The position numbers were made by a program, and so were the translations under genes. This document shows, in pieces, positions 1-64,000 of a stretch of DNA of 64,000 nt. Location: assembly GCA_031459915.1 (NCBI GenBank), contig JAVKHO010000003.1, positions 122,594-186,593 of the forward strand, given 5' to 3'. Under the pieces are notes generated by a model that saw only the letters and a program-made list of their open reading frames with translations, did not search any database and was not told the origin of the DNA. The stretch comes from Candidatus Tepidifontimicrobium thermophilum (GTDB taxonomy: Bacteria > Sysuimicrobiota > Sysuimicrobiia > Sysuimicrobiales > Sysuimicrobiaceae). How positions within the stretch are numbered: the first letter of the stretch is position 1; each line of letters opens with the position of its first letter.

Positions 1-1264
1 GGCGCGAGGCCAGTCGGTGGCGGATCTCGGGGTGGTGGAGAAGCTGGCGCGCCTCCAGGTCCACCACGACCATGTGGCCTGGCCCCAGCCGCCCGCGCTC
101 AAGGACCCGCCCGGGAGCGATGGGCAGCACCCCTACCTCGGAGGCGGCCACCACCAGGCCGTCGCGGGTGACGGTGTAGCGGGCGGGACGCAGGCCGTTG
201 CGATCCAGGGCCATGCCCACCGTGCGCCCGTCGAAGAAGGCCAGCGCCGCGGGGCCGTCCCACGGTTCGGCCAGGCACGCGTGGTACCGGTAGAATCCGC
301 GCACGGAACCATCGAGCTCCCACGCGCCCTCCCATGCCTCGGGGACCAGCATCCGCAGCGCGTGCGGCAGGTCCCGGCCACTGCGGCGCAGCAGCTCCAG
401 CACGTTGTCCAGCATGGCGCTGTCGCTGCCGCCGTCCTGGATCACGGGGAGCAGCTCTTGCAACCGGTCCCCCCACAGGCTGCTGGACAGGGCGCCCTCC
501 CGCGCCCGCATCCAGTTCACGTTGCCCAGCAGAGTGTTGATCTCGCCGTTGTGGGCCAGCAGGCGGAAGGGCTGCGCCAGCTGCCACGAGGGGTTGGTGT
601 TGGTGCTGTAACGCTGGTGGAACACCGCGGCCCGGACCGCGAAGTCCGGGTCCTGCAGGTCCAGGTAGAAGCGCTCCAGCTGCGGAGCGGAAACCAGGGC
701 CTTGTACACCACGGTGCGGGACGAAAGCGAGGGGACGTACAGGCCGAGGGGCGCTGCGCGTTTCTCTATGCGGCGCCGGACCAGGTACAGGTGCCGCTCC
801 AGGGCCTCCGGGTCCAGATCAGGGGACGCGGTCAAAAGCGCCTGCTGGATGCGGGGCAGAGTGCGCAGCGCGTACTCGCCTAGGGCTTTGGGCTGCACGG
901 GCGGGGTGCGCCATCCCAACAGGTGCAGGCCCGCGCGATGGAACTCCTCCTCGCACACCGCGCGGCAGGCCCGGTACACCTCCTCCTCCGCTGGGAAGAA
1001 GAAGACACCGACCGCCAGAGGCCGCTCGTCGCCGCGGCAGCCCATCTCCCGCAGCACCCGGGCGAACAGCCCGTGCGGGATCTCCGTGAGCACCCCCGCC
1101 CCGTCCCCCGTGCGGCCGTCCGCAGCCTGCGCGCCCCGGTGGGCCAGGTTGCGGAGGGCTGTCAGCGCCGCCTGCAGCACGGCGTGGGACGGGGCCGCGT
1201 CCAGCCGCGCTACGAACCCCACCCCGCACGCGTCGCGCTCAGGAAACGCTGCCAGAGACGTCAC
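1..1264 (-). CDS. gltB: Glutamate synthase large subunit, N-terminal glutamine amidotransferase part (runs off window edge)
   Basis: Manual translation from GTG 1264: MTSLAAFPERDACGVGFVARL...NLAHRGAQAADGRTGDGAGVL; GAGGAGG RBS upstream; not in ORF track because it is open at the edge. Confidence 0.93.
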   Translation of the reverse strand, partial: MTSLAAFPERDACGVGFVARLDAAPSHAVLQAALTALRNLAHRGAQAADGRTGDGAGVLTEIPHGLFARVLREMGCRGDERPLAVGVFFFPAEEEVYRACRAVCEEEFHRAGLHLLGWRTPPVQPKALGEYALRTLPRIQQALLTASPDLDPEALERHLYLVRRRIEKRAAPLGLYVPSLSSRTVVYKALVSAPQLERFYLDLQDPDFAVRAAVFHQRYSTNTNPSWQLAQPFRLLAHNGEINTLLGNVNWMRAREGALSSSLWGDRLQELLPVIQDGGSDSAMLDNVLELLRRSGRDLPHALRMLVPEAWEGAWELDGSVRGFYRYHACLAEPWDGPAALAFFDGRTVGMALDRNGLRPARYTVTRDGLVVAASEVGVLPIAPGRVLERGRLGPGHMVVVDLEARQLLHHPEIRHRLASR

Positions 1265-1302
1265 GGTCCCGGCTCCCTCCTCAGGAAATCGGAAGATAGC
1301 CC

Positions 1303-1348
1303 AAAGCCCGAGGGGGCCTCGGCTTGAGGAACCTCCCCCTCGGGCTTT
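1303..1348 (-). terminator. Riboswitch expression-platform hairpin, mutually exclusive with the aptamer 3' end
   Basis: Perfect 14-bp inverted repeat AAAGCCCGAGGGGG (1303-1316) / CCCCCTCGGGCTTT (1335-1348); U-tract is short. Confidence 0.7.
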
Positions 1349-1441
1349 TGTCCCGACGGTGTAGCGAGTCCGGAAACCCGCCTGCGCCGCTCGGTCCAGG
1401 CCGGCCGGGGTTGGGCCGCGGAACCCTAGGCGCACTTCCTC
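1326..1441 (-). ncRNA. ykkC-family riboswitch aptamer, probably the ppGpp-sensing subtype 2a
   Basis: Minus strand GAGGAAGTGCGCCTAGGGTTCCG...GGACCGAGCGGCGCA...ACACCGTCGGGACAAAAGCCCGAGGGGGAGGTTCCTC has the ykkC landmarks plus the closing P0 stem GAGGAA/TTCCTC; upstream of glutamate synthase. Confidence 0.88.
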
Positions 1442-1465
1442 ACGAGAGCGATTTCGTTTCTTTGT

Positions 1466-1494
1466 TAGATAGCAGTGCAGGGTGGAGCTGTCAA
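1466..1494 (-). promoter_or_regulatory. Putative sigma70 promoter of the gltB leader
   Basis: TTGACA-17 nt-TATCTA with TG extension; -10 imperfect. Confidence 0.45.
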
Positions 1495-1617
1495 CGGGCT
1501 CGGCCGGGAAAAGGAGCAAGTTCTTCGGAAATTCTGTGACAGACAGCACGGGAAGGTCGCAATATTCGAACGTTCGTGAGCGCCACGTTCGGAGAAGTGC
1601 TGGGGGTCACTTCCCCC

Positions 1618-1626
1618 TGGTACAAT
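1618..1626 (+). promoter_or_regulatory. Extended -10 promoter element of the rib operon
   Basis: TGGTACAAT 17 nt upstream of the FMN aptamer. Confidence 0.6.
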
Positions 1627-1643
1627 GGTGGCAAAACCGGTAA

Positions 1644-1821
1644 GACCTTCGGGGCAGGGTGAGGGGGCCGCACGGTCCCCGATTCCCGACCGGCGGTAGG
1701 CGCCGGCCAGGGCCGGCGCGAGCCCGCGACCCGCGCACGGTCTGCGGCGCGGTGGACTCCGGTGGCGGCTCCTGGGGAGCCCAGTCCGGGGCCGACGGTA
1801 CAGTCCGGATGGGAGGAGGTC
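1644..1821 (+). ncRNA. FMN riboswitch (RFN element)
   Basis: CTTCGGGGCAGGGTGA...ATTCCCGACCGGCGGT...AGCCCGCGACCCG...CCGGTG...TCCGGGGCCGACGGTACAGTCCGGATGGGAGGAG; upstream of ribD. Confidence 0.95.
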
Positions 1822-1941
1822 GCCAGACTACGCCGGGCGTGCCGGCGTCTCGCCGTGCCACAGGAGCGGTGGGAGGCCGTGGAAGCGCGTCCGGCGGCGG
1901 GTCCCGGACGCAGGAGCCGGTGCCGGCTGACTTTCCCTTGG

Positions 1942-1966
1942 CGCCCGGAGGTCTTACCTCCGGGCG
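1942..1966 (+). promoter_or_regulatory. Hairpin occluding the ribD RBS (likely FMN riboswitch expression platform)
   Basis: CGCCCGGAGGT/ACCTCCGGGCG stem containing GGAGG, ending 1 nt before ATG 1968. Confidence 0.65.
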
Positions 1967-1967
1967 T

Positions 1968-3080
1968 ATGCGTTTACAGGACGTCTTCTGGATGCGGCGG
2001 GCGCTGCAGCTCGCTTGCCTGGGCCGGGGCCGCACCAGCCCCAACCCCACGGTGGGCGCGGTGGTGGTGCGGGACGGGGTGGAGGTGGGCTGCGGCTACC
2101 ACCGCGCGGCGGGAGGGCCCCACGCGGAGGCGGAAGCTCTCGCGCGGGCGGGCGAACTGGCGCGCGGAGCCACCCTGTACGTGAACCTGGAACCCTGCGA
2201 CCACCACGGCCGGACCCCCCCGTGCACGGAAGCCGTCCTCGCAGCGGGTGTGCGCCGCTTGGTGGTGGCGATGGAAGATCCAGACCCGAGGGTACGGGGA
2301 CGAGGAATCCGGCGGCTGCGTGAGGCCGGGGTGGAGGTCGCGGTGGGCGTGCTCGAGGAGGAAGCCCGGCGCCTGAACGCCGCGTACGTAAAGCACCGGA
2401 CCACCGGGCTCCCGTGGGTGACCTGCAAGTGGGCCATGTCCGTGGACGGCCGCATCGCCACCCGCACAGGCGCCTCACGGTGGATCACGGGGCCGCAGGC
2501 CCGGGAATACGCACACCGCCTGCGGGACTACCACGACGCCGTCCTCGTGGGCTGCGGGACCGCGCTGCGCGACGACCCCGCCCTCACGTGCCGCCTCCCC
2601 GGCGGCCGTGACCCCCTGCGGGTCGTGGTGGACAGCGGGGCGCACCTGCCGCCGGAGGCCAGGATGCTGCGGGAGGGGAGTTCGCCGGTGGTGGTGGCGA
2701 CCACCCCTCGCGCGGACCCCACCCGGGCCGAGCGGCTGAGGCGTGCAGGCGCGGAGGTGTGGGTATGCGAGCCGGATGCAGGCGGCGTGTCCCTGCGCGA
2801 CCTGTTGCGCAGGCTCGCCCACCGTGGGGTGCTGAGCGTGCTCGCAGAGGGCGGCAGTGCCTTGCACGCCTCGCTGTTGCAGGCGGGCCTCGTGGACCGG
2901 CTGGTAGCCTTCGTGGCCCCGGTGGTGGTGGGAGGACGAGGAGCACCCGGGCCTGTCTCCGGGCAGGGCGTGTCGGAGCTCGTGCACGCCCTCCGGCTGG
3001 AGGAGGTGACGGTGCGCCGGTTCGGCCCGGACCTGTGCGTGGAAGGCGATGTGCGCGGCCGTCTAGCGGTGGAGGGTTGA
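1968..3080 (+). CDS. ribD: Bifunctional riboflavin deaminase/reductase
   Basis: PNPTVG, HAE and LEPCDHHGRTPPC deaminase motifs; SVDGRIA and EGG reductase motifs. Confidence 0.95.
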   Translation: MRLQDVFWMRRALQLACLGRGRTSPNPTVGAVVVRDGVEVGCGYHRAAGGPHAEAEALARAGELARGATLYVNLEPCDHHGRTPPCTEAVLAAGVRRLVVAMEDPDPRVRGRGIRRLREAGVEVAVGVLEEEARRLNAAYVKHRTTGLPWVTCKWAMSVDGRIATRTGASRWITGPQAREYAHRLRDYHDAVLVGCGTALRDDPALTCRLPGGRDPLRVVVDSGAHLPPEARMLREGSSPVVVATTPRADPTRAERLRRAGAEVWVCEPDAGGVSLRDLLRRLAHRGVLSVLAEGGSALHASLLQAGLVDRLVAFVAPVVVGGRGAPGPVSGQGVSELVHALRLEEVTVRRFGPDLCVEGDVRGRLAVEG

Positions 3081-3661
3081 GTGTTCACAGGGATCGTGGA
3101 GGAAGTCGGAAGGGTAGCGTGGCGACGGGGGAACCGCCTTCGGCTGGAAGCCCGGGGAGTGCTGCGCGGGCTGCGGCCGGGCGACAGCGTGGCGGTGGAC
3201 GGGGTGTGCCTGACCGCGGCGTACGTGGACCGGTCCGGCTTTGAGGCCGACCTGGGCCCCGCGACCCTGAAGCGCACCACCCTGGGCCAGCGGAAAGCGG
3301 GGGATCCGGTGAACCTGGAACGTCCCGTGCGCTTGCCGCAGCGGCTGGGAGGACACCTGGTCCAGGGGCACGTGGACGCGGTGGGGCGGGTGAAGTGGGT
3401 ACGGCCGGACGGGCAGGCGCGGTGGATGGAGGTGGCTGCACCGACCAGCGTCCTGCGGTACCTCGTGGAGCGAGGGTCCGTTGCGGTGGACGGTGTGAGC
3501 CTCACCGTGGCGGCCGTGACGTCCCGCAGCTTCCGCGTCTGCCTGATCCCGCAGACCCTGCAGCGCACCACCCTGGGCCTGCGCGGCCCGGGCGACCCGG
3601 TGAACCTGGAGGTGGACGTGCTGGCGAAATACGTGGAGCGGCTGCTGGGGGGGATCCGGCG

Positions 3662-3665
<4 letters not shown>
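3081..3665 (+). CDS. ribE: Riboflavin synthase (alpha chain)
   Basis: MFTGIVEE start, GDSVAVDGVCLT, VNLER, GGHLVQGHVD. Confidence 0.95.
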
Positions 3666-4877
<1,212 letters not shown>

Positions 4878-4897
<20 letters not shown>

Positions 4898-5360
4898 GGG
4901 ATCCCTGGACGGCCGTGGACTGCGGGTGGGCGTGGTGGCCAGCCGGTTCAACGAAGCCACCACGCGGTTGCTCGTGGAGGGAGCCCTGGACGGGCTCCGC
5001 CGGTGCGGGGTCGAGGAGGTGGACGTGGCTTGGGTCCCCGGGGCGTTCGAGATCCCTCTGGTGGCCGCCCGGCTAGCACGCTGCGGCCGCTACGACGCGG
5101 TGGTGTGCGTGGGCGCGGTGGTGCGCGGGCAGACTCCCCACTTCGAGTACGTAGCCGGCCACAGCGCGGCCGGCATCGCCCGGGCGGCGCTGGATAGCGG
5201 CGTTCCCGTGCTGTACGGGGTGGTGACCGCGGACGACCCGCAGCAGGCAGCCGAGCGGGCGGGCGGGAAGGCCGGGAACCGGGGCCGCGACGCAGCCCTG
5301 GCCGCGGTGGAGATGGCCACCCTCCTGCGCCAGCTCCGCGCCGAGGTGGAGGCGGGCTAG
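4878..5360 (+). CDS. ribH: Lumazine synthase
   Basis: SRFN, WVPGAFEIP, RGQTPHFEYV, ERAGGKAGN. Confidence 0.95.
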
Positions 5361-5926
5361 CGGGAGGTCTCGCCGAGGATCTCCCGAGCCACCTCCCGCA
5401 TGGGGCGGCGGGTGCGGCGCGCCTCCAGCTGGATGCGTCGGAAGGCTTCCTCTTCCGACAATCCCTCCCGCTGCATCAACAGCCCCTTGGCGCGCTCTAC
5501 CAGCTTGCGGGTCTGCAGCTGCTCTTCTAGCTCCCCGATACGCTCGTCCTTGCGCCGCAGGTCCGCAAACCGCGCCAGCGCCACCTCGATGGCGGGCACG
5601 AGGTCCTCCTCCTTGATGGGCTTGACGAGGTAGGCGAGGACCCCGGCCTGCTGGGCCTGCTTGACCAGCTCCCGCTCGCTGTAGGCGGTCAGCAGCACCA
5701 CCGGGGTGGGCCGCACCTCCTGGATCCGGGCTGCAGCCGCCAGCCCGTCCATTTCCGGCATCTTCACGTCCAGGAACACCAGGTCCGGCCGCAGGCGTTG
5801 CACCAGTTCCACCGCGCGCTTGCCGTCCGAGGCCTCGCCCACCACCCGGTAGCCGCGGTCCTCCAGCATGGCGCGCAGCCCCATGCGGATCAGGGCCTCG
5901 TCGTCCGCGATGACGATGCGCCTCAC
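5357..5926 (-). CDS. Receiver-ANTAR response regulator (PdtaR/EutV-like antiterminator)
   Basis: IADDE..DVKMP..KP receiver followed by RKLVERAKGLLM...SEEEAF ANTAR; GTGA overlap with kinase stop. Confidence 0.9.
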   Translation of the reverse strand: MRRIVIADDEALIRMGLRAMLEDRGYRVVGEASDGKRAVELVQRLRPDLVFLDVKMPEMDGLAAAARIQEVRPTPVVLLTAYSERELVKQAQQAGVLAYLVKPIKEEDLVPAIEVALARFADLRRKDERIGELEEQLQTRKLVERAKGLLMQREGLSEEEAFRRIQLEARRTRRPMREVAREILGETSR

Positions 5927-7566
5927 GCCCGAAGGACCTCCTTGGGGATGCGCACCGCGAAGCGGGCCCCCACGCCCCGCTGGGCCACCAGCTGTCCCCG
6001 CAGGTCTTCCTGCACCAGGGTACGGGCGATGCGCAGCCCCAGGTCGGAGGAGCGGGCGGGGTCGAACCCCTCGGGCAGACCCGCCCCGTCGTCCTCCACC
6101 TCCAGCACCACGTGGGTGGGAGAGTCCAGCAGCCGCACCCACAGGTGGCCGCGGGTGCGGTCCCGAAACGCGTGCTCCAAGGCGTTCTGCACAAGCTCGG
6201 TGGCCACCAGGGCGGCAGAAGTGGCCGGCTGGGAGGGGAAGTAGACGTCATCCCCCTGCACGGAGACCTCCAGCTGCAGGTCCGGCCGCCGCATGTTGGC
6301 GACCACCGCGTGGGTGAGGCGGTCCAGCACCTCCCGTAGGTTGACGGTCCGGAACCCCTCCAGGGAAAGGATCTCGTGCACCGCGGCGATCCCCAGTACC
6401 CGGTTGATGGTCTCCGTGAGCACCTCGCGGCCGGAGGGCTCCCGGCCGTCCGCCAGCTGCAGGCGCAGGAGCATGGCGATGGTCTGCAGGTTGTTCTTGA
6501 CCCGGTGGTGCATCTCCCGCACCACCGCGGACCTCATCACCAGGTTGGCGTTCTCGATGGCCAGGGCCGTCTGAGTGGCGAGGGTGGTGAGGAGGTTGAC
6601 GTCGGCGGCGGAGAAGGCCGCGGGTCGTGCACGGTAGCAGTTCAGTACCCCGATCACCCGGTCCCGCACCCGCAGGGGCACGGACACCATCGACCGGAGG
6701 CCCTGCCGGCGCGCGAACTCGGGGTCGGAGAAGCGCGGCTCGGCCAGCAGGTCCACCACCACCTCCATCTCCCCGGTCGCGGCCACGCGGCCTGCGATCC
6801 CGGACCCCAGGGGGATGGGTGCCCGTTCCGTGTACGCCTCGCCTGCAGGGTGGGCCGCCGCAGGCCGCAGGACCCCCGCGGAGTCGTCCACCAGCAGCAG
6901 GGAGCACAGCCGGGCCTCCAGCATGCGCGCGGCCATCTCCACGATCACCTGCAGCACCTGCTCCAGGTACAGGGGTGAGGTGAGGGTCTGGCTGAGTTCC
7001 GCCAGGGTGGACAGCTCCCGGATCTGGCGGCGCATGTGGTCGTGCAGGGTAGCCTTCTCGATCGCCCCGCCCGCCAGGTCCGCGATCATGCTCAGCAGCT
7101 CCACCTCGTCGTCGGTGAACTCGTGGGTGTTGCGGGTCTGCACGTTCATAGCCCCGAGGACCCGCCCGCCCACCACCAGGGGCACCGCCAGCAGGGACCG
7201 GAACCGGAGCTCCTCCGTCTCCGGCAGCAGCACGAAGCGGGGGTCGCTGGGGGCGTTGCTGCTCCACGCGGGCTGCTCGTGCAGGGCAGCCCAGCCCGTG
7301 AGGCCTTCGCCCAACCGCAGGCGGGCCCGGCCCACCGCTTCCGGGGCCAGCCCGGTGGTCGCCCGCAGGACCAGGTAGTCGCCCTGCGGGTCGAGCAGGT
7401 ACAGGGAGCAGGAATCCATGCCCATGACCTCCGCGGTCTTGCGGGTGATGGTGGTCAGGGTGGTGTCCAGGTCGTGGGCCTGGCTGATGGTACGGCTAAT
7501 CTCCCGCAGAGCGGAGATCTCCGCCGACTTGCGCTGGAGCAGGTGCTCGAGCTGCGCCCGGGTCAT
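5923..7566 (-). CDS. Soluble GAF-GAF HisKA_2 sensor histidine kinase (PdtaS/EutW-like)
   Basis: Two GAF-like repeats, EMHHRVKNNLQ H-box, ELVQNALEHAF, DDGAG, LGL; no transmembrane segment. Confidence 0.9.
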   Translation of the reverse strand: MTRAQLEHLLQRKSAEISALREISRTISQAHDLDTTLTTITRKTAEVMGMDSCSLYLLDPQGDYLVLRATTGLAPEAVGRARLRLGEGLTGWAALHEQPAWSSNAPSDPRFVLLPETEELRFRSLLAVPLVVGGRVLGAMNVQTRNTHEFTDDEVELLSMIADLAGGAIEKATLHDHMRRQIRELSTLAELSQTLTSPLYLEQVLQVIVEMAARMLEARLCSLLLVDDSAGVLRPAAAHPAGEAYTERAPIPLGSGIAGRVAATGEMEVVVDLLAEPRFSDPEFARRQGLRSMVSVPLRVRDRVIGVLNCYRARPAAFSAADVNLLTTLATQTALAIENANLVMRSAVVREMHHRVKNNLQTIAMLLRLQLADGREPSGREVLTETINRVLGIAAVHEILSLEGFRTVNLREVLDRLTHAVVANMRRPDLQLEVSVQGDDVYFPSQPATSAALVATELVQNALEHAFRDRTRGHLWVRLLDSPTHVVLEVEDDGAGLPEGFDPARSSDLGLRIARTLVQEDLRGQLVAQRGVGARFAVRIPKEVLRA

Positions 7567-7598
7567 CTCCCACAGGGGATTGTACGTCCGCCGGGGGC

Positions 7599-8081
7599 CT
7601 AGACGCGGCCCCCCAGCCGCTTGCGCAGCGCCTGGGAAAGCGCCGCACGCAGCTCGGACTCGGGGGCGTTCCGCACGGAGCGCAGCTGCCGGAACGCTTC
7701 CTCCACCGCTTCGTCCACCACCGAGTCCAGCTCCGTGGGGGACCCCCAGTACGCCGGGGGGCGCTCCGCCGCCCAGCGGTCCAGGGCCGCGCTTAAGCTG
7801 GACACCTCTGCCGCGAGCTTCCTCAACTGCTCTGCCAAGGCCGTCTCAGGACTGCGGCCGGTCACCAGCCAGGCCACGTCGGCCCCGCAGGCCTGGGCGA
7901 AGGCCGCCAGCTGTTCCACGCTCGGCTGTCGCTGTCCGCTCTCCCAGCTGACCACGGTACCGGGGCGAACCCCTACGCGCGCCGCCAGCTCCTTCAGGGT
8001 GAGGTTGGCCGCTTTCCGGGCGCTCCTCAGCCGGGCGCCCAAAGCACGCCGGGACTCCGGGGATCCCCTCGTAAGTGCCAA
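7599..8081 (-). CDS. XRE-family HTH regulator
   Basis: LGARLRSARKAANLTLKELAARVGV...VSWESGQRQP; start uncertain. Confidence 0.8.
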   Translation of the reverse strand: MALTRGSPESRRALGARLRSARKAANLTLKELAARVGVRPGTVVSWESGQRQPSVEQLAAFAQACGADVAWLVTGRSPETALAEQLRKLAAEVSSLSAALDRWAAERPPAYWGSPTELDSVVDEAVEEAFRQLRSVRNAPESELRAALSQALRKRLGGRV

Positions 8082-8211
8082 GGGCGTGCATCCTGCCGCG
8101 TGTCGTCGTCGGACAGGCCAAGTCTAGCCAAAAGCCGTGCGGAGGGAGGGACTGCGGATACGTACGAATCGTGCTAGAATAACTACGCTCAGGGGCATCC
8201 GGTGACAGACC

Positions 8212-8415
8212 GTGCTGAAGGAAGTTCCGCGGGATCACCTGACGTTCCACCTGCCGGAAGGCTACCGGCTGTTGGAGTCCGAGCACGTGGTAGCCTTGGT
8301 GGATCCAAACGGCCGTACGGTGTTCCTCGGCCCCGCCACCCGGACCACCCCGGAAGTCCTGCTGGCGGCCATCGCCAGGTCAGGGGACGACCCTGGGGGC
8401 CGAAGGGCACCCTGA
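8212..8415 (+). CDS. Small hypothetical protein (67 aa)
   Basis: Protein-like composition; TGCTAGAAT extended -10 at 8172-8180; divergent from XRE gene. Confidence 0.5.
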   Translation: MLKEVPRDHLTFHLPEGYRLLESEHVVALVDPNGRTVFLGPATRTTPEVLLAAIARSGDDPGGRRAP

Positions 8416-9333
8416 GCGGGGGCGGACGTAGATCCAGTCCCCCACGGCGGCGGCTCCGGTCCCGTGGCGCGGGGTGGGCATGGGTGCCAGGGGAGTCCAT
8501 CGGTCCGTGTGGGGGTCGTAGGCGTCGTTGTCGGCGAAGACGCCGCCGGTTTCCTCTCCGCCAAACACGTAGATGCGGCCTCGCAGTGTGGCCGCGGCCA
8601 CACCGCTGCGGGCTCTCGGCAGGGGCGCCCGCTCCTCCCACCGGTCGCGGGCGGGGTCGTAGACGTGGTGGTTGGCCAGGTTGTTGGCGAAAGTGTTGAG
8701 GCGTCCACCGATGGCGTGGATACGGCCCTGAAGGACCACCAGCCCCATGTGGTCGCGAGGGTCGGGAAGCGGCGCGCGCAAGCTCCAGCGGTCCGTGGCA
8801 GGGTCGTACACCTCGTGGGTCCCGACACTCTGCTGGTCACGGCCGCCCACCACGTGCACCGCCCCCGCCAGCTCCACCGCGGAGGCGGCTCCCCGCGGCG
8901 CGGGTAGCGGTGCAACGCGGGTCCACCGGTCCTCCCGGACGTCGTAGGCGAAGCCGTCCGCTACTGGGCTGCGGTTCTGTTCCGTGAAGCCGCCGAACGC
9001 GTACAGGCGGCCTCGGGATCCGGCCACCGCCACGTGATTGAGCCCCCTGGGCAGGGGCGCGAGGTCACGCCACGAGTCGGTGGCAGGGTCGTACGCCTGG
9101 TTGTAGGGCTGATCCACGCGTCCGTGGGCGTAGCCCGCCACCACGTAGACCCTGCCTTCCACGACGGCCACGCTTACCTCCGTGCGGGGGAAGGGGAGAG
9201 GAGCCCTCCGCACCTACCGCCCCGCGGCTTCCGCAGGAGAGGCTGCAGTCGGCCCGGCGGGCAGCAGAACTGCGGACAGAGCAGCCCCCGCCGCCTGGAT
9301 GAGAAACTCTCGACGGGTAACCGGGCCTGCCAC
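8380..9333 (-). pseudogene. Tat-exported Kelch-repeat protein interrupted by an in-frame TAG and apparently 3'-truncated
   Basis: TRREFL Tat signal in frame with Kelch repeats (GRxYxFGG..YDP..DRW..APLP); TAG at 9214-9216 where Trp is expected; last repeat breaks after IYV. Confidence 0.7.
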
Positions 9334-9424
9334 TTCTCCTGCCTGCGTCCAGCCGGTAAACAGCAGGAACATTCTCCGTTCGGTTCCGGGGTTCCTGGGA
9401 CCGGGTTCGGGCAGGGACGCGGCC

Positions 9425-9453
9425 TTGACCGCACCCGGGTCCAGGCCTATGTT
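9425..9453 (+). promoter_or_regulatory. sigma70-type promoter of the GT2/PilZ gene
   Basis: TTGACC-17 nt-TATGTT. Confidence 0.65.
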
Positions 9454-9594
9454 GGCTTAATAGTTGCTCCAGGTGGCTGGAGCAACAGCTGGACCCTCCG
9501 GCGCGTCTGCGGAGGGTGCTGTCACGCGGGCCACGGCTGGGCCTGCGGCTACCGCAAGCCAGCAGAGCGGTCCGCGGAACAGGAGGTGTGGTGT

Positions 9595-11745
9595 TTGCGT
9601 TTCCATCGGGAAAGCCTGACGAGGGCGACGATGGTGGTGGCCTCCGCGGCGGGCGCGGGGTACCTGGTGTGGCGGGTCGGGTGGACGCTGAACCCGGACG
9701 CGCGGGCGTTCTCGGTGCTGCTGTGGGCGGCGGAGGCGTTCGGGTGGCTGAGCGCGGTGCTGTTCTTCTTCACAGTCTGGAAGGTGGAGCACCCGGAACC
9801 TCCTCCGGCGCCCAGGGGGCTCCGGGTGGACGTCCTGGTGCCGACGAAGGGCGAGCCACTGTGGGTGCTGCGTCGGACGCTCCTGGCGGCGCAGCGCATC
9901 CGCTACCCACACCGGACCCTCGTGCTGGACGACGGGGACCGGCCCGAGGTCCGGGAGCTGGCCGCCGCCCTGGGGTGTGCATACCACGCCCGGCCGACGC
10001 ACGAGCACGCGAAGGCCGGGAACCTGAACTTCGGGCTCCGCCACAGCGACGCGGAGTTCGTGGCGGTGCTGGACGCGGATCACGTACCCATGCCGGAGTT
10101 CCTGGACCGCCTGCTCGGCTACTTCCGAGACCCGCGGGTGGCGTTCGTGCAGACGCCTCAGGACTTCTACAACGTCGAGAGCTACCAGCACTGGGTCCAG
10201 CCGGACACAGGCCGCGCCTGGCACGAGCAGGCGCTGTTCTTCCGGGTGATCCAGCCGGGCAAGAACCACTGGAACGCGGCCTTCTACTGCGGGTCGCCCG
10301 CGGTGTTGCGGCGGGCAGCCCTGGACGACGTGGGCGGGTTCGCCACGGAGACCGTCACGGAGGATCTCCACACGTCCATCCGCATGCACGGCCGCGGCTG
10401 GAAGTCCGTCTACCACTCGGAGGCCGTGGCGTACGGCCTGGCCCCGTCCACGGTGGCGCCGTACCGGACCCAGCGTCTGCGGTGGGGCCGCGGGGCCATG
10501 CAGGTGCTGCGGCTGGATAACCCCCTGTGGCGGCCGGGGCTCTCCCTCGCTCAGCGCCTAACGTACCTGGCTTCCATGATCACCTGGTTCGAGGGGTGGC
10601 AGAAGGCGGTCCTGTACCTGGCGCCTCCGGTATTCTTCGCCACCGGGCAGCTGCCGGTGCGGGCCGTGGACTGGGCCTTCCTCGTGGCGTTCGTCGCCTA
10701 CCACACGCTCAGCAACCTGGCCTTCAAGCTGGCCAGCCGCGGTTACGGGATGGTGTTGCTGACCGAGCACTACAACATGGCCCGGTTCGCTACCTACATG
10801 CGGGCGACCCTCAACCTGTTCACGGGCCGGGCTGCCTTCCACGTCACACCCAAGGGATCGGACAGGGGAGGTCCTCCCCTTGCCACGGTCCTGCCGCAGC
10901 TGGGCGTGCTCGTAGCGAACCTGCTGGCCTGTGCGGGGAGCGTGGCCCGAGGGCCCGCGGCGGGGGACCTGGTGACCGCCTACGTGGTCAACGCGGCCTG
11001 GGCCGCCTGGCACAGCTACCTTGCGGCCTGGGCCGTCGCGGTCGCGTACCGCAAGCGAGACCGCAGGGCGCTACAGCGCCTGCGGGCGTACCTGCCGGTT
11101 CGCGTGCGGTGGGACGGCGACCGGGAAGTCGTGGGGCTGTTGCGGGACGTGCACGAGGAGGGCGCGGGCGTGGAGCTCTCCGGTCACGAGCCCGTCCCTT
11201 CGTCGGGGGCCCTCGTCCGCCTGTCCTTGCCGTCCGGCTGGCCCCACGCGGAGCTGGTCCTGGAAGGCCGTGCGGTGGCCATGCGGCCGCGGGGCCGGAA
11301 GGTGGAGGTCGGGGTACGCCTGGTCACGCCTTCGCCGGAGGCCTCGGACACCCTCTTGAGCCTGGTGCTGTTCGGCGCGCAGCGCAGGCTCCTGGAACGA
11401 GCCGCCGGTCCGCTGGACCCCCTGGGTAGCCCACAGAACCGGCGGCGGACCTGGCGCCAGGTCGCCCCGACGCCCGTGCGGGTGGTGTGGCAGGACGCGG
11501 CGGTGTGGGGCCTGGTGGAAGACGTCTCCGCGGCCGGAGCGCGGCTGCTGGTCCCCGCGAGACCCGCGGAGGGTACGGAAGTGGTGGTGCTGGAAAGGGG
11601 CGAGGGAACAGTCCTGTCGGGAGTCGTGGTCTGGAACAGGGCGGTGCCCTTCGGGGACGGCGAGGTGTTCTGGGTGGGTCTCCGCGGGGGGAGGGCGGTA
11701 GCTGCGGAGCCGGGTCACGAGGAGCCCGCAGGAACCCGCGCCTAA
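9595..11745 (+). CDS. Cellulose-synthase-like GT2 glycosyltransferase (BcsA-like) with two C-terminal PilZ-like domains
   Basis: HAKAGNLN, DADH, FVQTPQDFYN, TED, QRLRW, F.VTPK; RxxxR...DVHEEG and RxxxR...DVSAAG; AGGAGG RBS before TTG 9595. Confidence 0.88.
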   Translation: MRFHRESLTRATMVVASAAGAGYLVWRVGWTLNPDARAFSVLLWAAEAFGWLSAVLFFFTVWKVEHPEPPPAPRGLRVDVLVPTKGEPLWVLRRTLLAAQRIRYPHRTLVLDDGDRPEVRELAAALGCAYHARPTHEHAKAGNLNFGLRHSDAEFVAVLDADHVPMPEFLDRLLGYFRDPRVAFVQTPQDFYNVESYQHWVQPDTGRAWHEQALFFRVIQPGKNHWNAAFYCGSPAVLRRAALDDVGGFATETVTEDLHTSIRMHGRGWKSVYHSEAVAYGLAPSTVAPYRTQRLRWGRGAMQVLRLDNPLWRPGLSLAQRLTYLASMITWFEGWQKAVLYLAPPVFFATGQLPVRAVDWAFLVAFVAYHTLSNLAFKLASRGYGMVLLTEHYNMARFATYMRATLNLFTGRAAFHVTPKGSDRGGPPLATVLPQLGVLVANLLACAGSVARGPAAGDLVTAYVVNAAWAAWHSYLAAWAVAVAYRKRDRRALQRLRAYLPVRVRWDGDREVVGLLRDVHEEGAGVELSGHEPVPSSGALVRLSLPSGWPHAELVLEGRAVAMRPRGRKVEVGVRLVTPSPEASDTLLSLVLFGAQRRLLERAAGPLDPLGSPQNRRRTWRQVAPTPVRVVWQDAAVWGLVEDVSAAGARLLVPARPAEGTEVVVLERGEGTVLSGVVVWNRAVPFGDGEVFWVGLRGGRAVAAEPGHEEPAGTRA

Positions 11746-11769
11746 CACCGCCCTTCCGGAAGTGCGGGG

Positions 11770-12327
11770 TTGGCAGACGTCCTGTTGATCTCCGGCCGCC
11801 CGGGGGTGGGCAAGACCACCCTCTTGAAGCGGCTGGCGCACCTTTTTCCCGGCCGCGCGGGCGGGTTTTACACGGAGGAGCTGCGGGAGGGCGGCCACCG
11901 GGCAGGGTTCGTGCTGGTCACGCTTAGCGGGCAGCGTGCGGTGTTCGCTCACGTGGATCTCCCGGCAAAGTGCCGGGTGGGCCGCTACGGCGTCCTCTTG
12001 GAGGTCCTGGAGGAGGTGGGGATCCCTGCGATGCGGGAGAGCGCGGTGCCGGGGCGGGCGGTCCTCGTGGACGAGGTGGGGAAGATGGAGCTGCTCAGCG
12101 CGACCTTTCGCGAGACCCTGGAGGAGGTGGCTTCAGGTCCCGCGCCTCTCGTGGCCACCATCCTGGCGGGCCCACACCCGTGGGCCGACAGGTTCCGCCG
12201 CCAGCCCCGGGTGACGGAGCTGGTGCTGACCCCAGCGAACCGGGACGAGGTCCTGGAGCAGGCACGCGCGTGGCTTGCGCGCCGCCTGCCTGACTGGCCT
12301 GGCGCGTTCGACAGGCTGGCCCGCTGA
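11770..12327 (+). CDS. Nucleoside triphosphatase (NTPase_1/THEP1 family)
   Basis: GRPGVGKTT, GGFYTEE, VGRYGV, DEVGKMEL. Confidence 0.88.
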   Translation: MADVLLISGRPGVGKTTLLKRLAHLFPGRAGGFYTEELREGGHRAGFVLVTLSGQRAVFAHVDLPAKCRVGRYGVLLEVLEEVGIPAMRESAVPGRAVLVDEVGKMELLSATFRETLEEVASGPAPLVATILAGPHPWADRFRRQPRVTELVLTPANRDEVLEQARAWLARRLPDWPGAFDRLAR

Positions 12328-12356
12328 CTCCCGCGCGGGTTGAAAGCCCGGTCGGC

Positions 12357-12409
12357 TTGACGACGGCGAGGCCCCCTGGGTACAGTTCAGTTGAAAATGA
12401 GTTTCGATA
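12357..12409 (+). promoter_or_regulatory. Promoter plus Zur/Fur-like operator overlapping the regulator's own start
   Basis: TTGACG-18 nt-TACAGT then AT-rich imperfect palindrome TTGAAAATGAGTTTCGA in a ~70% GC background. Confidence 0.7.
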
Positions 12410-12819
12410 CATCCCCTGTGTTGCAGGCCTGGAGGAGCCGGGGCCGTCGTGTGACCGCGGCGCGTCGCGCGGTACTGGAGGGCCTTTGCCGGGCCGGCTG
12501 CGCCGCGGACGTACGCACCGTGTACCGACTGGCCAAGCGGGTGCACCCCAGGCTCGGGCTGGTGACGGTCTACCGGACGCTGGACCTGCTGGCCCGGGAG
12601 GGCTGGGTGCAGCGCTGGGAGGAGGGCGGCGTGGTCCGTTACGAGCTGGACCAGCCGCACCACCACCACCTGGTGTGCCTGGGATGTGGGCAAGTGCGGC
12701 GGTGGGATCGGTGCCCGGTGCCCGTGGAAGCCGGTGCCACGGTGGGTGGGTTCCTGGTGACCGGGCACCGGCTGGAGCTGCTGGGGTACTGCCCGACGTG
12801 CAGGGAGGTGATGCGGTGA
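12397..12819 (+). CDS. zur: Fur-family metalloregulator, probably Zur
   Basis: RVTAARRAVL, TVYRTLDLL, HHHHLVCLGCG, C-terminal GYCPTC; heads a zinc ABC operon; start 12391 or 12397. Confidence 0.8.
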   Translation: MSFDTSPVLQAWRSRGRRVTAARRAVLEGLCRAGCAADVRTVYRLAKRVHPRLGLVTVYRTLDLLAREGWVQRWEEGGVVRYELDQPHHHHLVCLGCGQVRRWDRCPVPVEAGATVGGFLVTGHRLELLGYCPTCREVMR

Positions 12820-13754
12820 TGCGGTGGGCCTTCGGGGTGGTCGCCCTCCTTGTGGCCGCCTGCGCGCCGCGGGCACCGGCTCCTTCGAAGCTCAGGGTGG
12901 TGGCCAGCTTCTACCCGCTCGCGGAGCTGGTACGGGAGGTGGGCGGGTCCCGGGTGGAGGTCAGGCAGCTGGTCCCCCCCGGCGCGGAGCCCCACGACTA
13001 CGAGCCCACACCGGGCGATGTGGCGAGGCTGCGGGAGGCGAGGGTGTTCGTTTACAACGGAGCCGGCTTCGAACCGTGGGTCGAGAAGCTGGCGGCGGAG
13101 CTGCCGCCCGACGCCGTGCGGGTGGAGGTCACCCGCGGCCTGCCCTTGGTGGAAGCACAGGGCGGAGAACCTGACCACGAGCACGGCGAAAGGAGAACCG
13201 GGCAGGATCCCAAGGAGGATGCCAGGCGGCTCGACCCCCACGTGTGGCTAGATCCCGTGCTGGCCCAGGACATGGTGGACCACGTGGCCGACGGCCTGGC
13301 GCGGGCGGACGCGGAAGGAGGCCCGGAGTACCGGGAGCGGGCTGCGGCGCTGAAGCGGCGCCTGGAGGACCTGCACCACCGCTACGAGCGGGCCCTGGCC
13401 CGTTGCCGGACGAAGGTGGTGTTGACGTCCCACGCCGCCTTCGGTTACCTGGCCCGACGGTACGGGCTACGACTGGTCTCCGTGGCCGGCGTGAGTCCTG
13501 AGGCGGAGCCGTCCCCACGGCGCGTCCGCGAACTTGTGGCCCTCGCTCGCCGGGAAGGCGTGCGGGCGGTGTTCGCAGAATCCGCCGCAGGCGACCGAGC
13601 CGTGCGAGCCTTGGCGGGCGAGCTGGGGGTGCCCGTCCTCCGCCTGGATCCGTTGGAGCGGGGGCCGGAGGAAGCCGGGCGGCGCGGGACCTCGTACCTG
13701 TCAGTGATGGAGAGAAATTTCGAAAATCTGGTCCAGGGCCTGGGCTGCCGGTAA
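12819..13754 (+). CDS. znuA: Zinc ABC transporter substrate-binding lipoprotein
   Basis: LVAAC lipobox, EPHDYEP, DPHVWLDP, SHAAFGYLA. Confidence 0.88.
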   Translation: MRWAFGVVALLVAACAPRAPAPSKLRVVASFYPLAELVREVGGSRVEVRQLVPPGAEPHDYEPTPGDVARLREARVFVYNGAGFEPWVEKLAAELPPDAVRVEVTRGLPLVEAQGGEPDHEHGERRTGQDPKEDARRLDPHVWLDPVLAQDMVDHVADGLARADAEGGPEYRERAAALKRRLEDLHHRYERALARCRTKVVLTSHAAFGYLARRYGLRLVSVAGVSPEAEPSPRRVRELVALARREGVRAVFAESAAGDRAVRALAGELGVPVLRLDPLERGPEEAGRRGTSYLSVMERNFENLVQGLGCR

Positions 13755-13765
13755 GGAGGTGTCCT

Positions 13766-14170
13766 GTGAAGGTGGCGTACCTGTTCGCGACGCCGCGCGC
13801 TGCCAGCTACAAACTCGGCCAGATGATCCTGCCGCAGCTGGAGGCGGGCACCCACGGGGCCCGGGTGGTGGCCATGTTCTTCTTCGACGACAACGTCTTC
13901 GCCCTGCGGCGGGGGGACCCGATCGGCGAGCGGCTCGCCCGGGTAGCCCGGGATCAGGGGATCGTTCTGATGGCGTGCGACACGTGTGCCCTGGAGAGGG
14001 GTCTGGCCCTTGGGGAACCGGTCTGGTGCGACCCCGCGAGGGCTGCGGGGCGGAGGGAGCCAGGGAGGTGTGAGCCGCACGGGACGGTGGACGGTGTCCA
14101 GGTGGGCTGCTTCCCGGATCTGTACCGAGTACTCCAGGTGGACCCGCCGGACCAGGTGGTCACGCTGTAG
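13766..14170 (+). CDS. DsrE-related protein (SaoD-like)
   Basis: MKVAYLF...MILPQLE...MFFFDDN...MACDTCA...GCFPDLY; strong AAGGAGG RBS. Confidence 0.7.
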   Translation: MKVAYLFATPRAASYKLGQMILPQLEAGTHGARVVAMFFFDDNVFALRRGDPIGERLARVARDQGIVLMACDTCALERGLALGEPVWCDPARAAGRREPGRCEPHGTVDGVQVGCFPDLYRVLQVDPPDQVVTL

Positions 14171-14206
14171 CGTCGGGCCAGGGGCAGCCCGGGAAGGGGT
14201 GGTGTC

Positions 14207-14971
14207 TTGTCCGGGAAAGACCTACCAGGAGTCGTAGCCGAACTCGAGCACGTGTGTGTGGACTTCGGTGGCGACCGCGTGCTGGACCAGGTGGACCTGC
14301 GCATCCAGCGGGGGGACTTCCTGGGTGTCATCGGCCCCAACGGGGCAGGCAAGACCACGCTGTTGCGGGTGCTGCTGGGTTTGGTCCGGCCCACCTGCGG
14401 GCACGTGCGCCTGTTCGGCCAGGAGCTGCGGCGGTTCCGCGACTGGCACCGGGTGGGTTACGTGCCGCAGAAGGCGGTGGCGTTCGAGACCCGCTTCCCC
14501 GCCACGGTGCTGGAGGTGGTGCTGAGCGGGCGGGCCGGCCGGGTGGGAGCCGGCCGGCGGTTCCGTCCGCACGACCGCGCGGCAGCGGAGGCAGCCCTGC
14601 GCACTACGGGGCTGTGGGAGCTGCGGGACCGGCTCGTGGGCCGGCTTTCGGTCGGGCAGCAGCAGCGGGTGTTCATCGCCCGGGCGCTGGCCAACGAGCC
14701 GGAGCTGTTGCTCCTGGACGAGCCCACGGTGGGGGTGGATCCGGAGGGGGAGGAGCAATTCTACGAGCTGCTGCGCTACCTCAACCGGGAACGCGGGACG
14801 ACCGTGGTCCTGGTGTCCCACGACGTGACCGCGGTGGCGCGCGAAGTTTCCCAGCTGGCGTGCCTGAACCGGACGTTGTTCTTCCACGGGCCGCCGGAGG
14901 AGGCCCTCCGGGCGGGGACGGTGGAGCGGCTGTACGGGGCCCGAAACCTCGTGGTGGCGCACCGGCACTGA
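14207..14971 (+). CDS. znuC: Zinc ABC transporter ATPase
   Basis: GPNGAGKTT, GYVPQ, LSVGQQQRV, LLDEP, VSHD. Confidence 0.88.
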   Translation: MSGKDLPGVVAELEHVCVDFGGDRVLDQVDLRIQRGDFLGVIGPNGAGKTTLLRVLLGLVRPTCGHVRLFGQELRRFRDWHRVGYVPQKAVAFETRFPATVLEVVLSGRAGRVGAGRRFRPHDRAAAEAALRTTGLWELRDRLVGRLSVGQQQRVFIARALANEPELLLLDEPTVGVDPEGEEQFYELLRYLNRERGTTVVLVSHDVTAVAREVSQLACLNRTLFFHGPPEEALRAGTVERLYGARNLVVAHRH

Positions 14972-14977
14972 AGTACC

Positions 14978-15778
14978 GTGGAGCTGTTTCAGTACGGGTT
15001 CATGCAACGGGCGCTGGTAGCCGGCCTGCTGCTGGCCGTGACCGCGCCGGCGGTGGGCGTGTTCCTCGTGCTGCGGCGCATGAGCCCCATCGCGGACACC
15101 CTCGCCCACGTGGCGCTGGCGGGTGTGGGTGCGGCGGTGCTGGTGGGGATGTCGCCCGCGGTGGGGGCCCTGGTGCTCACCGTGGTAGGGGCGCTGGGGG
15201 TGGAACGCCTGAGGGCTTCCGGCCAGTTGTTCGGGGAGGCCGCTCTGGCGCTGTTCCTAAGCGGGGGGCTGGCGGTGGCGGTGGTGCTGCTGAGCCTGGC
15301 CCGCGGGCTGAACGCGGACCTGCTGGGTTACCTGTTCGGGGCGGTCGCCGCGGTCACGCCTCAGGACCTGGTGTGGATGGCGGGGCTGGCGGTGGGGGTG
15401 TGCGGGAGCGTGGCGCTGTTCTACAAGGACCTGTTCGCCCTCACCTTCGACGAGGAGGCCGCACGGGTTCAGGGCGTGCCCACCGACGCCCTGAACGTGC
15501 TGCTCACCGTGCTGGTGGCGGTGACGGTGGTGGTGGGCATGCAGGTGGTGGGGATCCTGCTCACCAGCGCCCTCCTGGTGGTCCCCGCCCTTACCGCGAT
15601 GCGGATTGCGCGCAGCTTCCGCGGAACCCTGGCCCTGGCCGTGGCTGTGGCCGCGGTGGCGGTGCTGGCCGGCCTGGTGGCGAGCTTCTACCTGGACGTG
15701 GCACCGAGCGGGGCGGTGGTCCTGGCCAGCATCGCCCTGTTCGCGGGAGCCTCCTGGGGCCTGCGCGAGAGGCGGTGA
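14978..15778 (+). CDS. znuB: Zinc ABC transporter permease
   Basis: FMQRAL, DTLAHVALAG, YLFG, VVGILL; multiple TM helices. Confidence 0.88.
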   Translation: MELFQYGFMQRALVAGLLLAVTAPAVGVFLVLRRMSPIADTLAHVALAGVGAAVLVGMSPAVGALVLTVVGALGVERLRASGQLFGEAALALFLSGGLAVAVVLLSLARGLNADLLGYLFGAVAAVTPQDLVWMAGLAVGVCGSVALFYKDLFALTFDEEAARVQGVPTDALNVLLTVLVAVTVVVGMQVVGILLTSALLVVPALTAMRIARSFRGTLALAVAVAAVAVLAGLVASFYLDVAPSGAVVLASIALFAGASWGLRERR

Positions 15779-16323
15779 GGAACCCGGGCGAGGCGGGATG
15801 CCACGGCCCGCGGACGATCCACACCGCGGGCCACTCCACCCGCAGTCTCGGGGACTTCCTGGAGCTCCTGCGGGTGCACCGGATCCAGGTGGTGGTGGAC
15901 GTCCGGCGTTGGCCCACGTCCCGCCGCTTCCCCCATTTCCGGAAGGACGAGCTGCAGCCCGCTCTCAGCGGGGAGGGGATCGACTACGTGTGGCGGGAGG
16001 AGCTCGGTGGCTTCCGTCGCCCCTCCGCGGGATCGCCCAACACGGGGTGGCGGGTGGCGGCCTTCCGCGCGTACGCGGACTTCATGCTGACCCCGGAGTT
16101 CGACCGGATCCTGGGGGAGCTGCAGACGGTGGCGTCGCAAAAGAGGATGGTGCTCATGTGCGCGGAGGCCACGCCGTGGCGGTGCCACCGTCAGCTCCTG
16201 GCGGACGCCTTCCTGGTGCGCGGGTGGAACGTTCGGCACATCACCGACCGGGGTTGCTCCGCGCACCGCCTGACGCCGTTCGCCCGGGTGGAGGGGACCC
16301 GGATCGTGTACGCCGCGCCGTGA
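15775..16323 (+). CDS. DUF488 family protein
   Basis: TAGHSTR, VDVRRWPTSRRFPHF, ELGGFR, MCAEATPWRCHR; start approximate. Confidence 0.85.
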   Translation: MRNPGEAGCHGPRTIHTAGHSTRSLGDFLELLRVHRIQVVVDVRRWPTSRRFPHFRKDELQPALSGEGIDYVWREELGGFRRPSAGSPNTGWRVAAFRAYADFMLTPEFDRILGELQTVASQKRMVLMCAEATPWRCHRQLLADAFLVRGWNVRHITDRGCSAHRLTPFARVEGTRIVYAAP

Positions 16324-16364
16324 GTTCCCGCGGACCCGGAGACGGCATCCTGGACGGGGTGAAG

Positions 16365-17465
16365 TCATCCCCACACGCCCGGGATGCAGGTCCCGCAGTC
16401 CGGACAGGTGCCCCTGGTGCCCGTGAGGCGGTTCTGCAGGACGCGGAAGCCCCGCCGCTCGACCAACAGCGCCCCGCAGCCATGGCAGTACGTGTTCTCG
16501 TACCTTCCTACCTGGCCGGGGAGGTTCCCCACGTACACGTAGCGGAGTCCTTGTTCCTGCCCGATGTGGGCCGCGCGGAGCAGCGTCGCCGCGGGCGTGC
16601 TGGGAGTGTCCAGCATACGGTAGTCGCTGTGGAAGGCCGTGAGGTGCCAGGGGATGAAGGGGGACACTCCGGCGATGTAGGAAGCGGCGTCGCGGAGCTC
16701 GGCCTCTTCGTCGTTGAACCCCGGGACCACCAGGGTGACCACCTCCACCCAGAAGCCGCGGTCGTGGGCCCACCGCAGGGTGTCCAGGACGGTCTGCAGC
16801 CTGCCGCCCAGCTGTCGGTATCCCTTCTCCCGCATGGACTTCAGATCGACCTTGTACAGGTCCACGTACGGGCGGATGTAGTCCAGCACCTCTGGGGTGG
16901 CGTTGCCGTTGGACACGTAGCTTCCCACCAGCCCGTGCCGTCGGCCCTCGCGGAACAGGGCCACCGCCCACTCGCTGGTGATGAGGGGTTCGTTATACGT
17001 GCTGGTCAGCACGCGCGCGCCGGAGCGCAGAGCCAGCTGGACGAACTCCTCGGGGGTGATGGGGGTGAAGCCGGCCAGGCGTGTGGCCACCGGGTCCCGC
17101 AGGGTCTGGCTGATCTGCCAGTTCTGGCAGTAGGGGCACGCCAGGTCGCAGCCCAGCATCCCGAAGCTCAGGGCCCGGGCTCCCGGGTAGGCGTGGAAGA
17201 AGGGCTTCTTCTCGATGGGGTCCAGCTGCAGAGCGCCCACGTAGCCCCACGGAACGTACAGCCGGCCGCCCCGGTTGAACCGGACCCGGCAGATCCCCGA
17301 CAGCCCTTCGAAGATCACGCACCGGTGACCGCAGGCAAAGCACTCCACCTTGTGGTCCTCCAGGCGGCGGTACAACTCCCCCTCCCGGGTCATCTCCTGC
17401 AGGACCCGGGCCAAGGGAGTCTGCTGGGCCTCCCGGACGCTCAGCCGCCGGAATTCCTCCGCCAC
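16365..17465 (-). CDS. amrS: AmmeMemoRadiSam-system radical SAM enzyme
   Basis: CxxCxxxC N-terminus, DPIEKKPFFH, CDLACPYCQNW, TYNEP, YVYVGN, C-terminal CxxC pairs. Confidence 0.88.
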   Translation of the reverse strand: MAEEFRRLSVREAQQTPLARVLQEMTREGELYRRLEDHKVECFACGHRCVIFEGLSGICRVRFNRGGRLYVPWGYVGALQLDPIEKKPFFHAYPGARALSFGMLGCDLACPYCQNWQISQTLRDPVATRLAGFTPITPEEFVQLALRSGARVLTSTYNEPLITSEWAVALFREGRRHGLVGSYVSNGNATPEVLDYIRPYVDLYKVDLKSMREKGYRQLGGRLQTVLDTLRWAHDRGFWVEVVTLVVPGFNDEEAELRDAASYIAGVSPFIPWHLTAFHSDYRMLDTPSTPAATLLRAAHIGQEQGLRYVYVGNLPGQVGRYENTYCHGCGALLVERRGFRVLQNRLTGTRGTCPDCGTCIPGVWG

Positions 17466-17549
17466 CGTTCCCCCCGGACCGCACCCAAGCCCACTTTACC
17501 GCGCCTGCGCGCGAGAAGGCTGTGGGTCTTGAGCGCTCCGCTCGATGGG

Positions 17550-18170
17550 CTACGACCGGTTGGAGGCGCGCAGGCGCAGCTCCACCGTGACCCTGACCAG
17601 GTCCTCGGCTACGAAGAACAGAAAGCGCGGCACGGGCATGCCGTAGTCGGACATCCGGAGCTCGAACTCCGCCCTGCCCCGGAACCCGTCCGGCAAGGGG
17701 GTGACCTGTACCGGTGCGGAGACCTGGCGGGTCACGCCGCGGAGGGTGAGGCGGCCGTGGGCGATCGCCGGGAACGTACCGATGACCCGCGCGGCGTCCG
17801 TGGTCACCATCCCCTGGAAGGTGAGGGTGGGGTACTGCTCGGTCAGGAGCTGGTCGCGGTGCATCTGGGCGTCCCGCAGGGCCAAGCCTGTGGTGACCGA
17901 CCGCGCCGCCACGGTCAGCTCCAGGTCGGCCACGAAGCTCCGCTCGCCCGTCTGGCGCACCACCGCGGTCCCCTCGAACTGCTGCGCCCGGACCCGGAAC
18001 CCGCCCACGTTGTCCCGTACGAACAGCTCCACCCGGGAGTCCTCGGGGACCACCGCGAAGCGGCCGGTGGCGAGGAGCTGGGCATGCCCCGTGGCGGCGA
18101 GGGCGCTCAGCCACAGGGCCACAGCCGTGATCCCACCCAGAAGGCGTCCGGAGTTGTGATGGGCCGACAC
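17550..18170 (-). CDS. YceI-family secreted lipid/polyisoprenoid-binding protein
   Basis: Signal peptide, SVTTGLALRDAQM, QYPTLTF, GRLTLRGVTR, SDYGM; start uncertain (18170 or 18188). Confidence 0.8.
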   Translation of the reverse strand: MSAHHNSGRLLGGITAVALWLSALAATGHAQLLATGRFAVVPEDSRVELFVRDNVGGFRVRAQQFEGTAVVRQTGERSFVADLELTVAARSVTTGLALRDAQMHRDQLLTEQYPTLTFQGMVTTDAARVIGTFPAIAHGRLTLRGVTRQVSAPVQVTPLPDGFRGRAEFELRMSDYGMPVPRFLFFVAEDLVRVTVELRLRASNRS

Positions 18171-18273
18171 TCCCGCCCGGGTCCGCACAGCGAACAGCCT
18201 AGCAGCTCCCGTTGCCGCGCGCTACCCTGCTGACCGGCCGCAAGCGGCCGGTCCCGATTCGGTGGACGCGCGT

Positions 18274-20601
18274 CTAGCGGGCGACGGAGGCGACCCGGGC
18301 GGCTTTCTCCTCGCCCGGGGTTCCGCGCTTGCTCATCCACACCGCGAGCGCGACCACCCCCACTGCGCCCGCGCTCACCGCCACCTCCACGTACACCGGG
18401 AGGGGCCGAACCAGGATCGGCGCCACAAGCAGCGCGACCAGGTTCATCACCTTGATGATGGGGTTGAGGGCAGGCCCCGCGGTGTCCTTGAGCGGGTCCC
18501 CCACGGTGTCGCCCACCACCGCGGCTCGGTGCGCGTCTGTCCCCTTGCCCCCCAGGTAGCCGTCCTCCACCTTCTTCTTGGCGTTATCCCAGGCACCCCC
18601 GGTGTTGGCCATGAACACCGCCAGCAGCTGCGCGCTCAGGATGGCCCCGGCCAGGTAGCCGCCCAGGGCTGCCGCTCCAAGGGAGAAACCGACCAGCACG
18701 GTTGCGGCGATGGCCACCAGGGCCGGGGGCAGCAGCTCCCGCTGCGCGGCGGCGGTGACGATGTCCACGCACCGGGAGTAGTCAGGGCGGGCCCGGCCTT
18801 CCAGGAGGCCCGGGATCTCACGGAACTGCCGTCGGACCTCCTCTACGACCTGGAAGGCGGACCGGCCCACGGCCCGGATCAGGAACGCGGACACCAGGAA
18901 GGGCACGGCGCCCCCTACCAGCAGCCCCACAAACACTAGGGGCAAGTTCACCTGGATGCCCACGCCCTCCAAGGCCTGCAGCAACGCGTGGCCTCCCGAG
19001 GCCAGAGCCCGAGAGAGCTTCTGGGGGTCCGCGAACAGTTGGGCTTCGCCCAGGTAGGACCGGAACAGAGCGGTGGCGGCCACCACCGCGGTGGCGATGG
19101 CGAAGCCCTTCGTGAGGGCCTTGGTGGTGTTGCCCACCTGGTCCAGGCGCGCCACCACGCGCCCTGCCAGGCTGTCCGCGCGCTCCACCCCGGACATCTC
19201 GAAGATGCCGTTCGCGTTGTCCACGATGGGCCCGTAGGTGTCCTCCGCCAGGATGAAGCCCGTGGTGGTCAGCAGGCCCAGCCCCGCCAGGGCGATCCCG
19301 TAGGCGGACAGGGCCGGATCCCCTCCGAAGATGGCGAAGGAGCCGAGGATGGTGGCGCCGATGGCCGTTACGGACCACACGCTGGACTCCATCCCCAACC
19401 CCATGCCGGTGAGCAGGAGGGTGGCCGAACCCGTCTTGCTCGAGTAAGCGATCTCCGTCACCGGCGGCCGGTCCGTGTGGGTGTAGTGGTCCGTGATCCG
19501 CTCGATCACCACCGCGAGGAGGATGCCGGTGAAAGTAGCCAGGAAGTACCGGCCGTCCCCCAGGTACCACCAGGAAACGAGCCCGAACCCCACCGTGGCC
19601 AGAGCCGCCGCGGTCCAGAAACCCCGGCTGATGGGTTTCATGGGGTCGCCCAGGGCCTCGTCGGACCCCCGCACCACCCATGTGCCCACCACGGAGGCGA
19701 ACACGCCCACCGCGCGGACCAGCAGGGGGAAGATGACCAGCTTGAGGGCGAAGGCCTGGGCGGCCCCTTCGTCGGGGAACCGCGCGCGAAAAGTGGGTTC
19801 CAGCAAGGTGGCAGCGCCCAGGATGATGGCGGCCACGAGGGTCACCTCGTACGACTCGAACACGTCCGCCGCCATGCCCGCGCAGTCGCCCACGTTGTCG
19901 CCCACGTTGTCCGCTATGACCGCGGCGTTCCGGGGGTCATCCTCCGGAATGCCGGCCTCCACCTTCCCCACCAGGTCCGCGCCCACGTCCGCGGCCTTGG
20001 TGTAGATGCCTCCCCCGACCCGCATGAAAGCCGCCACCAGCGAGCCGCCGAAGCCGAAGCCCACCAGCACCCGCATGGCGTGCTCGCGGAAGAGCAGGAA
20101 GATGACCACCGCGCCGAGCAGCCCCAGCCCCACGGTGAACATGCCCGACACCGTGCCCGCCTGGAACGCCACCTCCAGTGCCTCCTTGAAGGATCTGCGG
20201 GCCGCGTTGGCGACCCGCACGTTGCCCTGCACCGCGGACGTCATCCCCACGTACCCTGCTCCGTACGAGGCCAGGCAGCCCATCAGGAAGGCTGCCGCCA
20301 CGCCCACCGCGAGCTCCGGCTGGTCCCGGTACAGGGGCGCGTACAGGGCGTACAGGACCACGGCAAGCACGAGCACGAACCACGCCATGGTGCGCGCCTG
20401 GCGGGAGAGGTACGCGTGTGCGCCTTCCTGAATGGCCCGTGCCACCGCCACCATGACCTCAGGTCCCGGGTCCCTCGCGAGCACCCGGCGTCGCAGCATC
20501 CATCCGTAGGCGAGCGCGAGGAGCGCAGACCCCAGGACCAGCCAGAGGAGTACCGTCTCGCTGGTGGAGAACGCCGGCAGGACGACCTTGGCCTCCGACA
20601 T
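18274..20601 (-). CDS. hppA: Membrane-bound H+-translocating pyrophosphatase, K+-independent signature
   Basis: GGGIYTKAADVGADLVGKVE, DNVGDNVGD, GNTTKA, GGAWDNAKK, GDTVGDPLKDT; GGAGG RBS. Confidence 0.93.
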   Translation of the reverse strand: MSEAKVVLPAFSTSETVLLWLVLGSALLALAYGWMLRRRVLARDPGPEVMVAVARAIQEGAHAYLSRQARTMAWFVLVLAVVLYALYAPLYRDQPELAVGVAAAFLMGCLASYGAGYVGMTSAVQGNVRVANAARRSFKEALEVAFQAGTVSGMFTVGLGLLGAVVIFLLFREHAMRVLVGFGFGGSLVAAFMRVGGGIYTKAADVGADLVGKVEAGIPEDDPRNAAVIADNVGDNVGDCAGMAADVFESYEVTLVAAIILGAATLLEPTFRARFPDEGAAQAFALKLVIFPLLVRAVGVFASVVGTWVVRGSDEALGDPMKPISRGFWTAAALATVGFGLVSWWYLGDGRYFLATFTGILLAVVIERITDHYTHTDRPPVTEIAYSSKTGSATLLLTGMGLGMESSVWSVTAIGATILGSFAIFGGDPALSAYGIALAGLGLLTTTGFILAEDTYGPIVDNANGIFEMSGVERADSLAGRVVARLDQVGNTTKALTKGFAIATAVVAATALFRSYLGEAQLFADPQKLSRALASGGHALLQALEGVGIQVNLPLVFVGLLVGGAVPFLVSAFLIRAVGRSAFQVVEEVRRQFREIPGLLEGRARPDYSRCVDIVTAAAQRELLPPALVAIAATVLVGFSLGAAALGGYLAGAILSAQLLAVFMANTGGAWDNAKKKVEDGYLGGKGTDAHRAAVVGDTVGDPLKDTAGPALNPIIKVMNLVALLVAPILVRPLPVYVEVAVSAGAVGVVALAVWMSKRGTPGEEKAARVASVAR

Positions 20602-20703
20602 GCATCCTCCTCGAGCGCGTGCGCTTGTGGTAGAGGTCGGCCCTCTCTCCGGGCCCAAGTTGCTATCCTAGGCCAACCCGGACCGAACCGCCAGGGTCCC
20701 GGA

Positions 20704-21171
20704 CTACGGGTCAGGCCCCTGCCGGAGCACCAGCAGTCGGGGGCAGCTTGGAGTGGACGCCGCCTCCACCCGCAGCGCGGCGCCGTCCCGCGCCACGGCG
20801 GAGAGGACCAGTACCCGGCCCGCCGCGCGCAGCTCCTGGCCAGCGAGCCGGCTTACACGCAACACGAACTCGTCCAGGCGTCGCGGGGGCGTTGTGGTCT
20901 CGAACCACCCCGCGCGCCGCACGAACCCGTCCGCGGGCATCCCCCAGCCTAGGGAGCGGAAGCGCATCCCTTCCAGCCATAGGCGGCCCTGGGCGTCCAC
21001 CCGGTAACGCTCCACCACCGGGCTGCGCTCAGCCGAGTGCACATAGTGCAGCTCGAACCGGCCGTCCGGAGCGAGACACAAGGACAGGCCCGGGGCTGTC
21101 CCGCAGGCGGCCAGGAGGGCGCCCAGGGCGAGGGTGAGGGGGCGGGCAGAGATCCCCGGGCGGCCGGTCAC
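20704..21171 (-). CDS. DUF1850-like protein
   Basis: FELHYVHSAERSPVVERY...FRSLGWGMP; GTGA overlap with upstream gene. Confidence 0.7.
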   Translation of the reverse strand: MTGRPGISARPLTLALGALLAACGTAPGLSLCLAPDGRFELHYVHSAERSPVVERYRVDAQGRLWLEGMRFRSLGWGMPADGFVRRAGWFETTTPPRRLDEFVLRVSRLAGQELRAAGRVLVLSAVARDGAALRVEAASTPSCPRLLVLRQGPDP

Positions 21172-21644
21172 CGCGCGGCAGAAGGCAGCCTGGCGGCCCG
21201 CGGCCGGTACGACACCTGGGCACCCACGCCGATGCCGTGCCGGGCGAAGAAGCCCTGGTTGACCTCCAGGGCATACTGCGCCTCGTACCGCGAGAGGTAG
21301 ATGGGGATTTCGCCGCCGGGGGCCGGCGGGTTCATGTCCTGGATGTCCACGATGCGCCAGGCGCTGTCGATGAAGGCGATGGAGAGGGGGATCCACGTGT
21401 TCTTCATCCAGAACGCGAGCCTCTGGGGCGAGTCGAACAGGAACAGCATGCCGGCGTACTCAGGAAGCCAGGTGCGGTGCATGAGGCCGCGGGCACGGGT
21501 GGCGACGGTGTCCGCGACCTCCACGTCCAGGGTGACCCGCCGCGGCCCGTCCACCAGGGTCACGGTGCCCCTCTTGAAGTCGGGCGCTGCGGCGGAGGAG
21601 GTCGCCCACAGCAGCAGGGCTGCAACGAGGAGCACTGCCCGCAT
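21168..21644 (-). CDS. DUF192 family protein
   Basis: VEVADT, RARGLMHR, GMLFLF, FWMKNTWIPLSIAFID, YALEVNQG. Confidence 0.9.
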   Translation of the reverse strand: MRAVLLVAALLLWATSSAAAPDFKRGTVTLVDGPRRVTLDVEVADTVATRARGLMHRTWLPEYAGMLFLFDSPQRLAFWMKNTWIPLSIAFIDSAWRIVDIQDMNPPAPGGEIPIYLSRYEAQYALEVNQGFFARHGIGVGAQVSYRPRAARLPSAAR

Positions 21645-21686
21645 CTTCCCTCCGAATCCGGAAGATCGCCCTTCCCAGGGAAGGGT

Positions 21687-22661
21687 CTAGCCCGATTGTA
21701 CGCCGGGCTCCGGGAGCTCGGTGGGGACCGCTTCCAGCCGGAGCATCCGCGGTCCGCGCAGGACCCACAGCTCCATGGGCTGGCCTGGGGGATGCTGGCC
21801 AGTGGCCAGCTGGAGGTCCTCCGGGCCCCGCACCGCCCGGCCAGACGCGCGCACCACCACGTCGCCCGGGCGCAGGCCCGCACGGTCCGCGGCCGAGCCT
21901 GCCTCCACGCGGACCACGCGAGCCGACCGCTCGGAGTCCAGCCGGTACTCCACGGCCAGGCGGCGCTCCACCCGGACGGGTTCGGCAGCCACACCCAGGT
22001 AGGCGCGGCGCACCCGGCCGTACTGGAGTAACTGACCGGCCACCCAGCGCGCCGTGTTGGCAGGGATGGCAAAGCACAGGCCCTGGGCCCCCGCGATGAC
22101 CGCGGTGTTGATGCCCACCACCCGGCCCCAGGCGTCCGCCAGGGGTCCGCCGGAGTTCCCGGGGTTGAGGGCCGCGTCCGTCTGGATGACGTTGTCGATC
22201 AGCCGGCCGGTCTGGCTGTACAGGGTCCTGCCCAGGGCGCTGACCACGCCCGCGGTCACCGTGGCGGCGAACCCCAGAGGGTTCCCGATGGCCACCACCA
22301 GCTGGCCCACCCTCAGCCGGCTGGAGTCTCCCAGCTCCGCCGCGGGGAGACCTCCCTCAGGGATCCGCAGGAGCGCCAGGTCGGTGTGGGGATCTTCGCC
22401 GACCCGCACAGCCGGCAGCGTACGTCCGTCGGACAGGCGCACCGCTAGGCGGGGCGCCGCCTGCACCACGTGGTGGTTGGTGAGGACGTACCCGTCGGGA
22501 GCCAGCACCACACCGCTGGCCGCGCCGTGCAGCCTTCCAGAGCCAGCGGGTCCGGAAGCCACGCTCACCACCGCAGGGCCCACACGCTCCACGGCCCGGA
22601 CCACCGCGTGGGAGTACGCGTCCAGCAGCTCTCCGTCGTCCGGTTGGGGGTTGGGATCCAT
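21687..22661 (-). CDS. HtrA/DegP-like S1C serine protease with PDZ (no signal peptide)
   Basis: LTNHHVV, DLALL, IQTDAALNPGNSGGPL, C-terminal PDZ. Confidence 0.9.
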   Translation of the reverse strand: MDPNPQPDDGELLDAYSHAVVRAVERVGPAVVSVASGPAGSGRLHGAASGVVLAPDGYVLTNHHVVQAAPRLAVRLSDGRTLPAVRVGEDPHTDLALLRIPEGGLPAAELGDSSRLRVGQLVVAIGNPLGFAATVTAGVVSALGRTLYSQTGRLIDNVIQTDAALNPGNSGGPLADAWGRVVGINTAVIAGAQGLCFAIPANTARWVAGQLLQYGRVRRAYLGVAAEPVRVERRLAVEYRLDSERSARVVRVEAGSAADRAGLRPGDVVVRASGRAVRGPEDLQLATGQHPPGQPMELWVLRGPRMLRLEAVPTELPEPGVQSG

Positions 22662-22787
22662 GCCCGGCCAAACGTCCGGTGTACGCGAATCATTCCCGAG
22701 GAGCCGGGCGGGCAGCTGGCACGAAAACGCCAGCTCGGTTGCCGGGGACAGGGGAGGGCGGGGGCCGGGGGGCGAATACTGACGGGT

Positions 22788-23648
22788 ATGAGTGAGCTGC
22801 GGGAAGTTCAGGTCAGGGACAACGTATGGGTTTGGGGGTTCGACGGGGACGGACCGGCCGCTAGCTACGGCGCGAACTGCGTGGCCGTGGTGGCCGATGC
22901 TGGCGTGGTCCTCATCGACGCTCTGCTGTCGCCGGCGCACGCACGACGTGTGGAGGCGGCCCTGCGGCAGAGGACGGACCGGCCCGTACGACTGGTCGTG
23001 CTCACCCACCACCACGCGGATCACACGTGGGGAGCGGTGCACTTCGTGCGGCAGGGCGCGCTGCTGGTCGCGCACCGGGCTTGCCGGGAGCGGATGGCCG
23101 CAGACCACCCCGGCCAGCTGGCGGCCCGACGGGGCCAGTTGGAGGCCGCGGAACTGCTGTCGGAGGTGGTGCTCGTGCTGCCCTCCCTTACCTTCGACCA
23201 GGGGATCGGGGTCCACCTCGGCGTGGAGGTGGAGGTGTGGCACCCCGGACACGGCCACACGTCCGGGGACGCCTTCGTGTACCTCCCCGAGGCGGGCGTG
23301 GCCGTGTGCGGGGACCTGGTCTTCCACCGCTACCACTTCAACTACCAGGACGCGGATCTAGCCGGCGTACGCCGTGGCCTGGAGGCCTTGGGATCCCTCG
23401 ACGCGGACGTGTTCATTCCCGGACACGGACCCCCGGGAGGGACGGAGCTGCTACAGGCGCAGGCCGCTTACCACGACGCGGTGGAGGAAGTGGTCCGGCA
23501 GGGCCTCGCCGCGGGCAAGGGGGAGGCGGAGGTGACCACGGAGCTGCAGGCCCGGTTCCCGGGCTACGGGCTCACCTCCGCTCTGCCGGTCACCTACGCG
23601 CGGGTGCGGGAGTGGTTGCTCCGCCCGGCCCGGGGAGGCCGCGCATGA
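22788..23648 (+). CDS. Metallo-beta-lactamase-fold hydrolase
   Basis: THHHADH, GHTSGD, GDL, IPGHG. Confidence 0.85.
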   Translation: MSELREVQVRDNVWVWGFDGDGPAASYGANCVAVVADAGVVLIDALLSPAHARRVEAALRQRTDRPVRLVVLTHHHADHTWGAVHFVRQGALLVAHRACRERMAADHPGQLAARRGQLEAAELLSEVVLVLPSLTFDQGIGVHLGVEVEVWHPGHGHTSGDAFVYLPEAGVAVCGDLVFHRYHFNYQDADLAGVRRGLEALGSLDADVFIPGHGPPGGTELLQAQAAYHDAVEEVVRQGLAAGKGEAEVTTELQARFPGYGLTSALPVTYARVREWLLRPARGGRA

Positions 23649-24886
23649 GGCTGGTGTGTGACCTGCACCTGCACTCCCGGTACAGCCGCGCCACCAGCCG
23701 TGACATGGACGTGGAGAACATCAGCGTGTGGGCGCGGCGGAAGGGCATCCACGTGGTGGGGACCGGGGACTTCACCCACCCCGTGTGGCTGCGGGAGCTG
23801 CGCGCCAAGCTGGAGCCTGCCGAACCTGGCCTGTACCGATACGGGGAGACCCGGTTTGTGCTCACCGCGGAGGTCAGCAACGTGTACAGTCAGGACGGCC
23901 GGCTGCGGAAGATCCACAGCATCCTGCTGAGTCCGTCCTTCGAGGTGTGCGAGCGGATCGCCGCGGTCCTGGGGCGTTTCGGCAACCTGATGGCGGACGG
24001 CCGCCCGACCCTGACGGTGTCCTGCGCCAAGCTGGTGGAGTACGTGATGGAGCTGTCGCCGGACTGCCTGGTGATCCCCGCCCACGCCTGGACCCCGTGG
24101 TTCTCCGTGTTCGGATCCCAGTCCGGCTTCGACGACCTGGAGAGCTGCTTCGGTGACCAGCTGCCCCACATCCGGGCCATCGAGACCGGGCTCAGCAGCG
24201 ACCCACCCATGAACTGGCGATGCAGTTTTCTGGACCGCGTCACCCTGGTGTCCTTCAGCGACGCCCACTCCCCCTCCAAGTTGGGGAGGGAGGCCACCGT
24301 GCTGGACTGCGACCGGTCCTACCCGGCCATCGTGGACGCGCTCCGGACCGGCCGCGTCGCGTATACCATCGAGTTCTTCCCCGAGGAGGGGAAGTACCAC
24401 TACGACGGCCACCGGGCGTGCGGCGTCCGCTGGCCGCCCCGCGTGACCCGACAGCACGGGGGACGCTGCCCGCGCTGCGGCCGGCCGGTGACGGTGGGGG
24501 TCCTGCACCGGGTGGAGTCCCTTGCGGACCGCGAGGAGGGGGTCCGGCCTCCCGGCCGGCCCGGCTACCGAAACCTGATCCCCCTGGACGAGATCCTGGC
24601 GGAGGCCATGGGTCAGGGCGTGGGCACCGCCCGGGTCCGCGACGAGTACCTGAAGCTGGTGGCCCGGTTTGGGGATGAACTGCGGGTCCTGGAGGAGGTG
24701 CCGCTGGAGGAGCTGGAGCGGGCCACCCACGCCAAGGTGGCGGAGGGGATCCGCCGGATGCGGGAGGGACGGGTGTACATCGAGCCGGGGTACGACGGGG
24801 AGTTCGGACGGATCCACCTGTTCGAGGACAGCCCGAAACAGGCACCGGCAGCCACGGCTGAGGGCGCCCAGATGAGCCTGTTCTGA
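23645..24886 (+). CDS. Endonuclease Q family PHP-domain protein
   Basis: DLHLHSRYSRATS, GTGDFTHP, PAHAWTPW, ETGLSSDP, SDAHS, EGKYHYDGHRAC, CPRC, PGYDGEFG. Confidence 0.87.
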   Translation: MRLVCDLHLHSRYSRATSRDMDVENISVWARRKGIHVVGTGDFTHPVWLRELRAKLEPAEPGLYRYGETRFVLTAEVSNVYSQDGRLRKIHSILLSPSFEVCERIAAVLGRFGNLMADGRPTLTVSCAKLVEYVMELSPDCLVIPAHAWTPWFSVFGSQSGFDDLESCFGDQLPHIRAIETGLSSDPPMNWRCSFLDRVTLVSFSDAHSPSKLGREATVLDCDRSYPAIVDALRTGRVAYTIEFFPEEGKYHYDGHRACGVRWPPRVTRQHGGRCPRCGRPVTVGVLHRVESLADREEGVRPPGRPGYRNLIPLDEILAEAMGQGVGTARVRDEYLKLVARFGDELRVLEEVPLEELERATHAKVAEGIRRMREGRVYIEPGYDGEFGRIHLFEDSPKQAPAATAEGAQMSLF

Positions 24887-24891
24887 ACACG

Positions 24892-26079
24892 ATGGCCGCG
24901 CGCACTCCCACGGTGGTGCTGCGGCGCGGCCGAGACCGCCGGCTGCGCGCCGGTCACCTGTGGGTGTACGAGGGCGAGGTGGAAGAGGTCCGCGGCGACC
25001 CGGCGCCGGGCGAGGTGGTGGACGTACGGTCGTGGCGCAACGAGTTCCTCGGCCGGGGTACTTTCAGCCCGCAGTCTGCGATCCGGGTGCGTGTGCTCAC
25101 GGATCGCGAGGAGCCGGTGGACGAGGCGTTCTTCGAGCGCCGGCTGCGGGAGGCGCTGCGGCTGAGGGAGCGGGTAGTCTCCGGGACCACGGCGTACCGG
25201 CTCGTGTACGGGGAGGGGGACCTGCTCCCGGGCCTCGTGGTGGACCGGTACAACGACCTGCTGGTGATGCAGACCCTGGCCGTGGGCATGGACGTGCGGA
25301 AGGAGCTGCTGGCAGACCTCCTCCTGTCCCTCACAGGCTGCCGCGCCGTGTACCTGCGCAACGACCCCCACGCGCGGGAGCTGGAGGGCCTGCCGCGGCA
25401 CCAGGGGTTCTTGCGGGGCGAGGCGGAGCTGCGTCAGGTGGTGCACGAGGGCCCCGCGCGGTTCGTGGTGGACGTTCAAGGGGGGCAGAAGACGGGCTGG
25501 TTCTGTGACCAGCGGGAGAACCGGTTGAGTGTGGCCGGTCTCGCCCGCGGGGCGGAGGCGCTGGAGGTGTTCAGCTACACGGGCGCCTTCGGGGTGCACG
25601 CAGCCCTGGCGGGTGCCCGATCCGTCCTCGGGATCGAGGTGAGCGAGGAGATGGTCCGGCTGGCCCAGGAGAACGCCGGGCTGAACGGCGTGGGCGACCG
25701 CTGCGAGTACCGGGTGGCCAACGCCTTCGACGAGCTGCGGGCCCTCACCCGAGAGGGGCGGTCCTTCGACTGGGTGGTCCTCGACCCACCCGCTTTCGCA
25801 CGCCGCAAGGACGCCGTCCCCCGGGCGCTGTCGGGCTACCGGGACATCAACGTGTGGGCCCTGAAGCTGCTTCGGCCCGGGGGCTTCCTGGTGACGTGCT
25901 CGTGCTCCTACCACGTCGACGACGCGAGCCTGTGGGGCGTGGTCCTGGACGCCGCCCGGGACGCGGGCCGGCGCCTGCGGCTGGTGGAGCACCGATCCCA
26001 GGCGCGGGACCACCCGGCGCTGGCCGCCATGCCGGAGACCCGGTACCTGAAGTGCTTCGTCCTGCAGGCCGTCTCCTAG
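24892..26079 (+). CDS. rlmI: RlmI-like class I SAM-dependent rRNA m5C methyltransferase
   Basis: PUA-like N-terminus, EGDLLPGLVVDRY, GQKTGWFCDQRENR, FSYTGAF, LDPPAF, TCSCS. Confidence 0.8.
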   Translation: MAARTPTVVLRRGRDRRLRAGHLWVYEGEVEEVRGDPAPGEVVDVRSWRNEFLGRGTFSPQSAIRVRVLTDREEPVDEAFFERRLREALRLRERVVSGTTAYRLVYGEGDLLPGLVVDRYNDLLVMQTLAVGMDVRKELLADLLLSLTGCRAVYLRNDPHARELEGLPRHQGFLRGEAELRQVVHEGPARFVVDVQGGQKTGWFCDQRENRLSVAGLARGAEALEVFSYTGAFGVHAALAGARSVLGIEVSEEMVRLAQENAGLNGVGDRCEYRVANAFDELRALTREGRSFDWVVLDPPAFARRKDAVPRALSGYRDINVWALKLLRPGGFLVTCSCSYHVDDASLWGVVLDAARDAGRRLRLVEHRSQARDHPALAAMPETRYLKCFVLQAVS

Positions 26080-26160
26080 GGCGTGGCGGTGGCGGGGGCG
26101 GGCCGGTAGAATAGAAGGGACCGACGTGGCGGTCCGGAGACCGAGGTTTCGCGGAGCGGC

Positions 26161-26195
26161 CGACGGGAGGGCGCAAGCCCCTCCCGTCGTTTTTT
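26161..26195 (+). terminator. Intrinsic terminator (possible attenuator)
   Basis: CGACGGGAGGG/CCCTCCCGTCG 11-bp stem followed by TTTTTT. Confidence 0.85.
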
Positions 26196-26214
26196 ACGGA
26201 GGAGGGGACCAGCG

Positions 26215-27831
<1,617 letters not shown>

Positions 27832-27844
27832 GGGACGGGGCCCG

Positions 27845-28480
27845 GTGAGGGGGCTTTATATCGCCCTGGAGGGGCCGGAGGGCTCCGGGAAGACCACCCA
27901 GCTCCGGCGGCTGGCCGCCCGCCTCCGACAGATGGGGTGGGAGGTGGTGGAAGTCCGGGAACCCGGTAGCACCGGGCTGGGCGAGCAGGTCCGATCGCTC
28001 CTCGCGGATCCCGCGCACGCCACCATGACGCCGGAGGCCGAGACGCTCCTGTTCGCCGCTGCCCGGGCCCAGTTGATCCGGGAAGTGGTCCGCCCGGCCC
28101 TGGACCGGGGTGCGGCGGTGCTGTCCGACCGCTGCGTGTACGCCTCCGTGGCGTACCAGGGGTATGGCCGCGGCCTGGGCGCGGAGGCGGTCTGGCAGGT
28201 GAACGAGCTGGCCACCGGGGGGCTGGTTCCCGACCTGGTGGTGCTGCTGGACCTGCCCGCAGAACTGGGCCTGGAGCGGGATACCGAGAAGGGCGCCTCC
28301 CGCCGCGACCGGATCGGGCGGGAGGGGCTGGAGTTCCACCGCCGGGTGCGGGAAGGGTATCTGCGCTTGAGCCGAGAAGACCCGCGCATCCGCGTGGTCC
28401 GGGCGGAGGACGACCCCGACCGGGTGGCGGAGCGGGTGTGGGAGGCGGTGCGGCCGTTGCTGGAGCGGGCGGACGGATGA
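27845..28480 (+). CDS. tmk: Thymidylate kinase
   Basis: EGPEGSGKTTQ, REPG, LFAAARAQ, DR..AYQGYGRG. Confidence 0.93.
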   Translation: MRGLYIALEGPEGSGKTTQLRRLAARLRQMGWEVVEVREPGSTGLGEQVRSLLADPAHATMTPEAETLLFAAARAQLIREVVRPALDRGAAVLSDRCVYASVAYQGYGRGLGAEAVWQVNELATGGLVPDLVVLLDLPAELGLERDTEKGASRRDRIGREGLEFHRRVREGYLRLSREDPRIRVVRAEDDPDRVAERVWEAVRPLLERADG

Positions 28481-28806
28481 AGCTGGTGCTGGCCATCGTG
28501 CAGGAGAAAGACTCCGGGCGGCTGATGGACGCCCTCACGGAGTCCGGATTCCAGTCCACCCTGCTGGCCTCCACGGGCGGGTTCCTGCGGAGCGGCAACG
28601 CCACGGTCCTCATCGGCGTGGAGGACGCAGACGTGGAACGGGTCCTGGAGGTGGTGCGGCAGACCTGCCAGGTCCGGGAACAACTCATCAGCCCGATCCC
28701 GCCGGTGGCGGAACCTGTGGACGCCTACGCCGCGTACCCCGTGAGGGTCCAGGTGGGCGGCGCGGTGGTGTTCGTGCTGGGCGTGGACCGGGTGGAACGC
28801 ATGTAG
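28477..28806 (+). CDS. darA: Cyclic di-AMP receptor, PII-like (DarA/PstA/YaaQ)
   Basis: MKLVLAIVQEKD, LASTGGFLRSGNATVLIG, VGGAVVFV; tmk-darA-holB synteny. Confidence 0.9.
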   Translation: MKLVLAIVQEKDSGRLMDALTESGFQSTLLASTGGFLRSGNATVLIGVEDADVERVLEVVRQTCQVREQLISPIPPVAEPVDAYAAYPVRVQVGGAVVFVLGVDRVERM

Positions 28807-28815
28807 GGGGACGGG

Positions 28816-29823
28816 GTGCGGTTCGCGGACGTTCTGGACCAGCACCACGCCATCGGGCTGTTGCGGTCGGCCCTGCGGAGCGGGCGCGTCCACCACGCCT
28901 ACCTGTTCGCGGGGCCCGCAGGCACCGGGCGGTCGGAGACCGCCGCGGCCTTCGCGCAGGCGCTGCAGTGCGAGCGCTACCAGGAGGACAGCTGCGGGGT
29001 CTGTGAGCCCTGCCGTAAAGTCGCATCCGACGTGCACCCGGACGTGCGGTGGGTGCGCCCCCTGGAGGGCAAGACCACCATCGGCATCGACCAGGTCCGG
29101 GAGGTGCGGCGGGAGGCCGCGTACGGCCCCCACGAGGGGCGGTGGAAGACGTTCGTCTTCTGCCCCGCGGACGCCATGCTGGCAGAGGCACAGAACAGCC
29201 TCCTGAAGCTGTTGGAGGAGCCGCCCCAGCGAGTGGTGTTGGTGCTGGTGGTGGAGTCCGCGCAGGCGCTGCTGCCCACGGTGGTGTCCCGCTGCCAGTT
29301 GGTGCGGTTCAACCTGGTACCCATCAGCCAGATCGAGCACGCCCTCCGGGTGCAGTTCGGGGTCGACCCCGCCCGCGCACGGGTGCTGGCTGCCCTTTCG
29401 GCGGGGCGCGCCGCCCGCGCCGCCGCCTGGTCCAGGGATCCGGAGGCGCTGCGGGACCGGGACGCGGTGGTCGACAGCCTCGTGCGGGCCGAGCGGGAGG
29501 GACTTCTGGCAGCCCTGCAGGCGTGTGAGTTCCTCGCCCAGGACCGCTCACGGCTGCTGGACAGGCTGGAGGTGGCCGCCTTATGGTACCGGGACCTGGT
29601 GGTGTGGAAGGAGACCCGGGACCCCTCCCTGCTGGTCAACGTGGACCGTCGGGAGCAGGTGGAGGAACTCTCGGAGGCCCTGGATCCCCGCGCCCTTCGC
29701 CGCAGGCTGGACGCCCTCGAGGAAGCCCGCTGGGCCATCCGGCGGAACGTCAACCCGCGTCTGGCCCTGGAAGCCGCGTTCCTGCGGTTCGACGCCGGGG
29801 AGCCCGCGGTGGGCCGGACCTAG
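28816..29823 (+). CDS. holB: DNA polymerase III delta' subunit
   Basis: HAYLFAGP, C..CGVCEPC, HPD, IDQVR, NSLLKLLEEPP, LLPTVVSRC. Confidence 0.92.
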   Translation: MRFADVLDQHHAIGLLRSALRSGRVHHAYLFAGPAGTGRSETAAAFAQALQCERYQEDSCGVCEPCRKVASDVHPDVRWVRPLEGKTTIGIDQVREVRREAAYGPHEGRWKTFVFCPADAMLAEAQNSLLKLLEEPPQRVVLVLVVESAQALLPTVVSRCQLVRFNLVPISQIEHALRVQFGVDPARARVLAALSAGRAARAAAWSRDPEALRDRDAVVDSLVRAEREGLLAALQACEFLAQDRSRLLDRLEVAALWYRDLVVWKETRDPSLLVNVDRREQVEELSEALDPRALRRRLDALEEARWAIRRNVNPRLALEAAFLRFDAGEPAVGRT

Positions 29824-29873
29824 TTGCTGCGCGACTTTTAGTTGCTGCGCGACTTTTAGTTGCTGCGCGACTT
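29821..29873. repeat. Tandem repeat, 18 bp x ~3
   Basis: TAGTTGCTGCGCGACTTT at 29821, 29839 and 29857 (last copy 17 nt). Confidence 0.95.
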
Positions 29874-29894
29874 GACGTACAGTTGCGACACTGC

Positions 29895-30131
29895 TCAGCG
29901 CAGCACGCGGGGCAGCAACCACAGGAGCAGCAGGGCGATCCCCGCGGCCACCCACAGCCACGTCTGGAAGGGGCGCGGCCGGCCGGGGCGGCGCAGCCCC
30001 TCGGCACAGGACCGGCACAGGTTGCCGCCCGCGCCGCGTACCACGCAGTCGTTGCAGATCGGCTTGCCGCACCGGTTGCAGTACTGCAGGGCGTCGCGGT
30101 CCGGGTGGTACGCACAGCGGATCGGACTCAC
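29895..30131 (-). CDS. Small B-box-type zinc finger membrane protein
   Basis: CAYHPDR..CNRCGKPICNDC..CRSC plus C-terminal TM helix; GTGA overlap with nfo. Confidence 0.8.
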   Translation of the reverse strand: MSPIRCAYHPDRDALQYCNRCGKPICNDCVVRGAGGNLCRSCAEGLRRPGRPRPFQTWLWVAAGIALLLLWLLPRVLR

Positions 30132-30973
30132 CCGGGCGGCCCTCCCTCCCGCAGGCGCTTCAACCGCTCTAGGTTCGCCCGGTCCGGCCCCGTGCGGTCG
30201 AATCCCGGGGTCTCGATCACGCCGCTCAGGTGCTTCAGGCTGGGGTGGTGGATCCAGGCTCGGAATCCTTCCAGGCCGATGCGGCCCTCGCCGATGTTCT
30301 CGTGGCGGTCGATGCCGCTGGCCAGGTCCGAGCGGGAGTCGTTCAGATGCACCAGCTTCAGCCGGGCGAGGCCGACGCGTTCCCGGAATTCCGCCACCGT
30401 AGCGTCCACGCCTTCCCTGGTGCGGAGGTCCCACCCCGCGGCGAACAGGTGGGCCGTGTCCAGGCAGACCCCCACCCGGGGGTGTCCGTGCAGGGCGTCC
30501 AGGACCATGCGCAGCTCCTCAAAGGTCGCTCCCAGGGTACGACCCGCGCTACCCTCCAGCAAGATCCAGGCACGCTGCGAACCACCCAGTGCACGCTTCA
30601 CCGCCCGGGCCACCCGGCCCACCGCGCGTCCCAGCGGCAGCCCGCGCTGGCTCCCCAGGTGGGTGACCACGCCCAGCCCTCCGGCTTCCTCCACGGTACG
30701 CAAGGCGTGAGCCAGGTGGCGCACCGACCGCTCGTACAGCTCGCCGTCGGCGGCGAGGTTGACCAGGTACGCCGCGTGCGCCACCAGGGGCCGGAGCCCG
30801 AACCTCCGACACCGCCGCCGCAACTCCGCCAGGTCCTCCGGTGGGTAGTGGACCTCCCGCCAACTGCGGGGGCTTCCTACGAAGATCTGCAGGCACTCAC
30901 CGCCGAGGCGGGCCGCTCGGTCTGCGGCCTCGTAGATCCTGCCCCGGATGGACACGTGGGCCCCGAACCGCAC
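30128..30973 (-). CDS. nfo: Endonuclease IV
   Basis: FGAHVSI, HAAYLVNLA, THLGS, CLDTAHLF, HLNDS, DRHENIGEG, ETP. Confidence 0.92.
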   Translation of the reverse strand: MRFGAHVSIRGRIYEAADRAARLGGECLQIFVGSPRSWREVHYPPEDLAELRRRCRRFGLRPLVAHAAYLVNLAADGELYERSVRHLAHALRTVEEAGGLGVVTHLGSQRGLPLGRAVGRVARAVKRALGGSQRAWILLEGSAGRTLGATFEELRMVLDALHGHPRVGVCLDTAHLFAAGWDLRTREGVDATVAEFRERVGLARLKLVHLNDSRSDLASGIDRHENIGEGRIGLEGFRAWIHHPSLKHLSGVIETPGFDRTGPDRANLERLKRLREGGPPG

Positions 30974-31014
30974 GGTGGTACTGTACTGGGTGGCCCGAGC
31001 GGTATCCTGGTGGC

Positions 31015-31902
31015 GTGTCGACGGCCGCACGCGGAGCGTTGGCGGACCTGGCCCTGCTGGCGGTGGCGGTGGTCTGGGGCACCACCTTCCCGCTGGCGAA
31101 GCGCATCCTGGAGGTCCTACCGCCCTTCTGGTACCTGACGGTGCGCTTCGCGGTGGCGTCCGGCGTCCTGCTGCCCGTGGCCCGGCGGCAGCTGGGACGG
31201 GCAGCACGGCAGGACTGGGCTCGCAGCGCAGGGGTCGGTTTGGCCCTCACCGCAGGGTACGCGCTGCAGACCCTGGGCCTTCAGGGCTCAGGAGCCACGG
31301 ACGCTGCGTTCCTCACGGGGCTGTTCGTGGTGCTGGTGCCCCTGCTGGGAGCGCTGTGGGGTCGCCGCCCTGGTCCCTGGGAGTGGGTGGGGGTCCTGGC
31401 GGGTACAGCCGGTCTCGCGCTCCTGACCGGAGGTCCGGCCGGTCTGGGGGGCCCGGAGCTTTTGCTGGTGGCCTGCGCGGGGTCCTTCGCGGTCCACATC
31501 CTGCTGCTGGACGCGGTGGCCCCGCGGCTTCCCGCAGCCTCCCTGGGCGGCGTGCAGATGCTGGTGGCCGCGGCGGGCTCAGCGGCCTTCGCGGCCACCG
31601 AGCCGGTTCCGGTGAACGTCCCGGGCGAGGTTTGGCTCGCGGTGGTGGGGATGGGGGTGCTGGCCGGCGCTGCGGCGTTCACCGTGCAGTCGTGGGCGCA
31701 ACGGTTCACCTCCCCCACCCATGTGGGTCTGGTGTTCACCGCGGAACCCTTGTCGGCCGCACTGCTGGCGCGGTGGTGGCTCGGCGAAACCTTGAGCCCA
31801 TCGCAGTGGACGGGCGCCGGGCTTATCCTGGTCGGGATCGTGCTGGCACAGTTCCGCGCGGTCCCCGTGGGGACGGCGGTGCAGGGATCGGCGGGGCGCT
31901 AG
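31015..31902 (+). CDS. EamA/DMT family transporter
   Basis: VWGTTF, RF, AFLTGLFVVLVP, QSWAQ, EPL; about 10 TM helices. Confidence 0.88.
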   Translation: MSTAARGALADLALLAVAVVWGTTFPLAKRILEVLPPFWYLTVRFAVASGVLLPVARRQLGRAARQDWARSAGVGLALTAGYALQTLGLQGSGATDAAFLTGLFVVLVPLLGALWGRRPGPWEWVGVLAGTAGLALLTGGPAGLGGPELLLVACAGSFAVHILLLDAVAPRLPAASLGGVQMLVAAAGSAAFAATEPVPVNVPGEVWLAVVGMGVLAGAAAFTVQSWAQRFTSPTHVGLVFTAEPLSAALLARWWLGETLSPSQWTGAGLILVGIVLAQFRAVPVGTAVQGSAGR

Positions 31903-32016
31903 CCCCTGTCCGGGGAGGCGCGGCCTGCGGGCCGGGATGGTCGGGGTTGCGGCGCGGCGGGGTCAGGTTTCACAGGAACCGAACAGGGTCGCAATCCCGA
32001 AAGGGGGCGGACTTCG

Positions 32017-33183
32017 ATGGCGCGCAAGCCTGGCTTCAACACCCTGGCGGCCCACGCGGGTGAACTGGCGGACCCCCACGGGGCGGTCTCGCCGCCCATC
32101 TACCAGACCTCCACGTTCGCCTTCCCCACGGTGGAGGAGGGCGCCCGGCGGGCCGCCTCGTACTCGGAGGCCTTCTACACCCGTTGGGCCAACCCCACGG
32201 TACGGCTGGCGGAACAGCGCGTGGCCGCCCTGGAGGGAGCGGAGGCGTGTGTCCTGACCGCCTCAGGCATGGCCGCGGTGAGTGTGGCGGTGCTGTCCGT
32301 GGTGCGCGCCGGCGACCACGTGGTGTGCGCAGAGTGCGTGTACTCGGGCACCTTCGAGCTGTTCGGGAGGGTCCTGCCGCGCCTGGGGATCCAAACCACC
32401 TTCGTGGACCCCACCGACCCCGAGAACTACGCGCGAGCCATGCGCCCCAACACGCGCTTGGTGTACGTGGAAACCCCCGCGAACCCGGTGCTCGCCATCA
32501 CCGACATCCGGGCCGTAGCGGAGCTGAGCCGGGCCGCGGGCGCGGTGTGCGTGGCGGACAACACCTTCGCGACCCCGTACAACACGCAGCCCCTCGCCCT
32601 GGGAGTGGACGTGGTGGTGCACAGCGCCACCAAGTACCTCGGCGGCCACCACCACCTGGTGCTGGGCGCGGTGGCCGGACCTGCGAGCTTTCTCCGAGGG
32701 TGGCGGGAGCAACTGCGGGTTTTCGGCGGTTGCGCGGACCCCTTCTCCGCGTGGCTGCTGCTCACAGGGATCCAGACGGTGGGCCTGCGGGTCGAGCGGC
32801 AGAACGCCACCGCGCGGGCGCTGGCAGAGTTCCTCCGTCGCCATCCCCGGGTCGAGCGGGTATACTACCCGGGTCTCGCGGACCATCCGGGGCACGACGT
32901 CGCGCGCCGCCAGATGCGGGGCTTCGGCGGCGTCCTGAGCTTCGAGGTGGCCGGGGGGCTGGAGGCTGGCCGCCGGGTGGTGGAGCGGTTGCGGTGGATG
33001 AAGCTGGCCGTGAGCCTGGGCGGCGTGCACTCCCTGGTCACCCACGCGGCCAGTACCACGCACGTGCATGTGCCGCGGGAGGAACGGCTGCGGGCGGGGA
33101 TCTCGGACGGCCTCATCCGGGTGGCGGTGGGCATCGAGGATCCGGAGGACCTGCTGGAGGACCTGGACCAGGCGCTGGCGTGA
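32017..33183 (+). CDS. PLP-dependent trans-sulfuration enzyme (methionine gamma-lyase/cystathionine gamma-synthase family)
   Basis: PPIYQTSTF, YTRWANPT, SGMAA, ETPANP, DNTFATP, HSATKYLGGH, AVSLGG. Confidence 0.9.
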   Translation: MARKPGFNTLAAHAGELADPHGAVSPPIYQTSTFAFPTVEEGARRAASYSEAFYTRWANPTVRLAEQRVAALEGAEACVLTASGMAAVSVAVLSVVRAGDHVVCAECVYSGTFELFGRVLPRLGIQTTFVDPTDPENYARAMRPNTRLVYVETPANPVLAITDIRAVAELSRAAGAVCVADNTFATPYNTQPLALGVDVVVHSATKYLGGHHHLVLGAVAGPASFLRGWREQLRVFGGCADPFSAWLLLTGIQTVGLRVERQNATARALAEFLRRHPRVERVYYPGLADHPGHDVARRQMRGFGGVLSFEVAGGLEAGRRVVERLRWMKLAVSLGGVHSLVTHAASTTHVHVPREERLRAGISDGLIRVAVGIEDPEDLLEDLDQALA

Positions 33184-33665
33184 TGGACCGGAGGATAGCC
33201 CAGCTGCTGGCCCGCACGCGGGTCGTGGTGCACCAAGAGCCTTTGGTGTGGGTGAGCCTGCCGCCGACGGAGCGGGGCCGGCTGCAGCGCCGCGCGCACC
33301 GGTTCCACTCGCCCTTCTGCCTCACCTTCGGGCCCCACGAGGTCTCCCTGGTGTGCCGGGAGGTGGAGTGGGACCAGGTGGGCAGAGGGTTGCGGGCGCG
33401 AGCGGTGCAGCGGGGCTACCGGATGATTACCCTGGACGTGGAGCTGGACCCGGACGTGGTGGGGTACCTGAGGGTGGTGACGGAGCGGCTGGCGCAGGCG
33501 GGAGTGTCGGTGTCCGTGGTCTCCACCTTCCACCGGGACCACCTCTTGGTCCGCGAGCAGGACGTGGCGCGGGCGCAGACGGCCCTGGAAGTCCTGGTCC
33601 AGGAGTGCGCGGGAATGGCCGCGCCGGAGGAGCCGTTGGCCTCCCCGGGAGGCAGCGGACGATGA
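33183..33665 (+). CDS. ACT-domain protein (CASTOR/ACT_7-like)
   Basis: EVSLV, ITLDVEL..VGYL..LAQAGVSV..STFHRDHLLV. Confidence 0.75.
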   Translation: MDRRIAQLLARTRVVVHQEPLVWVSLPPTERGRLQRRAHRFHSPFCLTFGPHEVSLVCREVEWDQVGRGLRARAVQRGYRMITLDVELDPDVVGYLRVVTERLAQAGVSVSVVSTFHRDHLLVREQDVARAQTALEVLVQECAGMAAPEEPLASPGGSGR

Positions 33666-34111
33666 GCGCAGCGGACGGCGATTCCCTACTAGACCGCGGG
33701 TGGGTGGACGAGGCCCGGGCCATCCTGCGGGCGGCGCGCAGGATCGCGGTGGTGGGGTTGTCAGACAAGCCCCACCGGCCCAGCTACGGCGTGGCGCGGT
33801 ACCTGCGGGAACAGGGCTACGAGATCGTCCCCGTGAACCCCCACGTGCGGGAGACCCTGGGGCTGCGGAGCTACCCCTCCCTCCGGGACGTGCCCGGCCC
33901 CGTGGACGTGGTGCAGGTCTTCCGGCGGTCGGAGTACGTGCCGGAGGTGGTGGAGGAAGCGGTGGCGGTGGGGGCGTGGGCGGTGTGGATGCAGGAGGGG
34001 GTGCGTCACGAGGAGGCGGCACGCCGGGCCCGGCAGGCGGGGCTGCGCGTGGTGATGGACGCGTGTATGGCGGTGGTCCACCGGCTCCTGCGGGCTCGAG
34101 GAGAGCTGTAG
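33662..34111 (+). CDS. CoA-binding protein (YccU-like)
   Basis: IAVVGLSDKPHRPS, PVNP, VDVVQVFR, VWMQEG. Confidence 0.9.
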   Translation: MSAADGDSLLDRGWVDEARAILRAARRIAVVGLSDKPHRPSYGVARYLREQGYEIVPVNPHVRETLGLRSYPSLRDVPGPVDVVQVFRRSEYVPEVVEEAVAVGAWAVWMQEGVRHEEAARRARQAGLRVVMDACMAVVHRLLRARGEL

Positions 34112-34151
34112 GACAGTCCACCGGTGGGGGCGCGGTCCAAGGGGGTGTGGG

Positions 34152-35324
34152 ATGGAGAACTACCGGTACCTCATCGTCGGGGGCGGCATGAGTGCCGACG
34201 CGGCCGTGCGGGGGATCCGGGAGCTGGACCCCGACGGGACCGTGGGGTTGGTGAGCGCGGAGCCGTACCCGCCGTACAACCGGCCGCCGCTGTCCAAGGG
34301 ACTGTGGAAGGGGGCTCCCCTGGAACGGGTGTGGCGGCGGACGGAGGAACTCGGCGTGTCCCTGCACCTGGGGCGGACGGTGCAGGTCCTGGACCTGAGA
34401 CACAAGCAGGTGACGGACGACACGGGGCAGGTGTACGGCTTCGAGCGTCTGCTCCTGGCCACGGGTGGAACGCCTCGGCGGCTGCCGCAGGACGGTCTCC
34501 TTTACTTCCGGACCCTGGACGATTACCAGCGCTTGCGGCAGCTGGCGGAGGAAGGGCGCCGCTTCCTCGTCATCGGAGGCGGATTCATCGGCTCGGAGAT
34601 CACCGCGGCTCTGGTCCATGCGGGCAGGTCGGTGACCATGACGTTCCTGGAAGCGGGGGTCGGCGGCCGCCTGTTCCCCCGTGGTCTGTCCCTTTTCCTG
34701 AACGACTACTACCGGGAGCGCGGTGTGGAGGTGCTCCCGGAGGAGAGCGTGGTGGCCGTGGAGCGGGTGGGGAGCCAGTTCCTGGTGCACCTGCAGTCCG
34801 GCCAGCGGGTCCAAGCAGACGCGGTGGTGGCGGGGCTGGGGATCCGGCCGAACACCGAGCTGGCTTCCTCCGCCGGGCTCCCCGTGGAGGACGGCATCGT
34901 GGTGGATGAGTTCCTACGGGCTGGCCACCCCGACGTGTTCGCCGCGGGCGACGTGACGCGCTTCTTCAACCCGACCCTGGGGGTGCGTCTGCGGGTTGAG
35001 CACGAGGACAACGCCAACGCCCAGGGCCGCACCGCGGGACGCAACATGGCGGGCGCCCAGGAGCCCTACACGCACCTGCCGTTTTTCTACTCCGACCTGT
35101 TCGACCTCGGGTACGAGGCGGTGGGCGAGCTGGACCCGCGCCTGGAGGTGGTGGAGGACTGGCAGGAGCCGTACCGCCAGGGAGTGGTGTACTACCTGGA
35201 GGGCGGGCGGGTGCGGGGCGTGTTGCTGTGGAACGTCTGGGGCCAAGTGGACGCCGCCCGTCAGCTCATCGGAGAGCCGGGCCCGCATGACGCCGGAAGC
35301 CTGCGGGGGCGGCTGCCTCAGTGA
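34152..35324 (+). CDS. FAD/NAD(P)-dependent ferredoxin-reductase-like oxidoreductase
   Basis: IVGGG, PYNRPPLSK, LLATGG, IGGGFIGSE, AAGD, RVEH, PFFYSD. Confidence 0.9.
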   Translation: MENYRYLIVGGGMSADAAVRGIRELDPDGTVGLVSAEPYPPYNRPPLSKGLWKGAPLERVWRRTEELGVSLHLGRTVQVLDLRHKQVTDDTGQVYGFERLLLATGGTPRRLPQDGLLYFRTLDDYQRLRQLAEEGRRFLVIGGGFIGSEITAALVHAGRSVTMTFLEAGVGGRLFPRGLSLFLNDYYRERGVEVLPEESVVAVERVGSQFLVHLQSGQRVQADAVVAGLGIRPNTELASSAGLPVEDGIVVDEFLRAGHPDVFAAGDVTRFFNPTLGVRLRVEHEDNANAQGRTAGRNMAGAQEPYTHLPFFYSDLFDLGYEAVGELDPRLEVVEDWQEPYRQGVVYYLEGGRVRGVLLWNVWGQVDAARQLIGEPGPHDAGSLRGRLPQ

Positions 35325-35468
35325 TCCGGCGCCGGGTGGGCTGACGGGCCGACGCCGCGCACGGCCTGGAGGCCGTGCCTTGATCCGCGCCCGCCGAGGC
35401 GGGACCATAGGGACGGCGGTGCGGCCGAGGGCGTCGCCGAACCGGACGGCCGCACGCGCGGCCAGTCC

Positions 35469-36158
35469 ATGGAGCCGTGGCGGGTCACGCGGAAGCGATT
35501 CAACTCGTTACCCGGTCACTGCCCGGTGACGTGGGCCCTGGTGCTCGCGAACGGGGTCACCTTTCTGGCGTCGTTTCTCGGAGTCCCCTTGCCCCTGTCG
35601 TTTCACCCGTACACCGTGGCGGCGCGGCCCTGGACCCTGCTCACGTACGCCCTCGACGGCAGCGGCTCGGTGGTCTCGCTGCTTCTGTCCGGCTACGTGC
35701 TGTGGCTGTTCGGCGGGAGCCTGGAGCGGGGGTGGCTGGGACGGGACTACCTGCGTTTCCTGGTGCTCACCACGGCGGCACCTGCGGTGGGGCTGTGGTT
35801 GGCGGAGGTATGGCTGGGCCGCGCGGCAGGCCTCTCCGGACTGTGGGTACCCGTGGCCGCCTGTGCGGTGGCGTGGTCGCTTTTGCACCCCGGGGAGCGG
35901 CTTTTGGTGTACTTCGCGATCCCCGTGGACGGGCGGTGGATTGGGATCCTCAGCGCCGTCCTGGTCTTCTTCTCCTTCCCGTTCCCCCTGGGTGCCTTTG
36001 CCCTGGCGGGCTGCGCGGTGGCGTGGGGGTACGCGTCCGGCGGGCGGTACAGGATGCAGCACGTCTCGGTGCGCGTCCCGAACCCCCTGGAGGCCTTCCG
36101 CCGGTGGCGGCGGAAACGCGAGTTCCTGAGGCTCATGCGGCGCAGCGGCCTCCACTGA
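35469..36158 (+). CDS. Rhomboid-like membrane protein
   Basis: PVTWAL, PWTLLTY, LFGGSLER, YFAIPV; several TM helices. Confidence 0.65.
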   Translation: MEPWRVTRKRFNSLPGHCPVTWALVLANGVTFLASFLGVPLPLSFHPYTVAARPWTLLTYALDGSGSVVSLLLSGYVLWLFGGSLERGWLGRDYLRFLVLTTAAPAVGLWLAEVWLGRAAGLSGLWVPVAACAVAWSLLHPGERLLVYFAIPVDGRWIGILSAVLVFFSFPFPLGAFALAGCAVAWGYASGGRYRMQHVSVRVPNPLEAFRRWRRKREFLRLMRRSGLH

Positions 36159-36282
36159 ACCATATGAACCGCAGCGCTTCCCTGGGAAGCCGCCAGCGCT
36201 GGACTGCGGGGAACCTCCTTCACAGAGCGTTGACCGTCCAGGGCGAACCTGGAGGGAAAGCCGGGCGGGGAGGTCGGGCGTT

Positions 36283-36648
36283 ATGAAGAGCGGATGGGCC
36301 CCGACGTGGTACGGGCTGGCCCTCGCGCTGGCGGTCACGGCGACCGGCGCCGCGTGGGCCCACCACGGCTGGTCCTCGTACGACGAGGGCCGGCTGCTGA
36401 CCCTGGCCGGGGCCGTGGAAGAGGCGCGTTTCGAGCACCCACACGTCACCGTGCGGGTGCGAGGGGACAACCGGGTGTGGCTGGTGATCCTGCCTCCTCC
36501 CACCCGGGCCGCGGCCGCGGGACTGTCGCCGGACCTGCTGGGGCCCGGGGTCAGGGTGTCCGTGGAGGGTTACCCGCACCGCAGGGACCCCGCGGAGGTG
36601 CGGGCGCTGCGGCTGGTGGTGGGGGACCGGGTCTTCAGACTGCGGTGA
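36283..36648 (+). CDS. DUF6152-like secreted protein
   Basis: Signal peptide then AHHGWSSYD, HPHV, VEGYP; GGGAGG RBS. Confidence 0.72.
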   Translation: MKSGWAPTWYGLALALAVTATGAAWAHHGWSSYDEGRLLTLAGAVEEARFEHPHVTVRVRGDNRVWLVILPPPTRAAAAGLSPDLLGPGVRVSVEGYPHRRDPAEVRALRLVVGDRVFRLR

Positions 36649-37130
36649 ACCACGGCCCGGGTTGGGCGCTGGTGTTGGAGCGGTCGGGGCTGGCGGTCTG
36701 GATGCGCCAAGCCCTGTGGGCGTACCCTGCCGCCGAAGTCGGGCACCTGCTGGGTGTGGTACTGCTGGCGGGCTGCGCGGCGGCCCTGGATCTGCGGCTG
36801 TTGGGGCTGTCCCAGCACCTGTCGGTGCGGCAGCTGGCCGGGCACCTGCTGCCGTGGGCGTGGCGAGGGTTCGGCCTCGTGGTGGTGACGGGGGCGGCTA
36901 TGTTCGCGGCCCACGCGTCGGACTGGTGGCACAACCCTGCCTTTCCAGTCAAGATGGGGTTGGTGGCAGCGGGTGGGGTGAACGTGTGGGCCTTCCACCG
37001 TGGTGTGTACCGGTGGGCGGCTTTCTGGGACCAGGGCCCGCCGCCGCGGGCCGCGCGGGTGGCAGGTGCGGTCTCCTTGGCGGTGTGGATGGCGGTGGTG
37101 GCGTGCGGTCGGTTGCTGGCGTACCTGTAA
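36645..37130 (+). CDS. DUF6644-like membrane protein
   Basis: WAYPAAEVGHLLG, DLRLLG, NPAFPVKM, GRLLAYL. Confidence 0.72.
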   Translation: MNHGPGWALVLERSGLAVWMRQALWAYPAAEVGHLLGVVLLAGCAAALDLRLLGLSQHLSVRQLAGHLLPWAWRGFGLVVVTGAAMFAAHASDWWHNPAFPVKMGLVAAGGVNVWAFHRGVYRWAAFWDQGPPPRAARVAGAVSLAVWMAVVACGRLLAYL

Positions 37131-38098
37131 GGCGCGCAGTCCTTCTCACAGTTGCAGCGGCGCTGGTGGCCGCATCCGCTGCGGCTTCCCAGACGTTCGC
37201 GGCTCAGGTCCTCTACGAGCGGGCGGCCCCTGCGGTCGCCCTCGTGCGGACCCTCCAGGAGGACCGGCAGGGGACCGGCAGCGCGTTCGCGATCTCCCGC
37301 GACGGCTGGGTCCTCACCGCGGCCCACGTGGTACGCCGCGCGGAGCGGATCTCCGCGGAGTTCGAGGTCGGGCGGAGAGTGCCCGCCCGACTGGTGGGCT
37401 ACGACGCCCGCCGGGACGTGGCTCTTCTGCGCGTGGACACCGCAGGGCTGCCGTCCCTGCGGCTGGCAGAGCCCTCGGGCGTTCAGGTGGGCGAACCTGT
37501 GGCGGTCATCGGCAACCCGGGGGGACGCCCCAAGGTCCTCACCACTGGCGTCGTCTTGGACGTGGGTCTGACGCTCCCAGGCCTCGTACCCGGCATCCTC
37601 ATCCGGGTCAGCGCCGCGGTGGCACCGGGCAGTTCGGGAGGTCCGGTGCTGAACGCCCGGGGTGAGGTGGTGGGGGTTGTGGTAGCCGTCTCTGCTCGCC
37701 CCGGAGCCGAAGGGGGGTTGGCGGTGAGCAGCGCCGCGGTGGCGCAGGTTTTGCCCAGCCTCATGGCGGGCGCGCGGGTGGAGCGGGCGTGGATCGGGAT
37801 CCTGGGAACCACGGTGACACCGGAGCTCGCCCGGGAGCGGGGCCTCTCTGTGCAACGGGGGGTTCTGGTGGTGGAGGTGGTCCCGGAGGCGCCTGCGGAC
37901 CGGGCAGGACTGCGGCCTGACGTTGCGAACGGGATGCCCGGGGACGTGATCGTGGCCCTCAACGGGCGCCCCGTGGACACCATGGAGGACCTCCTGGCCC
38001 TCCTGGCGGAACACCAACCCGGGGATCGCGTGCGGCTGCGGGTCGTCCGGGGTAGCGGGGCCTTCGACGTGGAGCTGGTGCTGGGGGTCAGGCCGTGA
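37103..38098 (+). CDS. Secreted HtrA-like S1C protease with PDZ
   Basis: LTAAHVV, DVALL, PGSSGGP, PDZ; start uncertain. Confidence 0.85.
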   Translation: MRSVAGVPVRRAVLLTVAAALVAASAAASQTFAAQVLYERAAPAVALVRTLQEDRQGTGSAFAISRDGWVLTAAHVVRRAERISAEFEVGRRVPARLVGYDARRDVALLRVDTAGLPSLRLAEPSGVQVGEPVAVIGNPGGRPKVLTTGVVLDVGLTLPGLVPGILIRVSAAVAPGSSGGPVLNARGEVVGVVVAVSARPGAEGGLAVSSAAVAQVLPSLMAGARVERAWIGILGTTVTPELARERGLSVQRGVLVVEVVPEAPADRAGLRPDVANGMPGDVIVALNGRPVDTMEDLLALLAEHQPGDRVRLRVVRGSGAFDVELVLGVRP

Positions 38099-38868
38099 CG
38101 GCCAGACCTCCCCGGGAGTCGGTGGGCCGTTGGTCCGGCCCTGCGAACACGGCCCGGTTGTCCGGCGCGGGCGTCCTCGGGACGGTGCTCGTGGTGGAGG
38201 ACGAGCCGCAGATCGCGGGGCTCGTCCAGAGTTACCTGGAACGGGCAGGCTTCAGGGTGGAGGTGGCTTTCGACGGGGCGAGCGCCCTCCACCGGTTTGC
38301 GGACCTGCGCCCGGACGTCGTCGTGTTGGACCTCATGCTGCCCGGCACCGACGGGTGGGAGGTGTGCCGGCGGATCCGGGAGCGGTCCCGGTGCCCGGTG
38401 GTCATGCTCACCGCCCGGGACGCGGTGGAGGACCGGGTGCAGGGGCTGGAGCTGGGGGCCGACGACTACGTGACCAAACCCTTCAGCCCGCGGGAGCTGG
38501 TGGCGCGAATCCAGGCAGTCCTGCGGCGCCGCCGCTGGGGCGGCCGGGAGGTCCTGCGGGTGGGCGACCTGGTGGTGGACTTCCGACGCCGGCGGGTAAT
38601 CCGGTCGGGTAGAACGGTACAGCTCACAGCCACCGAGTGGAAGCTGTTGGAGGCGCTGGCCAGCCAGCCCGGGCACGTGCTGACCCGCTGGCAGATCATC
38701 GACCGGGTCTACGGGGAGTCCTTCGAGGGGTTCGAGCGGACCGTGGACGTGCACGTGAAGAACCTGCGGCAGAAGCTGGAGCCGAACCCGCAGCAGCCCC
38801 GGTACGTGCTGACGGTCCACGGCGTGGGCTACAAGTTCGCGAGGCCCTCCCATGGGCCCAGCTCCTGA
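38095..38868 (+). CDS. OmpR-family response regulator
   Basis: VVEDE, LDLMLP, GADDYVTKPF, RTVDVHVKNLR, GVGYKF. Confidence 0.92.
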   Translation: MTARPPRESVGRWSGPANTARLSGAGVLGTVLVVEDEPQIAGLVQSYLERAGFRVEVAFDGASALHRFADLRPDVVVLDLMLPGTDGWEVCRRIRERSRCPVVMLTARDAVEDRVQGLELGADDYVTKPFSPRELVARIQAVLRRRRWGGREVLRVGDLVVDFRRRRVIRSGRTVQLTATEWKLLEALASQPGHVLTRWQIIDRVYGESFEGFERTVDVHVKNLRQKLEPNPQQPRYVLTVHGVGYKFARPSHGPSS

Positions 38869-40087
38869 CTCCTGGGCCGGATCCCCCGGAGCGCCGCGGG
38901 CCGCGGACGGCGGGCGCCCTTCCCGGCGGTGGAGCTTCCAGGGGCTCCGGGCGCAGCTGGCGCTGGCGTTCGCGGTGGTGGCGGTGCTGGCGGTGGCGGC
39001 GGTGGGGCTTTGGGCGCAGCACCTGACCGCGGTACGGTTCCAGGCCTACATGGAGCGGGTCCGGCGCGGGGAGGTCCCGTGGGTGGCCGAGCAGCCACCC
39101 CACGTGCGGGAGCTGTGGCTGCAGAACCTCAAGCCCAGCGCCCGGCTGTTCCGGGCGTCGCAGCGGAAGTTCCTGGCGGCTTTCAACCAGTCCCTCTGGC
39201 TGGGCGGGCTGACCGCGGCCACGGTGGCAGTCCTGGCAGGGCTGTGGCTGGCCGGGCGGATGGCGCGCCCCCTGGGGGAGCTGCGGGCCGCGGCCCGTGC
39301 CATCGCCGCCGGACGCCTGGACCAGCGCGTGCGGGCTGCGGGCGGGGAGATCGGTGAGGTGGCGGAGGCCTTCAACGCCATGGCCGCACGTCTGGAGGCG
39401 GACGACCGCCTGCGGAGGGAGTTCTTGGCCGCGGTCGCACACGAGCTGCGCACGCCCCTGGCGAACGTCCAGGCCCACCTGGAGGCGTTCCTGGACGGCG
39501 TGGCGGAGCCTACCCCGGAGCGCATCGCGGCCCTGCACACCCAGACGGTGCTGCTGAGCCGCCTGGTGAGCGATCTGCGGGACCTCACCCTGGCCCAGGC
39601 GGGCGTGCTCCCCCTTCAGTACACGCACGTGGACCTGGGAGAGGTATGCCGGCAGGTCGTGGAGGCGCTGCAGCCGTGGTTCGAGGAGAGGGCGGTCATC
39701 GCGGAGCTCCACGTGGAGGGCACGGTGCAGGTGTGGGGCGACCTGCAGCGGGTGCGGCAGGTGGTGCAGAACCTCGTGCACAACGCGGTGCGGTTCAGTC
39801 CGCCCGGCGGCCGGGTGCGGCTGTCGCTGGCCGTCCGCGGGGCATGGGCGGAGGTGGCGGTGGAGGACGAGGGGCCGGGGATTTCGCCCCAGGACCTCGA
39901 GCGGGTGTTCGAGCCCTTCTACCGCGCGGATCCCGCCCGTAGCCGGCAGGGGGGCGGAAGCGGACTGGGCCTCGCGGTGGTCAAGCACCTGGTCTTGGCC
40001 CACGGCGGCACCGTGTGGGCGGAACGCCGGCCGGAGGGCGGCACCCGGTTCGTGGTCCGCCTCCCGGTTGCGTCCGCACCGCCATGA
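38852..40087 (+). CDS. HAMP-HisKA sensor kinase (BaeS-like)
   Basis: Two TM helices, HAMP, AHELRTPL, NAVRF, DEGPG, GSGLGL. Confidence 0.9.
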   Translation: MGPAPDSWAGSPGAPRAADGGRPSRRWSFQGLRAQLALAFAVVAVLAVAAVGLWAQHLTAVRFQAYMERVRRGEVPWVAEQPPHVRELWLQNLKPSARLFRASQRKFLAAFNQSLWLGGLTAATVAVLAGLWLAGRMARPLGELRAAARAIAAGRLDQRVRAAGGEIGEVAEAFNAMAARLEADDRLRREFLAAVAHELRTPLANVQAHLEAFLDGVAEPTPERIAALHTQTVLLSRLVSDLRDLTLAQAGVLPLQYTHVDLGEVCRQVVEALQPWFEERAVIAELHVEGTVQVWGDLQRVRQVVQNLVHNAVRFSPPGGRVRLSLAVRGAWAEVAVEDEGPGISPQDLERVFEPFYRADPARSRQGGGSGLGLAVVKHLVLAHGGTVWAERRPEGGTRFVVRLPVASAPP

Positions 40088-40998
40088 ACTTCCGGTGGCC
40101 CGCGGTCCTGTGGGTGCTCGCCCTGTGGCCGCTCGGGGCGGTGGCCTGGAGCCTTGCGCTCCGGCGCCGGGCGCCCCGCGCTTACACGCACCCGGGCGTG
40201 GCGTGGGTGCCCGCGGCCGCCCTCGGGTTCCCGTGGTGGGCGTTTGCGGGGGCCCTCCTGCTGGCCACCCTGGCCTCTGCGCGGCCGGTGGCACCGTGGC
40301 CCGTGCCTGCCAAGTGGCCCGTGGTACTGGTGGTAGACGTGAGCCGCAGCATGGAAGAGACCGACATCCACCCGTCGCGCCTGGAGGCCGCCAAGCGGGC
40401 CGCCTCGGAGTTCCTCCGGCGGCTGCCGCCGGGGGTACGGGTCGGGCTGGTGACCTTCGGGAACTTCGCCAGCGTCATCGTGCCCGTGACCGCGGACCGC
40501 GGCCGCGTGGCCGACGCGGTGGCGCAGCTTGCGACCCAGCTACGCACGCAGCTGGGTGCGGGCCTGTTGGAGGCGGTGCGGTTACTGGAGCAGGAGGCTG
40601 AAGTGCGGGGCGAGCTGCGGGGCGTGGCCGTGCTGCTGTCAGACGGTCGGTACAGCGACGGGCCCACCCCGGACGAGGCCACGAAGCGGGCGGTCCAGGC
40701 CCGCGTGCGCGTGTACACCGTGGGGATCGCCACCACACGGCCCGCGCACTTGCTCCGCAGTGGGTACTGGGGCCTGCTGGATGAGCCTACGCTGCAAGCC
40801 ATCGCGGAGCGCACGGGCGGCCGCTACTACCGCACCACCAGCGCCGGGGAGCTCCGAGAGGCCTACCGGGACTTGGCCAGGAAGGTGGGCTGGCGCTGGG
40901 CTCAGGAGGAGGTGGGAGCGGTGCTGGCCCTTGCCTCCGCGGTACTGCTGGTGTTCGGTCTGACCGCCTCCCTGCGCCGGGCGCCCCTGAGCGCGTGA
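40084..40998 (+). CDS. VWA-domain membrane protein (BatA-like)
   Basis: DVSRSM MIDAS, SRLEAAK, LLSDG, TGGRYY. Confidence 0.85.
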   Translation: MNFRWPAVLWVLALWPLGAVAWSLALRRRAPRAYTHPGVAWVPAAALGFPWWAFAGALLLATLASARPVAPWPVPAKWPVVLVVDVSRSMEETDIHPSRLEAAKRAASEFLRRLPPGVRVGLVTFGNFASVIVPVTADRGRVADAVAQLATQLRTQLGAGLLEAVRLLEQEAEVRGELRGVAVLLSDGRYSDGPTPDEATKRAVQARVRVYTVGIATTRPAHLLRSGYWGLLDEPTLQAIAERTGGRYYRTTSAGELREAYRDLARKVGWRWAQEEVGAVLALASAVLLVFGLTASLRRAPLSA

Positions 40999-41005
40999 CC
41001 GGCGC

Positions 41006-41034
41006 TTGACGGCCCTGCGCCACCCTCCTATCGT
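41006..41034 (+). promoter_or_regulatory. sigma70-type promoter of the ddl operon
   Basis: TTGACG-17 nt-TATCGT. Confidence 0.65.
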
Positions 41035-41080
41035 CACACTGCGGTGTCGGTTTCGTGAGAACAGGTGTGGAGGAGATCCC

Positions 41081-42163
41081 GTGGGTCGGCTGACCCTGGC
41101 GGTGCTGTACGGCGGCCGCTCGGGTGAGCACGAGGTGTCCTGTGTGTCTGCCCGGAACGTCATCCGGGCTGCGGACCCGGACCGGTTCTCGGTGGTGGAG
41201 GTGTTCATCACGCCGGACGGCCGCTGGTCCGTGGACGGCAGGCCCGTGTGGCTGCGCTTGGACCGCGTGGGGAAGGCGGTTCTGGTGGTGGACGGGCGGG
41301 AGCTGAGCTGCGACGTCGTGTTCCCCGTGCTCCACGGCACCTACGGCGAGGACGGGGCCGTGCAGGGGTTGCTGGAGATGGTGAACGTGCCGTACGTGGG
41401 CGCCGACGTGCTGGGCTCCGCGGTGGGGATGGACAAGGGCGTGCAGAAGGCCCTGCTGCGGGACGCGGGCCTGCCCGTGGTGCCCTTCGTGGTGGTGGAG
41501 GGGAGCCAGTGGGAGCGCGACCCAGCCGGCGTGCGCGCGCAGGTGGAGAGGCTGGGCTACCCGTGCTTCGTCAAGCCCACGCGCCTCGGTTCGTCCGTGG
41601 GCGTGCACCGGGTGGACCGGGCGGAGGCGCTGGCGGACGCGGTGCGGGACGCCCTCCGGTACGATCTCGCGGTGATCGTGGAGCGGGCGGTGCCCGACCC
41701 GGTGGAGGTGGAGGTGAGCGTGTTGGGCAACGACGACCCCGTGGTGTCCGTGCCGGGCGAGATCCGACCCGCACGGCCGCGGCACCTTTTCTACGACTAC
41801 GAGGCGAAGTACGTGGACCCCGAGGGCGCTGAGCTGGTGATCCCCGCGGCGATCCCAGCGGAGCGGGCGGAGGAGGTGCGGGGGCTAGCCTTGCGCGCCT
41901 TCCGGGCGCTCCGGCTGTGCGGGATGGCCCGGGTGGACTTCCTGCTGGAGCGGGAGGGCGCGGCGTACGTAAGCGAGGTCAACACCATCCCGGGCTTCAC
42001 ACCCGTCAGCATGTACCCGAAGCTGTGGGAGGCGTCAGGGGTCTCGTACCGCGAGCTCATCAGCCGGCTCGTGGACCTTGCCCTGGAGCGGTGGAGCCGA
42101 CGCAACGCCCTGTGCACGGTGTACGAGGGGGGGCGGCGGATCCGGGTGGAGGACCCCCAATGA
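41081..42163 (+). CDS. ddl: D-alanine--D-alanine ligase
   Basis: GGRSGEHEVS, FPVLHGTYGEDG, GSSVG, FYDYEAKY, EVNTIPGFT. Confidence 0.93.
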   Translation: MGRLTLAVLYGGRSGEHEVSCVSARNVIRAADPDRFSVVEVFITPDGRWSVDGRPVWLRLDRVGKAVLVVDGRELSCDVVFPVLHGTYGEDGAVQGLLEMVNVPYVGADVLGSAVGMDKGVQKALLRDAGLPVVPFVVVEGSQWERDPAGVRAQVERLGYPCFVKPTRLGSSVGVHRVDRAEALADAVRDALRYDLAVIVERAVPDPVEVEVSVLGNDDPVVSVPGEIRPARPRHLFYDYEAKYVDPEGAELVIPAAIPAERAEEVRGLALRAFRALRLCGMARVDFLLEREGAAYVSEVNTIPGFTPVSMYPKLWEASGVSYRELISRLVDLALERWSRRNALCTVYEGGRRIRVEDPQ

Positions 42164-43023
42164 GCCGGTTCGTCAAGCTCCACGCCCTGGGCAACGACTA
42201 CATCGTGCTGGAGGCTCACGGGCTGGACTTCCCCCTCACCCCGGAGGCGGTGCGCCGGCTGTGCGACCGGCACTTCGGAGTGGGGTCGGACGGGGTGCTG
42301 GTCCGCGTGCCTTCGGAACGGGCCGACTTCGGACTGCGCATCTACAACCCCGACGGGAGCGAGGCGGAGAAGAGCGGCAACGGGCTGAGGATCTTCGCCA
42401 AGTACCTGTACGAGCACGGCCTGGCCCGTGTCCCGGAGTTCACCGTGGAGACCCCGGGCGGCGTGGTGCGGTGCGACGTGGAGGTCCGGGGCGGGCGGGT
42501 GGCGCAGGTCACCGTCGACATGGGAGAGGCGACCTTCAGCAGCCCGCGCATCCCCGTCCGGGGCGCCGCGCGGGAGGTGGTGGATGAGCCCCTGGAGGTC
42601 GAGGGGAGGACGGTGCGGATCACCGCGGTGAACGTGGGGAACCCGCACTGTGTGGTGTTCACGCCCGACCTGAGCTCGGTGGACTTCTACCACCTGGGGC
42701 CCGCCCTGGAGCGCCACCCCGCTTTCCCCCAGCGGACCAACGTGCAGTTCGCCCAGGTCCTGGGCCCGGACCGGGTTCGGATCCGGATCTGGGAGCGGGG
42801 TGCGGGGGAGACGCTGGCGTCGGGGTCCAGCGCCTGCGCGGTGGCCGCCGCGTGCGTGCGCCGCGGCCTCACCGGCCGCCAGCTGCGCGTGGAGATGGAC
42901 GGTGGGGTCCTGTGGGTGTCCGTGGACGAAGGCTTTCGGCTGCGCATGGCCGGTCCCGCCAGTCAGGTGTACGCGGGCGAGCTGGCGCCGGAGTTCGTGG
43001 ACCTCCTCCGGACCGCGGGGTGA
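42160..43023 (+). CDS. dapF: Diaminopimelate epimerase family protein with Ser at both catalytic Cys positions
   Basis: HALGNDY, CDRHFGVGSDG, YNPDGSEAEKSGNG, VGNPH, WERGAGETLASGS. Confidence 0.85.
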   Translation: MSRFVKLHALGNDYIVLEAHGLDFPLTPEAVRRLCDRHFGVGSDGVLVRVPSERADFGLRIYNPDGSEAEKSGNGLRIFAKYLYEHGLARVPEFTVETPGGVVRCDVEVRGGRVAQVTVDMGEATFSSPRIPVRGAAREVVDEPLEVEGRTVRITAVNVGNPHCVVFTPDLSSVDFYHLGPALERHPAFPQRTNVQFAQVLGPDRVRIRIWERGAGETLASGSSACAVAAACVRRGLTGRQLRVEMDGGVLWVSVDEGFRLRMAGPASQVYAGELAPEFVDLLRTAG

Positions 43024-43026
43024 ACC

Positions 43027-43812
43027 GTGGCTGGGCCCCGCGGGGTGATCCTGGACCTGGACGGGGTGGTGTACCGGGGCCGCCAGGCCTTGCCCGGTTC
43101 CGTGGAGTTCCTGGCCTGGCTCCGCCGCCAAGGGATCCCCTACGCTTTCGTCACGAACAACTCCACCCGGACGCCGCGCCAGTACGTGCAGCATCTGCAG
43201 GACCTGGGGATCTCGGTGGAGGAGGACCAGGTGGTCACCTCGGCCCTCTGCGCGGCGGATTTGCTGCGCCGGTGGGAGCTTCGGGGGCGGGTGCTGGTGG
43301 TGGGGGGCGCAGGCCTGCGGGAGGCGGTGCAGCGGGCGGGCTACGAGCTCACGGAGGAGGCGGACGCGGTGGCGGTGGTGGTGGGACTGGACACCGACCT
43401 GACCTACGCGCGGCTGCGCACCGCCTGCTCCGCCATCCGGCGGGGCGCACACTTCGTGGCCACGAACCTGGACGCCAACCTGCCCGTGGAGGGCGAGCTG
43501 TGGCCCGGGGCAGGGGCCATCGTGGCGGCCGTGCGCACCGCCACGGGGCGCGAGCCCACCTCCGTGGGCAAACCGGAGCCGTACCCGTTTGAGATGGCCC
43601 TGCGGCGCCTGGGGACTTCCCCGGAGGAGACCCTCATGATCGGCGACCAGATCGCCACCGACGTCCTGGGGGCTTTCCGGTTGGGGATGCGCACCGCACT
43701 GGTGCTCACCGGCGTGGCCTCCGCGGAGGAGCTGGAGCGTGCGGCGGTTCGGCCGGAGCTGGTCGCGCGCGACCTAGCCGAACTGCTGGGACGTCTGAGC
43801 CACGACCCGTAG
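43027..43812 (+). CDS. HAD-IIA (NagD-like) phosphatase
   Basis: DLDGV, TNNS, ATN, VGKP, MIGD..TD, VLTG. Confidence 0.9.
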   Translation: MAGPRGVILDLDGVVYRGRQALPGSVEFLAWLRRQGIPYAFVTNNSTRTPRQYVQHLQDLGISVEEDQVVTSALCAADLLRRWELRGRVLVVGGAGLREAVQRAGYELTEEADAVAVVVGLDTDLTYARLRTACSAIRRGAHFVATNLDANLPVEGELWPGAGAIVAAVRTATGREPTSVGKPEPYPFEMALRRLGTSPEETLMIGDQIATDVLGAFRLGMRTALVLTGVASAEELERAAVRPELVARDLAELLGRLSHDP

Positions 43813-43821
43813 GAGGTGCCG

Positions 43822-45096
43822 ATGCGGAAGCTCCTGTACGTGATCCTGGACGGACTCGGAGACCGGCCCCTGGCGGCTCTCGGCGGGCGCACCCCCCTGG
43901 AAGCGGCCCGGACGCCGCACCTGGACGCCCTCGCGGCGGCCGGGCAACAGGGGCTTGTGGTGACGGTGGGCGAGGGGATCGCCCCCGAGTCTGACGTGGC
44001 GGTCACCGCCATCCTGGGCTACGACCCGTTCCGATACCACGCAGGCCGTGGGCTGCTGGAGGCCCTGGGCATGGGCCTCCCCTTCCGGGACGGGAACCTC
44101 GCGCTCCGCGGGAACTTCGCCACCGCGGGGGAGGGACGGCGCATCCTGGACCGACGGGTGGGCCGGAGCCTGCGCAGCGAGGAGGCCAGGGAGCTGGCGC
44201 GGGCCGTCCAGGAGCAGGTGGAGCTCCCGGGAGCTACCTTCCGCTTCGAGGCCAGCGTGGGGCATCGTTGCGTGCTGGTGCTCTACGACGCCCAGGTGCA
44301 GCTGTCCGCGCAGGTGTCCAACACCGACCCCGCTTACGGTCGCGTGGGGGCGCTGGGCGTGGCCAGGACCGTGGTCAAAGACGAGGTGGAGACCTGCGTG
44401 CCCCTGGACGGCGCCCCGGGGGCCGTGCGGGCCGCAGAGCTGGTGAACGAGTTCACCGAGCGCAGCCGGCGGGTGCTGGACCAACACCCGGTGAACCTGC
44501 AACGCAGGGCCCGGGGTGAGCCTCCCGCGAACCTGGTCTTGCTCCGGGACGCCAGCGACCACGTCCCGCAGGTCCCTCCCTTCGCGGAACGGTTCGGCGC
44601 CCGGTTTGCGTGCTTCGTGGAGATGCCCGTGGAGAGGGGGATCGCGCGGCTCCTGGGCATGGGCGTGGTGGAGGTGCCGCCCAGCGGCCGGCACACCACG
44701 GTGTACACCGCGTGGGCTGAGGAAGCACTGCGGCAGCTGGAGCGGTGGGACGGGCTGTACGTGCACTTGAAGGGACCCGACGAACCGGGTCACGACGGCG
44801 ACGGGGAGGCCAAGCGCGCAGTGGTGGAAGGGATCGACGCCCACTTCTTCGGGCCCCTGCGGGAGGGAGTTGCCAGCCGCGGCGATGTGCTGGTGGCGGT
44901 GACCGCGGACCACGCCACCGTGTGCGAGCTGGGTGCCCACACAGATGACCCAGTCCCCTTGTTGGTGTGGGGCGCAGGTATAGACCCCGACCGCGCGGGA
45001 CCGTTCGGGGAGAGCTCGGCCGCCAGGGGACGGCTGGGTCGGTTGCGTGGCGTGGACGTGCTCCCGCTGTTGTTCCGCCTCGCGCGGGCTACCTAG
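43822..45096 (+). CDS. apgM: Archaeal-type cofactor-independent phosphoglycerate mutase
   Basis: LDGLGDRP, TPLEAARTP, PESD, GRGLLEALG, HLKGPDEPGHDG, TADH. Confidence 0.85.
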   Translation: MRKLLYVILDGLGDRPLAALGGRTPLEAARTPHLDALAAAGQQGLVVTVGEGIAPESDVAVTAILGYDPFRYHAGRGLLEALGMGLPFRDGNLALRGNFATAGEGRRILDRRVGRSLRSEEARELARAVQEQVELPGATFRFEASVGHRCVLVLYDAQVQLSAQVSNTDPAYGRVGALGVARTVVKDEVETCVPLDGAPGAVRAAELVNEFTERSRRVLDQHPVNLQRRARGEPPANLVLLRDASDHVPQVPPFAERFGARFACFVEMPVERGIARLLGMGVVEVPPSGRHTTVYTAWAEEALRQLERWDGLYVHLKGPDEPGHDGDGEAKRAVVEGIDAHFFGPLREGVASRGDVLVAVTADHATVCELGAHTDDPVPLLVWGAGIDPDRAGPFGESSAARGRLGRLRGVDVLPLLFRLARAT

Positions 45097-45128
45097 ACGG
45101 GGCCCGTCGGCCCCAGGGGTACGCTTTC

Positions 45129-45836
45129 GTGGAGACGCGCCTGGGCCCGCGGCCCCCAAGCGCGCCGCCGCTTCCGGGGGACACCCGGGACTACCGGACC
45201 GTCCGGGCGCTGGTACGTATCCTGCTGTGGTTCCTGTTTGGCTTTCGAACCGCGGGGCACGAGTTCTGTCCCCAGCGTGGACCGGCCATCGTGGCCGCCA
45301 ACCACCGGTCGTGGCTGGATCCCGTGGTGCTGGCGGCGGCGCTGCCCCGGCGCGCGGTGTTCCTGGGAGCGGAGGAGCTGCTGGGCCAGCGCCTGACGCC
45401 AGGATTCGTACCGTGGGATCCTCTGATCCGGGTGATCGCTCCCTTCGTGCGCTGGTACGGGTTCATCCCGGTCCGCCGCACGGAGGTGGACCCCGGGGCG
45501 TACACCGGAGCGGGCTTCCGTGCAGCCCTTCAGGTCCTCGAGGCCGGGGGGCTACTGGCCCTGTTCCCGGAGGGCGGAGTCAACCGCACGGACCAACCCC
45601 TGGCGCCGCTGCGCCGCGGGGTTGCGGCGCTGAGCCTGCGCACGGGCGCGCCCGTGGTGCCCGCGTGGCTCTACGGGACGGACCGAGCGCTGCCCCTGGG
45701 CAGCGTGGTGCCACGGCCCCGGAGGGTTTCGGTGCGGTTCGGAACGCCCGTACCGCCACGGGCGGAAGGTGAGGACGCCCTGCTGGCCAGGGTCCGCCAC
45801 GCGCTGCTGGAACTCTACGCCGCGGGCCCGCCCTGA
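45129..45836 (+). CDS. Lysophospholipid acyltransferase (PlsC family)
   Basis: ANHRSWLD and LFPEG motifs; start approximate. Confidence 0.85.
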   Translation: METRLGPRPPSAPPLPGDTRDYRTVRALVRILLWFLFGFRTAGHEFCPQRGPAIVAANHRSWLDPVVLAAALPRRAVFLGAEELLGQRLTPGFVPWDPLIRVIAPFVRWYGFIPVRRTEVDPGAYTGAGFRAALQVLEAGGLLALFPEGGVNRTDQPLAPLRRGVAALSLRTGAPVVPAWLYGTDRALPLGSVVPRPRRVSVRFGTPVPPRAEGEDALLARVRHALLELYAAGPP

Positions 45837-46618
45837 GGGCGGTCAACGGCGGAGGGCCGGTGTGCCGCATACAGACCGAGGCCCGTAAACGCCAGCCCAC
45901 CCACCACGTTGCCCGCCGTCACCGGAACCTGGTTCCACAGCCACCAGTCCGCCACCGACACCGGGGCTCCGGAGAGCATCCCCGCCGGGATGACAAACAG
46001 GTTCACCACGGAGTGCTCGAACCCCTGGCCGAAGAAGGTGACAATGGGGAGCCACATGGCCGCGATCTTCCCGCCGGTGCTGTGGGAAGTGAAGGAGAGG
46101 ACCACCCCGAGGGTCACCATCCAGTTGCACAGGACGGCCTTGACGAAAGCGGCCCGCAACCCCACCCACCCCAGTTGCGCGTACCCCGCGGTCTTGGCCT
46201 CCGCCACCGTCGCCAGCTGCTGCGCCATGGGGGAACCGGGCCCCATCGTGGCCGCGAACAGCAGCGCGTAGCTTACAGCTCCCAGCAGGTTGCCCAGGAA
46301 CGCCCAGCTCCAGTTGCGGCACAGGTGCGTCCACCTGGCCCGTCCTTCCAGCACCGCCAGGGGCACCAGGGCGAAGTTCCCCGTGACCAGTTCGAGGCCG
46401 AGGAGCACGATCATCACGAACCCTGCGGGGAAGACCAGGGCCCCTGCGAGGGGGATCCGCGTCTGGAGGGTCGCGGTGAAAGCCAGGGTGGTGGCAAAGC
46501 CGAGCAGCGCACCCGACAGGAAACCTCGAAGGACCAGTTCACGGGGCCGCAGCTGCGCTTTCGCGGCCCCAGCCTCCACCATCTGCTGCACCACCGCGTC
46601 CGGCCGCACGTACGACAT
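45815..46618 (-). CDS. Formate/nitrite transporter (NirC-like)
   Basis: GLELVTGNF, GNLLG, LCNWMV, FEHSVVN, GNVVGG; follows nitrite reductase. Confidence 0.9.
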   Translation of the reverse strand: MSYVRPDAVVQQMVEAGAAKAQLRPRELVLRGFLSGALLGFATTLAFTATLQTRIPLAGALVFPAGFVMIVLLGLELVTGNFALVPLAVLEGRARWTHLCRNWSWAFLGNLLGAVSYALLFAATMGPGSPMAQQLATVAEAKTAGYAQLGWVGLRAAFVKAVLCNWMVTLGVVLSFTSHSTGGKIAAMWLPIVTFFGQGFEHSVVNLFVIPAGMLSGAPVSVADWWLWNQVPVTAGNVVGGLAFTGLGLYAAHRPSAVDRPQGGPAA

Positions 46619-46619
46619 G

Positions 46620-48476
46620 TCAGGCTCCCTCCCCCGCGACCACGATGATCCCATCCTGGCCCTCCTGGATGGGGTACGTGCGGAGGTGCAGAGAAGGGTC
46701 GGTCTCGCACCGGCCGGTGCGCAGGCAGAAACGGTAGCCGTGCTCCGGGCAGATGATGTGGGTCCCGTCCACGACGCCCCTGGCGAGAGGCGCCCCCGCG
46801 TGGGGACAGGCGTTCTGCACCGCGTACACCGCCCCCTCGCACCGGAACACCGCCACCTCTTGTCCGTTCACCCGCACGACCCGTGCCCCACTGTCTGGAA
46901 GCTGCGCCAGCGGGACGACGGGCTTTTCCAAGTCCGCTTCGCGGGAGGCGGAGAAGCTGCTTGGGCCGGCCCTCAGCCGCGTGCGCAGCTCCTCGAAGTT
47001 GCCGTACCGCAGGAGGGCCTCGAGGATCGGTTCCAGGGCGTCGCAGGGCACGTCCCCGAGGAGCCTGACCGCCGGGGTGGCGTTGGGCCCGCTGCTGCCG
47101 GCTATGTACACGTCTACCGCCTCTACCACCTCGGTCCCGAGCCGGACCTTCTTGCCCACCAGCCCCACGTCCGCGGCACCGTGGTTGCCGCAGCCTGCCG
47201 GACACCCGGACCAGTGGACGGTGACCGGTCGCGCGACCCGGTCCTGCAACGCCCGGGCGAGGGCCAGGGCTCGCCTCTTCGTGTCGATGAGGGCGAGGTT
47301 GCAGTAATCCGTACCCGTGCAGCTCACCAGGCCCCGAAGGATCGGCGGGGGCGACGGCTGCAGCTCCCGCAGGAGGGGTTCGTCCAGCAGGGCTGCCAAC
47401 CGCTCCTCCGGCACATGGGGGAGGATGGCGTTCTGACTGGTGGTGAACCGGACCTCGCCTGAACCGTAGACCTCGCTCAGCCGCGCGAGCTCCTCGAGCT
47501 GCTCGGCCCGGATGCGGCCGACGGGTACCAGGAGGCCCACCGAGTAATGACCGTCCTGCTTCTGCGGTGTCACGCCCAGGTGGTCGGAATGTGTGGGATG
47601 GCGAGCGTCCCTTCCGGACCGCGGGAGGGGGTGGCCCAGGTACTCCTCCACCGCGGCCCGGAACCGCTCGAGCCCCCACGCGTCCAGCAGGAAGCTCAGC
47701 CGTGCCCTGCTGCGGGCCTCCCGTGGTCCGTGCTCCCGGAACACCGCCACGATGGCGGCGCACACCCCTGGGGCCCCTTCGGGGCTCACGAAGGCGTCCA
47801 GGGGCGAGGCGATCCGGTACCCTCCCGATCCCATCTTCCCGCCCACGAGGATGTTGAACCCGACCTCCCGGTCGCGCACGGCGGGGACCAGGGCCAGGTC
47901 CTGGGTCTCCGCGTGCGTGCAGTTCTCCACGCAGCCGGTGATGGTGACGTTGAACTTGCGGGGCAGGTTCGTGTACGACCGGTTGCCTAGCACCTCTTCC
48001 GTAAAGGCCTTCACCACGGCCGAGGCGTCCAGCAGCTCCGTGCGCACCAGCCCGGCCAGCGGGCACCCCACCACGTTCCGGACGTTGTCCATCCCCGTCT
48101 GGAGGGTGGTGAGCCCCACCCGCTGCAGCTGCGCCAGGATCTCGGGGACCTGCTCGATGCGGATCCACCGGAGCTGGACCTGCTGGCGCGTGGTGATGTC
48201 CGCGATTCCGCGGCCCACCTGCTGGCTGAGGGCGGCGAGTTCCCGGACCTGGTTCGCGGTGGCGATCCCGTTCGGGATGCGGACCCGCAGCATGAAGTAG
48301 CCGGGTTCCCCTTCGCTCTGACGGCGGAGGAAGACGCCCCACCACTTCAGCCGCTCCACGTCCTCCTTGGGGATCGCCTCCCACCCCAGCCGTGCGTACA
48401 GGCGGATGTCGACGTCCAGGCCGTCGCGGACGGTCTTGAGGGCTTCGATGGTGTTCGCCGCACCGTTCCCCGTCAT
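46620..48476 (-). CDS. nirA: Ferredoxin-type assimilatory nitrite reductase with fused C-terminal Rieske [2Fe-2S] domain
   Basis: TTRQQVQ, GMDNVRN, NLPRKFN, SCTGTDYCN, SGCPAGCG; then NACPHAG...CPEHG. Confidence 0.88.
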   Translation of the reverse strand: MTGNGAANTIEALKTVRDGLDVDIRLYARLGWEAIPKEDVERLKWWGVFLRRQSEGEPGYFMLRVRIPNGIATANQVRELAALSQQVGRGIADITTRQQVQLRWIRIEQVPEILAQLQRVGLTTLQTGMDNVRNVVGCPLAGLVRTELLDASAVVKAFTEEVLGNRSYTNLPRKFNVTITGCVENCTHAETQDLALVPAVRDREVGFNILVGGKMGSGGYRIASPLDAFVSPEGAPGVCAAIVAVFREHGPREARSRARLSFLLDAWGLERFRAAVEEYLGHPLPRSGRDARHPTHSDHLGVTPQKQDGHYSVGLLVPVGRIRAEQLEELARLSEVYGSGEVRFTTSQNAILPHVPEERLAALLDEPLLRELQPSPPPILRGLVSCTGTDYCNLALIDTKRRALALARALQDRVARPVTVHWSGCPAGCGNHGAADVGLVGKKVRLGTEVVEAVDVYIAGSSGPNATPAVRLLGDVPCDALEPILEALLRYGNFEELRTRLRAGPSSFSASREADLEKPVVPLAQLPDSGARVVRVNGQEVAVFRCEGAVYAVQNACPHAGAPLARGVVDGTHIICPEHGYRFCLRTGRCETDPSLHLRTYPIQEGQDGIIVVAGEGA

Positions 48477-48750
48477 GGCAACACCTCCGGCGTTTGGGGT
48501 TGTTGGGAACGACGGGGTTCGCGCGGCTACACGGCCGCGTGGCTGGCGTCGGGGCCGAAAACAGTCCGCGGGGAGATGACCGGCGGCCGGGCCGAAGCGG
48601 ACGTCGAGGTCTTGCTAAGTGCGTACGGGATCAGGATCGCGCTTGTCAAGGGGGTTGGACCCGGCGGCTGTGAGAGCAGAGGTCTTCGAACGGAATCCGC
48701 GTCGTGGAGGCCCCGTGGAACCGCAAGGGCTGCTGGAGGTCACCACCCTC

Positions 48751-48779
48751 TTGACGGCTGGCCGGGTGCTCGCTAGAGT
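48751..48779 (+). promoter_or_regulatory. sigma70-type promoter of the sulfate assimilation operon
   Basis: TTGACG-17 nt-TAGAGT. Confidence 0.75.
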
Positions 48780-48800
48780 CTGCGTCAAGGAACCGTAGCC

Positions 48801-48884
48801 ATGCAGCGTCGACTCAACCGTCAGGTTCCGTTCTCTCGCCCTCGCCAGTGCATCTGTCCTGGGCGGGGGGTAGCCCAGGCCTAG
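48801..48884 (+). CDS. Putative cysteine-containing leader peptide MQRRLNRQVPFSRPRQCICPGRGVAQA
   Basis: ATG with AAGGA upstream, between promoter and sat; shares PRxCICPxR with the ORF at 57152. Confidence 0.7.
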   Translation: MQRRLNRQVPFSRPRQCICPGRGVAQA

Positions 48885-48985
48885 CCGGGTCCGGGCTCCT
48901 TCCGCGGCTTCCGGTTTTTCCCTAGCCGTCGTTCCGAGACGAACGTCGCGCCGTGTTGCGCGTGCGCGCACGGGAGGTGTGCTTC

Positions 48986-50155
48986 GTGGTCGCACCCCAC
49001 GGGGGTCGTCTGGTACAGCGCGTGGCGGAAGGCGCTCAGGCCGCGTCCCTGCGGTCGGAGGCCGCGCGGCTGCCTGTGGTGGAGGCCAGTCCCAGGGAGG
49101 CTGCGGACGTGGTCCTGCTGGCCACGGGAGCCTACAGCCCGCTGGAAGGGTTCATGGACCGGGAGACGTACCGGTCGGTCCTGCACACCTTGCACCTGCC
49201 CGACGGGCTCCCGTGGACCCTCCCCGTCACCCTGTCCGTGCCCGCGGACCAGGCGCGCGGGCTCGGACCCGGGAGCCGCGTGTGCGTGCGCGCTCCCGGC
49301 CTGCTGGCGGTGGTGGAGGTGGAGGAGGCGTACCGCCGGGATCTGGAGGAGGAGGCCCGGGCGGTGTTCGGGACCACCGACCGCGCCCATCCGGGCGTGG
49401 CGCGTCTGCTGGGCGAATCCCCGTGGACGGTAGCGGGCCCGGTGTGGCTGGTGGAACGCCCCCGCGGGCGGTTCGCAGATCGAGAGCTGGACCCCGTGCA
49501 GACCCGGGAACTGTTCCAGCGGGCAGGCTGGCGCACGGTCACCGCTTTCCAGACCCGCAACCCCATCCACCGCGCCCACGAGTACCTCCACAAGTGTGCC
49601 CTGGAGACCACGGACGGGTTGTTCCTCCACCCGCTGGTGGGCGAGACGAAGGAGGACGACGTGCCCGCGGAGGTGCGGATGCGGTCGTACGAGGTGCTGC
49701 TGGAGCTGTACTACCCTCGCGATCGCGTGGTGCTGGCCGCGTTCCCGGCCGCCATGCGGTACGCGGGCCCTCGGGAGGCGGTGTTCCACGCCCTCGTGCG
49801 GAAGAACTACGGCTGCACCCACATCCTCATCGGACGGGACCACGCGGGAGTCGGGGGGTTCTACGACCCGTACGCCGCCCACCGGATCTTCGATCGGTTC
49901 GACCCGAGCCGGCTCGGCATCACGCCGGTGTTCTTCGGGGAGGCGTTCTACTGCCGCCGGTGCGACGCCATGGCCACGGATCGCAGCTGCCCGCATCCGC
50001 CGGACGTCCGGGTGAACCCCAGCGGCACGTGGGTGCGGCGGCTGCTCCGGTCCGGCCAGCTGCCGCCGCCGCAGGTGATGCGGCCGGAGGTGGCGCAGGT
50101 GCTGCGGGACCACTTTTTCCGCGGGTCCCCCGAGCTGGCGGAGCAGGCGGGCTGA
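48986..50155 (+). CDS. sat: Sulfate adenylyltransferase (ATP sulfurylase)
   Basis: PHGGRL, SPLEGFM, AFQTRNPIHRAHEY, MRYAGPREA, GRDHAG, Zn site CRRC..CPH. Confidence 0.95.
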   Translation: MVAPHGGRLVQRVAEGAQAASLRSEAARLPVVEASPREAADVVLLATGAYSPLEGFMDRETYRSVLHTLHLPDGLPWTLPVTLSVPADQARGLGPGSRVCVRAPGLLAVVEVEEAYRRDLEEEARAVFGTTDRAHPGVARLLGESPWTVAGPVWLVERPRGRFADRELDPVQTRELFQRAGWRTVTAFQTRNPIHRAHEYLHKCALETTDGLFLHPLVGETKEDDVPAEVRMRSYEVLLELYYPRDRVVLAAFPAAMRYAGPREAVFHALVRKNYGCTHILIGRDHAGVGGFYDPYAAHRIFDRFDPSRLGITPVFFGEAFYCRRCDAMATDRSCPHPPDVRVNPSGTWVRRLLRSGQLPPPQVMRPEVAQVLRDHFFRGSPELAEQAG

Positions 50156-50169
50156 GGGAGGGAGGAACC

Positions 50170-52092
50170 ATGGCGCAGGTGCAGACCGTATCCCAGCCCA
50201 CGTGGGAGGTCGTGCTCAGGCGCAACTCCATCGAGCGGCTCAAGCAGGAGAAGTTCCCCCTCGACATCGTGCACGAGCTGCCGAGCCTGATCGCGCGCGG
50301 CTACGAGGCCATCCCGGAGGAGGACATCGTCCGGCTGAACTGGTGGGGGCTGACCCACGACAAGCCGAAGGTGGGGACCTTCATGGTCCGCATCAAGGTC
50401 CCCGGTGGGCGCATCACGCCGGCGCAGCTGGTGGGGGTCGGCGAGATCGCCCGGCGCTACGGCCGGAACTACGGGGAGCTCACCACCCGGCAGGGAATCC
50501 AGCTCCACTGGGTACGGCTCGAGCAGCTCCCCGAGGTCCTGTCCGCGGTGCAGGCCACGGGGCTCACCACCGTGGGCGGGGAAGGGGATACCGTCCGCAA
50601 CGTGACCAGCTGCCCCGTGGCAGGGGTGGACCGGGACGAGCTGTTCGACGTGCGGCCCGTGGTACAGGCCGTGGCGCAGTTCTTCTACGGCCACCGCGAC
50701 TACTCCAACCTGCCCCGCAAGCACAAGTACACCCTCAGCGCCTGCCCCGCACAGTGCAACGCCCCCGAGATCCACGACGTGGCCCTGGTCGGCGTGGTGA
50801 AGGAGGGGCGGCCGGGGTTTGCGGTGCGGGTGGGCGGAGGGCTTTCCGCCACGCCCCGGATCAGCCGGGACCTGGGCGTGTTCGTGCCCGCGCAGCCCGT
50901 AGACGGTGTGGTGGAGGTGTTGCGGGCCATCACCGACGTCTGGCAGAACGACCTGCGTTACCGCCTCAGCCGCGCGAAGGCGCGGATCAAGTTCCTCGTG
51001 GACGACTACGGACCGGAGGCGGTGCGCGCGATGGTGGAGGCCCGGTTGGGGCGGCGACTGGAGGACGGGCGGGCGCCGGAGCCGGCGCACGACACGGATC
51101 ACCTGGGGATCCACCCCCAGAAGCAGGAGGGCCACGTGTACGTGGGGGTGCCGGTGCCCATGGGCTGGGTCTCCGGCGACCAGCTGGTGGCGCTCGGGGA
51201 GCTGGTGGGTTCCTTCGGCGGGGAAGTCCGATTCACCCGCATGCAGAACCTGATCGTCACCCACGTGCCGGAGGACCGGCTGGAGCAGGTCCTGCAGCAG
51301 CTGGCCCGGATCGGCCTAGATCCGCGCCGGAACCCCGTGTACGGCCGTTCCACCGCGTGCACCGACCACCGCTTCTGCAACTACTCCGTGGCGGAGACCA
51401 AGGGCAAGCTGAGGGAGATCCTCGGGGTGCTGGAGCGGCGGTTCGGCGACGCGGTGGGTGAGCTGCGGATCTACATGGACGGCTGCCCGCACGCCTGCGC
51501 GCACCACTGGGTTGCCGACATCGGCCTACAGGGGACCACCGTGGTGCACCCGGAGCGGGGAGTTCGGGTGGAGGCGTACGACGTGTGCCTTCGGGGCGGG
51601 CTGGGGACGCGGGCGGCCATCGGGAAGCCTTTGATCCGGCGCGTGCCGGAAGACCGCATCGTGGAGGTGGTCTGCCGCCTGGTGGAGGGATGGCTGCGGG
51701 AACGTGCCCGGCGCGGGCAGCTGGCGTTCCGGGACTTCGTGGACGCGCACACCGACGAAGAGCTGCGGGCGCTGGCCATGGGCGAGGCGACCCTGGGGGA
51801 GGAACCGCCCCGGCGTCCCGTGGTCCGGGTGCCCGGGATGCTGCTGGCCTACAGCGGCGGCGCGGACCGGCTGGAGGTGGACGCCCGCACGGTGCGGGAG
51901 GCCCTGGAGGCGCTGCGGGCTCAGTACCCGCAGCTGGTGGCGCAGATTCTGACGCCGGACGGCAACGTGCACCCCAGCGTGAACCTGTTCGTGGGCGAGG
52001 AGGACGTGCGGGGCCTGGGCGGGCTGGACGCCCCTGTGCGCCCCGGAGACGAGCTCACCATCCTGCCCGCGCTGGCGGGCGGCGCGTGCTGA
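50170..52092 (+). CDS. Siroheme sulfite reductase (Sir/NirA family) fused to a C-terminal MoaD/CysO-like ubiquitin-fold domain
   Basis: TTRQGIQ, GDTVRN, NLPRKHK, ACTDHRFCN, DGCPHACA; C-terminal VRVPGML...NLFVGEEDVR...ILPALAGGAC. Confidence 0.88.
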   Translation: MAQVQTVSQPTWEVVLRRNSIERLKQEKFPLDIVHELPSLIARGYEAIPEEDIVRLNWWGLTHDKPKVGTFMVRIKVPGGRITPAQLVGVGEIARRYGRNYGELTTRQGIQLHWVRLEQLPEVLSAVQATGLTTVGGEGDTVRNVTSCPVAGVDRDELFDVRPVVQAVAQFFYGHRDYSNLPRKHKYTLSACPAQCNAPEIHDVALVGVVKEGRPGFAVRVGGGLSATPRISRDLGVFVPAQPVDGVVEVLRAITDVWQNDLRYRLSRAKARIKFLVDDYGPEAVRAMVEARLGRRLEDGRAPEPAHDTDHLGIHPQKQEGHVYVGVPVPMGWVSGDQLVALGELVGSFGGEVRFTRMQNLIVTHVPEDRLEQVLQQLARIGLDPRRNPVYGRSTACTDHRFCNYSVAETKGKLREILGVLERRFGDAVGELRIYMDGCPHACAHHWVADIGLQGTTVVHPERGVRVEAYDVCLRGGLGTRAAIGKPLIRRVPEDRIVEVVCRLVEGWLRERARRGQLAFRDFVDAHTDEELRALAMGEATLGEEPPRRPVVRVPGMLLAYSGGADRLEVDARTVREALEALRAQYPQLVAQILTPDGNVHPSVNLFVGEEDVRGLGGLDAPVRPGDELTILPALAGGAC

Positions 52093-52102
52093 GGAGGAGG
52101 CT

Positions 52103-52906
52103 GTGGCCAGGACGGTTGTCTTCGACGACCTGGAGATCGGCGAGATCGCCGTGGAGCTGGACGACCGGGAGCCCCAGGAGGTGATCGCGTGGGCCCTCGA
52201 GACCTTCGAGGACCGGGTGGCCGTGGTCACGGCCCTGCAGGCGGAGGGGATGGCGATCCTGGACATGGCTACCCGCCTGCGGCGGGACGTGCGGGTGATC
52301 ACGGTGGACACCGGACGCCTGCCCCAGGCCACGTACGCCTTCCTGGACCAGGTCCGCGAGCACTACCCGCACGCGAGGTGGGAGGTGCTCTTTCCCGACC
52401 GCCGGGAGGTGGAGGCCATGGTCCGGCGCCACGGGGCCAATCTGTTCTACCGCTCCGTGCCCCTGCGCCTGCTGTGCTGCCAGGTGCGGAAGGTCCGGCC
52501 CCTGGTCCGGGGCCTGGAGCAGCTGGACGCGTGGATCACCGGGCTGCGCCGGGAGCAGTGGGCTTCAAGGGCCAACATCCGCAAGGTGGAGCTGGACCAC
52601 GACCACGACGGCATCGTGAAGGTCAACCCGCTGGCGGACTGGACCAAGGAGGAGGTGTGGGAGTACCTCCGGTCGCACGGGGTCCCGGTGCACCCCCTGT
52701 ACGCGCAGGGCTACACCAGCATCGGCTGTGACCCGTGCACGCGGCCCATCCAGCCTGGGGAGGACGACCGGGCCGGCCGGTGGTGGTGGGAACAGGGCGC
52801 CCCCAAGGAGTGCGGCATCCACTGCCCCATCGAGACGGGCGGCTTCGAGCACGAGGCCCACGCCATCCTCGGGGAAGCGCACGGGCTGGAGGAGGTCCGG
52901 CAGTGA
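52103..52906 (+). CDS. cysH: APS/PAPS reductase with [4Fe-4S] APS-type cysteine pattern
   Basis: DTGRL, CC..RK, TGLRREQ, GYTSIGCDPC, RAGRW, KECGIH. Confidence 0.92.
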   Translation: MARTVVFDDLEIGEIAVELDDREPQEVIAWALETFEDRVAVVTALQAEGMAILDMATRLRRDVRVITVDTGRLPQATYAFLDQVREHYPHARWEVLFPDRREVEAMVRRHGANLFYRSVPLRLLCCQVRKVRPLVRGLEQLDAWITGLRREQWASRANIRKVELDHDHDGIVKVNPLADWTKEEVWEYLRSHGVPVHPLYAQGYTSIGCDPCTRPIQPGEDDRAGRWWWEQGAPKECGIHCPIETGGFEHEAHAILGEAHGLEEVRQ

Positions 52907-53931
52907 CGGGCGCGGCGGGTCGGTGGGAGCTGAGCGCGGAAGCGGCGGAGCTGGTGGCGCAGGAGGTGCTGGCGCTGGCCCAGATGCTGCCCGAGGCGCA
53001 GCGGGAACGGGCGCTGGCAGCTGCGGAGCGCGTGCGGCGGGGCGAGCTGGCGGAGGACCTGGTGGACGTGGTGGAGTCGGCGGTGGCGCTGTCCCTGCAG
53101 ACGGGCCGGGCGCGACGGCGGTACCGGGCGGAGGGCGAGCGGCTGCTCACCGACGTCCTGTGGAGCACCCCTCGGGGCCAGGCGCTCCAGGCGAGGTTGG
53201 CGGCCACGAACCGGGCGCTGCGCGGGCTGCGGGGCCGGCGGCTCGAGGACGTCCGGGTGAGCGCCCGGACCCTGGGCGACTACACCGTGGCCCTCCGGGC
53301 CGAGGGCCTGACGGTCACCCTGGCGGCGCGGGCCGACGGGGTGGAGGTGGAGAGCGTGTCCGTAGAGGGCGGGCAGAGTGGGAGCCGGGGCGTTTGCGTG
53401 TGGTTCACCGGGCTTTCTGGCGCCGGCAAGAGCACCGTGGCCGAGCTCGTGGCGGAACGCCTCCGCAGCCAGGGCCTGGCGGTGGAGGTCCTGGACGGCG
53501 ACTCGGTCCGACAGCACTTCTCCCGGGGTCTCGGCTTCTCGCGGGAGGACCGGCTGGAGAACGTGCGGCGGGTTGCGTACGTGGCGGGGCTGTTGGTGCG
53601 CCACGGGGTGGTGGTGCTGGTGGCCCTGATCTCCCCGTACCGGGAAGCGCGCGCGCAGGCCCGGCAGATGGTCGGGGACTTCCTGGAAGTCTACGTCCGG
53701 TGCCCGCTGGACGTGCTGGTGGCGCGGGATCCCAAGGGGTTGTACGCGCGGGCCCTGCGGGGCGAGGTTCCCAACTTCACAGGGGTGAGCGACCCGTACG
53801 AGGAGCCCGAGGCCCCGGACCTCGTGGTGGACACCGACCGCGAAACCCCCGAGCACAGCGCAGCTCGGGTGGTGGAGCTGCTGGCCGAGCGTGGCTACGT
53901 GCCGCGGGCGAGCGCAGGGCTGTCGGGATGA
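52903..53931 (+). CDS. cysC: Adenylyl-sulfate kinase with a ~155-aa N-terminal domain of unknown function
   Basis: WFTGLSGAGKST, LDGD, LGFSREDR, ISPY, RDPKGLY, FTGVSDPYE in the C-terminal half. Confidence 0.88.
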   Translation: MTGAAGRWELSAEAAELVAQEVLALAQMLPEAQRERALAAAERVRRGELAEDLVDVVESAVALSLQTGRARRRYRAEGERLLTDVLWSTPRGQALQARLAATNRALRGLRGRRLEDVRVSARTLGDYTVALRAEGLTVTLAARADGVEVESVSVEGGQSGSRGVCVWFTGLSGAGKSTVAELVAERLRSQGLAVEVLDGDSVRQHFSRGLGFSREDRLENVRRVAYVAGLLVRHGVVVLVALISPYREARAQARQMVGDFLEVYVRCPLDVLVARDPKGLYARALRGEVPNFTGVSDPYEEPEAPDLVVDTDRETPEHSAARVVELLAERGYVPRASAGLSG

Positions 53932-54734
53932 GCTGGCGCGTCCTCCTGCTGGAGTCCCGGTGGCCGGAGATCCTGTCGGACCTGGTCCGGCGGCACGGCG
54001 GGGAGCCGGTGTGCGCGCCCGCGGTGGAGGAGGTACCTGCTCCGGCGGAGGAACTGGCGGACCCGCTGGGTCGCCTGTCCTCCGGGAAGGTGGACTGGGC
54101 GGTGTTCCTCACGGGCGTGGGTGTGCAGCGGCTGTATGACGCGGCTCGTGTCCTGGGCATGGCGGAGGCGTTCGTGGAGGCGCTGCGGCGGCTGCCGGTG
54201 GCGGTACGGGGCCCCAAGCCGGTGGCGGTGTTGAGCCGGTGGGGGGTCCGGCCGCAGGTCTCTGCCCCGAGCCCCCACACCACGGCAGAGCTTTGTCAGG
54301 TCCTGCAAGCGGTAGAGCTGCGGGACCAGCGGGTGTTCGTCCAGCACTACGGTGAACCCAACCAGCGGCTTCGCGACTACTTGCTGCGGCGAGGCGCCCA
54401 GGTGGTGGACGCGCTGCCCTACCGCTGGGCGGTGCCTCGCGAGGCCGGGCGGCTGATCGGGGCAGTCCGGGCGCTGGCCGCGGGAGAGGTGGACGCGCTG
54501 GTGGTCACCAGCCGGCCTCAGGTGCTGCACCTCCTCCAGGTGGCGGAGCGGCAAGGGCTGGGTGAGGCGGTCCGGGAGGCCCTCAACGGCCGTGTGGTGG
54601 TGGCCGCGGTGGGTCCCACGAGCCGGGCGACCCTGGAGGATTACGGGATCCGGGTGGCCGTGACTCCGGAGCACCCCAAGATGGCGCCCCTGGTGGCGGC
54701 GCTGGCCGCGCACCGGGGCACGAGGGAGGACTAG
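53928..54734 (+). CDS. hemD: Uroporphyrinogen-III synthase
   Basis: LESR, FLTGVG, RGPKP, QHYG, PYRW, TSRPQV, AVGP. Confidence 0.82.
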   Translation: MSWRVLLLESRWPEILSDLVRRHGGEPVCAPAVEEVPAPAEELADPLGRLSSGKVDWAVFLTGVGVQRLYDAARVLGMAEAFVEALRRLPVAVRGPKPVAVLSRWGVRPQVSAPSPHTTAELCQVLQAVELRDQRVFVQHYGEPNQRLRDYLLRRGAQVVDALPYRWAVPREAGRLIGAVRALAAGEVDALVVTSRPQVLHLLQVAERQGLGEAVREALNGRVVVAAVGPTSRATLEDYGIRVAVTPEHPKMAPLVAALAAHRGTRED

Positions 54735-55366
54735 TGTACTACCCCCTCTTCGTGGACCTCGCAGGCCGTCGTTGCGTGGTCGTGGGCGGCGGCGCCATGG
54801 CCGAGCCCAAGGTGGAAGCGCTGGTGGAGTGCGGCGCAGAGGTGGTGGTCATCAGCCCGCAGGTGACCGAAAAGATCCGGCGCTGGGTCGAGGAGGGCCG
54901 GCTGCGCTGGGAGCCTAGAGCTTACCGTCTCGGAGACCTGGAGGGAGCGTGGCTCGTGGTGTCCGCGCCAGACGACCGGAGCTTGAACAGGGCGGTGTGG
55001 GAAGAAGCCCAGGCGAGGAGGGTCTGGGTGAACGCGGTGGACGACCCCCCGCACTGCAGCTTCATCGCTCCGGCCGTCTACCGTCAGGGCGAGCTGGTGC
55101 TGGCTGTCTCCACCTCCGGAAAGGCGCCCGCGCTGGCGGTGCGGCTGCGGGACCGGTTGGCGGCTCAGCTCGGCCCGGAGTACGCGGCGTTCCTGGAACT
55201 CGCGGCGGAGCTGCGGGGGGAGCTGGTCCGGCGGGTTCCGCAGTTCGAACGCCGCCGCGCCCTGTGGTACCGGATTCTGGACTCCGGGGTGCTGGACGAC
55301 CTTCAGGCAGGCGCGCGCGAGCGGGCCAGGGAGCGGTTCCTCCAGTTGGTGGAGGAGTGGGCGTGA
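54734..55366 (+). CDS. Precorrin-2 dehydrogenase/sirohydrochlorin ferrochelatase (CysG-B/SirC-like)
   Basis: YYPLFVDL, VVGGG, NAVDDP..CSFIAP, STSGKAPALA. Confidence 0.9.
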   Translation: MYYPLFVDLAGRRCVVVGGGAMAEPKVEALVECGAEVVVISPQVTEKIRRWVEEGRLRWEPRAYRLGDLEGAWLVVSAPDDRSLNRAVWEEAQARRVWVNAVDDPPHCSFIAPAVYRQGELVLAVSTSGKAPALAVRLRDRLAAQLGPEYAAFLELAAELRGELVRRVPQFERRRALWYRILDSGVLDDLQAGARERARERFLQLVEEWA

Positions 55367-56127
55367 CCGGGAAGGTGTTCCTGGTGGGCGCGGGGCCCGG
55401 CGACCCCGAGCTCATCACTGTCCGGGGTCTGCGGGTGCTGCGGAGCGCGGACGTGGTGGTGTACGACCGGCTGGTGCACCCGGCTCTGCTGGAGGCAGCA
55501 CCGTCTTCCGCGGAGCGGGTCTTCGCGGGCAAGCACCCTGATGGTCCGCGCGTCGCACAGGACGAGATCGTGCGGCTGCTGGTGGACCGGGCCCGGAGAG
55601 GCCTTCAGGTGGTCCGGCTCAAGGGGGGCGACCCCTTCGTGTTCGGCCGCGGGGGTGAGGAGGTCGAGGCGCTGCGCGCCGCAGGCGTGCCCTACGAGGT
55701 GATCCCGGGCGTCACCGCGGCGGTGGCGGTACCCGCGGCCGCGGAGATCCCGGTCACCCACCGGGCCTACGCCTCGGGCTTCTCGGTGGTCACCGGCCAC
55801 CCCTGCGACGGCGGGACGGGCCTGGACTGGTCGGCCCTGGCCCGCATGCCCACCTTGGTGGTGCTCATGGGGCTGCGCCGGCTGCCCCTGGTGGTGGCAC
55901 GCCTTTTGGACTCCGGTGCCGACCCTTCGGTCCCCGCGGCCATGATCGCGCGCGGTACGCTCCCCGATCAGCGGGTGGTGATGGGGACCCTCGGCACCAT
56001 CGCCCGGAGGGTGGAGGAGGCCGGGCTGCAGCCCCCGGCCACCCTCGTGGTGGGACGGGTGGTGGAGCTGTGCCGTTCGGCCGTGGCGGCCCCGAACCCC
56101 ACGGGCCCGGAAAGGGGTGCGGTGTGA
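55363..56127 (+). CDS. cobA: Uroporphyrinogen-III C-methyltransferase
   Basis: VGAGPGDPELIT, YDRLV, RLKGGDPFVFGRGGEE, PVTHR. Confidence 0.93.
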   Translation: MTGKVFLVGAGPGDPELITVRGLRVLRSADVVVYDRLVHPALLEAAPSSAERVFAGKHPDGPRVAQDEIVRLLVDRARRGLQVVRLKGGDPFVFGRGGEEVEALRAAGVPYEVIPGVTAAVAVPAAAEIPVTHRAYASGFSVVTGHPCDGGTGLDWSALARMPTLVVLMGLRRLPLVVARLLDSGADPSVPAAMIARGTLPDQRVVMGTLGTIARRVEEAGLQPPATLVVGRVVELCRSAVAAPNPTGPERGAV

Positions 56128-56140
56128 GCGAGGAAGCGGC

Positions 56141-56890
56141 ATGCTGGCCCTCCTGGTCCTGCTGGCCTTCGGGGCAGGCTTCCTGGACAGCGCCCTGGGG
56201 ATGGGGTACGGGACCGTGCTCGGTCCGTTGCTCCTGGCCGCGGGGTACCGCCTGCCGGAGGTCGTTCCCGCCTTGTTGCTGTCTCAGGTGATGGCCGGGC
56301 TGGTGGGTGCGCGGTTCCACCACGCCAACGGCAACGCCTCCTTCGCCCGAGACTCCCTTCACCTGCGGGTGGCTGCGGTGCTGGTGGCCGCGGGGCTGGC
56401 GGGAGGGCTGCTGGGCCCCTGGGTGGCGCAGCAGGCGGAAGAGAAACTGTTGCGCGCGTACATGGCGGTGATGATCGTGGGGCTCGGCCTGTGGGTCCTG
56501 GTGGGGCGGACCGCGCGGGAGTTCTCGTGGGCGAGACTGGTGACCCTCGGGGCCGTCGCCTCGGTGAACAAGGCGCTCACGGGGGGTGGCTACGGGCCTT
56601 TGATCGCCGCAGGGCAGATGGTGGCGGGACTGGACCCGAAGGCCTCGGTGGCCATCACGAACCTGGCCGAGGCGGTCGTCTCCCTGGTGGCGGTGGCAAG
56701 CTACGCGTGGTGGTTCTCGGCCTCCTGGCGGTGGGATCTGGTGCTGGCGGTCACCTGCGGCGCGGTGCTGGCGGTTCCCCTGGGCGTGCGGACGGTACGG
56801 CTCGCGGGTGCAGGACGCCTGAGGGGTTGGGTGGCCACCGCCACGGTGTGCCTGGGCCTGGTGGCCTTCGTGTCGGGGCGCGGTGGCTAG
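56141..56890 (+). CDS. TauE/SafE family sulfur-compound transporter
   Basis: DSALGMGYG, GGGYGP; about 8 TM helices. Confidence 0.85.
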   Translation: MLALLVLLAFGAGFLDSALGMGYGTVLGPLLLAAGYRLPEVVPALLLSQVMAGLVGARFHHANGNASFARDSLHLRVAAVLVAAGLAGGLLGPWVAQQAEEKLLRAYMAVMIVGLGLWVLVGRTAREFSWARLVTLGAVASVNKALTGGGYGPLIAAGQMVAGLDPKASVAITNLAEAVVSLVAVASYAWWFSASWRWDLVLAVTCGAVLAVPLGVRTVRLAGAGRLRGWVATATVCLGLVAFVSGRGG

Positions 56891-56964
56891 GCGCAGGTCC
56901 TTGCCTTGTTGTGGCGTTAACGGTGCGGCGCTCCTCGTACGCTACCGGTTGACGTTGCCGGGCC

Positions 56965-57117
56965 GTGCGGACGGGGACGCCGGTGATCCTGGGCGAGGCG
57001 GACGACGGGGCACTGCTCGGGGTGGTGACCCTGGAGACCCCGGGCCTCGTGTTCAACCCGTTCAAGCGAACCCTGAAACCCATGCGGATGCGCTTGGCAC
57101 GGTGGGGTGTCGGTTGA
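56965..57117 (+). pseudogene. Remnant C-terminus of a clan AA (retropepsin-like) aspartyl protease
   Basis: Frame reads TPVILGEADDGALLGVVTLETPGLVFNPFKRTLKPMRM; the N-terminal DTG half is missing. Confidence 0.5.
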
Positions 57118-57142
57118 CGCGTCCGTCGGGGTGTGCTACAAG
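57114..57142 (+). promoter_or_regulatory. sigma70-type promoter of the sulfurtransferase operon
   Basis: TTGACG-17 nt-TACAAG with TG extension; -10 imperfect. Confidence 0.6.
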
Positions 57143-57151
57143 GGGATTGTC

Positions 57152-57232
57152 GTGAAGGGCCTTCGGTACGCACCGCGCAGCTGTATCTGTCCGTGGCGGA
57201 GGCAGGGTCTGCCTTCGCTGCGCCCCTTCTAG
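57152..57232 (+). CDS. Putative cysteine-containing leader peptide MKGLRYAPRSCICPWRRQGLPSLRPF
   Basis: GTG 9 nt after the -10 (near-leaderless); shares PRxCICPxR with the ORF at 48801; strong hairpin 57195-57219. Confidence 0.7.
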   Translation: MKGLRYAPRSCICPWRRQGLPSLRPF

Positions 57233-57343
57233 GTCCCCTGCGAAGCTCACCCTGTCTCCGCTGACCACGGCGGGGATCCGTGCGCTCTCCTGGCGCCGCG
57301 TCCCGCCTATGCACCACAGACCGTGGAACCCGGAGGTGGACGG

Positions 57344-58210
57344 ATGGCTTCGTACGCACGGCCGGACGTTTTGGTGGAGACAGACTGGCTGGCGCAGCGC
57401 CTGGGTGACCCGGGTCTGCGGATCGTGGAGTCCAACGAGGATCCGGAGCTGTACGCGCAGGGGCACATCCCGGGCGCGATCCACATCCGGTGGAAGACCG
57501 ACCTGCAGGACCCCGTGCGCCGGGACTGGGTTTCCCGGGAGCAACTGGAGGACCTGCTGGGGGCGCGGGGCATCGGCAACGCGCACACCATCATCCTGTA
57601 CGGCGACCGGAACAACTGGTTCGCCACCTACACCTTCTGGCTGTTGCAGTACTACGGAGTGGAGAACCTGAAGATCCTGAACGGGGGTCGGCAGAAGTGG
57701 ATCGCGGAGGGCCGCCCCCTGACCACGGAGGTGCCGCAGTACCCACCTGCCCCCTTCCGGGCGAAGGACCCGGATCCCGCCCTGCGAGCGTTCCGGGACG
57801 AGATCCTCCAGCGCTTGCAGGATCCGGCGCTCGCCCTGGTGGACGTCCGCTCCCCGCAGGAATACCGCGGTGAGCTGATCGCGCCGCCCGGGTACCCACA
57901 GGAGGGGGCGCAGCGGCCCGGACACATCCCGCGTGCCGTGAACATTCCCTGGACCCACAACGTCCGGGAGGACGGGACCTTCAAGTCCGCGGAAGAACTG
58001 CGGGCGCTGTACGAGTCGGTGGGGATCACCCCGGACAGGGAGGTGGTCGCGTACTGCCGGATCGGGGAGCGCAGCAGCCTCACCTGGTTTACCTTGAAGG
58101 TCCTGCTGGGTTACCCGAACGTGAAGAACTACGACGGCAGCTGGACCGAGTGGGGCAGCCTCGTGGGCGTCCCCGTGGAGCGCGCTGCAGCGGGCGAGGC
58201 CCAGCCGTAG
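57344..58210 (+). CDS. Tandem-domain rhodanese/thiosulfate sulfurtransferase (CysA2/SseA-like)
   Basis: YARPDVLVETDWL, GHIPGA, DVRSPQEY, YCRIGERSS, YDGSWTEW. Confidence 0.93.
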   Translation: MASYARPDVLVETDWLAQRLGDPGLRIVESNEDPELYAQGHIPGAIHIRWKTDLQDPVRRDWVSREQLEDLLGARGIGNAHTIILYGDRNNWFATYTFWLLQYYGVENLKILNGGRQKWIAEGRPLTTEVPQYPPAPFRAKDPDPALRAFRDEILQRLQDPALALVDVRSPQEYRGELIAPPGYPQEGAQRPGHIPRAVNIPWTHNVREDGTFKSAEELRALYESVGITPDREVVAYCRIGERSSLTWFTLKVLLGYPNVKNYDGSWTEWGSLVGVPVERAAAGEAQP

Positions 58211-58213
58211 GGG

Positions 58214-58666
58214 GTGAAGGGGTTGCAGCGGGTGGACCACAACGCGCTACGGACCAACCAAGCCTGCATCGTGGGCTTCACGGTGCTCGCGTTCCTTCTG
58301 GACCGGTTGTGGCTCGTGGCCGCGGTGGCCCTGGTGCTGCTCGTGGGGACTGCGCATCCACGCCTGGCCCTGTTCCAGCAGGTCTACCATCGGTGGCTGA
58401 AGGGGCGGGTCCTGAAACCGGACGAGCGGGAGGACGACCCTGCGCCTCACCGCTTCGCTCAGGGCATGGGTGGGAGCGTGCTGCTGCTGGCCGCTGTGAG
58501 TCTGTGGGGCGGGTACACGATCCTGGGTTGGTTGCTGGCGTGGCTGGTGGCGGTTCTGGCCGCGGTCAACCTGCTGGCTGGCTTCTGCACAGGGTGCTTT
58601 GTCTTCTACCAGCTCACCCGCCTCGGGGTGATCCGCCGGGGAGGTCCCGCGCACGGAGGGCCGTGA
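58214..58666 (+). CDS. DUF4395 family membrane protein
   Basis: EDDPAPHRFAQGMG, AAVNLLAGFCTGC. Confidence 0.85.
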   Translation: MKGLQRVDHNALRTNQACIVGFTVLAFLLDRLWLVAAVALVLLVGTAHPRLALFQQVYHRWLKGRVLKPDEREDDPAPHRFAQGMGGSVLLLAAVSLWGGYTILGWLLAWLVAVLAAVNLLAGFCTGCFVFYQLTRLGVIRRGGPAHGGP

Positions 58667-59091
58667 TGGAACGGGCGCTGGTGGTCCTGCTGGTGGGCGC
58701 GGCGGTGGCCGCGGGAGCGGCATGGCTACGGTGGCGGGAACGCCGTGTCCGGGCACACGTGCACGTGCCCGGAGGGCCCGCGGTGATCGCCTTCACCCAC
58801 CGGCTGTGCGCGCCGTGTCGTAGCCAGCAGCTCCCGGCCTTAAAGCGCCTGCAGGAGCTCGTAGACTCCCACGTGCGGGTGGAGGTGGTGGACGTGGAGC
58901 GTGACCCGCACCTCGCCCGCCGGTTCGGGGTCTTTACGGTTCCCTCTACCGTAGTGGTCGGGCCGGACGGACGGGTGGTGGCGTTCAACCACGGCTTCGC
59001 GGACGAGGCCAGGCTCCTGCGGCAGCTGGGCCGGACGGGCCCGGAGGGGGTGCCCGACCTTCTTCGGAATCCCGGCCCGGAGGTCACATGA
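58666..59091 (+). CDS. Membrane-anchored thioredoxin-like protein
   Basis: N-terminal TM, FTHRLCAPC, GVFTVPST. Confidence 0.85.
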   Translation: MERALVVLLVGAAVAAGAAWLRWRERRVRAHVHVPGGPAVIAFTHRLCAPCRSQQLPALKRLQELVDSHVRVEVVDVERDPHLARRFGVFTVPSTVVVGPDGRVVAFNHGFADEARLLRQLGRTGPEGVPDLLRNPGPEVT

Positions 59092-59488
59092 CCTGCCGCA
59101 CCTGGTTCCCGGAGTAGCCCACCAGGACCACGAATGCCGCACCGAGAGCCGAGAGGACGAGGATCCACCCGCGCGCGCGGGGCGACTTCCACCGGACCGC
59201 TAGGTTCGCCGCGTACAGGGCGGTAGTGACGTAGGCGAGCGTGCTGTGGACGGTGTGGCGGGCCAGGAAGGCGCTGCCCACCCCCTCCCGCTGGAGGCGG
59301 GCGAAGTCGTAGAAGGCCGTGGCCAGCACCACGGGTGCCGCCAGCAGGCCCAGAGCGACCAGCCAGGTGCCCGTGGACCGGTACAGTTCCGTGGGTCTGC
59401 GCCAGTACAGGACGTCGAACAGCAAGGCGGTGATCCACAGGGCGATGGGGAAGTCGGTAACGGGCGCGTGGAACAGGTAGCCGACCAT
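59084..59488 (-). CDS. DUF2231-like membrane protein
   Basis: HAPVTDFPIALW, H..LA, VGYSG; GGAGGAG RBS. Confidence 0.75.
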   Translation of the reverse strand: MVGYLFHAPVTDFPIALWITALLFDVLYWRRPTELYRSTGTWLVALGLLAAPVVLATAFYDFARLQREGVGSAFLARHTVHSTLAYVTTALYAANLAVRWKSPRARGWILVLSALGAAFVVLVGYSGNQVRQVM

Positions 59489-59648
59489 AGCTCCTCCTGC
59501 GTGGGTGCTGGGGAAACTCTTTCGCCGTGCCCCGCCTCGGACCCCTGCCCGCCGCGTTGTACCGGGCGGGGGCCTTGTGTAGAATGCGGGCGAACGGCAC
59601 CACAGGCCTGCAAGGTACGCGGCACCGGAAAGCCGCTCCGGAGGGGAG

Positions 59649-61085
59649 ATGGAGGCCAAGGCGTGGGTCCGGGAGATCCCCCGAAAGCAGGACAACCTGT
59701 CCGACTGGTATACCGCGGTCCTGCTGAAGGCGGAAATGGTGGACTACTCGCCGGTCCGGGGCTGCATGGTCATCCGGCCCTACGGCTGGGCCGTCTGGGA
59801 GGCTATCCAGCGGTGGCTCGATGCGGAGTTCCGGCGTACGGGCCATCAGACCGCGGCCTTCCCCCTGTTCGTGCCCGAGTCCCTGCTGCGCCGGGAGGCG
59901 GAGCACGTCCAGGGGTTTGCCCCGCAGGTGGCGTGGGTCACCCAAGGGGGAGATGAGGAGCTCGCAGAGCGCCTGGCCGTCCGGCCCACCTCCGAGGCCA
60001 TCATCATGCCCATGTACGCCCGGTGGATCCGCTCGTACCGCGACCTGCCCGTCCTCATCCTGCAGTGGTGCAGCGTGGTGCGGTGGGAGAAGGCCACCCG
60101 ACCGTTCCTGCGCACCACGGAGTTCTTCTGGCACGAGGGGCACACCGCCCACCGCACCGCGGAGGAGGCGGATGCGGAGTGCCGGCTCATCCTGGACATC
60201 TACCGGCGCCTGCTGGAGGAGCAGCTGGCGATGCCGGTCCTGGTGGGCCGCAAGCCCGCCAGCGAGAAGTTCGCCGGCGCGGACTGGACCTATACCCTGG
60301 AGGCCCTCATGCCGGACGGACAGGCCATCCAGGCGGGTACGTCCCACTTCCTCGGCCAGAACTTCGCCCGCGCCTTCGAGGTGAAGTTCCTCGACCGGGA
60401 CAACACGGAGAAGTACGTGTGGACCACCTCCTGGGCGGTCACCACGCGGCTGGTGGGCGCCCTGGTGATGGCCCACGGGGACGACCGGGGTCTGTTCCTG
60501 CCGCCCCGGGTGGCGCCCGTCCAGGTGGTCGTGGTACCGGTGCGTGCGGAACGGGAGCCCGCGGTGCTGGACCGAGCCCGCAGGATCACGGCGCAACTTG
60601 GGGAGCGGTTCCGGGTCAAGCTGGACGACCGGGAGGAGTACACACCTGGGTGGAAGTTCAACGAGTGGGAGATGCGGGGGGTACCCCTGCGGGTGGAGCT
60701 GGGACCCCGGGACCTGCAGCAGGGCCAAGCGGTGTTGGTCCCCCGGGACGCGGAAGGGGCTCGGCAGGCGGTCCCGCTGGACGCCGTGGTGGAGCGAGTG
60801 GGTGCAGAGCTGGAGGCCATCCAGTCCCGTATGCTGGACCGCGCCCGAAAGTACCTGGCGGACCACACGGTCCGGGCCCGCGAGTACGGGGAGGCGGTGG
60901 AGCTGATCCGCCAGCGCCGGGGCTTCGTGGGGGTGCTGTGGTGCGGGCAGAGCTCCTGCGAGGATCGGCTGCGGGGGGAAACGGGAGGCTCTCCCCGCGT
61001 GATCCCGGAGGAGGCGGTGGAGGGAAGCTGCCTGGTATGCGGAAGACCGGCCACCGCCCTGGTGTACTTCGCTCGCGCATACTGA
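59649..61085 (+). CDS. proS: Proline--tRNA ligase (eukaryote/archaeal-like form)
   Basis: YSPVRGC, RPTSE, FLRTTEFFWHEGH, QAGTSHFLGQNF, C-terminal FARAY. Confidence 0.95.
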   Translation: MEAKAWVREIPRKQDNLSDWYTAVLLKAEMVDYSPVRGCMVIRPYGWAVWEAIQRWLDAEFRRTGHQTAAFPLFVPESLLRREAEHVQGFAPQVAWVTQGGDEELAERLAVRPTSEAIIMPMYARWIRSYRDLPVLILQWCSVVRWEKATRPFLRTTEFFWHEGHTAHRTAEEADAECRLILDIYRRLLEEQLAMPVLVGRKPASEKFAGADWTYTLEALMPDGQAIQAGTSHFLGQNFARAFEVKFLDRDNTEKYVWTTSWAVTTRLVGALVMAHGDDRGLFLPPRVAPVQVVVVPVRAEREPAVLDRARRITAQLGERFRVKLDDREEYTPGWKFNEWEMRGVPLRVELGPRDLQQGQAVLVPRDAEGARQAVPLDAVVERVGAELEAIQSRMLDRARKYLADHTVRAREYGEAVELIRQRRGFVGVLWCGQSSCEDRLRGETGGSPRVIPEEAVEGSCLVCGRPATALVYFARAY

Positions 61086-61119
61086 ATGGAGAAGCCATCT
61101 CGCTTGGGGGAGGGGAACC

Positions 61120-63096
61120 ATGGTGGCGAACCCTCGGCGCTGGAGGAGGGATCCGGACCCCGCGCCCGGGCCGGCCGGGCGCCTCACCCACCCCTTGGTC
61201 CGCAGGGACGGACGCCTGGTTCGGGCCAGTTGGGAGGAGGCCCTAGACCACGCCGCGGAGGGGTTGCGGCGGATCCGGGAGCGATACGGCGGGCAGGGGT
61301 TCGGGCTTTTCAGCTGCTCCAAGTCCACCAACGAGCTCAACTACCTGGCCGGGAAGTTCGCCCGTCAGGTGATGGGCTCCAACAACGTGGATAGCTGCAA
61401 CCGCACCTGACACGCCCCCAGCGTCGCCGGTCTGGCGGCGGTGTTCGGGGCGGGCGGGGGAACCAACTCCTACCGGGAGATGGAGGAGACGAATCTGATC
61501 CTCCTGTGGGGCTCTAATGCCCGGGAGACCCACCCGGTGATGTTCCTCCACATGCTCAAAGGCGTTCGGAACGGCGCGCGCCTGGTGGTGGTCGATCCCC
61601 GGCGGACCTCCAGCGTGGCATTTGCTCACCGGTGGCTTCCCGTGCGGGTGGGGACGGACATCGCGCTCGCCAACGCCATGGGCCGGTACATCATCCACGA
61701 GGGACTCCTGAACGAGGAGTTCGTCCGGGAAGCTACGGAGGGGTTCGCCCGATACCGGGAGGCGGTGGAGCCCTACACCCTGGAGCGCGCGGAGGCCATC
61801 ACCGGGGTCCCCCGAGAGCTCATCGCGGCCACCGCTCGGGAGTACGCCACGGCTCCCCGGGCCATGATCTGCTGGACGCTGGGCATCACGGAGCACCACA
61901 ATGCGGTGGACACCGTCTTCAGCCTCACCAACCTGGCGCTTCTGACCGGGCACGTGGGCCGGTACGGGTCCGGCCTCAATCCCCTCCGGGGGCAGAATAA
62001 CGTCCAGGGCGGAGGGGACATGGGGGCGCTGCCGAACCGGCTTGTGGGGTTCCAGAACGTGGAAGACCCCGAAGTGCGGGCCCGGTTCGAGCGGGCCTGG
62101 GGTTGCACCATCCCGCCGAAGGCGGGCTGGCACCTGACGGCCATGTACGACGCCATGGAGAAGGGGTTGCTCCGGGGCCTGTACGTGATCGGCGAGAACC
62201 CCGTGTGCTCCGACGCCAACGCCACCCGCATCCTCCGGCTGTTCCAAGAGCTCGAGTTCCTGGTGGTGCAGGACCTTTTCCTCACCCCCACCGCCGAACT
62301 GGCGAACGTAGTGTTCCCTGCGGCAGCGGCCTGGTGTGAATCGGAGGGCACCGTCACCAGTAGCGAGCGGCGGGTGCAGCGGGTGCGCAAGGCCCTGGAT
62401 CCCCCGGGGGAGGCCCGGGACGACCTGTGGATCCTCCAGCAGCTGGCGCGGCGCCTCGGGCGGGAGTGGGATTACCCCGATGCGGAGGCGGTGTGGAACG
62501 AGGTGCGGGAACTTTCGCCGCTGCACCGGGGCATGAGTTACCGGCGCCTGGAGGAGCTCGGCGGGATCCAGTGGCCTTGCCCCACTGAGGACCACCCGGG
62601 CGAGCTGTTCCTGCATGGCCGGCTGTGGAAGCGCCCGGTAGAAGGCCCGCGGGCTCCCTTCGTGCCCACCCACTACGAGCCGCCGGTGGACGAGGTGAAC
62701 GAGGACTATCCGCTTCTTCTGACGACCGGGCGGCGGCTGTACTTCTTCAACACGGGCGTACAGACGGCCCTGTACGGGGCCCCGGTGCCGCAGGAGGAAT
62801 ACCTCGTCCTGCACCCGCGCGACGCCGGCCGGTACGGCATCGCGCACGGGGACCGTGTGCGGGTCTCCTCCCGGAGGGGGTCCGTGGAGGCTACCGCGTG
62901 GGTGGAGTCCACGGTCGCGCCTGGGCTGTGCTTCATGACCCTGCACTTCCCGGAGAAGACTCCCACCAACGTGCTCACCGTGGATGCCGCAGACCCCAAG
63001 TCCGGGACCGCGGAGTTCAAGGCCACCGCGGTCCGGGTGGAGCGGATCCCGAGGGAGCGCGTCCCGGCGGAGGCCACTAGGGAGGGGGCCCCGTGA
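61120..63096 (+). CDS. Selenocysteine-containing Mo/W-bisPGD formate dehydrogenase alpha subunit
   Basis: ORFs 61120-61410 and 61441-63096 are in frame; TGA 61408-61410 lies in DSCNRT-U-HAPSV; PLRGQNNVQG; SECIS-like hairpin follows. Confidence 0.9.
61421..61440 (+). promoter_or_regulatory. Bacterial SECIS element
   Basis: CGTCGCC-GGTCT-GGCGGCG stem about 11 nt after UGA, with the apical GGTCT seen in the fdhF-type SECIS. Confidence 0.75.
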
Positions 63097-63122
63097 GTGC
63101 CATCCCCTTCCGTGGCTGGGGG

Positions 63123-64000
63123 GTGGAGCTCCAGCGGCTGGAGCACGTACCTCCGCCTACCCCTGAAGAGCAGCAGGCCCTGGGGCGCGTCTGGGGCCAC
63201 CTGAGGCCGGAGGAGCGCGTGGGCCGCCGGGACCTCCTCCTTCCCGCCCTGTGGGCCGTGCAGGAGGCCCGGGGCTGGATCTCCTATCCGGCGGCTGCAG
63301 CCATCTGCCGGGAGCTGGGGCTGCCGCTGGCGGACGTGTACGGGGTCGCGAGCTTCTACGCGCTGCTGGCCACCGAGCCGAGGCCGCGGCGGATGATCCA
63401 CCTCTGTGACGACATCGTGTGCATGCTCCGGGGCGCGGAAGCGTTCGCACAGATCCTGCACCGGCATCTCGGGGACCCCCTCGAGGTGCCTGCCCACGGG
63501 GAGACGTACGGCCAGCGCTCCCTCCCGGACGGGACGAAGTCGCCCGAGGGTTCCCTCCCGCGCGTAGGCTGGAGTCGCTCGCCGTGCCTGGGCCAGTGCG
63601 AGCGCGGGGCAGCGGCCCTGGTGGGGGAGAGCATGCTTTTGGGACTCACCCCCGAGTCGTTGGGGGAGCGGGTGCGGGCGTGGTTGCGGGGAGAGGAAGG
63701 GCCGGCTGAGGCCACGCTCCCCCCTACCCACCTGGGCTGGAAGGGGGAGGGGACACCGCTGCTTCTGGCCCGGTGCGGTCGGATCTCCCCCACGTCCTTG
63801 GAGGACTACCGGGCGCTCGGCGGATACCAGGGGCTACAGCGCGCTCTGGCCATCGGGCCGGAGGCCACCATCCAGGAGGTGGAACGCTCCGGACTCATCG
63901 GGCGGGGCGGGGCCGCGTTCCCCACGGGCCGGAAGTGGGCCCTGGCTGCCCGTGAGGCGCCGCCCCGCTACGTGGTGTGCAACGCGGACGAGAGCGAGCC
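63123..64000 (+). CDS. NuoE-NuoF fusion (NADH-binding diaphorase partner of FDH), runs off window edge
   Basis: Manual translation: LLPALWAVQ..GWIS..YGVASFY..CDDIVC..CLGQC, then SGLIGRGGAAFPTGRKW..YVVCNADESE. Confidence 0.88.
   Translation, partial: MELQRLEHVPPPTPEEQQALGRVWGHLRPEERVGRRDLLLPALWAVQEARGWISYPAAAAICRELGLPLADVYGVASFYALLATEPRPRRMIHLCDDIVCMLRGAEAFAQILHRHLGDPLEVPAHGETYGQRSLPDGTKSPEGSLPRVGWSRSPCLGQCERGAAALVGESMLLGLTPESLGERVRAWLRGEEGPAEATLPPTHLGWKGEGTPLLLARCGRISPTSLEDYRALGGYQGLQRALAIGPEATIQEVERSGLIGRGGAAFPTGRKWALAAREAPPRYVVCNADESE

Follow-up and report, generated by a model that had tools for sequence, protein, structure and literature searches.

Two short open reading frames (ORFs) that head two sulfur operons in the window, i.e. 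the whole stretch of 64,000 nucleotides that was analysed, belong to a distinct family of leader ORFs with two Cys codons. The family is fixed in the tripeptide Cys-Ile-Cys (CIC), in the use of the rare codon UGU for its second Cys, and in the +12/+13 position of a hairpin arm, which is where the mRNA enters the ribosome if UGU occupies the A site. Judged from sequence comparison, the leaders probably constitute a cysteine-sensing, ribosome-mediated attenuator that is repeated before each sulfur-supply operon. The UGU constraint, together with the fixed hairpin spacing, indicates decoding kinetics plus RNA structure. The first-pass annotation had proposed a two-Cys leader family heading a sulfur regulon, which its distribution and codon conservation support; the UGU constraint and the fixed spacing to the hairpin had been overlooked.

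Leader ORFs and sulfur operons in the window

Both leader ORFs were found where they had been claimed (27 amino acids from an ATG and 26 amino acids from a GTG). The product of leader 1 contains ..RPRQCICPGR.. and that of leader 2 contains ..APRSCICPWR... The downstream genes also agree with the earlier list, sat-sir-cysH-cysC-siroheme-tauE and rhodanese-DUF4395-thioredoxin. The features are as follows:

48751..48779, + strand: sigma-70-type promoter-like site of leader 1 (TTGACG-17-TAGAGT), from the promoter scan
48801..48884, + strand: leader ORF 1, 27 codons, beginning with an ATG that lies 21 nt past the -10 box
48840..48860, + strand: PRQ-CIC-P codons of leader 1
48849-48857, + strand: invariant Cys-Ile-Cys core of leader 1, second Cys TGT
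48986..50155, + strand: sat, encoding ATP sulfurylase; its start is probably a GTG, with a Shine-Dalgarno-like site at 48972-48977
50152..52092, + strand: sulfite reductase with a C-terminal ThiS/CysO-like sulfur-carrier domain
52103..52906, + strand: cysH, PAPS/APS reductase
52735..53931, + strand: ORF containing cysC (APS kinase), which probably has its true start near 52900
53928..56127, + strand: siroheme synthesis genes
53928-54734, + strand: HemD
54734-55366, + strand: CysG-type dehydrogenase/chelatase
55363-56127, + strand: tetrapyrrole methylase
56117..56890, + strand: TauE/SafE family membrane protein
57114..57142, + strand: promoter-like site of leader 2 (TTGACG-17-TACAAG), read off the sequence
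57152..57232, + strand: leader ORF 2, 26 codons, beginning with a GTG that lies 9 nt past the -10 box
57173..57193, + strand: PRS-CIC-P codons of leader 2
57182-57190, + strand: Cys-Ile-Cys core of leader 2
57332..57351, + strand: ribosome-binding region of the rhodanese, read off the sequence
57344..58210, + strand: two-domain rhodanese (thiosulfate/3-mercaptopyruvate sulfurtransferase type)
58214..58666, + strand: DUF4395 membrane protein
58663..59091, + strand: thioredoxin-like protein

A TTGACG-17-TA promoter had been assigned to each leader. For leader 1 this was borne out by the scan of 48400-58000, in which TTGACG-17-TAGAGT was the sole promoter-like site (shuffles predict 0.2), and promoter-like sites occupy the matching place before its orthologues in relatives (L032, L033, L057, L151). 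The leader 2 site is present by eye but fails the scanner's rule; its orthologues carry TTGACA-17-TACAAA/TAAAAG promoter-like sites, and in L030 and L058 the start codon is ATG. The exact peptide sequences of leaders 1 and 2 were absent from a collection of 15 billion proteins. Contigs of the RNA runs X1 and X2, both from one study, begin within leader 2 (57191 and 57171) and continue into the rhodanese; they are uninformative on start, strand and level, the raw-read runs contributed 2 and 0 reads, and none of this was taken as evidence.

Distribution of the motif and its reading frame

Chance is excluded for the core TGYATCTGTCC, because all five of its sites in the 2.6 Mb genome lie 3' of a promoter-like site and 5' of a sulfur-related gene, and because 41 related genomes yielded 80 motif matches against 2 for reversed-pattern controls. 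Its absence upstream of orthologous operons had been named as a ground for refutation; the pattern search found it in 77 of the 94 genomes of the phylum (relatives named Sysuimicrobiota/CSP1-3; 155 matches vs 7 controls). Relatives carry up to five leader loci per genome, and five are present here. The motif also occurs in 5/7 genomes of one Limnochordia family. Across the class (95 genomes), 13 matches vs 16 controls represent background overall, with 4 real; 201 genomes of the Limnochordia's phylum gave 19 matches vs 10 controls, none of them a new one with leader features on inspection. The 401 genomes from the phylum of the Actinopolyspora record (L155) were not above background (2 vs 2), and viral contigs held no match. 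A GTDB scan was run with PR, ATC-TGT and Pro fixed, a pattern that variant-bearing lineages may escape. Among the matches listed, hairpin and in-frame start were both present in 66/120 loci; the remaining 54 comprised 3 real or truncated leaders (L162, L185, L216) and 51 loci without a hairpin. None of these 66 bore the name of Bryobacterales, Rhodococcus, Marinobacter or another such phylum, and the matches there were attributed to chance.

A gene-first search found a leader at 27 of 30 DUF4395 operons. The leader targets are mostly genes of sulfur uptake, reduction and transfer. The RimK-like ATP-grasp ligase, the target at 17/83 assigned loci, has no clear sulfur role, and the same holds for beta-carbonic anhydrase and the OsmC-like and URO-D-like proteins. 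As a regulon tag, the motif would tie DUF4395, the RimK-like ligase and an NMT1/SsuA-like ABC transporter to cysteine status, and likewise the OsmC-like and URO-D-like proteins and an SDF symporter. The cysO-cysM-mec operon of the genome was searched and showed no CIC leader.

Nucleotide conservation lacking codon-level conservation had been the other computable ground for refutation, and neither contradicted the leader-family reading. Of the 101 loci that have a promoter-like site, 99 showed an open in-frame start in the motif frame, compared with 14 and 21 in the other frames, and ATG counts were 98 vs 2 and 16. Within 120 matches, the codons of Pro (CCG49/CCC44/CCT25/CCA2), Arg (CGG45/CGC44/CGT16/CGA13/AGG2) and the first Cys (TGC97/TGT23) varied synonymously. 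The second Cys was TGT in 115/120, and in 141/150 among the matches listed when PR and Pro were left free; genome-wide, TGT makes up ~16% of Cys codons, and one tRNA-Cys(GCA) is encoded. Pairing as the general cause of UGU was not supported (complement in 57/120 vs 48 expected). Programmed frameshifting, which the arrangement of codons and hairpin had suggested, was set aside by reasoning, since no shifted-frame re-pairing of tRNA-Ile or tRNA-Cys was apparent.

Hairpins and predicted folding around the ribosome

The hairpin had been placed after the ORF; it actually begins inside it, 5 nt past the second Cys codon. The predicted folds of the two leaders are the following:

48863..48905, + strand: hairpin of leader 1, in which 48898-48905 is the partner of conserved arm A (48863-48869)
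48884..48919, + strand: imperfect terminator-like alternative hairpin of leader 1, followed by five T
57192..57222, + strand: hairpin of leader 2, arm A 57196-57202 paired with near partner B 57212-57218
57240..57261, + strand: alternative partners in leader 2, 57240-57245 with B and 57252-57261 with arm A

Arm A starts at a distance of 12-13 nt, counted from the Ile codon's first base, and has a perfect 7-bp partner in 104/108 loci vs 24.5% in shuffles. Its first paired base falls at +8 to +12 in 104/104 loci, never later, and the stem is mostly 7-12 bp long. A far partner of arm A as in leader 2 was present in 40/108 loci. A covariation count on a 20-sequence alignment showed 84% paired, a level that 421/500 shuffles reached, i.e. 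no excess. The leader 2 hairpin is strong (z -3.6, 0/200 shuffles equally stable), and the leader 1 region folds no better than shuffles (z -1.15). The two leader 1 folds are mutually exclusive because the terminator-like hairpin includes the partner of arm A. A T-run follows the imperfect hairpin in 5/5 sat leaders, which form one family of close relatives (0.7 expected), and is found in 10/78 non-sat loci (about 8 expected). The terminator scan picked up no intrinsic terminator in the window leaders. In the predicted folds, the mutually exclusive hairpins overlap the footprint of the control codons.

The ribosome channel accommodates 11 nt, and some stem-loops located at 11-12 nt slow the binding of A-site tRNA, according to the accessible part of PMC7282821. 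Folding was modelled at 55 C with an 11-nt ribosome footprint on 83 loci, which are related and whose gene starts were script-picked. The footprint was revised from 15 to 11 nt following that paper, after the 15-nt result, in which the opening minimum fell at the first Cys rather than the second. With UGU in the A site, the modelled ribosome-binding site was 1.3 kcal/mol easier to open over the 83 loci, and was near baseline two codons on. The shift from the UGU state to four codons later was +1.12 kcal/mol vs +0.05 in 249 shuffled leaders. It was uneven and modest: 50/83 loci had a positive and 20/83 a negative value, the 8 tusA and 5 sat loci showed no shift, and after ribosome passage that of ATP-grasp and moeB was weak. 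For the ribosome-binding site of leader 2, the values were 9.0 ribosome-free, 6.3 at UGU and 13.7 four codons later; leader 1 showed no ribosome-binding-site switch in the predicted folds. Positions 57338-57345 are complementary to the Ile-Cys-Pro codons of leader 2 and are paired with them in the predicted ribosome-free fold. Duplexes of 8-13 bp between the CIC codons and the ribosome-binding site were predicted in 7/8 loci of one ATP-grasp subgroup vs 8.5% of 956 control sites; duplex lengths were near control across all 83 loci and the pairing was clear in leader 2.

Proposed mechanism, alternatives and related systems

When Cys-tRNA is scarce, the ribosome would wait with UGU in its A site, a codon that the single tRNA-Cys(GCA) would decode through wobble. 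At this stall, the hairpin would abut the mRNA entry channel and may prolong the wait. The stalled ribosome would mask the PRx-CIC codons, which could otherwise base-pair with the ribosome-binding site downstream, and would keep the hairpin intact, such that the anti-Shine-Dalgarno-like or terminator strand stays sequestered and the operon is ON. With ample cysteine, the ribosome would advance, melt arm A and uncover the CIC codons; the freed strands would then close the ribosome-binding site (leader 2, most loci) or form the terminator-like hairpin (leader 1, sat), and the operon would be OFF. Rho may contribute polarity.

The sensing core comprises only two, non-adjacent Cys codons, whose sufficiency for sensing codon starvation is putative. 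We tentatively consider that a wobble-read Cys codon, a fixed peptidyl-Ile in the P site and an entry-channel hairpin act in one register, with the stem-loop and nascent chain competing with Cys-tRNA, although this is rather doubtful. If this two-codon reading is true, it would represent a regulatory use of A-site inhibition by a stem-loop, so far shown for frameshift signals, and one portable module that serves as many as five operons in a genome, across two phyla. The module of ~60 nt is testable in vitro or in a laboratory strain, and its compact design would join the few known cysteine-sensing leaders. It provides a candidate explanation for sulfur-supply control in a widespread, poorly known soil and hot-spring phylum, and opens the general question of how few sensing codons a ribosome-based sensor can have and whether downstream RNA structure can offset codon number.

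The attenuator reading leaves the invariant Ile and the favoured PR unexplained by codon starvation, and given these two features a contribution of the peptide is possible. TnaC and the RAPP/RAGP peptides are ligand-responsive arrest uORFs. The peptide (Y/F)x-PR-x-C-I-C may contact the ribosome or a ligand (free cysteine, sulfide or persulfide, or a metal) and arrest or release translation sequence-specifically, with the same RNA switch as readout, which we regard as unlikely. Such a sensor would account for the Ile between the two Cys: middle codons not beginning with A were at background in 94 genomes (10 matches vs 9 controls), and 0/13 non-Ile matches examined had the leader architecture. 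However, ATC makes up 94% of Ile codons in this genome, and Ile conservation is therefore not assignable to peptide or RNA. PR is kept through synonymous codons, including AGG, in two phyla, yet it is absent in at least 11 CIC loci, 9 of them with an in-frame start. Other residues (L, R, S, F, T, A or C) stand in for the last Pro in 6/27 leaders picked gene-first at DUF4395 operons and in non-Pro matches, of which 17/20 inspected were leader-like loci. The earlier proposal of an arrest peptide requiring PR..CIC-P was thus too strict, and the arrest-peptide hallmark of an invariant motif with a required Pro is lacking in CIC leaders. Tyr, Phe or His two residues before PR (62/120) and the three loci that stop directly after CICP fit a peptide sensor, whereas the 3 to 28 codons before the motif are unconserved and the chain at the predicted stall holds the first Cys only. 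Arrest peptides depend on amino acids rather than codons, which the synonymous Pro, Arg and first Cys codons fit but the invariant UGU does not, being a nucleotide-level constraint beyond a peptide's power to impose. A precedent is CruR, a full-size DUF2946 protein whose CXXC senses copper and relieves arrest at a C-terminal RAPP (accessible part of PMC9426467); CIC leaders share with it a Cys pair and conserved Pro/Arg in a regulatory uORF, but have 10-50 codons, dispensable Pro/Arg and no motif resembling the RAPP described there.

The near invariance of nine nucleotides, a synonymous position included, and the fixed hairpin spacing could instead reflect UGYAUCUGU plus hairpin serving as an RNA element for a protein or ligand, with the ORF merely melting or exposing it, or incidental. 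This is very improbable in view of the strict frame bias of start codons, the confinement of variation to synonymous positions and the identity of the conserved codons, which are those of the pathway's end product. Moreover, cmscan (Rfam) of 44000-64000 gave no meaningful score, its 3 matches (E about 2-4) being to unrelated eukaryotic families far under gathering scores; a T-box or SAM riboswitch was dropped for want of a covariance-model match in this range. That small CIC peptides are co-expressed with sulfur genes and work in trans by binding thiols or metals has a very slight chance: CxC is a plausible thiol pair with five copies per genome, but conservation ends with the core, the residues beyond CIC-P are dictated by the hairpin arm in two different frames, and the position is always between promoter and first gene. 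Slighter still is the prospect that a transcription factor of the sulfur regulon uses the core as its DNA operator. The short invariant core close to promoters and the two Rrf2-family regulators of the genome would suit it, but the core is not palindromic and always sits on the transcribed strand; its distance from the -10 box is about 25-100 nt, a start codon shares its frame, and an RNA hairpin is coupled to it.

Classical amino-acid attenuators (trpL, hisL, leuL type) combine end-product codons in a leader ORF with mutually exclusive hairpins. The cysteine-sensing attenuator proposed here resembles them at leader 1 (sat), with its predicted terminator-like alternative fold and T-run, but outside sat the T-run is at background and most loci look translational. 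A literature search, with subscription papers mostly outside its scope, found no description of CIC leaders. The organisms of the phylum are uncultured according to the accessible part of PMC11604079, which does not mention cysteine, leader or riboswitch; nor does PMC4833913 mention cysteine. In the accessible part of their description, the mycobacterial polycysteine leaderless sORFs (Ms5788A/Rv0815A, 'Cys ribulon'; Canestrari et al., bioRxiv 10.1101/834739) are attenuators predicted to be ON at ribosome stall. As there, the short ORF comes first in the transcript at several independent loci per genome, the targets overlap (cysA2-type rhodanese operon, sulfur and cysteine genes), and Cys codons can pair with the downstream Shine-Dalgarno region, which is predicted here and clear at some loci. 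Those sORFs are defined by at least two consecutive Cys codons and evolved independently, whereas the core here is Cys-Ile-Cys, with extra adjacent Cys only at single loci (L380, L387), and one tripeptide and codon choice is common to all loci. A conserved hairpin at fixed distance and different phyla also set the CIC leaders apart, and they are mostly not leaderless: with transcription starts as predicted, the distance from the -10 box to the start codon is up to 8 nt in 18 of 101 loci, 9-14 nt in 51 and longer in 29, with 3 having none.

The hairpin shares its position with the dnaX and HIV frameshift stem-loops, 11-12 nt past the P-site codon's first base, as described in the accessible part of PMC7282821, but those serve frameshifting, the CIC leaders have no apparent slippery sequence, and the A-site effect of their stems is putative. 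Stem-loop pausing needs a specific length and structure, as far as the accessible part of PMC8861025 describes. The ORFs in the accessible part of PMC1262725 (2005) have Cys runs near the stop and no conserved hairpin, unlike the two spaced Cys, variable tail and conserved hairpin of CIC leaders. In both, nevertheless, short ORFs with Cys codons precede cysteine genes and an intrinsic terminator is mostly lacking; Rho was proposed there, and the spacer is C-rich; in the present family, the spacer is likewise C-rich (C > G in 74/83 loci) and Rho is encoded in the genome.

Leader reading frames in the window and across the genome

The two short ORFs described in the first-pass annotation were both present, together with the operons assigned to them; a divergent neighbouring locus is listed last:

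48801-48884, leader 1, ahead of sat, sulfite reductase, cysH, cysC, three siroheme genes and tauE
50152-52092, the sulfite reductase, with a C-terminal ThiS/CysO-like sulfur-carrier domain and a tail containing GG
57152-57232, leader 2, ahead of rhodanese, DUF4395 and a thioredoxin-like gene
45815-48476, minus strand, diverging from leader 1: nitrite/sulfite reductase with a Rieske domain, and formate/nitrite transporter; no CIC leader on this side

Both leaders lie behind promoter-like sites: the one upstream of leader 1 was the scanner's only such site in 48400-58000, and a similar site, read directly from the sequence, precedes leader 2. A hairpin is predicted at both leaders; however, it does not follow the ORF, as had been proposed, and begins within it, 5 nt past the second Cys codon. 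The exact peptides (leader 2 queried as translated from GTG) were absent from the protein collection, and an Rfam search of 44000-64000 returned no meaningful family match.

The Cys-Ile-Cys core (CIC) with its favoured flanking residues, PRxCICP, occurs as the nucleotides TGYATCTGTCC in five copies in the genome. The three copies beyond the window each have a promoter-like site upstream and precede tusA (contig C4), a MoeB/ThiF-rhodanese gene (C5) and an NMT1/SsuA-like ABC transporter (C32). The genome contains 18 TGY-ATH-TGY sites, and the hairpin arm, a conserved strand 3' of CIC, accompanies only the five leaders. As no CIC site was found for the cysO-cysM-mec-rrf2 operon on C10, the leaders appear to control sulfur supply and not the final step. 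The carrier-domain sulfite reductase, the leader-controlled moeB and cysO-cysM-mec together suggest carrier-based cysteine synthesis. The C10 locus (2936-6559) reads cysO, an unknown 286-aa protein, a cysM-type synthase, JAB/Mec and an Rrf2 regulator; its cysM is broken by an assembly gap of Ns, with no mutation visible. ARAGORN calls two tRNA-Sec in this genome.

Distribution and conservation of the CIC core

The leader element is real and conserved across two phyla. Within the phylum, PRxCICP gave 155 matches (reversed-pattern controls, 7), spread over 77 of 94 genomes, and CIC plus arm, with PR and Pro unconstrained, gave 161 in 74 of 94 (controls, 10). These tallies are not independent counts because the genomes are related; they take in the unpublished genomes G023 and G060, the sources of loci L008 and L092, but none of the conclusions depends solely on these two. 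The named carriers (Ca. Sysuimicrobium, Fervidifonticultor, Geohabitans, Thermofontivivens, CSP1-3 and similar) belong to Sysuimicrobiota. A Limnochordales record was also among the GTDB matches, and its family held nine leader-like loci in 5/7 genomes, preceding rhodanese, sulfite reductase and an NMT1-like binding protein, as well as an SDF symporter that may resemble the cystine transporter TcyP. Two other large groups, sampled at 201 and 401 genomes, showed no matches above background.

Conserved nucleotides could reflect a DNA operator, and the codon-level comparison that the first-pass annotation had called for argues against it. We used 120 non-redundant matches, which include a few chance matches and 22 GTDB loci chosen by eye. 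Among the 101 with a promoter-like site, 99 had an open start in the motif frame, compared with only 14 and 21 when either of the other frames was read, and across the 120 the Pro, Arg (occasionally AGG) and first Cys codons varied synonymously. The stretch N-terminal to PR (3-28 codons) lacks conservation, and 0-25 codons follow CIC-P in nearly all loci. Two loci (L251, L266) carry CIC and the arm behind a promoter-like site with no in-frame start, and may be decayed leaders or assembly errors.

The proposal that PR..CIC-P is required as a whole was not sustained. Starting from the gene, PRxCIC was found upstream of 27 of the best 30 DUF4395 loci, drawn from 47 genomes having DUF4395; two lacked a leader and in one the region was fused into the sat operon. 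The final Pro was missing in 6 of these 27. Non-Pro matches numbered 35 among those listed, and 17 of the 20 inspected looked like leaders, the residue following CIC being L, R, S, T, A or C. PR was missing from its usual place in 11 CIC loci, of which nine have an in-frame start. No substitute for Ile emerged: middle codons not beginning with A gave 10 matches versus 9 controls, and none of 13 non-Ile matches inspected had leader architecture. The second Cys codon was TGT in 141 of the 150 matches listed with PR and Pro left free; TGC accounted for nine, equal to the control number, and neither of the two inspected was a leader. Genome-wide, TGT accounts for ∼16% of Cys codons (ORFs chosen by script). 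Third-Cys variants (CICIC, CICC, CCIC) occur at L270 (G005:C86), L380 and L387.

The hairpin arm and a predicted mode of control

The arm, GCGRRGG, lies at either of two offsets (88/120 and 17/120) and is therefore translated into different residues, and in three loci a stop codon falls within it; it is conserved as RNA, not as peptide. Of 108 loci, 104 have a perfect partner for the arm no more than 43 nt away, versus 24.5% in shuffles, while formal covariation in a small plain alignment showed no excess over shuffles. Three loci (L039, L042, L293) have another hairpin instead, or an insertion shifting the arm, and offer natural controls.

With the Ile codon starting at +1, the arm core begins at +12 or +13 and the first stem pair lies at +8 to +12. 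According to PMC7282821, the ribosome channel accommodates 11 nt counted from the P-site codon, and binding of A-site tRNA is slowed by some stem-loops placed at 11-12 nt. A ribosome paused on UGU would therefore abut the intact hairpin. When 83 leaders were folded with a ribosome footprint, the ribosome-binding site opened ∼1.3 kcal/mol more easily with the ribosome at either Cys; the gain was lost two codons past the second Cys, and the opening step was absent from shuffled leaders. The effect is modest and footprint-dependent, the steps being read from predicted folds, and it is absent from the tusA and sat groups. The predicted switch is clear in leader 2; leader 1 has none, and shows instead an alternative predicted hairpin followed by a T-run, a feature shared by all five sat leaders seen. 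The operon would be ON at cysteine shortage, in agreement with the target genes, and we consider the leader probably a cysteine-starvation attenuator.

The CIC leader resembles the mycobacterial Cys ribulon (10.1101/834739) in its predicted way of working, but departs from it in two defining features, consecutive Cys codons and a leaderless start. The Cys codon/ribosome-binding-site pairing described there for Ms5788A is also predicted here, for one ATP-grasp subgroup, whose CIC codons form direct pairs with the site. Nor does the leader appear to belong to the RAPP/CruR type. Its new features are the invariant Ile, the UGU codon and the register of the hairpin; no description of such a leader turned up in the literature searched, mostly papers outside subscription journals and the text of 10.1101/834739.

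Genes headed by CIC leaders

A first gene was assigned for 83 loci: rhodanese (21), RimK-like ATP-grasp (17), DUF4395 (16), MoeB (11), TusA (8), NMT1-like binding protein (5) and sat (5). Further targets were a YeeE-type transporter, sulfite reductase, DsrE, a Cys/Met PLP enzyme, peptide ABC components, SBP56, and OsmC-like, URO-D-like and beta-carbonic anhydrase genes. The ATP-grasp ligase, among the commonest (L009, L014, L023, L036, L083, L085 and others), might, as a guess, make a cysteine-containing or gamma-glutamyl compound. At L034 (G035:C1:1199200-1203700) and L074, paired CIC leaders ∼1.3-1.5 kb apart on opposite strands head an ATP-grasp gene and an ABC binding protein. At L294 (G001:C10), sulfite reductase joins directly to the region before rhodanese, so that a stretch of ∼7 kb with leader 2 in it is absent, through a putative deletion or misassembly.

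What the first reader, a model, noticed from the sequence alone, without database searches (positions are those of the whole stretch)
50170..52092. Sulfite reductase fused to a ubiquitin-like sulfur carrier with a capped GG-AC tail
Seen: after the siroheme/[4Fe-4S] domains, a ~90-aa MoaD/ThiS/CysO-like domain (about 51817-52092) ends ILPALAGG-AC-stop. Known: such carriers work as C-terminal Gly thiocarboxylates, and extended tails are trimmed by JAMM proteases (HcyS/HcyD; CysO/Mec). Inference: sulfide may be channelled from the reductase onto a tethered carrier for Cys/Hcy synthesis, or the terminal Cys may carry a persulfide. No cysteine synthase, E1-like activator or JAMM gene is in this operon.
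Basis: partly seen in the sequence, partly recalled or inferred. Interest (0 to 1): 0.8.

Follow-up and report, generated by a model that had tools for sequence, protein, structure and literature searches.

The report
Sulfite reductase with tethered sulfur carrier
This sulfate-assimilation gene joins a sulfite reductase to a CysO-type sulfur-carrier domain, a widespread fusion first noted in 2006; the carrier likely captures the enzyme's own sulfide for cysteine and methionine synthesis, and a conserved protein of unknown function is encoded two genes downstream.

Summary
The fusion is real. One 640-aa frame joins a ferredoxin-type sulfite reductase to a CysO-like domain ending GG-AC; contigs from three other studies match the junction or the tail.

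The architecture is in print (Iyer et al. 2006), and this scan noted it on another genome.

GG is kept in 120 of 120 homologues. The terminal Cys is not: 72 of 118 end at GG and 12 have a Cys in the tail, so the persulfide idea fails.

The partners missing from the operon lie elsewhere in the genome: MoeZ, a Mec-type JAMM beside CysM and a free CysO-like carrier, and a SAM-riboswitch thrB–metM-like operon. CysE, MetX and MetY were not found.

Fused enzymes form one clade (79 fused, 1 loss), with the domain under purifying selection. It is an accessory: sister enzymes lack it, and 45 of 50 fusion genomes also encode a free carrier.

New here: a three-gene core of reductase, APS reductase and an unannotated ~150-aa protein with no Pfam or fold match.

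Best reading (about 0.5): a trimmed, MoeZ-adenylated carrier captures nascent sulfide. I found no biochemical test.

The parts
50170..52092 (+). Sulfite reductase-CysO-type carrier fusion (640 aa)
50170..51789 (+). Siroheme/[4Fe-4S] reductase core (aa 1-540): CX5C...CX3C at C397/C403/C439/C443, Lys pair K184/K186 (sulfite-type), invariant R74, R107, R143; nearest solved structure M. tuberculosis 1ZJ8
   Evidence: the K-versus-N substrate rule is recalled
51790..51819 (+). Variable ~10-aa linker (low pLDDT, 4-7 of 10 identical in close relatives)
51820..52083 (+). CysO/MetO-type beta-grasp domain (aa 551-638) ending in the invariant Gly-Gly (52078-52083)
   Evidence: dN/dS 0.10-0.32
52084..52089 (+). 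Ala-Cys cap after GG; not conserved
48986..50155 (+). Sulfate adenylyltransferase (Sat); start codon chosen from a GGAGG-like site
52103..52906 (+). [4Fe-4S] APS reductase (CysH) with CC, CxxC and ECGxxC; the extra Cys241 is invariant in 45 of 45 aligned
52903..53370 (+). Unannotated ~150-aa protein X (5 helices, 4 strands), here fused in front of APS kinase; stand-alone in most relatives
53380..53931 (+). APS kinase domain (CysC), same frame as X
53934..56127 (+). Siroheme genes: HemD-like, CysG N-terminal domain, CobA
56117..56890 (+). TauE/SafE membrane protein
57323..59091 (+). Tandem rhodanese, DUF4395 and thioredoxin-like genes after a 430-bp gap; seen in only 2 of 80 related loci
48751..48779 (+). 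Sigma-70-like promoter match upstream of sat (1 found, 0.2 expected)

Best explanation
This is a sulfite reductase with a CysO-type carrier domain attached, and the domain likely captures the enzyme's own sulfide as a C-terminal thiocarboxylate for cysteine and homocysteine synthesis. Shown: the fusion, the CysO-like fold, the invariant GG, purifying selection, and genes for every partner elsewhere in the genome. Inferred steps: (1) the Mec-type JAMM (C10) removes Ala-Cys to expose GG; (2) MoeZ (C5) adenylates it; (3) HS- released at the siroheme site attacks the acyl-adenylate, with the tether raising local concentration and limiting loss of volatile H2S; (4) the thiocarboxylate is used by CysM with O-phosphoserine (an SbnI-like kinase gene sits next to cysM) and/or by the MetM-like enzyme with O-phosphohomoserine; (5) JAMM releases the amino acid and resets the carrier. 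The domain is an accessory that links sulfate reduction to a carrier pathway the cell already has, and is not needed for sulfite reduction itself.
For: GG in 120 of 120 top homologues; tails 0 aa in 72, 1 aa in 5 and 2 aa in 41 of 118. Nearest solved structures are CysO proteins. Domain dN/dS is 0.10-0.32 in 6 of 6 pairs. One fused clade (support 99) with 79 fused and 1 unfused row across at least 7 phyla. The own genome (96% complete) has MoeZ-type E1+rhodanese; a cluster of CysO-like carrier, SbnI-like kinase, CysM, JAMM and Rrf2 on C10; and a SAM-I riboswitch before thrB and a MetM-like gene with no carrier of its own. CysE, MetX and MetY were not found, so the thiocarboxylate routes look like its main Cys/Met routes. 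In 50 fusion genomes: JAMM in 46 (14 of 15 tailed ones), E1 in 49. MoeZ follows in the same gene run in L062, and a MetM-like gene plus carrier precedes the fusion in L060. The only domain loss lies in a 5-row clade where JAMM was not found in 4 of 5 and MetM-like in 5 of 5, and the domain evolves faster there (dN carrier/core 2.3 versus 1.4). Known chemistry: CysO/MoeZR/CysM/Mec (PMC3227635, passages); MetO/MoeZ/Mec/MetM (PMC13759103 Table 2); JAMM trimming of post-GG tails (PMC5925218, passages).
Against: No biochemical test was found. JAMM and E1 are common anyway (controls 8 of 14 and 11 of 14), so their presence says little. No JAMM lies in any of 80 related loci, E1 in 1, CysK in 2 and MetM-like in 1. 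45 of 50 fusion genomes also have a free CysO-type carrier. Four relatives (G005, G007, G009, G018) keep MetM-like plus a free carrier without the fusion. The same reductase family works without the domain in 22 of 24 scorable Chloroflexota and 4 of 12 scorable Actinomycetota genomes. Four genomes of the JAMM/MetM-poor clade still keep GG under purifying selection, and the three searched have CysE and MetY, so another use is possible. The genome's only E1 has its own rhodanese domain, which offers a persulfide route that needs no tether.
Confidence: 0.5

Rival explanations
1. The domain is a working thiocarboxylate carrier but is loaded by the ordinary MoeZ-rhodanese persulfide route. The fusion only ties carrier supply to expression of the sulfate operon, with no channelling.
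For: The only E1 carries a rhodanese domain; MoeZR loads CysO (PMC3227635); a tandem rhodanese follows the operon; the linker is flexible and variable.
Against: 79 of 80 rows of the clade keep it fused rather than as a neighbouring gene, and none of the 20 unfused-family regions fetched had a separate carrier nearby (the one hit, L196, is itself fused). Co-expression alone would not need a covalent link.
Confidence: 0.2
2. The domain is a docking module. It binds MoeZ (or CysM/MetM) and holds it at the reductase so that sulfide loads the rhodanese Cys or the free carrier; the fused domain itself is rarely thiocarboxylated.
For: Free carriers exist in 45 of 50 fusion genomes. GG is internal in three reductase-carrier-APS reductase triple fusions. 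GG is kept in genomes where no JAMM was found.
Against: An exposed GG end in 72 of 118 homologues would be adenylated by a bound E1; exact GG conservation fits catalysis better than binding (inference).
Confidence: 0.12
3. The domain is a ubiquitin-like tag in cis. After E1 activation it joins the reductase covalently to a lysine on a partner (APS reductase, protein X or MoeZ), forming a reversible, JAMM-cleaved sulfate-reduction complex.
For: Three natural triple fusions join reductase-carrier-GG-linker to APS reductase (P0061, P0115, L043). The best NCBIfam match is SAMP1, below cut-off, and the JAMM's best match is desampylase, below cut-off. Conjugation by SAMP/TtuB proteins is recalled knowledge.
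Against: The nearest structures are CysO, not SAMP1. Fusion of neighbouring genes by stop loss explains the triples. Protein X has no conserved Lys.
Confidence: 0.08
4. The terminal Cys carries a persulfide.
For: The window protein ends in Cys; 8 of 76 complete GTDB fusions have a Cys in the tail, six as GG-C.
Against: Cys is in the tail of 12 of 118 homologues, and the 86-88% identical relatives end GA, AG, SR or AR.
Confidence: 0.03
5. The domain is vestigial, or serves another sulfur sink (thiamine, molybdopterin, tRNA thiolation).
For: It is lost once and absent from the sister clade; it is kept where Cys/Met thiocarboxylate enzymes were not found.
Against: dN/dS is far below 1. The genome has its own ThiS, MoaD-MoaE and TtuB-like carriers.
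Confidence: 0.07

Closest known systems
Sulfite reductase-ThiS/MoaD fusions of Nocardioides and Acidothermus cellulolyticus (Iyer, Burroughs & Aravind 2006, PMC1779556, text and Table 1 row 4e)
   Same: Same architecture: ubiquitin-like domain on the C-terminus of a sulfite reductase among sulfate-assimilation genes; the same guess of terminal sulfur transfer to the carrier (passages and section 12 read).
   Different: The paper names two actinobacteria and groups them with operons holding JAB, rhodanese-less E1, SirA and OAH sulfhydrylase. Here the fusion spans at least 7 phyla, 80 loci hold no JAB, and the constant neighbours are APS reductase and the unannotated protein X. I did not fetch the two named proteins.
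M. tuberculosis CysO / MoeZR / CysM / Mec cysteine pathway (PMC3227635, passages; PDB 3DWG)
   Same: Carrier fold and GG end (E 2e-12; target TM 0.88); the genome has MoeZ-type E1, CysM-like synthase and Mec-type JAMM.
   Different: CysO is a free 93-aa protein thought to be loaded through the MoeZR rhodanese. Here a second copy is tethered to the sulfide source and capped by two residues.
Streptomyces MetO / MoeZ / Mec / MetM homocysteine route (Hasebe et al. 2024; seen only as cited in PMC13759103 Table 2 and PMC12172450; the paper itself was not held)
   Same: The genome has a SAM-riboswitch-led ThrC-like gene beside thrB; orthologues sit next to a free carrier in 18 of 30 loci.
   Different: This genome's MetM-like operon has no carrier gene. 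The MetM assignment rests on context; I could not compare with the Streptomyces sequence.
Wolinella succinogenes HcyS/HcyD/HcyF/MetY with sulfite reductase (Krishnamoorthy & Begley 2011; recalled, not found in the library)
   Same: Recalled: a capped carrier is trimmed by a JAMM, adenylated and loaded with sulfide made by sulfite reductase.
   Different: Separate proteins in one operon with MetY as acceptor. Here carrier and reductase are one chain and MetY was not found.
Ferredoxin-type assimilatory sulfite reductase of M. tuberculosis (PDB 1ZJ8)
   Same: Nearest solved structure by sequence (E 5e-78) and by fold (target TM 0.87); same Lys-x-Lys motif.
   Different: About a third identical; no C-terminal carrier domain.

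Membership tests
Assimilatory siroheme sulfite reductase | CX5C...CX3C siroheme/[4Fe-4S] motif and duplicated NIR_SIR fold | tested here: met
   C397, C403, C439, C443 invariant in 28 of 28; motif per PMC10229431; fold
Assimilatory siroheme sulfite reductase | Sulfite-type active site (Arg residues plus Lys-x-Lys) rather than nitrite-type Lys-x-Asn | tested here: met
   K184 and K186 invariant; the window's nitrite-type paralogue has K-x-N. The K/N rule is recalled; sat, cysH and siroheme neighbours agree.
Assimilatory siroheme sulfite reductase | Curated NCBIfam sulfite-reductase cut-off | tested here: not met
   All 13 matched models are below cut-off; it is an unmodelled subfamily of the 1ZJ8 type
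Assimilatory siroheme sulfite reductase | Reduces sulfite to sulfide | not testable with these tools
   needs an assay
CysO/MetO-type sulfur-carrier protein | Beta-grasp fold nearest to CysO | tested here: met
CysO/MetO-type sulfur-carrier protein | C-terminal Gly-Gly, free or exposable | tested here: met
   GG in 120 of 120; free in 72 of 118, 1-2 aa cap in 46, internal in 2
CysO/MetO-type sulfur-carrier protein | E1, JAMM and a PLP acceptor encoded in the genome | tested here: met
   none is in the operon
CysO/MetO-type sulfur-carrier protein | Forms a thiocarboxylate used by CysM or MetM | not testable with these tools
   needs MS and an assay
Iyer 2006 sulfite reductase-ThiS fusion | ThiS/MoaD-like domain on the C-terminus of a sulfite reductase among sulfate-assimilation genes | tested here: met
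Iyer 2006 neighbourhood class 4e | JAB, rhodanese-less E1, SirA and OAH sulfhydrylase in the same neighbourhood | tested here: not met
   JAB in 0 of 80 loci, E1 in 1 of 80 and with rhodanese; MetY not found in the genome; SirA/TusA was not searched by family
Cys-persulfide carriers (TusA/DsrC type) | Conserved catalytic Cys on the carrier | tested here: not met
   no conserved Cys in the domain or tail
SAMP/TtuB protein modifiers | Forms isopeptide conjugates | not testable with these tools
   SAMP1 model 55.7 bits against cut-off 60

The most novel reading that the evidence does not exclude
A three-protein sulfate-reduction complex (sulfite reductase, an APS reductase with an extra invariant Cys, and scaffold protein X of no known fold) passes sulfur from APS to amino acids without free sulfite or sulfide. 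The tethered ubiquitin-like arm takes sulfide at the siroheme and hands it to CysM or MetM, and may also link the reductase covalently to APS reductase, as the natural triple fusions mimic. This would be an assimilatory counterpart of DsrAB-DsrC built from a ubiquitin-like arm.
Probability: 0.15. Interest if true: 0.8.

Novelty: new member of a known kind. Interest (0 to 1): 0.4.

Why it matters
The sulfur source for CysO-type carriers is stated as unknown in PMC3227635 (2011). A single chain holding both the sulfide source and the carrier makes the channelling question directly testable by cis-versus-trans and isotope-dilution assays. A cultured thermophile, Pyrinomonas methylaliphatogenes, carries the same three-gene core. 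The conserved third gene defines an unannotated family tied to this sulfite-reductase subfamily. The fusion itself is not a new discovery.

Tried and rejected
Frameshift or assembly artefact: rejected.

Terminal-Cys persulfide: rejected.

Nitrite reductase: rejected on the Lys-x-Lys motif, the operon context and a separate NirA-Rieske paralogue next to an FNT channel.

Protein X as the carrier's partner: rejected, because X stays beside the reductase in 22 Chloroflexota and 4 Actinomycetota genomes where the domain is absent.

A family or fold for X: none in Pfam (best 4 of 54 members, weak) or NCBIfam; the ESM Atlas gave only unnamed clusters; Foldseek gave no match at E<=0.001; VIA-align best Z 6.3 on the four strands only. 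This does not show a new fold, and the helical part was not folded alone.

Tail-versus-JAMM link: uninformative (14 of 15 tailed versus 32 of 35 untailed).

Fusion replacing free-sulfide routes: 27 of 50 fusion genomes versus 5 of 22 unfused lacked both CysE (>=195 bits) and MetY, and within Chloroflexota 5 of 11 versus 5 of 22. The sets differ in completeness and kinship, so this is not used as support.

PF06426 was too insensitive for CysE (it missed a control that TIGR01172 found), so TIGR01172 was used.

A metagenome scan for X found no usable seed pattern. No riboswitch lies near the operon. Literature searches for a test of the fusion returned only Iyer 2006; subscription journals are mostly not held, and no supplements were read.

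Full report
OBSERVATION. Window 50170-52092 (+) is one open frame of 640 aa ending ILPALAGGAC-stop. Pfam finds NIR_SIR and NIR_SIR_ferr twice each and ThiS above cut-off at aa 568-638. An AF2 model from a 28-row alignment (mean pLDDT 85) has a reductase core, a low-confidence linker near aa 541-550, a compact domain at 551-633 and a disordered end. Foldseek matches the core to 1ZJ8 (target TM 0.87) and the small domain to CysO 3DWG_C (0.88) and 4N6E_B (0.89); sequence search agrees. Four runs were laid on 51500-52300. X9 and X10 cross the junction and X11 (RNA library) covers the tail, each with 0 differences; X5 may be the source sample.

THE ENZYME. The cluster motif CX5C...CX3C (C397, C403, C439, C443) and K184/K186 are invariant in 28 of 28 aligned proteins. 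PMC10229431 (passages) gives this motif and an Arg plus Lys-x-Lys pocket for assimilatory-type sulfite reductases. The window's second siroheme enzyme (46620-48476, minus strand, Rieske-fused, next to an FNT channel) has Lys-x-Asn, which I recall as nitrite-type. The neighbours are sat, APS reductase, APS kinase, siroheme genes and tauE. No curated NCBIfam model reaches its cut-off. The nearest named loci are labelled Armatimonadota, HR32 and Sysuimicrobium.

THE TAIL. Of the 120 best homologues listed (of 5822 found), all carry GG. 118 end near it: 72 at GG, 5 with one more residue and 41 with two; 12 have a Cys in the tail. Two (P0061, P0115) continue through GG into APS reductase, as does L043. 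Of 80 GTDB loci, 76 show a complete domain, 3 are cut by contig ends and 1 (L107) lacks it; 60 end at GG and 16 do not. Tails cluster in a 26-row clade containing the window, where 15 rows are tailed. The cap is therefore labile and the Cys incidental. Post-GG caps removed by JAMM proteases are described for QbsE and proposed for CxnE (PMC5925218, passages).

KNOWN ARCHITECTURE. PMC1779556 (passages and section 12) states that a distinct ThiS is fused to the C-terminus of sulfite reductase in Nocardioides and Acidothermus cellulolyticus, and suggests assimilated sulfur is transferred terminally to such carriers. Six other-wording searches found no test of the fusion; the library lacks most subscription papers and I read no supplements.

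PARTNERS IN THE GENOME (96% complete). There is one E1, MoeZ-type with rhodanese. Contig C10 holds a free CysO-like carrier with an 8-residue cap, an SbnI-like kinase (partial match, below cut-off), CysM (interrupted by an N run), a JAMM with an intact HSH-x7-S-x2-D motif and an Rrf2 regulator. Contig C30 holds a SAM-I riboswitch, thrB and a second ThrC-like gene with no carrier gene. A separate threonine synthase lies on C31. Orthologues of the C30 gene sit beside a free carrier in 18 of 30 loci. This fits MetM (PMC13759103 Table 2; PMC12172450 passages mention the riboswitch); I could not read the original paper or compare sequences. CysE, MetX and MetY were not found. The cell therefore appears to make Cys and Hcy through carriers.

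ACROSS GENOMES. I searched 50 of the 80 loci's genomes, chosen by me mainly for longer contigs and taxonomic spread, not filtered for completeness, and including unpublished G050. JAMM was found in 46, E1 in 49, CysE over cut-off in 8 (11 at >=195 bits), MetY in 18, MetM-like at >=54% identity in 32 and a free CysO-type carrier in 45. Controls show JAMM (8 of 14) and E1 (11 of 14) are common. Within the 80 loci (up to 10 kb each side, many short) JAMM occurs in 0, E1 in 1, CysK in 2 and MetM-like plus carrier in 1. Among 30 relatives, six have the full fusion and one a partial hit. G005, G007, G009 and G018 lack it yet keep MetM-like and a free carrier; G002's only carrier hit lies on a 1.9-kb contig and was not resolved. 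The fused domain is thus an addition to an existing pathway.

EVOLUTION. A FastTree tree of 101 reductase cores (L035, L094 and L195 left out as truncated; three outgroups) puts 79 fused rows plus L107 in one clade (99) and 18 unfused Chloroflexota rows in a sister group (97): two changes, against about 20 for shuffled labels. The fused rows were gathered by likeness to the query, and four unfused actinobacterial members found later are not in the tree. The domain's dN/dS is 0.10-0.32 against six relatives, the core's 0.05-0.19. The one loss lies in a five-row Micrococcales clade where JAMM was not found in 4 of 5, MetM-like in 5 of 5 and a free carrier in 4 of 5. There the domain's dN is 2.3 times the core's, against 1.4 in seven sister rows, but GG is kept in 4 of 4 and dN stays well below dS. 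This cuts both ways, and the pairs are not independent.

THE THIRD GENE. APS reductase follows the fusion in 75 of 80 loci, and the other 5 end too soon. An unannotated ~150-aa protein X follows in 62 of 80 by BLASTP, plus a partial copy in L073; the other 17 end too soon. In the window X is fused in front of APS kinase (52903-53931). X has no conserved Cys, no Pfam or NCBIfam family, a confident five-helix, four-strand model (pLDDT 94) and no clear fold match; 381 clusters at 50% identity match it. In even samples, 27 of 401 Chloroflexota genomes have X: 22 with an unfused reductase, 2 fused (one is the centre I chose) and 3 unscorable, including unpublished G253. 14 of 401 Actinomycetota have X: 8 fused (one the centre, one unpublished G050), 4 unfused, 1 too short, and 1 with X directly after the reductase (unpublished G572). 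X therefore belongs to the reductase and APS reductase pair, not to the carrier; a scaffold or accessory role is my inference. The APS reductase has an extra Cys four residues after the catalytic one, invariant in 45 of 45 aligned and absent from 2GOY and 7LHR.

MECHANISM AND VERDICT. Most likely (0.5) the cap is trimmed, MoeZ adenylates the GG, and sulfide from the adjacent siroheme forms the thiocarboxylate, which CysM or MetM uses. I recall the same chemistry with separate proteins from Wolinella. Rivals are co-expression with persulfide loading (0.2), docking of MoeZ (0.12), ubiquitin-like conjugation (0.08), a vestige or another sink (0.07) and a terminal-Cys persulfide (0.03). No binding model could be computed. 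This is a new member of a known, apparently untested architecture. Its value lies in being a clean test of sulfide channelling and in the orphan third gene. Interest 0.4.

Noticed in passing
window 52903-53370; L028-L107, L148-L176, L198-L210: Unannotated ~150-aa family (protein X) found beside this sulfite reductase subfamily wherever the locus could be scored, with or without the carrier domain; no Pfam or clear fold match; fused to APS kinase in the window's close relatives.
   Followed up: yes
window 52103-52906: APS reductase has an invariant extra Cys (ECGxxC) and conserved acidic N- and C-terminal extensions; might be a resolving Cys or a partner-binding site.
   Followed up: partly
P0061, P0115, L043:9950-12727: Triple fusion of sulfite reductase, carrier with internal GG, linker and APS reductase; resembles a JAMM-cleavable polyprotein.
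   Followed up: partly
L023:3126-6482 (G000:C10): Cluster of a CysO-like carrier with an 8-aa cap, SbnI-like serine kinase, CysM, JAMM and Rrf2: likely phosphoserine-based cysteine synthesis. The cysM gene has an N run with a duplicated stretch, probably an assembly gap.
   Followed up: partly
L012 / L197 (G000:C30:70925-73259): SAM-I riboswitch before thrB and a MetM-like gene with no carrier gene of its own.
   Followed up: partly
window 61120-63096: Formate dehydrogenase-like frame broken by one in-frame TGA at the position read as selenocysteine; the 5' part of the gene and SECIS were not examined.
   Followed up: partly
window 45815-48476 (-): Nitrite-type siroheme reductase fused to a C-terminal Rieske (NirD-like) domain, followed by an FNT channel, divergent from the sulfate operon.
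   Followed up: partly
L070, L078, L079, L080, L083, L086: Fusions ending GG-Cys, the same end as the CysO-cysteine product that Mec cleaves.
   Followed up: no
L039:5012-6883: Odd frame joining APS reductase to a partial reductase-carrier copy; probably a misassembly.
   Followed up: no
window 1334-1440 (-): Guanidine-I riboswitch at the gathering score.
   Followed up: no
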